Shown piece after piece: positions 1 to 58,090 of a stretch of DNA of 58,090 nt; the stretch's first letter is position 1; every line of letters begins with the position of its first letter. The notes under the pieces are model-generated. The model was given only the letters and a program-made list of their open reading frames with translations, was not told the DNA's origin and made no database searches. Where the stretch lies: the NCBI GenBank assembly GCA_018061105.1, contig JAGOUU010000003.1:1-58090 (forward strand), in the 5' to 3' direction. This DNA is from Gammaproteobacteria bacterium (lineage in GTDB: Bacteria > Pseudomonadota > Gammaproteobacteria > JAGOUU01). A program made the position numbers and the translations under genes.

Positions 1-337
1 GCTCCAATCTATCATTATATTAGACTTATCCTATTTTATGAATTAATTTACAGAATATTTTCTGACCCAATATTTTCGAAATTTATAAACTTTTTTTACA
101 GAATATTTTTTAGCACTAATTTTATTAAAATAGGGTTACTACCCTATCTGGCGATGGCTCCAATCTATCATTATATTAGACTTATCCTATTTTATGAATT
201 AATTTACAGAATATTTTCTGACCCAATATTTTCGAAATTTATAAACTTTTTTTATAGAATATTTTTTAGCACTAATTTTATTAAAATAGGATTACTACCC
301 TATCTGAGGTTGGCTCCAATCTCTTATTATATTAGAC
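1..337. repeat. 156-bp direct tandem repeat, at least 2.2 copies, truncated by window start
   Basis: gctccaatct... restarts at 1, 157 and 313; the two full copies differ at only about 5 positions, 3 of them clustered at 151-154 vs 307-310. Confidence 0.95.
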
Positions 338-387
338 GTATACTATAGAGTCTAGCTGTATTAGCTTTTTAGCTTTTAGGAGACTTT

Positions 388-978
388 ATGATTTCTATTC
401 CTGTTATTTTAATTTTTTTACTCATACTTTTACCTACAGCTGTTTTTATCGGATGGCAAGCGCGCACATGGCTTGGACTACCATCAGAATTAGAAAAAAG
501 CTTGATTCTAGAACTTGAAGCAGCCAAAGATGAATTGAAAAAATACCAAATCGAAGTTAATAATCATTTTGAAAAAACTGCTCAATTATTTAATCAAGTT
601 TTACGACAGTCTAAACAGCTCTACGATCATTTATTAAACAGCTCTAAAGAACTGTGTTATCCTGATACAACTATCAGCAGTATGAATATAGTTAATACTG
701 ATCCAGAAAACTGGCAAGAGCTTATTATAAAACCTGCTCCTTTAAAAACTTCTAATTTTACTAATTTCGACACTAATTCTGAAAATGACGTTATTGATCA
801 TAATTGGCATCCTACTTATTTTGAGGCGCGCGATGCAACCAAGTTTGATCATTCCAAAATAACTGTTAAGCCTGTTTCTTCTGTAAATAAAACTGATAAA
901 ACTGATAAAACTGACTCGATTATACGAGAAGTAACTCAAGAATTAGAATTATCTAACGAGGAAAAGCTTAATGTTTAA
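388..978 (+). CDS. zapG: YhcB/ZapG (DUF1043) family membrane-anchored protein
   Basis: N-terminal TM, then ELKKYQIEVNNHFEKTAQLF...LYDHL coiled-coil; canonical position upstream of degQ. Confidence 0.8.
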   Translation: MISIPVILIFLLILLPTAVFIGWQARTWLGLPSELEKSLILELEAAKDELKKYQIEVNNHFEKTAQLFNQVLRQSKQLYDHLLNSSKELCYPDTTISSMNIVNTDPENWQELIIKPAPLKTSNFTNFDTNSENDVIDHNWHPTYFEARDATKFDHSKITVKPVSSVNKTDKTDKTDSIIREVTQELELSNEEKLNV

Positions 979-2386
979 AAAAAACAAAAAATTTAAAAAA
1001 ACTTTAACTAGCTTATCTATGTTATCTTGCTTGTCTCTATTGTCTCTATCGTTTTTACCATTTAAGCTTGTAGCTGGTGGTACTTTGTCGACTTTACCAC
1101 TATCTAATGATACTAGATCAACACTGTCACCCATGTTGAAACAGGCAATGCCTGCTGTAGTTAATATAAAAATATACAATAAACAAACCTACAACAGATT
1201 ACTACGTGAGCAAGAAGCTAATAACCCTAATCCCAATAAAATGCCACGTCTTCCAGAACATGGCATGGTCGGCATGGGCTCTGGTGTTATCGTTAATGCT
1301 AAAGAAGGAATTATCTTAACAAATAATCATGTCATAGCTGATGCGGAAAGCATTATAGTTACACTACATGATGGCCGTAAAGCTAATGCAAAATTAATAG
1401 GTACTGATCCAGATTCTGATTTAGCTGCAATTAAAATCTCAGCCGAAGGCTTAACAGAATTAAAGTTTGCTGACTCTGAAAAAACAGATATCGGCGATTT
1501 TGTTGTTGCTATTGGCAGTCCATTTGGGTTAAACCAAACTGTAACTTCTGGAATCGTTAGCGGTAAAGGGAGAATGATTGGTCTAGAGGGTTACGAAGAT
1601 TTTATCCAAACAGATGCTTCTATTAATCCAGGTAATTCTGGTGGTGCTTTAATTAATCTCAAAGGACAATTAATTGGTATCAATACGGCAATTTTAGCTC
1701 CTGATGGTGGCAGTATTGGTATAGGATTCGCCATTCCCACTAATATGGCTAGCGTTATTCTAGAACAATTATTACAGTTTGGAAAAGTTCGTCGTGGCTT
1801 ACTAGGCGTTGTAGCTCAAACTTTAACCCCAGAATTAGCTCTTGCTTTTGGCGACCCTAAAATCAAAGGAGCATTGATTGACACTATTGCTCGAGATTCT
1901 ATTGCTTATGACAGTGATCTAAAAGTCGGTGATATCATAGATGAAATTAACGACCGTAAAATTAATAGCGCAGCAGATTTACGTAACAGCATAGGTCTCA
2001 TCCCTATTAATCAAAGCATAAAAATTCATATCATTCGCAAAAATAAATCTCTGAATATTTCTTTAAAATTATTAGATCCTAAAGAGATGAAAACTAGAGC
2101 GCAAAAAATTTACCCTGCACTAGCTGGTGTTTATATTGATTCTATTAATAATGTCAATATACCTCATATGGGTACGATCAGCGGATTACAATTATTAGAT
2201 GTCGTTGTTGATAGCCCCGCATGGCAACAAGGTCTAAGGCCTAATGATATTATTATTTCTGCTAATAATAGAAAAACCTCTGATTTAAAAGAACTTGAGA
2301 AATCTATTTCTGATAAATCTAAGCCTCTGTTATTACAGATAGCAAGAAATAATGCTAGCTTTTTCATGGCGGTAAAGGCAGTCTGA
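971..2386 (+). CDS. degQ: Periplasmic HtrA serine protease Do/DegQ (protease + 2 PDZ)
   Basis: GSGVI, TNNHV, DSDLA, QTDASINPGNSGGAL motifs; signal peptide; two PDZ-like domains. Confidence 0.93.
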   Translation: MFKKNKKFKKTLTSLSMLSCLSLLSLSFLPFKLVAGGTLSTLPLSNDTRSTLSPMLKQAMPAVVNIKIYNKQTYNRLLREQEANNPNPNKMPRLPEHGMVGMGSGVIVNAKEGIILTNNHVIADAESIIVTLHDGRKANAKLIGTDPDSDLAAIKISAEGLTELKFADSEKTDIGDFVVAIGSPFGLNQTVTSGIVSGKGRMIGLEGYEDFIQTDASINPGNSGGALINLKGQLIGINTAILAPDGGSIGIGFAIPTNMASVILEQLLQFGKVRRGLLGVVAQTLTPELALAFGDPKIKGALIDTIARDSIAYDSDLKVGDIIDEINDRKINSAADLRNSIGLIPINQSIKIHIIRKNKSLNISLKLLDPKEMKTRAQKIYPALAGVYIDSINNVNIPHMGTISGLQLLDVVVDSPAWQQGLRPNDIIISANNRKTSDLKELEKSISDKSKPLLLQIARNNASFFMAVKAV

Positions 2387-2387
2387 T

Positions 2388-2420
2388 AAAAAAAAGCGAC
2401 TCACGTCGCTCTTTTTATTT
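2388..2420. terminator. Bidirectional intrinsic terminator
   Basis: A8-GCGAC-TCAC-GTCGC followed by T-rich run, between convergent genes. Confidence 0.85.
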
Positions 2421-2435
2421 TATTTTAATATTATA

Positions 2436-2924
2436 TTAGTTGGCTATATGAGTATTATCTGGGATATCAATAACTGTACTTGGTGCAGTTACATTATCAG
2501 TTTGAGCTTTTTTGAAATACATTTGTTGTTCATTACTTGCACGTGGACTAGTACAAGTAAGTAATGATGTCAGTACACAGTCACCATCTAATTTATTAAA
2601 GATAAAAGAGTTACAGCTATCATTACTCTTACATTGTATAGCACACTCAGCTAAAGTTGTTGACTGAAATCTGTCAATTTTATCAGTAGAATTATCTGCA
2701 TCATTAAGTACACAATCACCAGCAGCCCTGATCTCATAGTTTTCAGGAGCAGGCATTGATGTGCTATCTGTAATTGTTGTAGTGCTCTGAGTTTGGGTTT
2801 GTACTTGTGTTTGTGGCACAGGCGCAGGCTTAGTATTTACCATGGGTTCATTTTGACCCCCTAATGCTAAGTTGAAAGTTAATAAACTCAATAAACTACA
2901 GAAAGCTAATCTTTTGATTTTCAT
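2436..2924 (-). CDS. Secreted protein with PAN/Apple-like cysteine domain
   Basis: Signal peptide, P/T/Q-rich linker, TLAECAIQCKSNDSCNSFIFNKLDGDCVL matches the PAN C-x3-C-x5-C-x11-C pattern. Confidence 0.7.
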   Translation of the reverse strand: MKIKRLAFCSLLSLLTFNLALGGQNEPMVNTKPAPVPQTQVQTQTQSTTTITDSTSMPAPENYEIRAAGDCVLNDADNSTDKIDRFQSTTLAECAIQCKSNDSCNSFIFNKLDGDCVLTSLLTCTSPRASNEQQMYFKKAQTDNVTAPSTVIDIPDNTHIAN

Positions 2925-2992
2925 AATATCACCTAGTTATCGATAAATTTTAAATTCATACGGTAAAATAAGTGTAGACTAATTATCGAACG

Positions 2993-4493
<1,501 letters not shown>

Positions 4494-4497
<4 letters not shown>

Positions 4498-4811
4498 AAT
4501 ATTAAATTTTCTAAACCACTTAATTTTATTATAGACTGCATAGCTTCAGAAAGATTCTCAAAACTAACTTGTTTCTTTTGATTTCTCGCAAAAGCTAAGT
4601 AATGAACTAACAAGCTTACACCTGCACTGTCACTAAGAGTCACCAGAGCGAAATCAAAATGTGGTGAATCTGACTCAGTAATAAATTTTTCACCAGCGGG
4701 CATGATAGCATTTATATGCTCACGCGTAAACTTGCCTCTCAATTTACAGAAATTTTTGTTAGTTACTAAAATCTCTAGTTCTTGTTTACTATTACTCATT
4801 TCATTAATCAT
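4494..4811 (-). CDS. mlaB: STAS-domain subunit of Mla phospholipid transporter
   Basis: DSAGVSLL STAS motif; operon position. Confidence 0.85.
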
Positions 4812-5472
4812 TACACGTCATTTTGCCAGTACAGTTTTTGTCATGCATTTCTTTTATAATTGCATCAGGATCTTTTTGCTTTCTAAATTTACTTGCAAAC
4901 ACTGTTCGATAAGAATCAACAATACTGACATTATCGACGCTTAAATCATAGGCCTTCCACTCATTAGCATTGTTTACTAAGCGAAACTTAACAATATTGT
5001 CAGGTTGTCTGTTCTGATGAATTGTAGAAGAAATTTCTACACGTTGAACATCTCCTATTTTCGGTAACGTCCTAACTGGACAATGGAATTCAACTGTTTG
5101 ATCATCATAGGCTTCAAAAGCTACACCATAAGTGCGAATCATAAGTCGAGAAAACTCTTTAACAAAGTTTTGTTTTTGTTGATCGTTTAATTTTTTCCAG
5201 TTACTAGTTAAGACTAGTTGGGCCATTATTTTAAAATCCGCCTTTGGTACTAAATATTTATCAATAATTTTATAAGCTACTTTACGATCTTTAGAAATTG
5301 CAGCTTTTTTCTGTTTCAGTACAACTAAAATTTCATCCACTGCTGATTTAACTTCGGCAACAGCAGGCTCGGATAAACAACTTGTATTGGCGGCATAACT
5401 AGATAAAACTAAGAAATAAGCGCCAATAACGCTAATAACCGGGGCAATAAAAACTTTTTTTAATTTAAACAT
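4804..5472 (-). CDS. mlaC: Periplasmic phospholipid shuttle MlaC/Ttg2D
   Basis: DFKIMAQLVL, WKAYDLSVDNVSIVDSYR; operon position. Confidence 0.9.
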   Translation of the reverse strand: MFKLKKVFIAPVISVIGAYFLVLSSYAANTSCLSEPAVAEVKSAVDEILVVLKQKKAAISKDRKVAYKIIDKYLVPKADFKIMAQLVLTSNWKKLNDQQKQNFVKEFSRLMIRTYGVAFEAYDDQTVEFHCPVRTLPKIGDVQRVEISSTIHQNRQPDNIVKFRLVNNANEWKAYDLSVDNVSIVDSYRTVFASKFRKQKDPDAIIKEMHDKNCTGKMTCND

Positions 5473-5474
5473 AT

Positions 5475-5957
5475 TTAGTTCTCTTCTGTTTTTGAAAATA
5501 AATATTTACTAATGAGATCTTCTAATACTAGTGCTGAATTTGTATCTCCTATAGTCTCACCAAAATGGAGATTTGTGTCGCTTGCACCAGGAGTCAATGC
5601 TATATAGTTATCTCCAATTAATCCTGCTGTACGAATACTAGCTGACGAATCAACTGGTAGCATATTAGCTAAACTTGGATTGAGACTCATTTCAACAATA
5701 GCGTCATAATTTCCCGGCTCAGTGCTTAACGTAATATTTTTTACCCGTCCAATATTAACACCGCTCATCGTAACCCGCGATCTTGGTTTAAGACCACCAA
5801 TATTAGAAAAATTTGCTTTTAAGACAAAACTCTCGTCCTGCCAAGAAAAATCTTGTAAGCCACTAACTTTGAGAGCTAATAATAAAAACGCAAGAATTCC
5901 AGATAAAACAAAAAGCCCAACAACAAAATTTAAAGAATCATTGCTTCTCATGCTCAC
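5475..5957 (-). CDS. mlaD: MCE-domain protein MlaD
   Basis: FSNIGGLK...[30 protein letters not shown]; likely ATG start at 5951. Confidence 0.93.
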
Positions 5958-6775
5958 GCGAGGCCTCCAAACATAAGTGCAGTAAGCACAAAGTCTAACG
6001 ATAATATTAATAAAGAACTAAAAACTACTGTTCTTGTAGTTGCCATACTTATACCTTCAGAAGTCGGTGCGGCTTGCAAGCCTTGATATAAAGCAACCCA
6101 GGTAACGACAAAACTAAAAAATAGAGATTTAATTATGCCATTAAAAACATCTTCTTTGAAGTCCACAGCTGCACGCATATTAGACCAAAAAGAACCTGAA
6201 TCTAAGCCTAGCCATTCAACAGCCACTAAAAAGCCACCCCAAATTGCTACAATATTAAAAATGACAGTCAATAAGGGCAGAGAATAAAAACCCGCCCAAA
6301 ATCTTGGTGTTACTATTCTATGTATGGGATCGATCCCCATCATTTGTAAACTTGATAATTGCTCCGTAGCTTTCATATGACCTATTTCAGCTGTTAATGC
6401 CGATCCGGCACGACCTGCAAACAATAATGCTCCGACTACAGGGCCTAACTCACGCACTAAACTTAAAGCAATTAATTGTCCCACAGTTTCATCAGCACCA
6501 TATTTAACTAATATAGTATAGCCTTGTAATCCTAAAACCATACCTATAAAAAAAGACGCTGCTAATATAATTGGTAAAGACAAGACCCCAACGGCATATA
6601 ATTGCTTAACTAATAACGGAAACCCTTTTCTATAATTAGGAAAATGAAAAATGGACATAAATAACAAAATTGATGCCTGACCAATTTTTTCGATCAGAGT
6701 AACTGTAGTTTCACCAAGTTGATTAATATAATTAATCAACCAAGTTATTTTGTCGTTTTTTAAAAAATTACTCAT
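5954..6775 (-). CDS. mlaE: Mla ABC permease
   Basis: [38 protein letters not shown]. Confidence 0.95.
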
Positions 6776-6806
6776 TTTAATTTATTTTTTATATTAATAC
6801 ATCAAA

Positions 6807-7604
6807 TCAAATAGCCATCAATTGCTCTGAATAGTCCTGAGCAGGATAATGAAATCTCACTGGACCATCAGGAAGACCATTAAGAAATTGCTGGACCTTA
6901 TCGGAGCTACTTTGTTTTAACTCATTCGGCGTACCCTGTCCAATTATTTTACCATCAGCAATCACATAAGCATAATCAGCTATTGATAATGTTTCTGGCA
7001 CATCATGAGAAACTAAGACAGAGGTAATCTTCATCGCTTCATTAAGTGACTTTATCAACTTCACTAAAATGCCTTTACTGATAGGATCTTGACCAGTAAA
7101 CGGCTCATCATACATAATAAATTTTGGGTCAAGGGCAATAGCTCTAGCTAATGCCACTCGACGCGCCATCCCTCCTGATAACTCATCAGGGTATAAAGCT
7201 ACAGCCCCACGCAGTCCCACGGCATCAAGTTTCATCAGTACCAATGTTTTTATCAATTGTTCCGATAGATTTGTATGCTCTCGTAGTGGATAAGCAACGT
7301 TATCAAACACATTCACATCTGAAAACAGTGCTCCCGTTTGAAAAAGCATGCCCATGTTTTCCCGCGTTTTATACAATTTTTTGCGAGTTAATTCATGTAT
7401 ATTATGACCATCATAGAAAATCTGACCTTCTTTAGGGTATAACAAGGCCGACATTAATTTTAAAATAGTTGTTTTGCCTGCGCCGCTCGGACCCATGATG
7501 GCGGTAATTTTCCCCTCAGCAATATTTAGATCGACTTTATTAAAGATTATCCGAGAATTGCGAACAAAAGTTAGCCCCCTGATTTCTATTAAATTTTTAG
7601 CCAT
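6807..7604 (-). CDS. mlaF: Mla ABC ATPase
   Basis: GPSGAGKT, LSGGMARRVALARA, YDEPFTGQDP, GPVRFHYP. Confidence 0.95.
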   Translation of the reverse strand: MAKNLIEIRGLTFVRNSRIIFNKVDLNIAEGKITAIMGPSGAGKTTILKLMSALLYPKEGQIFYDGHNIHELTRKKLYKTRENMGMLFQTGALFSDVNVFDNVAYPLREHTNLSEQLIKTLVLMKLDAVGLRGAVALYPDELSGGMARRVALARAIALDPKFIMYDEPFTGQDPISKGILVKLIKSLNEAMKITSVLVSHDVPETLSIADYAYVIADGKIIGQGTPNELKQSSSDKVQQFLNGLPDGPVRFHYPAQDYSEQLMAI

Positions 7605-7773
7605 TTTATCTATTATTTTATTATTAATTATTTATTTTTACTTACAACTATTTAACCACTTGTTCTTATTAAAATAACCTATTAAAACCAATAATAAAAG
7701 TTAATGCTAACTAATTTAAACAAATAATTTTTAGGGTATAATATAATTTAATATATATAAGCTTTTAAATATT

Positions 7774-8838
7774 ATGCCTGCCTCTACTATAGACAACTTA
7801 GATAAATTAGATAAATTAGCTTACTCAACAAACACCCATGCTCAATTGTTACAAACAGCTAAACAGGTGATACTAACCGAGCAACAAGCTGTTTCTAGAT
7901 TATTAGACAGCATCAATGACGACTTTATTAAAGCTTGCGAGTTACTAATCAACTGCAAAGGCCGAATAGTTGTGACTGGTATTGGCAAATCTGGTCATAT
8001 AGGCAACAAAATAGCTGCTAGCTTTGCTAGTCTAGGCTCACCAGCCTTTTTCTTGCATGCTGCCGAGGCCCTACATGGCGATATAGGCATGCTAGCCCCT
8101 AATGATATAGTCATTGCTTTATCTTATTCGGGCTCTAGTAATGAAATTCTTGGTCTTATTCCTAGCATTAAATACTTAAATATTCCTATTATTGCTATTA
8201 CAGGCGATCCTAATTCTCTATTAGCGCATCAGGCAGACATTCATTTAGCTATTTCTATAGATAAAGAAGCTTGTTATTTGAATTTAGCCCCTACTGCCAG
8301 TACCACGGCTACTTTAGTATTAGCAGATGCTTTAACTATGGCTGTTACTAGAGCCAAACAATTCACCGAGGCAGATTTTGCGCGCTCACACCCTGGCGGC
8401 AATTTAGGTCGCAGATTACTACTTACAGTCGCTGATATCATGGTAACAAAAGACAAATTACCTTTAGCATCACTAGATACTAATTTAGCTGAAGTTTTAC
8501 TTATTATGAGCAGTAAAGGCCTAGGCATGGTAGCAATCGTCGACTTAAATAATCACCAAGAAATATTGGGTATCTTTACCGACGGCGATCTCAGGCGTTT
8601 TTTCAATAGTGGTTCGAATAATAATTCTCAGCTAAAATTGCAATCACTTGAACAAATTAAGATCAGTACTATTATGAGAACAAATTGCACCACTGTTCCT
8701 GAAAATACTTTGGCTGTAAATGCTTGGCAAATTATGTCTAGCAAAAAAATAAATGGCTTATTAATAACAGAGCCTGATACTAATTATTTGATTGGCATGT
8801 TAAACATTCATAGTTTAACCGCCGCTAAAATTATTTAA
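7774..8838 (+). CDS. kdsD: Arabinose-5-phosphate isomerase (SIS + CBS)
   Basis: GIGKSGHIG, EALHGDIG, APTASTT, HPGGNLG, C-terminal CBS pair. Confidence 0.95.
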   Translation: MPASTIDNLDKLDKLAYSTNTHAQLLQTAKQVILTEQQAVSRLLDSINDDFIKACELLINCKGRIVVTGIGKSGHIGNKIAASFASLGSPAFFLHAAEALHGDIGMLAPNDIVIALSYSGSSNEILGLIPSIKYLNIPIIAITGDPNSLLAHQADIHLAISIDKEACYLNLAPTASTTATLVLADALTMAVTRAKQFTEADFARSHPGGNLGRRLLLTVADIMVTKDKLPLASLDTNLAEVLLIMSSKGLGMVAIVDLNNHQEILGIFTDGDLRRFFNSGSNNNSQLKLQSLEQIKISTIMRTNCTTVPENTLAVNAWQIMSSKKINGLLITEPDTNYLIGMLNIHSLTAAKII

Positions 8839-8842
8839 ATTT

Positions 8843-9379
8843 ATGACTGAAAATATTAATAAACTAGCCAAAAATATAAAATTACTTATTCTAGATGTAG
8901 ACGGCGTCTTAACTAGTAGCCAGATTGTGTACGATAACTCTGGTAATGAACTGAAATTTTTCAATGTCAAAGACGGCATAGCGATCAAACACCTGCAGCA
9001 ATCAGGCGTAAAAGTCGCTATTATTTCTGCCCGGGAATCCTTAGCCGTTACAAAACGAGCAGAAGAATTACAAATTAAATTTTTATACCAAAATCAATCA
9101 ACAAAAACCGCAGCTTACAAAGAATTAATAAGCTTACTAAATCTTGATCACTCTGCAGTAGCCTATCTAGGAGATGACTGGACAGATTTACCTATCTTAT
9201 TACAAGTTGGGCTACCAGCAGTCGTCAATGATGCTGAGCCGTTACTAATCCCTCATGCTAAATATGTTACTCAACAAAAGGGTGGCGCTGCTGCAGCTCG
9301 TGAATTAATTTACTTGATTATGCAAGCGCAAAACACTTTTGACATGATAGTCAAAAAATATTATGAAACTACTAACTAA
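8843..9379 (+). CDS. kdsC: KDO 8-phosphate phosphatase (HAD)
   Basis: LILDVDGVLT, FNVKDG, YLGDDWTD, GGAAAARE. Confidence 0.93.
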   Translation: MTENINKLAKNIKLLILDVDGVLTSSQIVYDNSGNELKFFNVKDGIAIKHLQQSGVKVAIISARESLAVTKRAEELQIKFLYQNQSTKTAAYKELISLLNLDHSAVAYLGDDWTDLPILLQVGLPAVVNDAEPLLIPHAKYVTQQKGGAAAARELIYLIMQAQNTFDMIVKKYYETTN

Positions 9380-10016
9380 AACACCATTCTTTTTATTCAT
9401 TTTAACTTTACTAGTCATAACTGCCCTATTCTATGCAAGCTATGAGAGCAGCTCTGCAGGTAATTATAATTTAATACCTGCTAAAACTGAAAAACCAAAA
9501 TCAGTTAATTTTTTTATTCAATCAATGGAATTAATTATTAACAATGAACAAGGCTCGCATAAAGCTGTTCTAATCTCGCCAAAAGTCAACCATGATCCTA
9601 GTCAAAATATTACAAAATTACTTGAACCTGTTTTAATTCTCAACCAAGATAATGTAACTTGGAGAATTACAGCAAACAACGGGCAAATTATTCACGATAA
9701 TAAAAAAATCAAACAAATTGAGAAAATAATTTTATCAGACAAAGTAAAAATAATAAGAACAGCTTTAACAAGCACGCCCAATAAAACTAAAACTAATGCT
9801 AATACAAATAATCTAAATAATAATAATTTATCATTTTTGGACTTAGAAACTGAAGAATTAACTTATTTTCCTAAAGAAGATATATTATCTAATAATAAAA
9901 AAGTTACTATAAAAACTAAAGAAAGCATCACTACAGCTATAGGTTTAAAATTTCATAAACCAACCCAAAAATTAGAATTGTTGTCAAACGTTAAAAGCGT
10001 TTATTATGATAAGTAA
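9363..10016 (+). CDS. lptC: LPS export protein LptC
   Basis: N-terminal TM, beta-jellyroll-like sequence, position kdsC-lptC-lptA. Confidence 0.8.
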   Translation: MKLLTKTPFFLFILTLLVITALFYASYESSSAGNYNLIPAKTEKPKSVNFFIQSMELIINNEQGSHKAVLISPKVNHDPSQNITKLLEPVLILNQDNVTWRITANNGQIIHDNKKIKQIEKIILSDKVKIIRTALTSTPNKTKTNANTNNLNNNNLSFLDLETEELTYFPKEDILSNNKKVTIKTKESITTAIGLKFHKPTQKLELLSNVKSVYYDK

Positions 10017-10561
10017 TGATTATAAAAATTAAAACTCCCTTAAAATTTTACTTATTGATATTAGTATTAATAACTAATTATTCATATAGTATTACTAAAA
10101 ACAATACAGAGCCTGTCGTAATTACTGCAGATTATTTTACTATTGATTATATAAACGGCTACGCTCTTTATTCTAAAAAAGTTCATTTAACTCAAGCAAC
10201 ACGAAGTCTTAGTTCTGACAATATTATTGTATATTTTAATAAATCTAACAAAAATGATTCGGTTAAACTTATAACAGCATCAAATAATACTAAACGACCA
10301 GTAACTTATACTGAAAAAAGCTCTAAGAACCAACCCATTGTCGCAATGGCAGATATTATAAAATTTGATCCAGTTGCGAATAAACTTATTTTTGAAAAAA
10401 ATGCGCATATTGAACAAAATAATAGAACTTTGTCTAGTCAATTGATTTACTATGATTTAGAAAAAGAAACTGCTTATATGCCAAAAATTAATCAACAACG
10501 AACAAAATTGATTCTAGGCTCACAGCGCTATCCATATTCACAAATCTCACAAAACTCATGA
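10016..10561 (+). CDS. lptA: LPS transport periplasmic protein LptA
   Basis: Signal peptide, PVVITAD, VHLTQ, IYYDL OstA-like motifs; synteny. Confidence 0.8.
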
Positions 10562-11289
10562 AAACAAATATTTTAACTGTTAGTAATATTGCAAAAAAAT
10601 ATAACCAAAAAGAAGTTTTAATCGACGTTTCTTTCAGCTTAAGAAGCGGTGAAGTTATTGGTTTATTAGGCCCAAACGGAGCTGGTAAAACTACTTGTTT
10701 TTATTCTGTGCTTGGCTTAGTAGCACCGGATGCAGGAAATATATTTCTTAATGACCAAAATATAACTAACCACCCTATTCATCAACGGGCGCTAGCAGGC
10801 ATTGGCTATCTGCCTCAAGAACCCTCTATATTTAGAAAATTAACCGTTTCTGACAATATTTTGGCTATTTTAGAGACGCGTGATGATTTAAATAAACAGC
10901 AAAGAAGCCAAGTTTTAGCTGATTTATTAACCGAATTTCAAATTAATCATATCGCTAATACTTTAGGTATTAGGCTATCAGGTGGCGAACGTCGCAGGGT
11001 TGAAATTGCAAGAACCATTGCACGAAACCCAAAATTTGTTCTTATGGATGAACCATTTGCCGGTATCGCCCCTATAGCCATTCAAGATATCAAAAAAATT
11101 ATTAAGCAACTATGCAACAAAAATATTGGTGTTTTAATTACTGATCATAATGTCCGAGATACTTTGGCTATTTGTGACAAAGCCTATATAGTAAACGGTG
11201 GTTATATCATTGCTTCTGGCACTCCAGAGTATATACTGGCTAATAGCGAAGTAAAAGATGTTTACTTAGGAGAAGCCTTTACTTATTAG
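10558..11289 (+). CDS. lptB: LPS export ABC ATPase
   Basis: [45 protein letters not shown]. Confidence 0.96.
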
Positions 11290-11346
11290 TAGCTTTGATT
11301 AATAATAAACTAATAGATAAATTAAGTAGATGAATTAAGGATAGTT

Positions 11347-11694
11347 ATGAACTTAGATATCACTGGCAAACATATGGAGATCACGCAACCCTTACGTGAT
11401 TATGTTAATAAAAAATTTGTTCGAGTAAAAGATCATATTGATTATGTAACTTCTGCTCATGTCGTCTTAACTGTAGAAAAATTAGAACAAAAAGCTGAGA
11501 TCCAAATTCATCTGACTGGCCGAGAGCTCTTTGCTTCAGCGATCGATTCAGACATGTATGCAGCAATCGATGCAATGATGGATAAAGTACACCGTCAGGC
11601 TATTAAACATAAAGAAAAACTAACATCTCACAAGGATAAAGATAATTTAAATCTAGACCCTGATGATTCATCTGATGATTCAGAATCTGAATAG
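11347..11694 (+). CDS. hpf: Ribosome hibernation promoting factor
   Basis: MNLDITGKHMEIT..LRDYV..K, DMYAAID..MDK..RQ..KHKEK. Confidence 0.93.
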   Translation: MNLDITGKHMEITQPLRDYVNKKFVRVKDHIDYVTSAHVVLTVEKLEQKAEIQIHLTGRELFASAIDSDMYAAIDAMMDKVHRQAIKHKEKLTSHKDKDNLNLDPDDSSDDSESE

Positions 11695-12178
11695 TAATAT
11701 TAGTGATATAATTACATTAAATAATATTGTATACAACGCTAATTTATACAATAAAAGTCAAGTGTTGCAATTTATTACTGATTTATTCTGCCGTCAGGCT
11801 CCTAATTTAAATAATAATACCGTCTTCAGCTCATTGTTGACTCGAGAGCATCACAACACTACAGCAATTGGACATGGCTTAGCTCTGCCTCATTGCCGCT
11901 CTGAATATATTCAACAACCTCTAGCCTGTATTTTATTATTAAATCACAGTATTAATTATAATACTGAAAATAATACTAAAAATTTTGAACCACAGCTTGT
12001 CAAAATAGTTTTCGGCATTATGGTCCCCGAGAGTAACCATAAGCAGCATTTACTTTTTTTAGCGCAAATTGCAAAATTATTAAGCAAAACAGAAATACGA
12101 AAAAATCTTGAATCTGCAGAAAATGCTAGAGAAGTTTATAATTTAATTAGTTTAATTAACCGATATGAAGATAAATAA
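11663..12178 (+). CDS. ptsN: PTS EIIA(Ntr)
   Basis: TREHHNTTAIGHGLALPHCR phospho-His motif; position hpf-ptsN-rapZ; start uncertain. Confidence 0.85.
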   Translation: MIHLMIQNLNSNISDIITLNNIVYNANLYNKSQVLQFITDLFCRQAPNLNNNTVFSSLLTREHHNTTAIGHGLALPHCRSEYIQQPLACILLLNHSINYNTENNTKNFEPQLVKIVFGIMVPESNHKQHLLFLAQIAKLLSKTEIRKNLESAENAREVYNLISLINRYEDK

Positions 12179-12183
12179 TCCAT

Positions 12184-13038
12184 ATGGAACTCTTAATTGT
12201 AAGCGGACGTAGCGGCTCTGGAAAAAGTGTATGCCTAAAAGCCTTAGAAGACTTAGGCTATAACTGCACAGATAATTTACCTATTAGCTTATTGGGTGAA
12301 TTTACAAAATTATACGCTAATCGCGATCAAATTGCCGTTGGTATAGATGCCCGAAATATGCCGTCAAATCTCCTAAAATTTGATGAATATATCAGTGCCG
12401 CCAAACAATTTGGTGCTGTCATTAATATTATTTACTTAGATGCGGATGATTTGACGCTGATCAAAAGATTCAGCGAAACCAGACGTCGCCACCCACTGAC
12501 TACCGACAATATAAGCCTACAAGAAGCTATTGCACTAGAAAGCAGTTTATTAAAGCCTATAGCAAATTTGGCAAATATTACTATGCACACTAGTAACATG
12601 AGCTCCCACGAACTAAAAAAAGAAATCTTAAATCGTCTAGGCAAAAATTATAATAATCAGTTAGCTCTTTTAATTCAGTCTTTTGGTTACAAAAATGGCA
12701 TTCCGACTGATGCTGATTATGTTTTTGACGTACGCTGTCTGCCTAATCCTTATTGGGATGTTAATCTAAGAGACTTTACCGGCCAAGATCAACAAGTCAT
12801 AGACTTTTTATCAGCAGAGCCCTTAGTTAAAACTATGTATGAGTCCATTATCCAATTTATGGCCAAATGGATACCGCTTATTAAAGCCAATCAAAGAAGT
12901 TATTTAACTATTGCTCTAGGCTGCACGGGCGGCCAACATCGTTCTGTTTATTTAGCTGAAGCATTAGGAGAATACTATAAAAATACCTACCCTACATTGA
13001 TTAGACATAGGGAGATAAATAAAAATTTTAGTCTATAA
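12184..13038 (+). CDS. rapZ: RNase adapter RapZ (YhbJ)
   Basis: GRSGSGKS, RFSETRRRHP, SFGYKNGIP, GCTGGQHRSV. Confidence 0.96.
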   Translation: MELLIVSGRSGSGKSVCLKALEDLGYNCTDNLPISLLGEFTKLYANRDQIAVGIDARNMPSNLLKFDEYISAAKQFGAVINIIYLDADDLTLIKRFSETRRRHPLTTDNISLQEAIALESSLLKPIANLANITMHTSNMSSHELKKEILNRLGKNYNNQLALLIQSFGYKNGIPTDADYVFDVRCLPNPYWDVNLRDFTGQDQQVIDFLSAEPLVKTMYESIIQFMAKWIPLIKANQRSYLTIALGCTGGQHRSVYLAEALGEYYKNTYPTLIRHREINKNFSL

Positions 13039-13045
13039 TTACCTA

Positions 13046-13315
13046 ATGCAAAAAAAAACACTCACTATTATCAATAAACTTGGCCTGCATACCCGAGCAG
13101 CCTCTAAACTAGTAGAATTAACATCAAAATATAAATCTACAATTAATCTTGTTTATAATAATAAAAAAGTCAACGGCAAAAGTATTATTGCAGTAATGAC
13201 CCTAGCTGCCTGTTATGACACTCAAATAGAAATTATCATAGATGGCGAAGACGAAGCAGAGCTGATGAGCTATATTGAGAAGTTATTTCGAGATAGATTC
13301 CAAGAAAGTGAATAA
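13046..13315 (+). CDS. npr: Phosphocarrier HPr/NPr
   Basis: GLHTRAA (His15), GKSII (Ser46), DGEDE. Confidence 0.9.
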   Translation: MQKKTLTIINKLGLHTRAASKLVELTSKYKSTINLVYNNKKVNGKSIIAVMTLAACYDTQIEIIIDGEDEAELMSYIEKLFRDRFQESE

Positions 13316-13405
13316 ACTCTCAGTCCATACCAGGCTCTTATCACATCTAGCACAGTATTACTCTGATCTAGTGGGTAATAGTTTCCCATAGTTTCTTATA
13401 GTTTC

Positions 13406-14446
13406 TTATTGAATAATATTATAGTAAATTTCTTCAGGTTTTTCTAACACATCCCATCTCCAATTTTCCACTGGGTCAATTTGTAAATAATTATCACCCC
13501 ACCGGCAATTCTGCGTAAAATTACTTTTATTACAAGAAGATTTATATTTTAAAATAAAAGTATAAGCCTGGCTAAGATTACTATTCCATAAATTAATTTT
13601 AACTTGTTCACATGCTTTGGCTAGTACAAAAAGCGCCTCAAGATTGAATAAGCTATAAGTTAAAGCACGCGTTCGTTTAAGCTCTAATGACTGCTTACCA
13701 TCTGGATTTATTTGATTAGTAATCAATATTTTTGAATCTTCACACTTTTGACGAGCCACATCTTGTTGACTTGTAAATAAAGCTATACTAACTATCTGCG
13801 CTGCATACCAAGATTGGTGATTATTCCCTGCTATAGCGTCCTTTCTGCCCAGCTCACTTGTCGTTAACCAATTTAAGTAATTAGCAAACCAGTTTTTTAA
13901 TTTTTCATAGTCTGTTTTAGCTAACATTTTTGCTTCGGCTAAATCATCAATAGCTTTCAAAAGACTAATAACATATCTGAATTCTAGAATACCTTCAGGA
14001 TTGCCCTTGTTATTATTCCGACCCAGTACAACTTGCGCATAATTTAAATTTGGATTCATGGCAGTATCTGAATTTAAAAACCATAGTCTTAAATATTCTA
14101 CTGCCTGTTTTGCTGATTGATTGTTTTTATAATTTTTATAATCTTTAGTTAAAGAAATTACAGTTTTTGCCAAATTTTTAAATTTGCCAGCATCACCTAA
14201 ATCTACTAATTGTTTATTACGAACTCCATCTTTACGAATATAAGGCAAGCCATTAGGTGAGTTTGGATCAGGCCACCAATAGGGAGAAAAGCTTAAATAA
14301 TCATGTGGGTCAAAATTATTAATATAAGCAATTTTAGATTTGCTGGATTTATCAGTAACTGGTGTTACATCTAAATCTTGTTTAGCAAAACTCGGACTAA
14401 TCAAAGCTGCTGTTATTATAATTAATATAAATTTATAAATAATCAT
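13406..14446 (-). CDS. Secreted alginate lyase, PL5-like
   Basis: Signal peptide; HDYLSFSPYWWPDP, PYIRKDG, MNPNLNYAQ, NNHQSW, YSLFNL motifs. Confidence 0.85.
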   Translation of the reverse strand: MIIYKFILIIITAALISPSFAKQDLDVTPVTDKSSKSKIAYINNFDPHDYLSFSPYWWPDPNSPNGLPYIRKDGVRNKQLVDLGDAGKFKNLAKTVISLTKDYKNYKNNQSAKQAVEYLRLWFLNSDTAMNPNLNYAQVVLGRNNNKGNPEGILEFRYVISLLKAIDDLAEAKMLAKTDYEKLKNWFANYLNWLTTSELGRKDAIAGNNHQSWYAAQIVSIALFTSQQDVARQKCEDSKILITNQINPDGKQSLELKRTRALTYSLFNLEALFVLAKACEQVKINLWNSNLSQAYTFILKYKSSCNKSNFTQNCRWGDNYLQIDPVENWRWDVLEKPEEIYYNIIQ

Positions 14447-15849
14447 ATAATTAAATCTAAGACTTCTGAGATATTACTAATTGTAAAAATTTTAAGCCCA
14501 GGAAACTCGCCCTTGGGTAAATTCAATTTTGGCAATATTGCTGTTTTGAACCCATGTTTTTGAGCTTCTTGCAAACGCATCGCCGCTGATTGAATGGGTC
14601 TTAATTCTCCGCCCAGACCTAGCTCACCCATAATAATAGTATCATTAGGTATGGGTTTATTTTTTAAACTTGAGATCACAGCGCATGCTATGGCTAAATC
14701 AGCAGCAGTCTCGTCTATTTTAACGCCCCCTACTACGTTAATAAAAACATCCTGATCATAAGTAAAAATACCGCTGTGTCTGTGTAAAACAGCTAAGCAC
14801 ATAATTAATCTTGCATGTTCTATACCAACGCAAATTCTTCTGGGATTACCCAGATGACTTTGATCAACTAAAGCCTGGACTTCTACTAGTAAAGGCCGAG
14901 TGCCTTCCCATGATGCTGTAACTATACTGCCGGCGGTTGGAACTTCTGTTTTTTGTAAAAAAATAGCTGATGGATTAGTAACAGCTTTGAGCCCCTTGTC
15001 ACCCATGACAAACAACCCAAGTTCGTTGACCGCACCAAATCTATTTTTTACAGCTCGTAAAACTCTATAACGATTGTCGCCCTGACCTTCAAAATATAAA
15101 ACAGTATCGACCATGTGCTCTAAGACTCTAGGGCCAGCTATAGCACCTTCTTTGGTGACATGACCTACTAAAAATAATGCTGTACCTGTTTGCTTCGCAT
15201 ATTGAACTAATTGACTCGCTGACTCACGGACTTGGCTCACAGATCCGGGGGCTGAATTTATATGCGAGCTACAAATAGTCTGTATAGAATCAATAATAAT
15301 AACTTTTGGTTTTATCTTACTAGCTTGTAAAATAATATTATCTACTTGAATCTCAGAAAATAATTTTATATTAGTATCTGTTATATCAAGACGCGCGCCT
15401 CGTAAAACGACTTGTTGCAAAGATTCTTCGCCCGTTACATAAAGCACGTCTAAATTTTGCGCTAATATATCAGCAGCTTGCAGTAACAAAGTTGATTTAC
15501 CTATACCTGGATCACCGCCTATTAAGATAACCGATCCAGAGACAAGACCTCCGCCAAGCACCCGATCAAGCTCGGATATGCCCGTTGTAATTTTAACGCT
15601 TTCTTCTAAGTCAATCTCATTAAAATCTTGAACTTTATTTGTATCTACTCCTGCATATCCCCGAAAACTATTAATACTAGGATTAGTAGTAGGGATTGCT
15701 GCTGCAATAGCTACCTCAGAAAAACTATTCCAAGCCTGACAATCTTGACATTGACCTACCCATTTAGCTTGTTGATTCCCACAATGCTGACACTCGTATA
15801 TTGTTTTAATATTTTTAGCTTTCGATGCTTTGGTGATTATATCAGACAT
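14443..15849 (-). CDS. radA: DNA repair protein RadA/Sms
   Basis: C4 zinc finger, GGDPGIGKSTLL, KNRFG, GELGLGGE. Confidence 0.97.
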   Translation of the reverse strand: MSDIITKASKAKNIKTIYECQHCGNQQAKWVGQCQDCQAWNSFSEVAIAAAIPTTNPSINSFRGYAGVDTNKVQDFNEIDLEESVKITTGISELDRVLGGGLVSGSVILIGGDPGIGKSTLLLQAADILAQNLDVLYVTGEESLQQVVLRGARLDITDTNIKLFSEIQVDNIILQASKIKPKVIIIDSIQTICSSHINSAPGSVSQVRESASQLVQYAKQTGTALFLVGHVTKEGAIAGPRVLEHMVDTVLYFEGQGDNRYRVLRAVKNRFGAVNELGLFVMGDKGLKAVTNPSAIFLQKTEVPTAGSIVTASWEGTRPLLVEVQALVDQSHLGNPRRICVGIEHARLIMCLAVLHRHSGIFTYDQDVFINVVGGVKIDETAADLAIACAVISSLKNKPIPNDTIIMGELGLGGELRPIQSAAMRLQEAQKHGFKTAILPKLNLPKGEFPGLKIFTISNISEVLDLII

Positions 15850-15949
15850 TGGATTGGCTTAAACTTTATTTAGAATGTTATTTAGAATGTTTAAAATGAT
15901 TATGTTAAAATTAGATCAGATTGATAAGTATTACATTTAAGGCCACGCG

Positions 15950-17455
15950 ATGTCAAAAACAAGAACTGCAATTACACCAACTAGAGCAGAAAATTACCCA
16001 GAATGGTATCAAGAAGTTATCAATGCTAGTGGCTTAGCTGAAAACTCTCCCGTACGTGGCTGTATGGTTATTAAACCCTGGGGCTATGCAATTTGGGAAA
16101 ATATGCAGCACATCTTAGACGAAGCTTTTAAAAGAACAGGACATGTTAATGCCTATTTTCCTTTGTTAATTCCCCTGAGCTACTTAGAAAAAGAAGCTGA
16201 GCATGTCGAAGGTTTTGCTAAAGAATGCGCTATTGTCACTCATACTAGATTAGAGGCTATCGACGGCAAATTAACGCCTGTTAGTAAATTAGAAGAGCCG
16301 CTGATTATTCGTCCAACTAGTGAGACTATTATTGGCGAATGCTATTCACGATGGGTACAGTCTTATCGTGATTTACCCATTTTAATTAATCAATGGGCTA
16401 ACGTAATGCGTTGGGAAATGCGCACACGTCTGTTCCTAAGAACTTCTGAATTTTTATGGCAAGAAGGACACACTGTGCATGCCACTGCTGTAGAAGCACA
16501 AGAAGAAACAACTAAAATGCTAGATGTGTATGCTAATTTTGCTGAGCAAGTCATTGCTATGCCTGTTATTAAAGGTATTAAAACTCCTGACGAAAGATTT
16601 CCAGGTGCAGTAGAAACTTATACTATCGAGGCTATGATGCAAGACTTTAAAGCTTTGCAAGCAGGGACTTCGCACTTTTTAGGCCAAAATTTCGCAAAAG
16701 CATCTAATATTAAATTTACTAATAAAGAGGGCCAGATTGAATACGCTTGGACTACTTCATGGGGTATGAGTACCAGGTTAATTGGCGCATTGATTATGAC
16801 CCACAGTGATGACGATGGCCTTATTCTACCTCCCAAATTAGCTCCAGTACAAATTATTATATTACCTATCTATAAAGACGATCCTGATGGCTTGCAGAAA
16901 ACCAAAGTATTAGAATATTGTCATGAAATTAAAGTAAGTCTAGAAGAACAAATTTATTTTCATCGTCCTTTACGTGTTAAAATAGACAACCGGGAATTAA
17001 ATGCTGGCGAAAGAACTTGGGATGCTATCAAAAAAGGAATTCCGATCAGAGTAGAAGTAGGTCCTCGTGATATTGCAGAAAATTCTGTTTTTGTTGGCCG
17101 TCGTGATCTATCACCAAAAAAGAAAATAAGTATTATAAAAGAAGAATTTATTGCGGATATTACTCGCCAATTAGATGAAATACATAACCATTTATTTGAT
17201 CGCGCTTATCTTTATAGACACAATAATTCAAAAGATATAACTTCTCAAAAAGAATTTGAAGATTTTTTTAGTGAAAAAAATTCTGGTGGCTTTGCAATTT
17301 GCTTTAGTTCCTATGGACCCGAGATTGCTGAAATAATTAAACCTCTTAAAGTTACAGCACGTTGCATACCGTTAAAAACTTTTGAAGAACGCGGCAAATG
17401 TATTTTTACTGGCCAAGATGATTGTCAAAAAATTATTTTTGCGAAGGCATATTAA
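15950..17455 (+). CDS. proS: Prolyl-tRNA synthetase, archaeal/eukaryote-type (no INS editing domain)
   Basis: WYQEVI...VRGCMVIKPWGYAIWE, RPTSET, QWANVMRWE, FLRTSEFLWQEGHT, QAGTSHFLGQNF, C-terminal CIFTG...FAKAY. Confidence 0.95.
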   Translation: MSKTRTAITPTRAENYPEWYQEVINASGLAENSPVRGCMVIKPWGYAIWENMQHILDEAFKRTGHVNAYFPLLIPLSYLEKEAEHVEGFAKECAIVTHTRLEAIDGKLTPVSKLEEPLIIRPTSETIIGECYSRWVQSYRDLPILINQWANVMRWEMRTRLFLRTSEFLWQEGHTVHATAVEAQEETTKMLDVYANFAEQVIAMPVIKGIKTPDERFPGAVETYTIEAMMQDFKALQAGTSHFLGQNFAKASNIKFTNKEGQIEYAWTTSWGMSTRLIGALIMTHSDDDGLILPPKLAPVQIIILPIYKDDPDGLQKTKVLEYCHEIKVSLEEQIYFHRPLRVKIDNRELNAGERTWDAIKKGIPIRVEVGPRDIAENSVFVGRRDLSPKKKISIIKEEFIADITRQLDEIHNHLFDRAYLYRHNNSKDITSQKEFEDFFSEKNSGGFAICFSSYGPEIAEIIKPLKVTARCIPLKTFEERGKCIFTGQDDCQKIIFAKAY

Positions 17456-17579
17456 TTTTCAGCTCTTGATTTTATTAATAAATTAATATATAACAAAAAA
17501 ACAGCTGATAGGACTGAGTATGCATTCAGGAACCAATTAACAATTTAACAATTTAACAATTTAACAGAAAGGAGTCTGT

Positions 17580-19124
17580 GTGTTAGGTGCTTTGATCACT
17601 CCTTTAAAGAATACTACGAAAACCTTTTATCAGGGCCTGCTTCAGGTTAAACCAAATAAAAATATTTTAGAAGTTTTTGAAAACTGCAAGTTAACAGCTA
17701 CTATTTACAATCAGATTTTACACTATAATCTTAAATTTTATTTATTACCTATTGTAATATTTTATTGGATTATCAAACCAATTTTTAGCCTTTTAAATTT
17801 TAATAAAATAAGTATTTTAGATTTATCATTGGATCTTATTTTTAAAATTTACTTACTAAAGCGCATTGCTGAGATGTTAATATATAATTTAATTTTAACA
17901 TTTGCAGCTTCTACGACGGCCGCTGCTGAAAGCCCAGATATAAAACAAGCTAAAATTTGTGATTGCTCTAAAATGGAAAAGGCCAAACAATTAGCCAAAG
18001 GTCCATTATATTATTTATCGAATCATTGTTTAGCCAAGATCATATCGTTAACTTTTAATCCACTGATTTCTTTCCCCTTTAAAACTATTACATATGGACA
18101 AGCGTTAGTTGAAGATTACTTAACTAATGCTGGATCATGTGTATTGCATAGACAAAATTGGCTGTCAAAGCATAATAAATTTGCTTTAGGTATCGGCGCT
18201 AGTTTTATCTTAAGCCATAGCTTACTGTCCAATTTAAGTATTTATTTTATCAATTTCTTAAGCGCTTATAAAATTGATTCTATTAGTAGTTTTATCATTC
18301 AAGATAGTTTTTTTAATATTATCTGGTTGTTTTTTATTTTAAACATTCATATCAATTCCACTCTGTTATTAACAACTTCTGAACAGCCATTATATATTTT
18401 TAAATTCAATCATTTAATCATCGATAAAATTTATGATTATTGGCAACCAAAAATCTCTAGATTTATTTCTTATCTTGGAAAAAACCCACCTAATCTTTTA
18501 CTTACTTCCATGATACAAACACTAACAAAAATATTTAAAATAATTTTACCTAAAAGCATTATTAATCCAGAAATTTTATTATCATCACCACCATTACAAT
18601 TATTTTTAGCGCAAAATTCTTATGATCTATTAAAAATAACAACATGGCTTCAAAAGTTAGATCAAACAAGATATTTTATTATTAGTACAGATTGGCTACG
18701 ACTTAAAAGTGCACTTAAATCTTTTTTTAGCCGCTGGATACCAAAAGCTTTGATTACTTTGTTATTTTTTGCAATTACCAAGCATTTTTTTGCAAAAATT
18801 AATCTACAATGGTTAGAAAAAAATATTAGAGACTCAAAAATAGACTCACTAAAAGACAATAATTCTACTATTGGTTTTTTTATTAAAATTATAAAAAAAA
18901 TGTTTAACATCAATTCTGATGTCAGGTGTAAAATTACTGATAGCGTTATTGTCGCGAGATTAATTGAACACCCCATGATAGAACATGGTTTTGAACTACT
19001 GCCTATGAAAGTTGCCAGAATCGCAGAAATCGCCCAAACACCCCAAGCAGCACCAGAAGAGTGGGAAATTCTCGATATAGATCTAGGCACCTCAACACGA
19101 CGAATACCTCGAGTAGTTGCCTAA
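17580..19124 (+). CDS. Hypothetical multi-pass membrane protein (weak EI24/CysZ-like segment)
   Basis: 514-aa ORF, GTG start with AGGAG RBS, several hydrophobic segments; family resemblance is a guess. Confidence 0.7.
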   Translation: MLGALITPLKNTTKTFYQGLLQVKPNKNILEVFENCKLTATIYNQILHYNLKFYLLPIVIFYWIIKPIFSLLNFNKISILDLSLDLIFKIYLLKRIAEMLIYNLILTFAASTTAAAESPDIKQAKICDCSKMEKAKQLAKGPLYYLSNHCLAKIISLTFNPLISFPFKTITYGQALVEDYLTNAGSCVLHRQNWLSKHNKFALGIGASFILSHSLLSNLSIYFINFLSAYKIDSISSFIIQDSFFNIIWLFFILNIHINSTLLLTTSEQPLYIFKFNHLIIDKIYDYWQPKISRFISYLGKNPPNLLLTSMIQTLTKIFKIILPKSIINPEILLSSPPLQLFLAQNSYDLLKITTWLQKLDQTRYFIISTDWLRLKSALKSFFSRWIPKALITLLFFAITKHFFAKINLQWLEKNIRDSKIDSLKDNNSTIGFFIKIIKKMFNINSDVRCKITDSVIVARLIEHPMIEHGFELLPMKVARIAEIAQTPQAAPEEWEILDIDLGTSTRRIPRVVA

Positions 19125-19133
19125 TATAAAATA

Positions 19134-20723
19134 TTATTGGCTTCTTCCACCTGCGCTATATAATTGCCGCAAATACTCGTATTGTGTAGGCAATATTTTA
19201 CTTAGTTTTTTTGAATCCTGAGCTATTTTTGCTAAATCAGCATTACCTTTATCCATAATATCTTTTCTATAATTTAGTAATGGTAAACTATGATTAGGTA
19301 ATAACCCTACTCCTGCAAAAATACATTGGTAACTACTGTTAGTCCAAAAGTTTTCAAATCTAGCAGCAAACGAACTATATAATTGATTATCTCCCTGATG
19401 ACTTTTACGGATTGGTAAACCAGCTTTTTGTCGATCTAGTATTAATTGTAATGACTCTGGCGTTTTTGTATCATATTTATTTCCCTTCCAAAAAGGAGTA
19501 TCTTCGCGTACTGCTGTTTTAAAATGCATAACGATAAAGTCTTTTACATCTTCTACCATGTAGGCTACTTTTTTATTAAATTTGTCACGTAAAACTGGCT
19601 CAATAATTTTATTAGGAAAATTTTTAATTAATTGGAATAAAGCCGCGTAGATAAAATATATACCTGTGGATTCTAACGGCTCTAAAAAGCCACTTGCTAG
19701 CCCAATGCTGACACAATTAGCTACCCATGATCTACGTCGTCTTCTCGACTGAAATTTAACAAATCTAGCTGTAACATTATCAGCTCTTTTGCCAAAATAT
19801 TGTCTGATTTCGCGCTCTGCTTCTTCTTCAGTCATGAATTGACTTGAATAAACATAGCCGTTACCCGATCTGTTATATAATGGAATCTGCCACATCCAAC
19901 CTGCTTTCATAGCTTGCGACGTCGTATACGGCCTGATTCCATTGATTTCTGGAGTTTCTGGAATATTTAAAGCCACAGCTCGATCAGTTAATAAGCTCTC
20001 TTCAAAAGAGACTATTGGTTCTTTAAGAATTTTTTCTATTAAGAATCCGGCAAATCCTGAGCAATCAATAAATAAATCAGCGGCATATTTTTTGCCAGTC
20101 TTACCAACAACACACTTAATATTACCCTGTTCATCAAGCTCTGCTGTTACTAAGTCGTCAATAATATGCTTAACTCCACGCTTGGTTGACCAACCTTTTA
20201 AGAAATTAGCTAATAATAATGCATCAAAATGATAAGCGTAATGCTGAACTTTTGTGCCATCCATAAGATTTGGTGATTTATTTTCATCACATGCTAAAAG
20301 GGAGCTAAAACATGCATAATCCATTGGTACTTTATAGTCTTCTTCTAAATATTTTTTAATCCAGACATGTGTCAATGGAACATCATCGTATGACGGGATC
20401 TCACCAAAGTTATGATAATAATAATCACCACCTTCTTCGATAGGTTTGCGCCAGTTCGAAAATTTCACACCCATCTTATAAGTAGCATTACAATGAGGCA
20501 TCCAATCAGATTCAGCTAGACCTAGACGGTCAAAAAATTCTGTTTTAATAGTAGGAACTGTTGCTTCACCAACACCTATTCTTCCTATTGTTTCTGATTC
20601 TATTACAGTGATATTAACATCAAAGTTAAGCGCTTGAGCAATATAAGACGCAGACATCCAACCAGCACTACCGCCGCCTATAATAATAATATCTTTAATT
20701 TTTTGATTATCTTTCATTTGCAT
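19134..20723 (-). CDS. Flavin-dependent halogenase, tryptophan halogenase (PrnA/RebH) family
   Basis: GGGSAG FAD motif, GEATVP, catalytic Lys in ATYKMG (K83), YHNFG, WMWQIP (WxWxIP), FLEPLESTG; colinear with PrnA as recalled. Confidence 0.95.
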   Translation of the reverse strand: MQMKDNQKIKDIIIIGGGSAGWMSASYIAQALNFDVNITVIESETIGRIGVGEATVPTIKTEFFDRLGLAESDWMPHCNATYKMGVKFSNWRKPIEEGGDYYYHNFGEIPSYDDVPLTHVWIKKYLEEDYKVPMDYACFSSLLACDENKSPNLMDGTKVQHYAYHFDALLLANFLKGWSTKRGVKHIIDDLVTAELDEQGNIKCVVGKTGKKYAADLFIDCSGFAGFLIEKILKEPIVSFEESLLTDRAVALNIPETPEINGIRPYTTSQAMKAGWMWQIPLYNRSGNGYVYSSQFMTEEEAEREIRQYFGKRADNVTARFVKFQSRRRRRSWVANCVSIGLASGFLEPLESTGIYFIYAALFQLIKNFPNKIIEPVLRDKFNKKVAYMVEDVKDFIVMHFKTAVREDTPFWKGNKYDTKTPESLQLILDRQKAGLPIRKSHQGDNQLYSSFAARFENFWTNSSYQCIFAGVGLLPNHSLPLLNYRKDIMDKGNADLAKIAQDSKKLSKILPTQYEYLRQLYSAGGRSQ

Positions 20724-21429
20724 CCCCCATTTTTGACATTAATTGTGCATCAGTAAAAAAATTGTTTTTACAAAAAGGCGCTAGCGCATGATGTATATTC
20801 ATAACAAAGTCATTAGATCCAAATACATAAAAATCAGAAACATTTAATAAATCTTTTTCATTTAGCTTTACTAAGTTACCATAGACTTTTTCTAAATCAT
20901 AACGACCATTAATCATTATGGGCTTATATTCTATGTCTAGTAAAATCTTGGACTGTTTGGCTTGTTCTACTAATTGGTCAAAATGTTTACCAATTATTAT
21001 TTCGTCTTCTGTGTATACGACATAAAAAATAAATACTTTGTGATTTGAATTAATATTAATTAAATAATCAATTATAGATCTAATAGGCGCTATGCCAAGG
21101 CCTTTACCTATGCCTAATAAAACATTTTTGTTTTGCCTATAGTAGGCATTACCTTGTGGCAGACTTATTTCTATATTTGACTTATTATTTCTAAAAAAAT
21201 TAATATTCTCATCATTACGCCCATGAAAAATTAATAACTGTAAATTATGTTCAAGAGGCGAAGACGCAATAGAATAAGCCAAAGCTTTGGCAGGATTTAA
21301 ATACACGTTAATATACTGACCTGCCATGAATGTAAGTCTAGCATTAGGACTTAAAGTAATCTTAGAGATAGTATTACTTGTTTGTTCTATCTTAATAACT
21401 TTACATAAAACACGAGTTTGAGGAGCCAT
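20707..21429 (-). CDS. NAD(P)H-flavin reductase, Fre/FNR-like
   Basis: FMAGQY, YSIASSP, PQGNAY, GLGIAPIRSI; overlaps halogenase start by 17 bp. Confidence 0.8.
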   Translation of the reverse strand: MAPQTRVLCKVIKIEQTSNTISKITLSPNARLTFMAGQYINVYLNPAKALAYSIASSPLEHNLQLLIFHGRNDENINFFRNNKSNIEISLPQGNAYYRQNKNVLLGIGKGLGIAPIRSIIDYLININSNHKVFIFYVVYTEDEIIIGKHFDQLVEQAKQSKILLDIEYKPIMINGRYDLEKVYGNLVKLNEKDLLNVSDFYVFGSNDFVMNIHHALAPFCKNNFFTDAQLMSKMGDANER

Positions 21430-21533
21430 AATCTAAATTAATCGATATGATTTATAATACCAGTCACATGATATCGGTTATATATAGAATAGACTTTAAC
21501 ACTATATTGAGAACAAAATATAGTCGATAAAAT

Positions 21534-23423
21534 TCATTTATCAAGAGATTCCCATTCTTGATATAATTTAACTAATTGTTTTTTGATCTCTGATAGACGA
21601 TTGGTAACTTTTATAGTAATACTGTCATCTTGTTGATAAAACCCTTCAGATAAGCTTAATTCTGTTAGTTGCTTATTCTCAAGTTCTAGTTGATCGATTT
21701 CCGCTAATAATAATTTTAATAATTTATTATTTTTATTATCAAGAGACTTTCTTTGAGTTGGCTGATTAGAATTATTTTTAGAATTATTTGAGCTATTTGA
21801 GCTATTTAATTTATTTGATTGGGTTAACCAAGTATTATAATCGCCGATATACTCGTCTATAACGCCATCCCCTTCAAAAACAATAATGCTACTTACAACA
21901 TTATTGATAAATTCTCTATCATGGCTAATTAATAAGACAGTACCATCAAAATTAACTAGTAACTCTTCAAGAAGTTCTAACGTCTCAACATCAAGATCAT
22001 TTGTTGGCTCGTCTAATACTAATAAATTAGCAGGTTTAGTAAATAGTTTAGCCAGTAATAATCTATTACGCTCACCTCCAGATAACACGGTAATAGGTGA
22101 ATTAGCTCGTTCTGGTGTAAACAGAAAATCTTGCAAATAGCCTATAATATGCTTTTCTTTGCCATTTATATTTACAGTATTGCTGCCGCCAGAGACGTTA
22201 TCACGCACAGATAATTTTTCATCTAGCTCAGCGCGAAACTGATCAAAATATGCTATAGAAAGATTCGTCCCTGTTTCAACAGTACCTGATTCTGGCGTAA
22301 GCTGCCCTAAAAGAATATTAATTAAAGTCGTTTTACCAACACCATTAGGACCAATTATTCCTATTTTATCACCTCGCATAACAACAGTAGAAAAATTTTT
22401 TATAATTTGTTTATTATTTAAACTATCTTTAAAATCATCTTTAAAACTATGGCTTATATTATCGGCAACAATAACTTGTTTACCACTTTGCTCAGTAGAT
22501 TGAATATTGGTTTTAATATTACCCTGACGACTCTGACGCTGCGCACGTAGCTCACGCATTTTCTTCAATGCTCTTACTCTGCCCTCGTTACGTGTACGGC
22601 GGGCTTTGATCCCCTGACGAATCCAAACTTCTTCTTGGGCTAATTTTTTATCGAATCTTGCATTGGCTAATTCTTCACTATGAAGAAACTCAGCTTTTTT
22701 AATTAAAAATTCTTCATAAGTACCTGGCCAATCTGCCAACACACCGCGATCTAATTCTATGATTCTTGTCGCCACGTTACGAACAAAAGCACGATCATGA
22801 CTAATAAATAAGACACTTGTTTTCCAAGATATTAATAAATTCTCCAGCCATTTTATAGCATCTATATCTAGATGGTTGGTCGGCTCATCTAATAATAATA
22901 AATCTGGCTGTTGCACTAAAGCACGTGCTAATAGTACACGACGTTTTATCCCACCTGATAATTTATTAAAATCTTGATCTATATTTAAGTCTAATTGAGA
23001 TATTATAGTTTCAATTTGATTTTGAGCACCCCAAGCATTGTGATGCTCAATTTGTTCCTGAACTTTTTGCATGTCATTTAAAGCACTAGTAGAACCATTT
23101 GAAGCTGCCTGTACTAAATTGTGGTATTTAGTCACTAGCTCACCAACTGGTCCTAATCCTAGAGCTACAATCTCAAAAATAGATTTATTTTCTGTGCCAC
23201 TTACCTCTTGCTCTAGAGTCCCTATTTTTAAGCCAGGCGAATATTCAATTTGACCAGAATCTGCTTTTTGCGTGCCGTTAATAAGCTTTAATAAAGTTGA
23301 TTTACCTGTGCCATTACGACCAATCAGAGAAATTTTTTCGTTTGAATTAATAACTAAACTTACATTGTCTAATACGGGGAACATTCCGAACTTTAGACTT
23401 ACATTCCGCAATCTTAATAACAT
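21534..23423 (-). CDS. uup: ABC-F ATPase Uup
   Basis: Two ABC cassettes, LAQEEVWIRQGIKARRTRNEGRVRAL, LDEPTNDLD. Confidence 0.95.
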   Translation of the reverse strand: MLLRLRNVSLKFGMFPVLDNVSLVINSNEKISLIGRNGTGKSTLLKLINGTQKADSGQIEYSPGLKIGTLEQEVSGTENKSIFEIVALGLGPVGELVTKYHNLVQAASNGSTSALNDMQKVQEQIEHHNAWGAQNQIETIISQLDLNIDQDFNKLSGGIKRRVLLARALVQQPDLLLLDEPTNHLDIDAIKWLENLLISWKTSVLFISHDRAFVRNVATRIIELDRGVLADWPGTYEEFLIKKAEFLHSEELANARFDKKLAQEEVWIRQGIKARRTRNEGRVRALKKMRELRAQRQSRQGNIKTNIQSTEQSGKQVIVADNISHSFKDDFKDSLNNKQIIKNFSTVVMRGDKIGIIGPNGVGKTTLINILLGQLTPESGTVETGTNLSIAYFDQFRAELDEKLSVRDNVSGGSNTVNINGKEKHIIGYLQDFLFTPERANSPITVLSGGERNRLLLAKLFTKPANLLVLDEPTNDLDVETLELLEELLVNFDGTVLLISHDREFINNVVSSIIVFEGDGVIDEYIGDYNTWLTQSNKLNSSNSSNNSKNNSNQPTQRKSLDNKNNKLLKLLLAEIDQLELENKQLTELSLSEGFYQQDDSITIKVTNRLSEIKKQLVKLYQEWESLDK

Positions 23424-23492
23424 TTACTTGCCTATACTTTCACTGTTAAAATAATAAAAATAATCTGTGATATTATAACTTATAACCATAGT

Positions 23493-24395
23493 ATGTCATA
23501 TAAATTCAAACAAATCGGCATAATTGGCCGCGCTTCACGCCATAATATAGAAGCGACTCTTGATACTGTTTGTGAGTTTTTAACAAGAAGTGATATCTCT
23601 GTTTTGATAGACGAAGAGACAGCAAATCTTATTTCGCATACTAAATTTTCTAAATTTCCTAAATTTCCTATAGTCTCTCGGGCTGAAATTGGCGAAAAAT
23701 GTGATCTAGCTGTAGTCGTAGGTGGTGATGGTAGTATTTTACATGCCGCTAGAGCCCTTGCTGGCTATGATATCTCTGTTATTGGCATCCACCAAGGTCG
23801 CCTTGGCTTTCTTACAGATATAGCCCCAGATGATATAACCGTAAAACTCGATCAAGTTCTCAAAGGCGAATATAAACGTCATGAATTGTTTCTCTTACAT
23901 GCAAATATTATAGACTTACTTAGCGGAAAAACTAAGAAAACAATTGATGCTGTCAACGAAGTTGTAATCAATTCCGGCAGCGTAACTCGTATGATTGAAT
24001 TTGAAGTCTATATAGACAACCAATTTGTTTATTCTCAACGATCAGATGGCTTAATTATATCTACACCTACTGGCTCAACAGCCTATTCACTTTCTGGTGG
24101 CGGGCCTATATTAACACCTGATTTAAAAGTATTAGTTTTAGTACCTATGTTCCCACATAATCTTACAAGCAGACCTATTGTGATCTGTAATCAATCACAA
24201 ATTAAAGTCATCCCCATGAATAACAGTTTTAACCTAGGTTTAAGCTGTGACGGCCAAGAGGTAGAATTATTAACTGAAAACGACGCTGTCGAAATCTATA
24301 AATCCAATAAAGTTCTGCACCTTTTGCATCCAAAAGACTATAATTATTATGAAACTCTACGAACTAAGCTCCACTGGGGGGCTAAATTAGTTTAA
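23493..24395 (+). CDS. nadK: NAD+ kinase
   Basis: GGDGS, GRLGFL, NEVV, DGLIISTPTGSTAYSLSGGGP. Confidence 0.96.
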   Translation: MSYKFKQIGIIGRASRHNIEATLDTVCEFLTRSDISVLIDEETANLISHTKFSKFPKFPIVSRAEIGEKCDLAVVVGGDGSILHAARALAGYDISVIGIHQGRLGFLTDIAPDDITVKLDQVLKGEYKRHELFLLHANIIDLLSGKTKKTIDAVNEVVINSGSVTRMIEFEVYIDNQFVYSQRSDGLIISTPTGSTAYSLSGGGPILTPDLKVLVLVPMFPHNLTSRPIVICNQSQIKVIPMNNSFNLGLSCDGQEVELLTENDAVEIYKSNKVLHLLHPKDYNYYETLRTKLHWGAKLV

Positions 24396-24410
24396 AATTA
24401 TTTTAATTAT

Positions 24411-26129
24411 ATGCTACAAGAACTAATCATAGAAAACCTAGCTCTGTTAAAACATATCAAAATTTCTTTTGATTCTGGAATGACTTGTTTAACTGGCGAA
24501 ACAGGTGCTGGCAAATCTATTATGCTAGATGCCATAGAATTAGCTAAAGGCGAACGCTGCGATCCTAGCTTAATCCCTGCAAATCAAAAAGCTCAGATCA
24601 CAGCTGTTTTTAAAATTAATAATAACCAAACTAATCAAGCTTATAAATGGCTAATAGACAATAATTTTTTACCTGAATCTAAATCAGAATTAAATAACTG
24701 TACTATTTCTAGAATTATTGAAAATGTTACAAAAAATAATCAACCCGTAATTAAATCAAAAGCATTTATTAATACTATACCCGCTACTTTACAACAGTTA
24801 AAACAATTGGGACAACTGCTTATTTATATTCATGGTCAGCATGAGCATTTAAATCTACTCAAAGAAAGTAATCAATTAAAAATTTTAGATACCTACGGTA
24901 GATTAGATAATTTAGCAAATAGTGTAAATCAGCTATACAAACAATGGGCTAAAGCTAAACAAGAATTACAAACCAAAATAGCTCAACAATCTGAATATCA
25001 AAGCAAAAAACAATTACTAGAGTTTCAAATTAGTGAACTAGAAGCTGCAAATTTAATTCCTGATGAATGGCAATCTCTTAATCAGCAATATCAATGGCTT
25101 GCTAACCAAGAAGAGTATACAAATAATTTAACTAAAATAAATTTTATTTTAGACGAGTCAGAGCTAGAGCGACCAAGTGTTAATCAGCAATTAAATCAAA
25201 TACTAAATATTTTAACTAATATTCAATCTGATCAACCTGTCATTGCAAATATTGCTGAACTTATTAATAATTCTCTTATTAATATTAACGAAGCCAGTTA
25301 TGTTTTACAAAGCTTTTTAGCAAAACTAGAGTCTGATCCAGAATCTATGGATATATTAGATAAGAGAATCTCTAAGCTACAAGATCTCGCTCGAAAATAT
25401 AAAACAACACCTGATGAATTAAATTTTTTATATACTCAATGTCTTGCTAATCTTCAAGAATTAGAGTCACAAACAGATCTTATTTTTAATTTAAAAAATA
25501 ATTTAATTAAACTAGAACAAGAATATAAATCTATTGCTGAATTATTATCCCAGCAACGTAAAACTGCTGCCAATAAGCTCAGCCAAGAGCTGACCCGATT
25601 ATTACAAAATCTTCGCATGCAAGGAGCTTTGTTATCAATTATCTTACCTAGTAATAACAATCCGGAACCTAGCCCGTATGGCTTAGAGTCTTGTTTATTT
25701 CTAGTTAAAACTAATAGCGATCAAAGTTTAACACCGTTATCACAAGGTGTTTCTGGTGGTGAGTTATCACGTATTGTCCTGGCTACTCAAGTTGTCACTG
25801 CCGAAGTGGAAGGTACGCCTAGTTTAATCTTTGACGAAGTAGACGTCGGTATTGGCGGTGGTACTGCCCAAATAGTTGGGCAGTTATTAAGCAAAATAGG
25901 AAATTCTACTCAAGTTATGTGTGTCACCCATTTAGCACAAGTAGCCTCACAGGCCGATCATCATATTAAAGTCAGTAAAGCTGTTGTAAATAATATTACC
26001 ACTACTCAAATAGAATACTTAAATTATTCAGAACGGATTGAAGAACTAGCTAGGATGATTGGTGGCCTAACAATTACAAAACAAACACTTGCGCATGCAC
26101 AAGAGTTACTAGAAGCTGTGACTCAATGA
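24411..26129 (+). CDS. recN: DNA repair protein RecN
   Basis: TGETGAGKS, HGQHE, SGGELSR, FDEVDVGIGG, VTHLAQVA. Confidence 0.96.
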   Translation: MLQELIIENLALLKHIKISFDSGMTCLTGETGAGKSIMLDAIELAKGERCDPSLIPANQKAQITAVFKINNNQTNQAYKWLIDNNFLPESKSELNNCTISRIIENVTKNNQPVIKSKAFINTIPATLQQLKQLGQLLIYIHGQHEHLNLLKESNQLKILDTYGRLDNLANSVNQLYKQWAKAKQELQTKIAQQSEYQSKKQLLEFQISELEAANLIPDEWQSLNQQYQWLANQEEYTNNLTKINFILDESELERPSVNQQLNQILNILTNIQSDQPVIANIAELINNSLININEASYVLQSFLAKLESDPESMDILDKRISKLQDLARKYKTTPDELNFLYTQCLANLQELESQTDLIFNLKNNLIKLEQEYKSIAELLSQQRKTAANKLSQELTRLLQNLRMQGALLSIILPSNNNPEPSPYGLESCLFLVKTNSDQSLTPLSQGVSGGELSRIVLATQVVTAEVEGTPSLIFDEVDVGIGGGTAQIVGQLLSKIGNSTQVMCVTHLAQVASQADHHIKVSKAVVNNITTTQIEYLNYSERIEELARMIGGLTITKQTLAHAQELLEAVTQ

Positions 26130-26145
26130 TGCGCCTAGTGGTCAG

Positions 26146-26568
26146 TCACTTAGTAGCCCTCCCACGACAAGTGCTACACAAACCATAGAGAGTCATTTCA
26201 TGCTCTGTTAGCTCAAAGTCATGTTGTTTTGCAATTTCTATTTGTCGGCTTTCTATTACTTCATCAACAAATTCTGCTACATGCCCACAGTCAACACAAA
26301 CTAAATGATCATGGTGTTCGCTTTGCTGAAGTTCAAATACAGAATGTTCACCATCAAATCTAAGTCTAGTTACTAAACCCGCTGTTTCAAATTGAGTTAA
26401 AACCCTGTATACGGTTGCTAATCCTACATCTTCTGACTGGGCTAATAATTGATGGTAAATCTCTTCTGCAGAAACATGGCGTTTTTTAGACTTCTCAAGA
26501 AGTTCTAAAATCTTTAATCTTGGTAATGTGACTTTTAAGCCGGCCTTTTTTAAATCGTCGTTACTCAA
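26146..26568 (-). CDS. fur: Ferric uptake regulator (TTG start)
   Basis: LKKAGLKVTLPRLKIL, GLATVYRVL, HHDHLVC. Confidence 0.97.
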   Translation of the reverse strand: MSNDDLKKAGLKVTLPRLKILELLEKSKKRHVSAEEIYHQLLAQSEDVGLATVYRVLTQFETAGLVTRLRFDGEHSVFELQQSEHHDHLVCVDCGHVAEFVDEVIESRQIEIAKQHDFELTEHEMTLYGLCSTCRGRATK

Positions 26569-26608
26569 ACAAATTCCCTCTTAAAATACATCAGTAAATC
26601 GTGTATTA

Positions 26609-26631
26609 TAACTCTAGTTAAACTAGAGTTA
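26609..26631. promoter_or_regulatory. Perfect 11-1-11 palindrome in fur/bamE divergent promoter region
   Basis: TAACTCTAGTT-A-AACTAGAGTTA; function inferred. Confidence 0.55.
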
Positions 26632-26651
26632 CATAAAATTACAGGATTAGT

Positions 26652-27116
26652 ATGAGTTATTTAATAAAACTATTGATGAATTCTTCTATGCTCGCAATTA
26701 TATCAATTGCTCTCGGTTGCAGTCAAGTTGAACAAACTAAAAAAACTAACCCAGCTGATCAAATTATACAATCAAAGACTAATCCTACAACTAACGTCAC
26801 TGAAGATAGCTTATTATCAAAAAAAGCATATCAAGCTCGCCTGACACGCTGGCTTCATCCCTATAAAATAGACATTCAACAGGGCAATGTTATTTCTACA
26901 GACATGCTTGAAAAGCTACATTTAGGGATGACCAAACAACAAGTAAAGTTTTTATTAGGCACATCTTTAATGTCTGAATCTCCAGCAAAAAACCAATGGC
27001 TATACGTGTTTAACGACTCAAAAGGCGGAACAATTCATAGCGATCAGAAATTAATACTTACTTTTAATGAAGACGAAATGTTATCTGATATACATGAAGA
27101 AAAAGAAGTAAGCTAA
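26652..27116 (+). CDS. bamE: OM assembly lipoprotein BamE/SmpA
   Basis: Lipobox ALGC, YKIDIQQGN, GMTKQQV.FLLGT; divergent from fur. Confidence 0.92.
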   Translation: MSYLIKLLMNSSMLAIISIALGCSQVEQTKKTNPADQIIQSKTNPTTNVTEDSLLSKKAYQARLTRWLHPYKIDIQQGNVISTDMLEKLHLGMTKQQVKFLLGTSLMSESPAKNQWLYVFNDSKGGTIHSDQKLILTFNEDEMLSDIHEEKEVS

Positions 27117-27118
27117 GC

Positions 27119-27412
27119 TTAAGCTTTTTGCCTCGCAGCCCTTAATCGTCGGGCAGCCATGGGATCAATTATTAAAGGGCGGTATATTTCAACTCTATCA
27201 AAAGCTTTTACTTTTTCTGACAGAGCTTTGATTTCGCTATTGATCCCAACTTGATTAACACTCAAATCTATTTCTGGATAATACTCTAAAATACCTGACT
27301 GACTAATAGCTTCTAAAATAGTTAAATCCTGTCCATTTAATTCTACAGTGAAAATACGTTGGTATTTTTCTAATGGGTAAACTACTTCGACTTTATCAAT
27401 CACATCAGCCAT
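27119..27412 (-). CDS. ratB: RnfH/RatB family protein
   Basis: VEVVY, DRVEIYRPLIIDP..ARR.RA; start reassigned to ATG at 27412 (track start 27481 lies deep in ratA). Confidence 0.88.
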   Translation of the reverse strand: MADVIDKVEVVYPLEKYQRIFTVELNGQDLTILEAISQSGILEYYPEIDLSVNQVGINSEIKALSEKVKAFDRVEIYRPLIIDPMAARRLRAARQKA

Positions 27413-27869
27413 ATACTTGTTTTGCTCGTGCGCTAAAACTACCAACAATTTTCTCAGCAATTTCTTGAAAGACTTTGCCAAACATCATAGACACAAAATA
27501 ATTACTAAACTCAAAATCTAAACTAAACTCAACTTTACACCCAAGATTACCAGAATTATCTATAATTTTAAATTCCCAAACGCCATGAAGATGCTTAAAC
27601 GGCCCCTCGACTAAGCTCATAATAATTTTAGAATTGGGTACTAGACTATTACGGGTAGTAAATTGCTTCAGAACTCCACTATAGGAAATAGTCAGTTCAG
27701 CTTCTATATAATCTTGATAAATCTCATCCTGATGAGCCTGACTTTCTTTAATCAATCTTGCTTGAGAGCACCAGTTTAAAAACTCGGGATATCTTTTTAT
27801 ATCATTGACCAAATCAAACATTTGTTTATCTGAGTATGGTACTATTAACTCTCTTTTGATTATAGTCAT
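27405..27869 (-). CDS. ratA: Ribosome association toxin RatA (START/polyketide cyclase fold)
   Basis: QMFDLVNDI.RYPEFLNWC, FTTRN, GPFKHL.G.W.F, F.ARAKQVYG. Confidence 0.93.
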   Translation of the reverse strand: MTIIKRELIVPYSDKQMFDLVNDIKRYPEFLNWCSQARLIKESQAHQDEIYQDYIEAELTISYSGVLKQFTTRNSLVPNSKIIMSLVEGPFKHLHGVWEFKIIDNSGNLGCKVEFSLDFEFSNYFVSMMFGKVFQEIAEKIVGSFSARAKQVYG

Positions 27870-27945
27870 ATTGTTATTGTACTTAGTTTTTTCTATAATT
27901 AACTAATTTACTTACATTTACTTATTTATTGAGCACTGAAGTTTC

Positions 27946-28410
27946 ATGGCCAAGCAATCTAAAAATCCAGATAATACGATCATTGTAAATCGTAAAGCTA
28001 GATTTGAATACGAAATAATTGACCAATTTGAAGCAGGCATAGCCCTTGAGGGCTGGGAAGTAAAAAGTATACGTGCTAGCAAAATCCAATTAGTCGATAG
28101 CCATATTATTTTAAAAAACCATGAAGCTTTTTTAATTGGTGCTTTAATTACGCCATTACTTAGTGCTTCTACCCATATTACCCCTGATGATCGCCGAACG
28201 AGAAAATTGTTATTACATCATGCAGAAATCGCAAAATTAATCGGTGGTGTAGAGCGTAAGGGTTATACTCTTGTTCCATTGTCTATGTACTGGAAAAAGA
28301 ATCGGGTAAAAGTTTCTATTGCTTTAGTAAAAGGCAAAAAGACACATGATAAACGCGCGACTATTAAAGAACGTGATGCTCAGCGAGAGACAACGAAGTA
28401 CCGACTTTGA
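27946..28410 (+). CDS. smpB: SsrA-binding protein
   Basis: [40 protein letters not shown]. Confidence 0.97.
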
Positions 28411-28450
28411 GCCCGAAAGTCTAGGTCTAGGTTCAGATCTGGGTTCAGAT

Positions 28451-29464
28451 CTAGGGCTGGCAAGGACGAAAAGAGTTTAGCTCAACAAGCTTTAGTTTAA
28501 CTCTCTTCTCTCTTGGCTCCATTGAATCCCAAAGGCGTAACAACCTTCCCCTTTGCTTTTCAGAGATTTTTTGACCATAACTGCCGTCCCTCACCATTTC
28601 GCTCGTAATGTTATGATCAGCCCAGTTAGCACTTAACTTCTTAGCGCCTACATCCCTTATCAGCTGCTCCCGGCGCTTACATTCGCTAAAGTAACGTTCC
28701 TGCTGTCTTTGGTTATATTCAAAACGCGGCTCAACAATTCCATGCACCCATGCAGCAACAAATAAATTTATACAAATAAAGATTACCGCTAGAAAAAGTG
28801 GGGAAATAAAACCTAAAAATGGTATAGAGACCAATGAAACTGTCGAAAATACGCCAACTCCAGTAAAAGCTGAAATTGTATATAACCAACCAATCGAACC
28901 CAGGATACTATGCACCGTTAATTTTAAGAATTTTTTTATTTTATTTAAAGTCACGTACTCAGGGTTATCAATTGGATCGCAAACATCAGCATTTAAACTC
29001 TGTGGTTCATCAATACCTGCATTTAATAATTCCTCAAGTAAGCAAGCCGTTTGAGCCTTGCAACGTTGTAATTCCTCTCCTTTTTCATAGACTCTACGAC
29101 AACGTTTTAATAGGTGTTTAAATTCTAGGCAAGCTAAAACTAAACTAATGACAGCAACACAAACAGCCACAGCAATTAAAAGCGGTGTAGCTGCTGCAAA
29201 ACCAAATGCAACGTAGTGCCCATAATGACTCACAAGATTTATAATCTCTAGAATCATACCAAAAGTAGGCACGAAATATAAAAAAGCACTACCAAATGCG
29301 TACCACCAAGCTCGACTAAAGATCCCTGAGCTTTCGTATCGTTTAAAATAAAAGTAATTATGTTGAAACCGAGCTTGATATTGCTGATCAGTACGCCAAG
29401 GCTCAACGCTAAAAAAATCTTTAATATTATCTCTAACTTTTTTGAAAATTTTTTTAAATTTCAT
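28451..29464 (-). CDS. Hypothetical membrane protein
   Basis: 337-aa ORF with two hydrophobic hairpins flanked by charged helices; no family recognised. Confidence 0.7.
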   Translation of the reverse strand: MKFKKIFKKVRDNIKDFFSVEPWRTDQQYQARFQHNYFYFKRYESSGIFSRAWWYAFGSAFLYFVPTFGMILEIINLVSHYGHYVAFGFAAATPLLIAVAVCVAVISLVLACLEFKHLLKRCRRVYEKGEELQRCKAQTACLLEELLNAGIDEPQSLNADVCDPIDNPEYVTLNKIKKFLKLTVHSILGSIGWLYTISAFTGVGVFSTVSLVSIPFLGFISPLFLAVIFICINLFVAAWVHGIVEPRFEYNQRQQERYFSECKRREQLIRDVGAKKLSANWADHNITSEMVRDGSYGQKISEKQRGRLLRLWDSMEPREKRVKLKLVELNSFRPCQP

Positions 29465-29584
29465 ACAGCTGCTAAACTCACAAAATATTGATTATTATAT
29501 ATCATTCAGTTGGAAAGTCAACAAGTTACTTCATCTTTATTTAAATAAAATCAATGGGTTACACTAGATCAATTCAAAACCACC

Positions 29585-29613
29585 TTGCTTTTTTATCTAT
29601 ATTAGAGTAAATT
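29585..29613 (+). promoter_or_regulatory. Putative sigma70 promoter of ssrA
   Basis: TTGCTT-17 nt-TAAATT ending 7 nt before the tmRNA 5' end. Confidence 0.55.
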
Positions 29614-29619
29614 ACTAGT

Positions 29620-30003
29620 GGGGGCGACCTGGCTTCGACATGGGTTGCGAATCCTTTTAGTGCATGCCGAGGATGTGACTTACCTCGTAAAATCCTGTTA
29701 CAAACTTATAGTTGCAAACGACAAACTATATGGCGCAGCTGACGAAGCTCGCCAAATAGCTGCTTAATACTAATAATATTTAAGTAGCCGATTACTCAAT
29801 AGTGCCTATGCAGTTGAAGTGGTCGTCATATACATAGGATCGTGGAAAGGCTTGCTCCGAGCTGGACTATTAAATACTTAGGAGCTCGCTTGGATTGACC
29901 CCGTGCGCCGGGTGGATTCAAGTCAAATATAGGCGTTACTAAACATGTAGAGCTAGAGGCATAGGACTTGTGGACGCGGGTTCAATTCCCGCCGCCTCCA
30001 CCA
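29620..30003 (+). ncRNA. ssrA: tmRNA
   Basis: 5' GGGGGCG pairs with 3' CGCCTCC-ACCA (G3.U wobble), T-arm GCGGGTTCAATTCCCGC; tag frame 29714-29767 ANDKLYGAADEARQIAA*. Confidence 0.97.
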
Positions 30004-30181
30004 TATTCAAATCCCACGACATCTAAAATCATCCAAACCCCTTGTAATTAATGAAATCTTAACAACGCCCCCTACAGCCAGCTATAAATCTTCACAACAC
30101 ATCCTTGTAATCACCAAATTCTAACTACATAATGCTTTAGAGTTTGAAGATGGTATAAAATCAGAGAGTAAAAATATAATT

Positions 30182-30311
30182 ATGAAAACCGACTTTATCT
30201 ATGAATTAACAAAGAATGTCGAGGCACATGCTAAAAGTACTGACGACGTATAGAATTTTGGTTTGCCCGTGATCTTCAAAAGCTACTTGGTTATAGTAAA
30301 TTGGATAACTA
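30182..30311 (+). pseudogene. dinD: Frameshifted, truncated DinD-like (BRO-N) gene remnant
   Basis: MKTDFIYELTKNVEAHAKSTDD, then after restoring one base (G)IEFWFARDLQKLLGYSKLDNY, matching the DinD N-terminus (W.ARDLQ.LLGY..W.NF); ends at the stop of the convergent gene. Confidence 0.75.
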
Positions 30312-31982
30312 TTTCACAAGTTCGCGGCCAGCCAACTTACCACACATCGCAGCCCATTTTTTCATGTATTCACGCACAATTTTTCCAGCCTCTAGGTACT
30401 CTATAGCATGTATAGCATCTATATCAAATATAGAAGTAATGTGCTCTTTACCGTATAAATACAAAGCACAAGGACTATGTATTAAAAACAAACCTTCCTT
30501 TTCTTCATTGTAATTAACTTCAGAATGTCCATCTGTATGCGGACAATGAACGATAGGTCCCCCGCTAACTTTAATTTCAGCAACAATCATCTTATATTGA
30601 TTCCTGCTTTCATTATAAGATTTTTTATCTATCCATTTATCGATCAAACGCCGGAATTGCAATCGCCATGCTTTGTGTAATGATGCGTCATGCCCTAGGA
30701 CAGCATCATCAACTCCTCTTAAATTTTTTGGCGACCGAACTACGGCATAGGCACGCTTTTCCTTGGGTAACTTTAAATAGTGCTCCGCAGTGTAAAGCTC
30801 CCAACGACTACCCCAGGTCCCTATGGCAATAAGTGGCCTAACCAAAATACCTATGATTTTAGTAATAATTGGGGATTTTGATAATGCTCGTGTTAAATAC
30901 GACACACCCACAGCTGTGGTCGAACCAAACGTGCGAGACAAATAAGCGCCAGCAAGTGGTGTACCGCGATCTTGATAATAGCTTGCCACATGAGCAGCAA
31001 CACTACCCCCCAGTGAAACACCATGTAAAGCTATTCTGTGGTATGCGATTTTACATTGTTTGTTTAATCTTTCAATCTGCGCAATGCCAGATTGTACTAA
31101 GTCCTGAGCTTGCGTAACTTCACCAGTACTATTTAAAACACCAGGATAATTAAATAATATCGAGCTAACAGCTACACCTTCGCTCTTGTATTTAATCAAG
31201 TGTCGCATTGCAGAGCCAGCAGTATCATCAAACTGATAACATCCGCTGTTACCATTGAAATAGACAATATTTAAACATTCGCACCCTTGGCCTTTACAAT
31301 CATGATTATTTGCTGTTATACCTGATAAAACTGTATTTTCATCTAAACGTACTGAAAATTTTTCATAGCATTTCTTCAGCTCCATATCAGCCTCATAAGC
31401 CAATAAAGCCGTTATTTGTTTACCTACAATCGGTCCTAAATCAATACGAAATTTATCTTTAGAAACCACAGGCTTTTTTATTCCTCCTGGGAAAATAACT
31501 GAGGCCAATGTCTTCGTTAGGTTTGAAGCTTCTGTTTTATAGTGAGGGTTACCAAGATTCGCAATAAAAGCTACTAGATAGGCCATTGGCATTGCAATAA
31601 TATTTAAAATAATCTCACGCACTAACCATTTTATGGCTATGTGTATGAAGCTAAATGGTAATCTTAAGCAATATTTCAGACGATTAACAGGTGGTAATTT
31701 TTTATATTTAAACACTGACTGGTCATCTACAATTGCCGGAAGAACTGCTAATTGTCTCTTTTCTACTGCAGTACGGATTTGATTATTATGTTTCTTTAAA
31801 GCTTCATATAGCATCTTTAACGTAATTGGATTAGCAAGTATAGCCTTACAAGTTTCTCTATCTAATTGATTGTCAGCATCATAGCCGTATATCGCTAGCT
31901 CAGTAGACTCAGGCACGGTTGGTTTAATATGAGAGCGATAACAGCTTACTTCAACTGCAAATAATTTCTTTAGTGTTTCCAT
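30309..31982 (-). CDS. Alpha/beta-hydrolase (lipase-like), resembles Legionella SidB/Sdb effector family
   Basis: YFNGN oxyanion segment, FNYPGV, HGVSLGG nucleophile elbow, RTFGS, candidate Asp (DDAV) and His (DGHS); N-terminal TM segment. Confidence 0.75.
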   Translation of the reverse strand: METLKKLFAVEVSCYRSHIKPTVPESTELAIYGYDADNQLDRETCKAILANPITLKMLYEALKKHNNQIRTAVEKRQLAVLPAIVDDQSVFKYKKLPPVNRLKYCLRLPFSFIHIAIKWLVREIILNIIAMPMAYLVAFIANLGNPHYKTEASNLTKTLASVIFPGGIKKPVVSKDKFRIDLGPIVGKQITALLAYEADMELKKCYEKFSVRLDENTVLSGITANNHDCKGQGCECLNIVYFNGNSGCYQFDDTAGSAMRHLIKYKSEGVAVSSILFNYPGVLNSTGEVTQAQDLVQSGIAQIERLNKQCKIAYHRIALHGVSLGGSVAAHVASYYQDRGTPLAGAYLSRTFGSTTAVGVSYLTRALSKSPIITKIIGILVRPLIAIGTWGSRWELYTAEHYLKLPKEKRAYAVVRSPKNLRGVDDAVLGHDASLHKAWRLQFRRLIDKWIDKKSYNESRNQYKMIVAEIKVSGGPIVHCPHTDGHSEVNYNEEKEGLFLIHSPCALYLYGKEHITSIFDIDAIHAIEYLEAGKIVREYMKKWAAMCGKLAGRELVK

Positions 31983-32234
31983 AACATATTTATATATTTA
32001 TAATATATCCACGTAATCTATCAATCTGTTGTAATACACTCAATATTTATAATAATCTTAAATTAACCCCATTATTCTTCGCCATAAGAATAACATAACG
32101 TATTATTACTTTGCCCTGCTTATACATAATTTACAAACAACAGGTTATATTCAAAAAGAATATCCCAAAAGAATGCAATCAGTTTTCAATTAATAGGCTA
32201 GAATATATATTAACAATTATTTATATAGAACAAT

Positions 32235-33713
32235 ATGCCTGAGCTCGCTATTTCGCAAACAGAAAGTGTGCATACTGAAGATGAGCTTATACTAGAGCTT
32301 GCTTATGCTATGGAGCGTCAAAAAGAAAACCTATTGCAGGCTAAGTACACTGAATTTATGCTTCTTAGCGAAAAAATTTATACATTGACGGGTGAAACCA
32401 AAGCTAAAGCACTAGAGGAGCATGAAGATTTATATTTTTACGCACGTGATTTGAGAGATGAAGTTAACATACATACTGCATTTTTAATAAGTCAAAGGCT
32501 ACGTTATCGAAATCGTGAACTTTTAGCTCAAATTGCTACAGCTCGTCGTAAATCTGATAAAAAAGAATTTGATAAAAGGTTTCAAGAATTAGAAGATAAC
32601 TTAAAACAAGATGAGAAAGCTTTCAATAGCGAAATACCTGATCTAAAAAGTAGATCTCGCGCGTTAAAAGAGATTGAAGAAGCTTTACTTTTTCAAAAAT
32701 TTACAAAACAACAAGTTGCTTCATTTGAGAGCAGCCTTTCTCTAGTTGGGAAAACCCTAGACGGAACCGATAAAGTAACAGAGGTATTATATCACGTAGA
32801 CCACCTAGCTGAATCTACAGATGAATTTAACTTTGCTGGCTCATTTTTTTCATTGTTGAAAATAGCCTCTGCCCTAATATCTGCTAGACCAAAAGAAATG
32901 AGTACGCTTTCTTTATCTAGTCTATTTTTTAAAGTTTTATCTGACACTGGAGCTCTCGCCAAAAGAATTGGCCCTCTTGCTGCAATAGTAGGCACAACTT
33001 TGACTTGGGCACCTATAATTAGCGTAGTTGCTGGCAGTTTAAATATAGCCTGGCTAGTAAGTAAAATTATTATTACTCAGATTGAATACGAACAGTCTAT
33101 CAGATCTCTTATTGACTATGGTAATACTAAAGAAGGCTGGTTAGATCCAGAAGTTGAATTAACTCCTAAACAAAAAAAATATAGGCAAGATTTATTTGCC
33201 ACAATTTCTATTAGGCAAGTTTGCGCAGATTCTAAAATACGATCACTATTTACTCAAAGCGAATTCAAAACTGAAATTATGCCGCAGTTAATTAAACATG
33301 CTGCGTATATGAGCAAAAGGGAACTTGTCTTTGATAATATAGCGTTATGGGCGACAATTATCGGCCTTGGACTCGGAATAGGAATATTATTAACACCAGG
33401 TGTTGGACAATTTTTTGCTATAGGAATTGCGGTAGTAATGATTGCAGCATTTGTTACCAAGATTGTTTTAATGAAAACAGCTTTAAAATCACAAGCAGGT
33501 GTCATAACTCTGCCTGAGCCCAAAGACCCTACAACAATTGCAGTATTTGGTTTAGCAGAAGCTACAACAGAAATAGCAAAAGCTTTATCTCAAACATTAA
33601 CTCCACATCTTAATGCTGGAATTAGTCCTGATCTCACGCTCCCAGATCTCCAAGCTAATACCCCGCCTGAAATTGATACCGCTGCTGATTTACCGAAACC
33701 AGCTATACCTTAA
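32235..33713 (+). CDS. Hypothetical coiled-coil plus transmembrane protein
   Basis: 492-aa ORF; E/K/L-rich N-terminus, hydrophobic segments near aa 245-285 and 368-415, Pro-rich tail. Confidence 0.75.
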   Translation: MPELAISQTESVHTEDELILELAYAMERQKENLLQAKYTEFMLLSEKIYTLTGETKAKALEEHEDLYFYARDLRDEVNIHTAFLISQRLRYRNRELLAQIATARRKSDKKEFDKRFQELEDNLKQDEKAFNSEIPDLKSRSRALKEIEEALLFQKFTKQQVASFESSLSLVGKTLDGTDKVTEVLYHVDHLAESTDEFNFAGSFFSLLKIASALISARPKEMSTLSLSSLFFKVLSDTGALAKRIGPLAAIVGTTLTWAPIISVVAGSLNIAWLVSKIIITQIEYEQSIRSLIDYGNTKEGWLDPEVELTPKQKKYRQDLFATISIRQVCADSKIRSLFTQSEFKTEIMPQLIKHAAYMSKRELVFDNIALWATIIGLGLGIGILLTPGVGQFFAIGIAVVMIAAFVTKIVLMKTALKSQAGVITLPEPKDPTTIAVFGLAEATTEIAKALSQTLTPHLNAGISPDLTLPDLQANTPPEIDTAADLPKPAIP

Positions 33714-33728
33714 TTAGTTCAGAACTTA

Positions 33729-34886
33729 TCAGATCTGCGATCTGGGCAAAACTTCTGTTGGTTCAAACCCAACTATAATTTCCCTGGGTAACTCTCGTTT
33801 TATCAAACGTTCGATACTTTGTAATTCTTTAAACTCATCGCGAGAAACTAACGAAATCGCTATTCCATTACTTCCTGCACGACCAGTTCTGCCAATACGG
33901 TGCACATAATCTTCAGGTACATTCGGTAAATCAAAATTTACCACTTGTGGTAACATATTTATATCTAACCCACGCGAGGCTATATCAGTAGCAACTAGTA
34001 CACGAACAGTACCATTTTTAAAATTGGCTAACGCAGCAGTTCTTGCACCTTGACTTTTATTGCCATGAATAGCTGCAGCGTTTATACCAGAGGCAATTAA
34101 TTTTTTGGTTAATTTATTGGCGCCGTGTTTAGTTCTACCAAACACTAAAACCTGCGACCAATTTTGTTCATTAATTAATTTAATTAACAACTCTGATTTT
34201 CTAAACTTATCTACTAGACAAACTTTTTGTTCTACAGTTACAGCTGTAGTATTTTGTTGATCAACAGTAATCTCAACAGGGTTGTGTACTATTGTTTTAG
34301 CAAGCTCACGGATCTCTTTTGAAAAAGTAGCCGAGAACATGAGATTTTGACGTTTTTTAGGAAGCACATGTAAAATTTTTCTTATATCATGAATAAAGCC
34401 CATATCTAACATACGATCAGCTTCATCTAGAACTAATATTTCAAGCTGATTAAATCTCACGGCGTTTTGATTATATAAATCTAATAATCTGCCAGGAGTT
34501 GCAATTAATATATCAACACCTGATCGTAGTCTCATCATTTGAGGATTTATTTTTACACCACCAAATACAATAGTAGATTTTATATCAAGATTTCCACTAT
34601 ATTTTATAACACTCTCACCTACTTGGGCTGCTAATTCTCGAGTAGGAACCAAGATTAAACTACGCGCTTGATTAGCTTTCGGATAGTCGCCTTTAGATAA
34701 ATTATCCAATAAAGGCAAAACAAATCCTGCTGTTTTTCCTGTTCCTGTTTGTGCTGCCGCAACAACATCCTTACCGCCTAGAATTGCTGGAATAGCTTTA
34801 ATTTGTATTGGCGACGGAGTTTTGTAACCAATAAATTCTAAATTATTCAAAAGTGCTTGAGACAAACCAAGGGATGAAAAAATCAT
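33729..34886 (-). CDS. rhlE: DEAD-box RNA helicase RhlE-like (short C-terminus)
   Basis: [50 protein letters not shown]. Confidence 0.9.
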
Positions 34887-34899
34887 ATTATTTTATATA

Positions 34900-35931
34900 T
34901 CAAAATGGCGAAGGTGCTGGTCTTTTTGCACCAAGCACAGAAGGCAATAGAGAGGTGGGTACTAACGACCGCTCGGCACCCGCGCCACGGATAGCCTCGA
35001 ATGCTGATGATAAAGATCGGCATACAGCTGAAGCTGTATATCTCACCGGCCTAGCAATCGGCTCTCCGATAGGTTGTGGTTGAAGTGGCTGTGTAGGTAT
35101 AGATCCAAGTTCAGCAGTTTTTACTCCTCCTAACTGAATGAATGCTTCTTTCGCATAATCAATTGTTGGTAAGCCTCCGCATGACTCATATAATCGCATT
35201 ACCGTAATAATAGGAGCAAGAATCTCGCTGTTAGCAGATAAAATGGCTATTGGCAGATCAAGCGCTTCAGGAGGATTCTTAAAATCTCCCGTTTTATTAC
35301 TCATCGCCCGCACTAAATATTGAGAAGCCCCTCCCTCATATAAAAACAAATTTCCAGCTGACAAACATCTAGTACTATAACCACTGCTCGAAGCGACATC
35401 GACTCTTTCCCCTCGACACATTTCTTCATGTGAAGGCGTCATACAATCAGGTATCCCCTCAAAATTTAAATACATCACCTTATCTAGGGTTACAACAAAT
35501 CTCAGCTTAACAACTTTGCGATAAGCTTCAATCTTTATATCTCTAAACTCCCTCATAAGATTACCAATAATACTATCTATTGTAGGAAGAGATTCACCAC
35601 CGTCCAATGGCATACTTGTTACCCCTTCTTCAAGAAGCTTTCTTGTAGCATTTAATTTCTCTTCCATTTTATTCTTCATCTTTTCTATATTTTGTGCTTC
35701 ACGTTTTATATATGCAAAATGTGCTATCATGCGAAACATAGAAATTGGATAATTAACAGACTTTAATTCACAAGAACGCGGACGAATTGTTCCTACAACA
35801 GGATAAACTGCTAATTCTCCAACGGAAAGCAGAGCTCTTAAACCAGGTGCTGGCAGCGGAGTGGTTGCCGCAGGAGTTGCAAGTGGAACAAGAGATCTAG
35901 GGGTAGATGGGCGTTCTTCATCACTAATCAT
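34900..35931 (-). CDS. Hypothetical protein with Pro/Ala-rich termini
   Basis: 343-aa ORF, visibly GC-richer than neighbours; central PSHEEM...CLSAGNLF...SNKTGDF. Confidence 0.7.
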   Translation of the reverse strand: MISDEERPSTPRSLVPLATPAATTPLPAPGLRALLSVGELAVYPVVGTIRPRSCELKSVNYPISMFRMIAHFAYIKREAQNIEKMKNKMEEKLNATRKLLEEGVTSMPLDGGESLPTIDSIIGNLMREFRDIKIEAYRKVVKLRFVVTLDKVMYLNFEGIPDCMTPSHEEMCRGERVDVASSSGYSTRCLSAGNLFLYEGGASQYLVRAMSNKTGDFKNPPEALDLPIAILSANSEILAPIITVMRLYESCGGLPTIDYAKEAFIQLGGVKTAELGSIPTQPLQPQPIGEPIARPVRYTASAVCRSLSSAFEAIRGAGAERSLVPTSLLPSVLGAKRPAPSPF

Positions 35932-36251
35932 TTATTTAATTACCTAATTTGAAAATATTTTGACATCTTACGTGATCACTAACATAGAAGTCAATAATAA
36001 TATTATTTCAATAAGGCCTTGACTTAAACTCTGTGAGCACCAGTCCATCATCGTCAATTTCACTGATTATAAGACTAGCGCTTCTCGCCTCTACCCTAGC
36101 CCCAAAGAGAACCGGCATCTCTAACAGGCTCAGGACCAGTAGGCATTAACTTACTGCTAAAAACTTCATATGACCGTTGAACCATTTCATCAGTTTTAGA
36201 AGATTTAGAAGATTTAGAAGATTTAATAGTCATAATAATTATTATTTTTTA

Positions 36252-36545
36252 TTAATTATTATTACAATCACCATACTCAGCAATCAACTTTGCACCAGCT
36301 CTATTTTTTACTGTTGTTAAGGCAGCATTTTCGTTTTTAGAGATTTGATTGTAAGCTTCCTCTCGTTTTGAATTAACTTCTGAAACTAAACTAACCACTT
36401 CAGACTCTGTACTTTTAGCTTGTAAGGTCCCATCCGGTAATTCACAAACTTTTTTCTGTGCTCTTGCTTCTTCTAAATTTAAAGCAAAAATCTGAGTAGC
36501 TCCTAAAGACAACAACAATACTAATCCAATGTTTTTAATTTTCAT
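36252..36545 (-). CDS. ydbL: YdbL/DUF1318 family protein
   Basis: ALNLEEARAQKKVCELPDGTL...LVSEVNSKR..AY.QI...AG.KLI; follows ynbE. Confidence 0.85.
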   Translation of the reverse strand: MKIKNIGLVLLLSLGATQIFALNLEEARAQKKVCELPDGTLQAKSTESEVVSLVSEVNSKREEAYNQISKNENAALTTVKNRAGAKLIAEYGDCNNN

Positions 36546-36563
36546 CTTAACTCCTGTTAGATA

Positions 36564-36743
36564 CTAAAATACTTTTTTATCACTTGCAATTTTTTTATCC
36601 AAAGCTTGGTCCACTTGCTTAATATTGACATCCACAGTTACAGCAATAGGTTTGTCCGGCGCTTCTAACTTTACTGTATTTGCACACCCGCTTAGAACAA
36701 ACAAAACACCTGTAATTATAGGCAAACCAATAAAGCTTTTCAT
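36564..36743 (-). CDS. ynbE: YnbE-family lipoprotein, 59 aa (missed by ORF track)
   Basis: Hand translation MKSFIGLPIITGVLFVLSGCANTVKLEAPDKPIAVTVDVNIKQVDQALDKKIASDKKVF*; lipobox LSGC. Confidence 0.9.
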   Translation of the reverse strand: MKSFIGLPIITGVLFVLSGCANTVKLEAPDKPIAVTVDVNIKQVDQALDKKIASDKKVF

Positions 36744-36773
36744 CTAATATCTCCGTATATTATTTCTTTAATA

Positions 36774-37772
36774 TTATTTCTTAATATTTTTTTGTTTTAA
36801 TCTTATCATCAAATTTAAATAATTATTTAAATCTTTTTCTGAAATATTCAGATTAATATTTAGTTTAACTCTTTGCCCCTTGTAGAAGTCTTTATTACTA
36901 CCATCAAACTGAAAATTAAACTTAATAATATCTTTTTCTCCTACTTCTATCTTAGCACTAAGAGTTTTATATTGAAAGTCTGAAAATAATTTATATAAAA
37001 AACTATTATTAACAGCTGGATTATATGATTTAAATCTAATAATACCATTATTTAAAGAAAATATTTCTCCGTTTTTTAAAGTAACTCTTCGTTTATCAAA
37101 TAAAAAAGGCACTTCGCCAGTTAATTTTGAAATTATTGTGATCTCACCTACGCCGGGAATGGCAAGTTTATTTAAATTAACGTCTGCTTTAGTAAAATTT
37201 ATTTTAGAATAATAAGTATTTTGATTATTTACAGAAGAAAACTCAAATGGTACTGAAATTTTTTGATCTGACTTATGCAAAGCTATTTCTGATTGATTAA
37301 TAATCACAGTTTTCACTTCTGGCAATAAAAACCTCAATAGTAAATTAAATTGAGAATCAAATATTTTTTTCCACCATAGATTATCTAAATTACCAAATGT
37401 AAAAACATTGTCGTTATCAGAATCCACGCCAGTGATCGTAAGTCCTTGGATAATAACTTTGTCAATTTTTTGTCGCAAAAGTGCCGCTAAAGAATAATCT
37501 ATTTCCAAGTAAGTTATACTAAAGTTTTTTGGATCACCCAGATCAATATTTTCAGCTATAAATTTATTGCTATTAGATTGCTTAATAGTTAAATGCAGTT
37601 GTTTTTCAACACCATACCATTTTAAACCTGCACGAGCAGCAGTACTTATTATTGTCTCTGGCGGGTAATATAGAAAAGCTAAACCTAATATTGTTATTAA
37701 CAAAACAATTATTAACAACAAACTTATTAACAAATATTTTATAGCCTTACCCAAAACCGAAAATATACGCAT
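36774..37772 (-). CDS. ydbH: YdbH-like (AsmA-type) protein, short form
   Basis: N-terminal TM; C-terminal LTGEVPF...GIIRF...FSDFQYKTL...FDGSN.DFYKGQRVKLNINL; upstream of ynbE-ydbL. Confidence 0.75.
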   Translation of the reverse strand: MRIFSVLGKAIKYLLISLLLIIVLLITILGLAFLYYPPETIISTAARAGLKWYGVEKQLHLTIKQSNSNKFIAENIDLGDPKNFSITYLEIDYSLAALLRQKIDKVIIQGLTITGVDSDNDNVFTFGNLDNLWWKKIFDSQFNLLLRFLLPEVKTVIINQSEIALHKSDQKISVPFEFSSVNNQNTYYSKINFTKADVNLNKLAIPGVGEITIISKLTGEVPFLFDKRRVTLKNGEIFSLNNGIIRFKSYNPAVNNSFLYKLFSDFQYKTLSAKIEVGEKDIIKFNFQFDGSNKDFYKGQRVKLNINLNISEKDLNNYLNLMIRLKQKNIKK

Positions 37773-37798
37773 AATGTCCCTATTATATTTATATTTAA

Positions 37799-39370
37799 TT
37801 AATGCTCTCTAGTTGCTGTAAATTTAACCTCTGGGTATTTCTCTGTAGCTAATTGTAAATTGGCTCTAGATGGCGCTAAATAAGTCAGACTTTCACTTCC
37901 ATCAATAGCCAAGTAATCATTAAATCTTGTTTTAAATTCTGTAAGCTTTTTTAAATCACTACACTCTATCCATCGTGCAGTTTGAATATTCACAGCTTCA
38001 TATAAACATTCTACGTTGTATTCGTTTTTTAATCGATGCGCGACCACGTCAAACTGTAAAATACCAACTGCCCCTAAGATTAAGTCATTATTTCTTAAAG
38101 GCCGAAATACTTGCGTTGCTCCTTCTTCTGATAGCTGTACTAGACCTTTTAATAATTGTTTTTGCTTCAATGGGTCTTTTACTCGGACTCTTTTAAACAA
38201 TTCTGGCGCAAAATTAGGTATACCTAAAAATTGCAAGTCTTCGCCTTGAGTAAAAGTATCACCTATTTTAATAGTTCCATGATTATGTAGGCCTAATATA
38301 TCTCCGGCAAAAGCCTCATCAGCATGCTCTCTGCTACCTGCCATAAAAGTATGAGCATTATTAATAGCCAAATCCCGATTTAATCTCACATGCTTTACTT
38401 TCATACCTTTTTGGTATTGCCCAGACACGATACGTAAAAACGCCACACGATCACGATGTAGCGGATCCATATTGGCTTGTATTTTAAAAATAAAGCCAGT
38501 AAATTTTTTTTCTTCCGGTTGTATGTCTCGTGTAGAGGTTTTATATACTTGTGGCCCAGGAGCATGCATAGTAAAAAAGTCTAATAGCTCTCGAATACCA
38601 AAGTTCTGGAGAGCCGAACCAAAAAAAACAGGAGTTTGCTTACCAGCCAAATATTTATTTAAATCAAATTTATTACTAGCTGCCTGTAATAATTCTATAT
38701 CATCTCTAAGATTATTTATGTAATCGGGCAGAGCTTGTTCAGCTTCAAGGCTGTTTATATCTGAAACAATTTCAGTTTCAAGAATTTTGTCACCCTTTCC
38801 TGGCTTATATAAAATAATTCTATTAGATAATAAATCGTAAATCCCTTGAAACGTTTTTCCCATACTGATGGGCCATGTCACCGGTGCACATTGAATATTT
38901 AATACTTTTTCAATTTCATCCAATAAATCAATTGGCTCTCTGGTTTCGCGATCCATTTTATTAATAAAAGACATAATAGGGGTATCACGCAAACGACAAA
39001 CCTCCATTAGTTTAATCGTGCGAGTTTCTACGCCTTTAGCAGCATCAATAACCATGAGAGCTGAGTCAACTGCAGTAAGGGTTCGGTAAGTATCTTCTGA
39101 GAAATCTTCGTGACCAGGAGTATCCAACAGATTAACTATTTTATTATTATAGTTGTACTGCATAACAGACGTTGTCACAGAAATCCCACGTTCTTGCTCT
39201 AATGCCATCCAATCTGACGTAGCATGACGGGCAGCTTTTTTGCCCTTGACTGTACCTGCAAGTGTTATAGCGCCGCCATATAATAATAATTTTTCTGTAA
39301 TTGTTGTTTTACCAGCGTCTGGATGTGAAATAATGGCAAAAGTACGCCGGTTATTATTCTCTGCTGTCAT
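37799..39370 (-). CDS. prfC: Peptide chain release factor 3
   Basis: [47 protein letters not shown]. Confidence 0.98.
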
Positions 39371-39403
39371 AAGATTTATAAGTTTTTATAAGTTTTTATT
39401 ATT

Positions 39404-39904
39404 TTAAAATACCAACTCTAAATTAATTCCGTCTTCTTTACCGCCATTTTCCGCTGGATAATATCCTTTGCGAATACTCAATTCTTTGAAGCCGAAATTT
39501 TTATAGAGATCACGGGCTACCGTATTAGTTACTCTTACTTCCATAATAACTTTTTGTGCTTTTTTAAATCGCATTTGATCTAATAGAAAACTTAAAAATA
39601 CTTTACCGACACCTTGATTCTGAAAAGCTGGATCTACAGCAATATTAAACAAATGGGCTTCCCCTAGAGCCAAGCGAAAAACCGCATGTCCTATAACCTG
39701 AGTCTGAAACTCAACTAACCAGCAATTATAGCCAACTATCACACAATCAAATAATAGCTTTTCGCTCCAAGGGTGAGTATAGCTTTTAGTTTCCACTTTA
39801 TAGACCATAGGGATATCTTGCAGTCCGACTGGACGAATGATAACCTCACCTAACTTGCATTTTTTTTTATAGCCTTGGGAATTACCTGAAAAATTTAAAG
39901 TCAT
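39404..39904 (-). CDS. rimI: Ribosomal protein S18 N-acetyltransferase
   Basis: HPWSE, EAHLFNIAVDP..Q.QG.G, MEVRVTN..A..LY, RKGYYP. Confidence 0.92.
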   Translation of the reverse strand: MTLNFSGNSQGYKKKCKLGEVIIRPVGLQDIPMVYKVETKSYTHPWSEKLLFDCVIVGYNCWLVEFQTQVIGHAVFRLALGEAHLFNIAVDPAFQNQGVGKVFLSFLLDQMRFKKAQKVIMEVRVTNTVARDLYKNFGFKELSIRKGYYPAENGGKEDGINLELVF

Positions 39905-39908
39905 GTTG

Positions 39909-40343
39909 CTACATTCTACAGAATACTTGCAATTGTTGCCATAATTGTTTTTTTAATTCTACCTGATCTGAAAGCTCAGAGATACTAGAGGCCAAAAGAA
40001 CATTTTTGCTATCTAGTTGATTATTAAAGTATAATTTATTAAATACAATTATTTTTTTAAAACTATAATTAGTTAAATCAAAAAATTTATCATCATCTAT
40101 ATCTATCTGCAGTAATTTAAATACTAAGTCAGGAGCTAATTTTCGTACACTAACTAAAATCTTATCTAACAATTCTTGTTCAATAAAGCTATACTGCTCA
40201 TAGGGATCAGTAATAATTAAGATATCTGCGAAAATAAGATTATCCCGAGAAATAAATCTTGTTATTTCTAACTCTGATAAATAGCCATTGTTATGGTTAT
40301 AACTATAATTTAGCATTGTATACCCAATCCTAGTTAACATCAA
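39909..40343 (-). CDS. Putative DNA polymerase III psi (HolD)-like protein
   Basis: Position upstream of rimI-prfC as for holD; LLDKILVS and KKQLWQQL resemble HolD; very divergent. Confidence 0.45.
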   Translation of the reverse strand: MMLTRIGYTMLNYSYNHNNGYLSELEITRFISRDNLIFADILIITDPYEQYSFIEQELLDKILVSVRKLAPDLVFKLLQIDIDDDKFFDLTNYSFKKIIVFNKLYFNNQLDSKNVLLASSISELSDQVELKKQLWQQLQVFCRM

Positions 40344-40365
40344 TATAATTTGTTATTATACAATT

Positions 40366-41094
40366 ATGCAGTATCCTGAACAAATTAAAACGCTAAACAT
40401 AGACTATTTATTTAGTCTTAAAAACACACCCATTTCCCAAAAAAGCTTTTCTGATGTATTAGATATCACCATTGATAACCAGAGTTTTATTGTAAAACGT
40501 TATTACAAGCCTGGTAAAAAATTATGGCTCCGACTATTTGCTAAGAGATCTAAAAGCCATAGTGAACATAATAACCTATTATTCTTCGCCAAACACGGCA
40601 TTTATACACCAGAGATTGTAGGCTTGTTCAGAAAACAACAACGATCATGCTTAGTTACAAAAAAACTCCCTAATGTTTATAACCTAGCAGAACATTTTAA
40701 CATCCATAACTCTAAGAATAATATCAACAATTATAATTTAGACATTTTGATAAGATTTACTAAAATATTACGCCAATTACATGATTTAAAATTTGTTCAT
40801 CGTGATTATAAATTGCGTAATGTTTTATTATCAGAAGATCATAAACTTTATTTAATAGACTGCCCCAATGGTATTAGTTTTAATTTTGGCAAGTTCAGTT
40901 TTATTTTTAATTTTTTGTATAAAAAACTGGCACTAAGAGATCTAGTTATTGCCTACAAAGACTTAAGAAAAGTTATAAACCCTCGACAATTAATATATTT
41001 ATATAAAATATATTATAATTTAAATAAACTTGACTCCCAGCATAAAAAACATATTAAATATCTTATCAATCATGCCAATCGCCCACGATTATAA
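40366..41094 (+). CDS. Lipopolysaccharide kinase (Kdo/WaaP/InaA family)
   Basis: VKRY, EHNNL, FVHRDYKLRNVLL, LIDC kinase motifs. Confidence 0.8.
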   Translation: MQYPEQIKTLNIDYLFSLKNTPISQKSFSDVLDITIDNQSFIVKRYYKPGKKLWLRLFAKRSKSHSEHNNLLFFAKHGIYTPEIVGLFRKQQRSCLVTKKLPNVYNLAEHFNIHNSKNNINNYNLDILIRFTKILRQLHDLKFVHRDYKLRNVLLSEDHKLYLIDCPNGISFNFGKFSFIFNFLYKKLALRDLVIAYKDLRKVINPRQLIYLYKIYYNLNKLDSQHKKHIKYLINHANRPRL

Positions 41095-53526: not shown

Positions 53527-54719
53527 GAGTGAATGACAGAATCTACAATGCTTATTTTACTTATCATGTAGGCTAGCTGTTCAAAAGTATGGACTGAATT
53601 AGTAGAGTTATACTTATTCATATCTAAATTGACAATAAGCCTGTCTGTTCGTTGCTTTTTGAGCTTAGTTAATTCATTAATTTCATCTATCCTTAGCCTG
53701 TCTATATTCATTGGCCAATTATAAATAATATGATGTTGTCGCTTTGGGTTATTATTTGTATTCTTTGAGATAGATTGAGCGACTTGTAAATCTACTTCTT
53801 CTTTTGTTGCATATCCAGTCCCAACTTTGCTTACTACGACGGCTGCTGCATGAGAAGCCCGTTCAACAGCAGCTATTTTATCTTCATGATTAACTAAAGA
53901 TACAGCTAAAGATGCCAGTACAGTATCTCCCGCTCCAGTGACATCATAAACTTGATTAGCGTATGAGCTTGCCGTATAGCAAAAATTATTTACATCGAAC
54001 AGAGCCATACCATCTGCACCACAAGTTACTAGAAGATAATCTAGTTCTAATTTATGAATTAATTGAAATGCCTTGCTATGAAATAGTGTTTTATTATTTG
54101 ATTCTATTTCGCCAACTACTTCGGTAAATTCTTTATAGTTAGGTGTAAGCATTGTAGCATTGTGATATTTGCTGAAATCTTTACCTTTGGGATCTACCAA
54201 GACAATTTTACCAAGACTTTTAGCATACGTAATAATTTCTGCACATTTATCTAAAGCCCCTTTATTATAGTCAGAACAGACAATAACTGAATGATTAGCA
54301 ATCTTGCTTTTTGTATGAGCATTTAATTCAATTGGACAACTTCTTTGTTCAAAATCTACACGCACTAATTGCTGTTTATTACTTAGCATTCGGTGCTTAG
54401 TAATAGTCGATGTACGAGAGCTATATTGCCAATACTGTTCTATGCCTGCGGCAGTTAAAATCTCACCTAAAGCAACACCATCTTGATCTTGGCCCAATGG
54501 GGCTAAAATAGCCACTTGACCACCTAATTTTCTTATATTGAGAGCGACATTAGCAGCACCACCGGCTCTGTCTTCTGTAGAATCTACAGCTAAAACAGCT
54601 ACAGAAGCTTCTTCTGCAAGCGCCTGAGGAGTGCCTAACCAATATCGGTCAACCATGACATCCCCAATGACTAAAATATTAGTTATTGAGGATTGTTTTG
54701 AGTTATCATATTGAAGCAT
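53523..54719 (-). CDS. hldE: HldE/RfaE-like heptose kinase with degenerate adenylyltransferase domain
   Basis: GDVMVDRY, GGAANVA, SDYNKG, TPNYKE, DVTGAGDTV intact; C-terminal domain keeps DRLIV but lacks GCFD/HxGH and is short. Confidence 0.85.
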   Translation of the reverse strand: MLQYDNSKQSSITNILVIGDVMVDRYWLGTPQALAEEASVAVLAVDSTEDRAGGAANVALNIRKLGGQVAILAPLGQDQDGVALGEILTAAGIEQYWQYSSRTSTITKHRMLSNKQQLVRVDFEQRSCPIELNAHTKSKIANHSVIVCSDYNKGALDKCAEIITYAKSLGKIVLVDPKGKDFSKYHNATMLTPNYKEFTEVVGEIESNNKTLFHSKAFQLIHKLELDYLLVTCGADGMALFDVNNFCYTASSYANQVYDVTGAGDTVLASLAVSLVNHEDKIAAVERASHAAAVVVSKVGTGYATKEEVDLQVAQSISKNTNNNPKRQHHIIYNWPMNIDRLRIDEINELTKLKKQRTDRLIVNLDMNKYNSTNSVHTFEQLAYMISKISIVDSVIHS

Positions 54720-54838
54720 TATTGAGCTTAGATTAATATCTAGTCATATCTTTACCGTGCTAATTATTAGAATTATATGGTAAAATTACTAAGATTTGAA
54801 TACAATTATTCGCTAGCGGGCTAATTTCACTCATCTTT

Positions 54839-55801
54839 ATGGCAAAAATTCATCACCATTCTTTCTGGCGTCTGCTAGCACCACAGTATCTATTAACTTG
54901 GCCACTTTTGTTTGCTTTTTTGCTAATTAGCAAACTACCATATTCTGCAGTATTTTACATAGGGAGAGCTCTGGGGAAACTTGCCTACTGTTTTTTCCCT
55001 AAACGTAAATACATCATCAGGACAAATCTCTCACTTTGTTTCCCTGAGAAATCTCCTACCGAAATTGAACAGCTTTTAAAAGAAAATTTAGAGTCTCTTT
55101 GTATAGGCGCTTGTGAGACAGCCTTAGCATGGTTTGGCCCTGATAAAACTATTAAAATTATTGAAAATAACCTAGTTATTAACAATGAAGACCGGTTAAA
55201 AAATGCTTTATCTAGTGGTAGGCCTGTTTTATTAATTACTCCTCATGCCTCAAGCCAAGAATTATTAAGTAAGATTATGGTAAAAAAATACTCTTTTACT
55301 CCAGTTTTTCGCCATTTAAATAATCCAGTTGCTAATTACTTTATGCAAAAGGCCAGAATAAAAATTTACCCCAATCTTATTCAAAAAGCCGATACCAGGC
55401 AAATTGTCAAAGCTCTAAAACAAAAGCTAACCATTGGTATTTTACCTGATCAAGATTTCGGTCGTCGTCGAAGTGTATTTGCAGAGTTTTTTGGCGTTTC
55501 TGCTGCTACAACAACAGCATTATCTAAATATAAAAAACTCACTAACGCCCAAATAGTAGCTTTAAGCTATGTACGTGATAAACAAGACATAACCAAATTT
55601 ACTGTTAATATTAGTGAACCATTAGATATAACTGGTTATAATCTCGAACAGGATGCTAGAACTTTAAATAAAGAGCTGGAAAAAATTATCACTAAAGATA
55701 TTAGCATGTACTTTTGGGTAGCGCGCAGGTTTAAAACTCGTCCACTCGGCGAAGAGAAAATATACAACTATCAACGAACAATGTTAAGCTATCTTAAATA
55801 G
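54839..55801 (+). CDS. lpxL: Lipid A acyltransferase, LpxL/HtrB family
   Basis: NLSLCFPE, H-x4-E (HASSQE), PDQDFG, FFG, YFWVARRFKTRP. Confidence 0.9.
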   Translation: MAKIHHHSFWRLLAPQYLLTWPLLFAFLLISKLPYSAVFYIGRALGKLAYCFFPKRKYIIRTNLSLCFPEKSPTEIEQLLKENLESLCIGACETALAWFGPDKTIKIIENNLVINNEDRLKNALSSGRPVLLITPHASSQELLSKIMVKKYSFTPVFRHLNNPVANYFMQKARIKIYPNLIQKADTRQIVKALKQKLTIGILPDQDFGRRRSVFAEFFGVSAATTTALSKYKKLTNAQIVALSYVRDKQDITKFTVNISEPLDITGYNLEQDARTLNKELEKIITKDISMYFWVARRFKTRPLGEEKIYNYQRTMLSYLK

Positions 55802-55831
55802 GCCAATTTTATAGACAGGACCCAAACACGG

Positions 55832-56107
55832 ATGTTAGATAACCCTCAGATTAAGATAGCTTTATTAACTTCTTTTTTATGGATATCCTCTATTCCATTA
55901 GTATCAAGTAAAGAGATCCCTGAGCCTTATACTGAAGCTTTAATCAAGACAGCTCCTGCAAGTCTTTTAGACGGCACCGCTGGGGTTTCCGTTATTTATA
56001 AAAAAGCCTATCTTAGTTACACAACTGTTTTTAGAGCTCATGAATTCAAAGGCCAAGCTGGTCAAACAGTTTATGGCAATATAAATTTAGGCTACAGCTT
56101 TGCGTAA
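55832..56107 (+). pseudogene. lpxR: Internally deleted LpxR-like lipid A deacylase
   Basis: Signal-peptide-like N-terminus fused in frame to DGTAGVSVIYKKAYLSYTTVFRAHEFKGQ...YGNINLGYSF, typical last beta-strands of LpxR/DUF2219; 91 aa vs roughly 300+ expected. Confidence 0.7.
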
Positions 56108-56172
56108 TAATCATAATTTGTTAGAAGTTGTTATAATTAAAATATTAGCTTATTAATAGCCCATACTAGCTT

Positions 56173-57300
56173 ATGCAAAAATTAAATTTGTTGCTGTGTA
56201 CAATTATTTTTTCATTCACTGCTTCCGCATTTGCCAAGAATGATTTAGGATCAACAGTTGATTCTTTTATTCATAATTTTGAAAAAGAAAAAAACTCCAT
56301 CTCTGGCGGTGCCATAGCTGTCATTTACAAAGGCCATGTTATTTATAAAAATACATTTGGCCATGAAAAAGACAGCAACAGTCCCAAGATTACTTCTCGT
56401 ACTTTGTTTCCTCTAGCGTCGGTCTCAAAGCCTGTGTCTGCTACTGCAGTAGCTTTATTAGTTGCTAATGGAGTGTTAAATCTCGATGAAAAATATAATC
56501 TGCCGTATTTACAAAATCCAGTTAATATAAAAAACATATTGGGGCATACTACTGGCTATAAGTTTTCAGGCAATATTGAAATTGAACATGGTGATAAAAG
56601 AGATAAAATTTTAAAGTTACTAAAAGTACAATCTCCTACTTGCCAACCTGGAGAATGTTATTCCTATAGTAATACTACTTTTAGTTTAATAGAAGAAGCC
56701 TTAAATACTAAAAATTTAGATTTACAATTAGCAATTAAAAATTTAAGAATAGCGCTTAATACCGACGGTATTCAAGTTGTACCATTACCCGCTAATATGA
56801 GAGTAGCGTATCCCCACATTGTCACTAATAATAGATTTTCTTTCTTTAGAAGAGTGCTACCCTTTCCAAAATATTATCCCAAAGCAGCTCCTGCTGCCGC
56901 AGGTGTTTTTGCTTCTTTAGACGGCATGATAGAAATTTTTAAATTCAATTTTGGCTATCGACCAGACTTGATCTCTAAGGAAATATTAACGTTATTTCAT
57001 ACGCCACTTAGCTTTAATCGTGACATTGCACGCTGGCATACAAAATGGCCAATACCAATTCGAAAAATTGAATCCTATTACGGCGTTGGCTGGAGAATTC
57101 TTAAACCTAAACCATATCCTGACAAAAATTTGATATTCCATAGCGGGACTATATCTGGCATTAAAACTTTTATTGGCTTTATTCCAGCTGAAGAAATAGG
57201 TATCATAGTTTTAACTAATGAAAATTCTAACTTTTGTTTTAAAACAGGTATTAGCTTTTGGGGTAAGTTTTTGAACAAGCAAATTGTTAGTAACACATAA
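56173..57300 (+). CDS. Secreted serine hydrolase, beta-lactamase class C-like family
   Basis: Signal peptide; ASVSKP (SxxK), YSYSN (YxN), HSG. Confidence 0.88.
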   Translation: MQKLNLLLCTIIFSFTASAFAKNDLGSTVDSFIHNFEKEKNSISGGAIAVIYKGHVIYKNTFGHEKDSNSPKITSRTLFPLASVSKPVSATAVALLVANGVLNLDEKYNLPYLQNPVNIKNILGHTTGYKFSGNIEIEHGDKRDKILKLLKVQSPTCQPGECYSYSNTTFSLIEEALNTKNLDLQLAIKNLRIALNTDGIQVVPLPANMRVAYPHIVTNNRFSFFRRVLPFPKYYPKAAPAAAGVFASLDGMIEIFKFNFGYRPDLISKEILTLFHTPLSFNRDIARWHTKWPIPIRKIESYYGVGWRILKPKPYPDKNLIFHSGTISGIKTFIGFIPAEEIGIIVLTNENSNFCFKTGISFWGKFLNKQIVSNT

Positions 57301-57362
57301 CACTCAATAGCTATAAATTTAAACGACAAGTATCAATTGACAATTTTATTACAGAAATTTAT

Positions 57363-57857
57363 TTAACTCGAAACAAACTCTGAATCACTCGCAGCACTAC
57401 CTACCCAAGCAACATCATCTTGGTTGTTTAAAGCATTGTGCATTGCTTCAATGCGGTCTTTAAACAAAAAATTACACACCAGTGCAACCACATAAACGAC
57501 ACAAGATACACCCAGAAAAATCTTAGTTAATATCCGCCAAACTGCTCTGCCATTATACTTGCTGGCACTTCTCCAAGCTGCTATGAAATTAAGCACCGAT
57601 AGTGGTATATAAATACATAGCAACAAATAATCTGATACCAACAGAATATTTGATAAAACCTGATTGCTTGTATTAACAATCCCATAAGATAACATACCAT
57701 GAGCTAAACTAAACAATCCTAATATAACAAACCCAAATATCCAAAAGACATAGACCAATGGCACATTTCCATAATACATATTTTTAAGATCATCAAAATT
57801 TTTTATTTTTACCGCACTAAACCCATTTCTAAAAAAATTACATATTTTATTCGCCAT
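57363..57857 (-). CDS. Hypothetical membrane protein
   Basis: Three TM segments; G.VPL...FW and AWRSA..Y...W pattern of small membrane proteins. Confidence 0.7.
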   Translation of the reverse strand: MANKICNFFRNGFSAVKIKNFDDLKNMYYGNVPLVYVFWIFGFVILGLFSLAHGMLSYGIVNTSNQVLSNILLVSDYLLLCIYIPLSVLNFIAAWRSASKYNGRAVWRILTKIFLGVSCVVYVVALVCNFLFKDRIEAMHNALNNQDDVAWVGSAASDSEFVSS

Positions 57858-57935
57858 ATACTACCTCTATTAAATTGATGATTGACATTGAATCTGGTCT
57901 TTTATTGATTGTTTTTTCTTCTGCCTTAAATCCTC

Positions 57936-58090
57936 TAGGGCCTGTTGATAATTGAGATAAGCGGTTGAAATAAAATAGCAAACTTGTAATATTATGTTGT
58001 CTAAATAAAATAATATAAAACGAGTTTGCTATGGTCCGACTAATGCTCAGCGACGAGCTTTGGTCGAAGTTAAGGACAATAATGCGCCAA
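57936..58090 (+). mobile_element. IS5-family element, left end and transposase start (truncated by window end)
   Basis: TA-GGGCCTGTTGAT candidate terminus; ORF from 58031 MVRLMLSDELWSKLRTIMRQ resembles IS5/IS427-group transposase N-termini. Confidence 0.75.

Follow-up and report, generated by a model that had tools for sequence, protein, structure and literature searches.

Gene pair between an orphan ORF and uup

The window, meaning the whole stretch of DNA analyzed here (58,090 nucleotides, a 58-kb contig), carries two overlapping genes on the minus strand, one for a Fre-like flavin reductase and one, downstream of it, for an intact member of the tryptophan halogenase family. Both had been described in a first-pass annotation, as had their position between an orphan and uup, and we recovered the two open reading frames (ORFs) and both neighbors as follows.

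17580 to 19124, convergent with the halogenase and adjoining it: orphan ORF, 514 aa
19134 to 20723, minus strand: halogenase ORF, 529 aa when counted from the first ATG, encoding a PrnA/RebH/Thal-class flavin-dependent halogenase
19329 to 19403, minus strand: substrate lid of the halogenase, residues 441 to 465 (529-aa numbering)
20707 to 20728, minus strand: gene junction, with the reductase stop TAA (20709 to 20707) inside the halogenase start region
20707 to 21429, minus strand: reductase ORF, 240 aa, divergent Fre/LuxG-type NAD(P)H:flavin reductase (Pfam PF00175)
21430 to 21533, minus strand: spacer of 104 nt between uup and the reductase
21534 to 23423: uup, the neighbor on the reductase side

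The two genes overlap by 17 nt when the longest ORFs are taken and by 11 nt when the halogenase is read from its second ATG (20717). The shorter overlap is the more probable one, because a Shine-Dalgarno-like GGGGGA (20728 to 20723) lies 5 nt upstream of this ATG and the database copy of the protein has 527 aa, as it would from position 20717. Since the reductase stop overlaps a halogenase start that has a Shine-Dalgarno-like site, the genes are probably translationally coupled. In orthologous loci they lie on the same strand, spaced by −4 to +49 nt.

The spacer, together with the adjoining end of uup, contains a sigma-70-like site (TTGATA, 16 nt, TATATT; 10 of 12 matches) that is possibly the pair's own promoter; such sites are not statistically distinctive (18 versus 14.4 ± 3.5 in shuffles). 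Co-transcription with uup appears not to be required, because a Fic gene intervenes between uup and the pair in one related locus (L005) and the pair is located elsewhere in another (L020). None of the RNA runs searched contained the gene. We also considered the 514-aa orphan and a PhyH-like gene of L005 as members of the module and rejected both, as neither is conserved with the pair.

The reductase, the halogenase, and its substrate lid

The reductase scored 91.5 bits against the NCBIfam model for Fre (NF005963, NAD(P)H-flavin reductase; equivalog cut-off, 230) and 80.9 bits against that for LuxG (NF052252; equivalog cut-off, 340). Both scores fall below the cut-offs, and we therefore regard the protein as a relative of Fre/LuxG and not as an equivalog. 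Its AF2 model (pLDDT 79.8) has a two-domain FNR-like fold, for which Foldseek returned E. coli Fre (1qfj) as the top match (E 6e-17; TM 0.77/0.81), with the same domain order and cofactor motifs. Conserved in five orthologues are (P/A)YSIAS (flavin), GK(G/N)LGI(A/S)P (nucleotide), DFYVFGS, and a C-terminal FF(T/S)D. The protein differs from Fre and LuxG in its low identity to them (∼19%), in the loss of the Arg of the RxYS flavin motif (RPFS in Fre), and in being tied to a single halogenase clade.

A word-indexed homologue search with the reductase gave almost no matches and was replaced by a profile search, which, at E ≤ 1e-30, recovered no more than 6 clusters from 1.84 billion representatives. 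Scanning metagenomes with the reductase profile added only two further loci, both with a halogenase downstream. The subfamily is narrow, lineage specific, and fast evolving.

The halogenase matched Pfam PF04820 (Trp_halogenase) with 515.3 bits (cut-off, 21) over profile positions 1 to 455 of 458. Its best sequence match is PrnA, the tryptophan 7-halogenase of the pyrrolnitrin pathway (prnABCD; PDB 2AQJ, 2ARD, and 4Z43), to which it is 46.8% identical and with whose structures it aligns end to end (565 bits); alignments to RebH and Thal are also full length. It shares with PrnA the FAD motif GxGxxG (GGGSAG at 16 to 21, 529-aa numbering) and the WxWxIP motif (W276-M-W278-Q-I-P281). K83 and E351 align with the catalytic Lys79 and Glu346 of PrnA, and their equivalents are invariant across 120 relatives. 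The indole sandwich is likewise kept, with H104, F106, F459, and W460 in place of PrnA His101, Phe103, Phe454, and Trp455 (roles of the PrnA pocket residues from PMC5659210). The gene is thus intact, with all catalytic and indole-stacking residues retained, and we rejected a reading of the protein as a monooxygenase because the Lys79 equivalent and WxWxIP are intact.

The lid is where the window enzyme departs from PrnA. The amino acid-binding triad Tyr443/Tyr444/Glu450 of PrnA is replaced by L448/Y449/R455; K452 becomes E457, and G458/N459 become S463/S464. The characterized free-tryptophan 7-/6-halogenases that we checked (PrnA, B. pyrrocinia PrnA, Thal, and BorH) all have YY..E at the triad. 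Because this pattern is LY..R in the window halogenase, tryptophan may not be its substrate. The rewiring (Y443L, E450R, and K452E) spans a large uncharacterized sister family of PrnA, to which the window halogenase belongs. The closed C-terminal tryptophan lid itself is fully retained; it is not known from the "orphan" indole halogenases of the BrvH and Xcc4156 type (PDB 6FRL and 6Y1W), which also lie outside recognizable clusters and have natural substrates that are not established, and which are much more distant from the window halogenase (256 to 272 bits).

The first-pass annotation had proposed a free indole-type metabolite, possibly host derived, as the substrate, and given the rewired lid, it is plausible that the enzyme acts on something other than L-tryptophan in the canonical binding mode. 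A possible though less favored form of this idea is that the substrate is an indole or aryl carboxylate lacking the alpha-amino group (indole-3-acetate, -propionate, -pyruvate, or -lactate, anthranilate, or a kynurenine-type compound), perhaps taken from a host, with the carboxylate held by Arg455. In PrnA, E450 binds the amino group of tryptophan, and the engineered E450K substitution raised kcat/Km for anthranilate ∼15-fold (PMC5659210). The native residue at this position is Arg in the window enzyme, which has also lost the Tyr443 hydroxyl; R455 is invariant within the reductase-paired clade, and the top PDB match of the protein is 4z43, the PrnA E450K structure. Across the family, however, position 450 is highly variable (Q/G/L/R/S/A, with LY..G in myxobacterial relatives), which speaks against a clamp dedicated to carboxylates. 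Position 452, two residues on, is acidic (E457 in the window; D/E in 97 of 120 family members, K/R in PrnA, Thal, and BorH), so that an alpha-amino group may still be bound there. Family members are also found beside nonribosomal peptide synthetases (NRPSs) and enzymes resembling heme oxygenase-like diiron oxidases (HDOs), settings in which amino acids are the usual substrates.

Distribution and genomic context of the pair

In seven of seven independent loci (the window, L001/L006, L005/L028, L007, L020, L025/L026, and L027), a reductase of this subfamily lies immediately upstream of a halogenase of one and the same clade. The surroundings are of at least three kinds (uup...proS, queH...dsbB/hem, and ...tdh), and the genes lying between the halogenase and proS differ from genome to genome. 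In the tree, the halogenases that have a paired reductase group as a single clade (UFBoot 89), within which one member, P0012 (L024), is nested without an adjacent reductase; its neighbors are a PAS-GGDEF-EAL gene, two uncharacterized proteins, and a FadL-like porin. Across orthologous loci, identity to the window is 83 to 86% for the halogenase and 84 to 85% for proS, compared with 64 to 78% for uup, 73 to 78% for nadK, and 44 to 64% for the reductase. By this measure the halogenase is as conserved as proS, whereas the reductase drifts (36 to 64% overall). The recurrent pairing and the synteny, both directly observed, indicate that the reductase and halogenase are a true, co-inherited unit.

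The pair recurs, at varying sites in the genome and without adjacent biosynthetic genes, in about six related lineages of uncultured Legionellales-like bacteria; its carriers include GCA_964609155.1, the CAYLXL01 assembly, and the ERZ15185898 bin, and the loci come from wastewater and freshwater metagenomes. A recent plasmid import is unsupported, because our plasmid search found no close plasmid-borne relative of the halogenase (the best was a Burkholderia PrnA at ∼48% identity); the G+C content of the pair also matches that of its flanks.

The absence of biosynthetic genes nearby, which had been noted at first pass, was borne out when Pfam was run on essentially every ORF of ≥110 aa of the 58-kb contig. 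Only housekeeping genes and orphans were found, without an NRPS, a polyketide synthase (PKS), prnB/C/D, a Rieske oxygenase, an aminotransferase, or a dedicated exporter. In the B. pyrrocinia control, by comparison, prnB/C/D are contiguous with prnA.

Next-closest halogenases are found in a different setting. Sister halogenases (64 to 74% identity), whose lid is identical or similar in pattern, lie in small clusters or beside NRPSs. Those in clusters (67 to 74% identity; LY..R or LY..Q lid) are accompanied by two or three cupin/HDO-like paralogues together with a class IV aminotransferase, an AMP ligase, a FadL-like porin, and a PAS-GGDEF-EAL protein. The paralogues are weakly HDO-like (PF14518, 22 to 25 bits, below the cut-off), and their fold matches were CT610, UndA, and TenA; AetD was not among them. 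The two uncharacterized proteins beside P0012 gave no significant hhalign match to HDO-like proteins (E 0.14 and 0.72).

These clusters raise the possibility, which we rank below our preferred reading, that the pair is not stand-alone and performs the first step, now split off from the rest, of a small natural-product pathway, its halogenated tryptophan feeding unlinked cupin/HDO-like oxidases and an aminotransferase, or an NRPS. Within the paired clade, P0012 retains the GGDEF/FadL context and so hints at partners elsewhere in the paired genomes. The chemistry also has precedent in the halogenase and HDO pairs SktB/SktA and AetF/AetD (PMC11869266), which halogenate tryptophan and then oxidize it. 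Unlike in those systems, there is no HDO-like gene near the window pair, and SktB reportedly functions with no reductase, while one is hard-wired to the window halogenase. Neither tblastn nor Pfam found the sister-cluster partner genes on the 58-kb contig, and the same genes (cupin/HDO-like, aminotransferase, etc.) are absent from the flanks examined on 40- to 70-kb contigs of related genomes. In addition, the pair relocates as two genes without other passengers.

The description of the pair as a stand-alone module therefore stands in part: the two genes are co-inherited without adjacent biosynthetic genes, but their sister halogenases are embedded in clusters or adjoin NRPSs.

Proposed function and significance

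We consider it probable, from the sequence and structural comparisons above, that the pair is a functional two-component halogenation module. The Fre/LuxG-like protein would reduce free flavin with NAD(P)H, and the resulting FADH2 would diffuse to the halogenase, where its reaction with O2 and a chloride or bromide ion would produce hypohalous acid. This would be guided ∼10 Å to the Lys83/Glu351 pair, as is established for PrnA and RebH, and would halogenate, at C7, C6, or another ring position, an indole that His104/Phe106 and Phe459/Trp460 sandwich between them. The substrate would most probably be free tryptophan or a closely related indole acid or amino acid, held in a noncanonical pose because the lid charges are relocated (L448, R455, and E457 versus Y443, E450, and K452). 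A small clade of uncultured Legionellales-like bacteria of wastewater and fresh water inherits the two genes together, with strong purifying selection on the halogenase, and the pair probably derives from halogenases sitting in small tryptophan-modifying clusters in sister lineages. The dedicated reductase may make up for a missing general flavin reductase.

In two-component halogenases, a separate NAD(P)H:flavin reductase supplies diffusible FADH2. The window pair follows the same logic as RebH/RebF, or PrnA and its reductase, where the reductase is encoded with the halogenase. It differs in two respects: the reductase has the FNR-like Fre/LuxG fold, unlike RebF-type partners, which belong to the HpaC/flavin_reduct family, and the pair is the whole locus, not embedded in a natural-product cluster. 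For a Fre-type reductase in an operon with its two-component flavoenzyme, LuxG is a precedent. Two-component FADH2-dependent halogenases with a partner reductase are well known and lone halogenases are common, so that the earlier label of an undescribed system was too strong. The pair is a variant of a known two-component system; its chemistry is expected to be standard, and no general principle is changed. Our literature search found no paper linking halogenases with Legionella or Legionellales, and an mSystems survey (PMC8269204) contained nothing on halogenase-reductase pairs of this kind.

A bolder reading, which we regard as doubtful, is that this Legionellales clade, being intracellular, keeps a self-powered halogenase as a near-core pair without any natural-product pathway. 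The charge-swapped R455/E457 lid would then let the enzyme halogenate D-tryptophan, or an indole or aryl acid that the host supplies, and the halogenated product would act as a small-molecule effector or antimetabolite against the protist host or competitors. Export of the halogenase itself, alone or with the reductase, by Dot/Icm into a protist host, where it would halogenate host metabolites or proteins, is very improbable: neighboring orphans are effector-like and the module adjoins a variable islet, but the halogenase is highly conserved and of the typical bacterial cytosolic type, without extra domains or a recognizable C-terminal signal, effectors are usually fast evolving and lineage specific, and the closed lid suits small free substrates rather than proteins.

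For the module as we propose it, the significance lies in a clean, conserved minimal unit, a halogenase with a private Fre-type reductase, in host-associated bacteria without a cultured representative; the selection on the halogenase is as strong as that acting on a tRNA synthetase. In practical terms, the two genes are a ready-made candidate biocatalyst, whose lid is naturally altered at the residue that was engineered in PrnA E450K, a mutation that widened substrate scope. The cupin/diiron-oxidase clusters around the sister halogenases may be signs of a so far undescribed pathway by which environmental Legionellales modify tryptophan. Flavin-dependent tryptophan halogenases have been studied almost always within antibiotic-type clusters, and many are genomic orphans without a known substrate. 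If the pathway-free, host-substrate reading were true, it would give such an enzyme a physiological role outside secondary-metabolite clusters. The pair also raises the question of what use a halogenated indole may be to an intracellular bacterium.

Reductase and halogenase genes in their contig

The pair comprises two overlapping genes:

20707-21429 (-): upstream gene, intact, 240 aa; divergent FNR-like flavin reductase (PF00175)
19134-20723 (-): downstream gene, intact, 529 aa; halogenase (PF04820, full length)

The halogenase matched PF04820 at 515 bits over profile positions 1-455 of 458 in a Pfam search and was assigned to the tryptophan-halogenase family as a full-length member (the database copy is 527 aa). 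Its closest solved structure is PrnA (565 bits, residues 6-523 versus 2-518; global identity, 46.8%), followed by RebH and Thal (~510 bits), whereas the indole-type orphan halogenases BrvH, Xcc4156, and VirX1 are far weaker matches (216 to 272 bits). The reductase scored well below the equivalog cutoffs of the NCBIfam models for NAD(P)H-flavin reductase (91.5 bits) and LuxG (80.9 bits), and its sequence match to E. coli Fre (1qfj) is weak. Fre was the top PDB match by Foldseek (TM 0.77/0.81) for an AlphaFold model of the reductase built with five orthologues (pLDDT 79.8). Four motifs are kept across orthologues despite their low overall identity (37 to 63%): (P/A)YSIAS at the flavin site, GLGI(A/S)P at the nucleotide site, DFYVFGS, and FF(T/S)D at the C terminus. 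Because GGGGGA lies 5 nt ahead of a second halogenase ATG (20717), the real gene overlap is likely 11 nt (ATGAAAGATAA), which would be typical of translational coupling.

We ran Pfam on essentially all ORFs of at least 110 aa in the 58-kb contig and recognized these gene groups:

htrA, murA, mlaCDEF, kdsD/C, lptCAB, hpf, ptsN, rapZ
alginate-lyase-like gene, radA, proS
514-aa orphan, halogenase and reductase, uup (in this order)
nadK, recN, fur, bamE, rnfH, ratA, smpB
several orphans, DEAD helicase, prfC, GNAT, lptFG
pepA, pgm, dut, 786-aa orphan, coaD, aldehyde dehydrogenase
kdtA, pfkB kinase, lpxL, beta-lactamase-fold protein

Among these ORFs there was no NRPS, PKS, PrnB/C/D, Rieske oxygenase, aminotransferase, diiron oxidase, or dedicated exporter, and tblastn found no partner genes of the sister halogenase clusters on the contig. 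The first-pass annotation had described both ORFs, their neighbors, and a pair without neighboring biosynthetic genes, and the contig-wide annotation bears out this description. The G+C content of the pair (0.28 to 0.36) is like that of the contig, and the public runs containing the window sequence are waste-water and freshwater metagenomes.

Elsewhere on the contig, an alginate-lyase-family protein (13406-14446, minus strand; PF05426, 217 bits) with a signal-peptide-like N terminus is encoded immediately after radA, with which its gene overlaps. Large ORFs without a Pfam match (337, 557, 492, and 786 aa) sit among housekeeping genes at 28451-33713 and 47828-50188 and are candidate lineage-specific effectors.

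Pairing and conservation across genomes

When the reductase profile was searched against 1.84 billion representative proteins, only six clusters were recovered at an E value of ≤1e-30, with scores falling from 153 to 97 bits below this subfamily, where generic Fre-like proteins begin. Within the tight reductase group, every fetched locus carries the same halogenase clade directly downstream on the same strand (spacing, -4 to +49 nt).

Gene order at the window and homologous loci, with halogenase identity to the window enzyme
Window (reference): uup, reductase, halogenase, orphan, proS
L001/L006 (86%): uup, reductase, halogenase, contig end
L005/L028 (83%): uup, Fic gene, reductase, halogenase, 115-aa ORF, PhyH-like gene, 78-aa ORF, proS
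L025/L026 (83%): uup, reductase, halogenase, SnoaL, AAA_14, AbiEi/AbiEii, proS
L027 (86% over the 149 residues present): uup, reductase, halogenase, within which the contig stops
L007 (79%): reductase, halogenase, tdh
L020 (79%): queH, 95-aa ORF, reductase, halogenase, dsbB, hem genes

The two-gene pair is the sole constant across these loci, and the reductase-paired halogenases form one clade in a maximum-likelihood tree (UFBoot, 89). We conclude that the reductase and halogenase are a unit. Halogenase identity to the window (83 to 86%) is similar to that of proS (84 to 85%), next to 64 to 78% for uup, 73 to 78% for nadK, and 44 to 64% for the reductase in the same genomes (36% in L020). Halogenase conservation is housekeeping-gene-like.

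A variable islet separates the halogenase from proS. In the window (17580-19124, plus strand) it holds an AT-rich, multi-pass 514-aa orphan without a Pfam match; in L005 (4654-6086), a PhyH-type dioxygenase and small ORFs, with uup and the reductase additionally separated by a Fic-domain gene; and in L025 (4267-7945), SnoaL, AAA_14/DUF4143, and an AbiEi/AbiEii pair. The most distant reductase-group member, P0131 (243 aa; L029, 193-2285), has no adjacent halogenase and is convergent to an adjoining StyA-like (Smoa_sbd) two-component monooxygenase, which fits a role for the group as a general flavin supplier to two-component flavoenzymes.

Sister halogenases and partner pathways

The window halogenase falls in a large, uncharacterized sister family of PrnA with thousands of matches, including Legionellaceae, Legionella oakridgensis, RIFCSP Gammaproteobacteria, Myxococcus, Cystobacter, Bacteroidota, and cyanobacteria. 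One member, P0103 (55% identical), comes from an MMETSP marine-eukaryote transcriptome and could be a eukaryotic gene or derive from an associated bacterium.

Gene contexts differ just outside the paired clade. In five clusters from uncultured gammaproteobacterial and Legionellales relatives, the halogenase (67 to 73% identical) lies amid two or three paralogous proteins of 220 to 390 aa in which a cupin forms the N-terminal part and the C-terminal domain is helical:

L004 (also L008), 7949-16086: aminotransferase, ligase, porin, PAS-GGDEF-EAL
L018, 7922-18984: aminotransferase, ligase, porin, PAS-GGDEF-EAL
L016, 10001-18851: aminotransferase, porin, PAS-GGDEF-EAL
L010, 7134-13403: porin
L009, 3441-8782: PAS-GGDEF-EAL

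The aminotransferase is class IV, the ligase AMP dependent, and the porin FadL/TodX type. The helical domain matches PF14518 weakly, under the cutoff (22 to 25 bits), and its AF2 model resembles CT610/CADD, UndA, and TenA, i.e., the heme-oxygenase-like diiron fold. This recurrent cluster may encode an undescribed route of tryptophan modification, with a possible link to c-di-GMP signaling. SktB/SktA and AetF/AetD are halogenase and diiron-oxidase pairs acting on free tryptophan (PMC11869266).

In L022 the halogenase (70%) follows a 3,899-aa NRPS, and in L. oakridgensis (L002, 393-12959) it is 64% identical and within an NRPS cluster. The L002 neighbors are a PALP enzyme, a kynurenine-3-monooxygenase-like flavoprotein, an aminotransferase, an FMN dehydrogenase, a glyoxalase-fold protein, and a CmlA-like beta-hydroxylase, suggesting a chlorinated Trp- or kynurenine-derived nonribosomal peptide in a cultured Legionella. 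P0012 (L024, 74%) is nested on a long branch within the paired clade; it is without the reductase and lies beside PAS-GGDEF-EAL, two unknown proteins, and a FadL-like porin.

Such contexts favor amino acids as the substrates of this family. They likewise make it a serious possibility that the window genome has a partner pathway unlinked to the pair; we nevertheless consider it rather unlikely that the pair serves such a pathway. The proposal of a self-sufficient, cluster-less system therefore holds only in part: the pair is inherited and relocated alone, with no adjacent tailoring genes, but sister lineages have clustered partners.

Active site, substrate, and proposed function

We mapped halogenase positions to PrnA, with residue roles from Shepherd et al. 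2015 (PMC5659210). The window enzyme and 120 relatives keep the FAD motif, WxWxIP, K79 (K83 in the window), E346 (E351), and the indole sandwich H101/F103/F454/W455 (H104/F106/F459/W460). PrnA Y443, Y444, and E450 grip the carboxylate and amino group of tryptophan (PMC5659210). This YY..E triad is present in PrnA, the prnABCD-linked control PrnA of Burkholderia pyrrocinia, Thal, and BorH, whereas in the window enzyme Y443 is L448, Y444 is kept, and E450 is R455. Since engineered E450K raises the kcat/Km of PrnA for anthranilate about 15-fold (PMC5659210), the natural Arg could be a sign of a carboxylate-only substrate. This reading is tempered by a second change: PrnA K452, an R in both Thal and BorH, corresponds to E457 here. 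Of 120 family members, 97 have D or E at position 452, and position 450 varies (Q 33, G 27, L 23, R 20, S 9, A 6). The acidic group of the lid has shifted two positions rather than disappeared, so a zwitterionic amino-acid moiety could still bind in an altered pose.

We put the chances of free (L- or D-) tryptophan as the substrate at about even, regard another indole or aryl acid as a lesser but real prospect, and consider a substrate of neither kind improbable. A specifically non-amino-acid indole or aryl carboxylate, which is somewhat doubtful, would be compatible with the main two-component mechanism. That the halogenase is a translocated effector is highly improbable.

The best-supported reading is that the pair is probably an active two-component halogenase. 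The reductase would supply FADH2, and the halogenase would generate hypohalous acid, passed via Lys83/Glu351 to an indole ring sandwiched by the conserved aromatic residues. A dedicated reductase may have been recruited where no general flavin reductase of a suitable kind was available. The autonomy of the module has a limited sense: across about six lineages the two genes are inherited and relocated together, and no tailoring genes adjoin them.

Halogenation chemistry and two-component logic are already known, and lone halogenases are frequent. What is new is that the halogenase is hard-wired to a Fre/LuxG-type reductase subfamily that occurs exclusively alongside the paired halogenase clade, the housekeeping-like conservation of a halogenase in uncultured Legionellales, and a charge-swapped lid throughout the halogenase family.

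Follow-up and report, generated by a model that had tools for sequence, protein, structure and literature searches.

The way in which tryptophan is held by flavin-dependent halogenases of the PrnA/RebH type has been described for several enzymes. In PrnA, residues Y443, Y444, E450 and F454 hold the carboxylate and the amine of the substrate (PMC5659210). The amino group is bound by Y443 (Y454 in RebH), E450 (E461) and the backbone of F454 (F465), and the carboxylate by PrnA Y444 or its RebH counterpart Y455 (PMC5659210, PMC8518859, PMC12247023). Thal secures the amine through the same three contacts, which its authors deem crucial for a defined pose, and carries a natural serine, S470, at the site of PrnA N459 (PMC12247023). 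In RebH, N470 touches the indole's six-membered ring (PMC5945002), and 13 residues lie less than 4 A from tryptophan, R463 not being among them (PMC8518859). The kinetic values given for PrnA are 0.7 uM and 1.1 per min (PMC5659210).

Mutations of the substrate lid shift these preferences. Exchange of PrnA E450 for lysine gives roughly 8-fold higher activity on anthranilate at a lower Km, a gain that the authors ascribe to relief of a clash between two carboxylates (PMC5659210), while RebH variants with mutations in this lid trade activity on tryptophan for activity on indole carboxylic acids (PMC8518859). The indole-preferring enzyme BrvH has a truncated lid (PMC5945002). SktB is a tryptophan 5-brominase whose product is 5-bromo-L-tryptophan and whose partner, SktA, is a diiron oxidase homologous to AetD (PMC11869266), and Tjp10 has been proposed as the source of 5-chlorotryptophan in the tjipanazole cluster (PMC7497240).

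The halogenase gene studied here (19134..20723, minus strand) lies in a 58-kb stretch of DNA that was analysed as a whole and is called the window below. It is an intact open reading frame encoding a flavin-dependent halogenase of the PrnA/RebH fold with 529 aa, and its match to Pfam Trp_halogenase (PF04820) spans the protein end to end (E 2e-154). Among proteins of solved structure, PrnA is its closest relative (565 bits), and RebH, Thal and BorH come next (505-512 bits). By sequence, the top PDB match is the PrnA E450K variant (4Z43), in which an engineered basic residue stands where the halogenase naturally has arginine. Global identity amounts to 47% with PrnA and about 46% with RebH-like proteins; RebH, Thal and BorH themselves are 42-45% identical to the halogenase and have the same architecture. 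The AlphaFold model, for which 54 relatives were used, reaches a mean pLDDT of 91 and superposes on PrnA (PDB 2AQJ/2APG), which has the same fold and an equal lid length, with a TM of 0.95-0.97 and an rmsd of 1.5 A. Its least confident segment lies in the lid (aa 441-460, pLDDT 55-61).

The catalytic machinery is complete. The FAD motif GxGxxG is found as GGGSAG at residues 16-21 (G16, G18, G21) and the WxWxIP motif as GWMWQIP at 275-281 (W276, W278, P281), and the columns of both are invariant in the 54 relatives. The catalytic pair K83 and E351, the latter carried by the FLEPLESTG motif, aligns to PrnA K79 and E346 and is invariant in 216 of 216 ingroup sequences. The residues that sandwich the indole are likewise kept, as H104, F106 and W460 (PrnA H101, F103 and W455) together with F459, and are invariant across the lineage to which the enzyme belongs. 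An original prediction, made from the DNA sequence, had listed F454/W455, H101/F103 and K79 as kept in F459/W460, H104/F106 and K83, and the alignment agrees. It had further paired E346 with E348; the glutamate is present, but its true partner is the second Glu of FLEPLESTG, E351, and the conclusion stands because this residue is likewise Glu. By its motifs and its Pfam match, the protein is a member of the flavin-dependent tryptophan-halogenase family. No specific tryptophan-halogenase model was available among the NCBIfam models against which it was checked, and in a representative library at 50% identity, PrnA, RebH and the lineage of the halogenase all fall into a single representative cluster.

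The substrate lid (aa 441-465; 19329..19403, minus strand; SHQGDNQLYSSFAARFENFWTNSSY; model pLDDT 55-61 here) aligns to that of PrnA without a gap at an offset of +5 (HMMER). The lids of RebH and BorH, with sequences taken from the PDB search output, share this register, also gap-free; the row for BorH reads PVTDESTYYGRFEAEFRNFWTNGSYYC and that for the halogenase studied SHQGDNQLYSSFAARFENFWTNSSYQC. In this register, PrnA Y443, Y444, E450, K452, F454, W455 and N459 correspond to L448, Y449, R455, E457, F459, W460 and S464, respectively. The codons concerned are TTA for L448 (19380..19382, at the place of RebH Y454), AGA for R455 (19359..19361, RebH E461) and AGT for S464 (19332..19334, RebH N470), all on the minus strand. 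The alpha-ammonium clamp formed by PrnA Y443 and E450, or by RebH Y454 and E461, is replaced in the halogenase by L448 and R455. The carboxylate-binding tyrosine is retained as Y449 (PrnA Y444, RebH Y455), and the lid is full length. Where RebH, Thal and BorH keep Y454, Y455 and E461, the halogenase keeps the second Tyr only, and its gene sits outside a natural-product cluster. On the basis of these residues, we are confident in predicting that the enzyme cannot hold the amine of tryptophan as the enzymes of the PrnA/RebH/Thal clade do.

The claim that the lid is rewired at aa 441-465 is thereby borne out by an ungapped alignment to PrnA, RebH and BorH, all in the same register and all with the clamp replaced in the halogenase. 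The exchanges Y443 to Leu and E450 to Arg can be read directly from the codons, and both sites are indeed those of amine-binding side chains. The original prediction would have been overturned by an acidic residue at the E450 position; none is aligned there, and R455 takes its place. The span 19329-19406 first given for the lid is correct at its start and one codon too long at its end, the true end being 19403. The third exchange, N459 to Ser, is present as S464, but had been counted wrongly among the residues that bind the amino-acid moiety, as the site contacts the indole ring (PMC5945002). Because of this contact, and because serine is natural here in BorH, Thal and most PrnA-like sequences, the exchange says nothing about the amino-acid moiety.

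Outside the clamp, the halogenase shares K79, E346, H101, F103, F454, W455 and Y444 with PrnA and differs from it not only in Y443 (Leu) and E450 (Arg) but also in K452 (Glu), Y461 (Gln) and I52 and I82 (both Val). Four pocket sites separate BorH, a 6-halogenase (V52, V82, G469, S470), from the 7-halogenases RebH and PrnA (Ile, Ile, Ser/Gly, Asn). At these sites the halogenase has V56, V86, S463 and S464. Three of these residues are of the 6 type, V56, V86 and S464 being equal to BorH V52, V82 and S470, and S464 also to Thal S470. A serine at the PrnA N459 site occurs naturally in BorH and Thal and in about two thirds of the PrnA-like sequences. In an enzyme without the clamp, the pose of the substrate may differ in any case.

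Loss of the clamp proved to be a trait of a lineage and not of this gene, contrary to the way in which the change had originally been presented. Two neighbour sets were compared, each of 118 full-length database proteins, 60-93% identical to PrnA in one case and 48-86% identical to the halogenase in the other. Among the neighbours of PrnA, E450 is present in all 118 and Y443, as Tyr-Tyr, in 116. Among those of the halogenase, Y443 is found in none and E450 in one, with an acidic residue at that site in two (one Glu, one Asp); the clamp is absent from 117 of these 118 nearest homologues, which retain Y444, F454 and W455. The clamp-less matches that carry an organism name come from Legionella, myxobacteria, Bacteroidota and cyanobacteria. 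In a tree built on 224 sequences, one clade with a support of 1.0 and a stem length of 0.41 unites the 89 clamp-bearing tips, among them the PrnA proteins of Pseudomonas and Burkholderia and RebH-like actinobacterial proteins. The clamp is thus present in 89/89 tips of the PrnA/RebH/Thal clade and in 0/127 tips outside it, although the monophyly of those 127 is itself weakly supported (0.31) and they may be a grade. The halogenase is confidently placed outside the PrnA/RebH/Thal clade by its sequence. As the residue split between the two sets of 118 neighbours matches a branch with a support of 1.0, the clamp differences are not chance drift.

Further positions switch together with the clamp. 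Position 452 changes from Arg/Lys to Asp/Glu/Gln, such that the site of E457 is Asp, Glu or Gln in 124/127 clamp-less tips; position 461 changes from Tyr (89/89) to mostly Gln (109/127); and position 54 changes from Asn/Ser to Thr. Position 450, by comparison, varies within the clamp-less tips: it is Arg in the group of the halogenase itself, Gln in sister groups that include Legionella oakridgensis, Leu in another gammaproteobacterial group, and Gly, Ala or Ser in the groups with named myxobacteria, Bacteroidota and cyanobacteria. Even relatives 63-72% identical, with the same conserved neighbourhood, have Gln or Leu in place of Arg455, which weakens the emphasis that had been laid on a charge reversal. 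Every sequence with Arg455 also has Ser464, and those with another residue have Asn, a pairing seen in 20/20 sequences. We do not claim repeated co-evolution of this pair: a single origin is not rejected by the AU test (p 0.08), and there is only one well-supported independent contrast. Judged by their lids, the clamp-less halogenases are an uncharacterised, widely distributed class of tryptophan-type halogenases.

The halogenase gene is coupled to that of a Fre/LuxG-like NAD(P)H:flavin reductase of 240 aa (20707..21429, minus strand; Pfam NAD_binding_1), whose stop and the start of the halogenase gene share an overlap of 17 nt. The best PDB match of the reductase is E. coli Fre (1qfj, E 9e-9). 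Its NCBIfam scores of 91.5 bits for NAD(P)H-flavin reductase and 80.9 bits for LuxG both fall under the cut-offs, indicating a diverged member of the family. It is the probable FADH2 supplier for the halogenase. In this the locus differs from that of PrnA, as the reductase is Fre-like and not PrnF-like and no prnBCD genes lie nearby, and also from SktB, which is reported to work without a separate reductase. A promoter-like site upstream of the reductase gene (TTGATA, 16 nt, TATATT; 21517..21544, minus strand) is a consensus match only, and the count of such sites in the region does not exceed the shuffled expectation.

The remaining neighbours of the halogenase gene are housekeeping genes, encoding an ABC-F ATPase, NAD kinase, RecN, Fur, BamE, ProRS and RadA. 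The pair of reductase and halogenase genes beside the ABC-F gene recurs in L001 and L006, the closest two relatives, with identities of 86% and 83%. No biosynthetic genes were seen across the 58-kb window, which likewise holds no AetD/SktA-type diiron oxidase, no bisindole pathway genes and none of the cupin-HDO, BCAT or FadL genes found in the relatives described below. The GC content of the halogenase region is 0.33-0.36, against 0.34 for the window; with this normal value and a gene order conserved in relatives, a horizontal-transfer island was ruled out.

In a scan of genome contigs, eight loci of the clamp-less lineage were among the matches listed, most of those listed being actinobacterial RebH-like loci. 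Loci of relatives with 62-73% identity and an Arg, Gln or Leu lid lack the reductase gene. In six such loci, the halogenase is accompanied by one to three paralogous proteins of ~230-390 aa and by a PAS-GGDEF-EAL protein, and in 4/6 also by a FadL-type channel. The paralogous proteins, which occur beside relatives of the halogenase in other Legionellales-like genomes, combine a cupin domain with a heme-oxygenase-like helical domain (cupin-HDO) and have ExxH- and DxxH-type motifs; their fold is moderately like those of UndA, a TenA homologue and Chlamydia CT610 (TM 0.6-0.74 against target). They were considered as AetD/SktA homologues and rejected as such, having neither a PDB match by sequence nor a profile match to an AetD homologue. 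Some of the loci also have a branched-chain aminotransferase (BCAT), an acyl-CoA ligase or a HisC-like aminotransferase, with BCAT in L002, L004 and L005 and the HisC-like gene directly upstream in L009. The aminotransferases in these clusters could supply a keto acid; the BCAT neighbour scores above the equivalog cut-off for IlvE and may be no more than a housekeeping enzyme. The relative from L. oakridgensis, 64% identical, lies in an NRPS cluster, a setting in which the usual substrate of a halogenase is free L-tryptophan.

The cyanobacterial clamp-less relatives are 48% identical to the halogenase and have Gly at position 450 and Tyr-Asn in the lid. One of them adjoins a clear AetD homologue (E 6e-58). 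Another has a glycosyltransferase, an amino-acid oxidase and VioE in its cluster, a set typical of bisindole pathways; a further one has a P450 and a split RebC-like pair as neighbours, resembling the tjipanazole arrangement; and yet another is found within a trp gene set with an FAD synthetase. These contexts resemble those of SktB, from the skt cluster of Nostoc punctiforme NIES-2108, and of Tjp10, both flavin halogenases of the canonical type, the likeness being one of gene context only. In the search from one cyanobacterial relative (P0120), no match was named as Nostoc punctiforme NIES-2108. By analogy with these contexts, clamp-less enzymes can likely use free L-tryptophan, probably with C5 chemistry. 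Because clamp-less relatives sit in such tryptophan-based contexts, loss of E450 alone does not exclude L-tryptophan as a substrate.

We infer the activity of the halogenase, its substrate class and its regiochemistry by comparison with the described enzymes. In the proposed scheme, reductase and halogenase would form a two-gene halogenation unit in which the Fre-like reductase makes FADH2, which the halogenase consumes together with O2 and halide in generating hypohalous acid. K83 and E351 would steer the hypohalous acid towards an aromatic ring sandwiched by H104, F106 and W460, with halogenation predicted on the benzo ring. These steps are proposed because the machinery of PrnA and RebH is completely conserved. 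What would differ is the holding of the side chain, with Leu448 and Arg455 instead of Tyr and Glu, while Y449 remains for a carboxylate.

As to the native substrate, we tentatively favour, at somewhat short of an even chance, an indole compound without a free cationic alpha-amine whose side chain bears a carboxylate or carbonyl. Within this class, candidates would be indole-3-pyruvate, -lactate, -propionate or -acetate, or an N-blocked tryptophan. A substrate of this kind is favoured because the clamp is lost while the carboxylate tyrosine and the full-length lid remain, and because of the cationic arginine at the amine site, the shifts in preference seen for PrnA E450K and the RebH mutants, and the aminotransferases in related clusters. 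Placed at the ammonium-acceptor site, the guanidinium of R455 would repel an alpha-NH3+ that takes the position seen in PrnA. A side chain on the substrate is suggested by the full length of the lid, which is unlike that of BrvH. BrvH and Xcc4156 are indole-preferring halogenases of the same Pfam family that leave tryptophan unused. They, too, are without residues that bind the amino and carboxyl groups of tryptophan; they have, however, a short loop for the whole lid and an open site, and are much more distant, scoring 256-272 bits against 565 for PrnA. The original prediction, a preference for an indole lacking the alpha-amine or bearing a carboxylate, fares well with regard to the lost amine-binding pair, the retained catalytic and stacking residues and the analogy with E450K, and less well in the light of the clamp-less cyanobacterial relatives in tryptophan contexts. 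Counter to this reading, no constant ionic partner for a carboxylate is found across the lineage, as Arg455 varies.

Free L-tryptophan could instead be the substrate, bound in a register different from that of PrnA and RebH and halogenated at C5 or C6, which we regard as a real if doubtful possibility; altered regioselectivity had been named as an alternative in the original prediction. The cyanobacterial contexts argue for it, together with the 5-brominase SktB (PMC11869266) and Tjp10 as a proposed maker of 5-chlorotryptophan (PMC7497240), but the place of these two enzymes in the clamp-less group is drawn from gene context only, and the cyanobacterial group is as distant from the halogenase (48%) as PrnA is (47%) and has a lid that is different again (Tyr-Asn, Gly). 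The match of V56, V86 and S464 to BorH at three of the four discriminating pocket positions is consistent with C6 chemistry; the 6-halogenases Thal and BorH nevertheless retain the Tyr-Tyr/Glu clamp, so a change in regiochemistry needs no loss of the clamp. The full lid with Y449, F459 and W460 would suit tryptophan, as would the NRPS cluster of the L. oakridgensis relative. The substitution of Gln or Leu for Arg among relatives with the same gene neighbours implies that the arginine is not essential, but where it is present, at the amine site, it is hard to square with an adjacent ammonium. An acidic residue is conserved at position 452, and E457, two positions downstream of R455, could bind the amine instead were the lid to fold in another way; such a shift of the acid from 450 to 452 is weakened by the position of RebH R463 outside the 4 A shell round tryptophan.

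The same E457 might stand in for E450 in an ordinary, PrnA-like L-tryptophan 7-halogenase whose lid changes are neutral or compensated, and here again the residue at its site, RebH R463, is not one of the 13 within 4 A of tryptophan. No solved structure matches better than PrnA, and all catalytic and stacking residues are kept, yet the clamp is invariant in the sampled PrnA/RebH/Thal clade (89 tips; 118 neighbours) and absent from the lineage of the halogenase, and at the pocket positions that tell 7- from 6-halogenases the enzyme mostly follows the 6 type. Public sources do label relatives 'tryptophan 7-halogenase', but these names are assigned by the sequence sources, and the whole PrnA/RebH group makes up one cluster at 50% identity. 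We therefore consider this possibility quite improbable. Least probable of all, and in our view very hard to sustain, is a non-indole aromatic substrate of the anthranilate or kynurenine type, or an inactive enzyme. The gain of anthranilate activity in PrnA E450K (PMC5659210) and the finding of no biosynthetic partners within the 58-kb window would agree with it, but the sandwich of H104, F106, F459 and W460 is invariant across the lineage, the catalytic motifs are all intact, the GC content is normal for the genome, and the gene pair and its position are kept in relatives 83-86% identical, which argues for selection.

With an indole compound lacking the free amine as the favoured substrate, a broader and unlikely conjecture would make the clamp-less lineage natural halogenases of deaminated indole acids. 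In Legionellales-like bacteria, these would act with the cupin/heme-oxygenase-like diiron enzymes, the FadL-type outer-membrane channel and the PAS-GGDEF-EAL protein in making or sensing a small halogenated indole as a signal, with a tie to c-di-GMP control, and the gene studied here would belong to a pared-down version consisting of reductase and halogenase.

Flavin-dependent halogenases are sought-after biocatalysts, and this same lid has been much mutated to lead them away from tryptophan (PrnA E450K; RebH Y455, F465 and N470). Should the clamp-less enzymes turn out to favour indole acids, or to halogenate tryptophan with another regiochemistry, they would be catalysts ready for use. Where their source names them, the clamp-less homologues go by 'tryptophan halogenase' or 'tryptophan 7-halogenase', annotations that could be corrected with a signature of Leu/Ile-Tyr ... 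x-Phe-Asp/Glu/Gln ... Gln as opposed to Tyr-Tyr ... Glu-Phe-Arg/Lys ... Tyr. For the organism itself, a stand-alone pair of reductase and halogenase in the Legionella-like genome of a host-associated bacterium speaks for a halogenated small molecule.

In six Legionellales-like genomes, halogenases lacking the PrnA Y443/E450 pair that binds the tryptophan alpha-amino group (clamp-less; L448/R455 in the window's enzyme) are accompanied by a PAS-GGDEF-EAL protein and by cupin/heme-oxygenase-like (diiron-type) proteins, of which each locus has between one and three paralogues. These clusters lie at locus-internal positions 5949-15508 (L002), 7947-16851 (L004), 5922-17080 (L005), 3441-8782 (L008), 6805-15721 (L009) and 5158-11602 (L010). 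One type of the cupin/heme-oxygenase-like paralogue has lost the ExxH segment. Four of the six loci additionally encode a FadL-type channel, and some carry a branched-chain aminotransferase and an acyl-CoA ligase. Together they look like an uncharacterised small pathway tied to c-di-GMP.

Clamp-less halogenases are also found in cyanobacteria. That of Nostoc sp. XA010 (L086, 2566-13620) sits among trp genes, with an anthranilate synthase fusion on one side and trpC, trpA, trpB and trpD on the other; the locus also has a riboflavin kinase/FAD synthetase gene of its own, as well as genes for a DAHP synthase and two methyltransferases. At L087 (5091-7620), a 247-aa homologue of the tryptophan-oxidising diiron enzyme AetD (E 6e-58 to AetD structures) lies directly upstream of the halogenase. 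This pair resembles the skt system, but the third skt gene, a monooxygenase, is absent. 

Relatives of the window's halogenase with leucine at the E450 position of the lid (L011, 7258-11605; L022, 8438-11611) adjoin an Fe/2-oxoglutarate enzyme weakly matching the HalD and WelO5 halogenase families, along with two nucleotidyltransferase-like genes. A single small cluster may combine two different types of halogenase.

Within the window, the stop of the flavin reductase gene and the longest halogenase ORF overlap by 17 nt (20707-20723). The public gene call places the halogenase start at Met3, two codons downstream (527 aa); this arrangement implies translational coupling of the two genes whichever start is used. 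The halogenase stop converges across a 9-nt gap with a very hydrophobic, low-GC (about 0.27) 514-aa ORF on the forward strand (17580-19124). This ORF had no match in Pfam or NCBIfam, and the relative L006 (83% identical) has no counterpart at the corresponding position. It could encode a membrane protein or an effector confined to this lineage.

Clustering at 50% identity puts the clamp-less lineage in a single cluster with PrnA, RebH and Thal. The names that clamp-less proteins bear in public sources, where they have one, are 'tryptophan halogenase' or 'tryptophan 7-halogenase'. A rule drawn from the residues of the lid would tell clamp-less proteins apart from PrnA, RebH and Thal.
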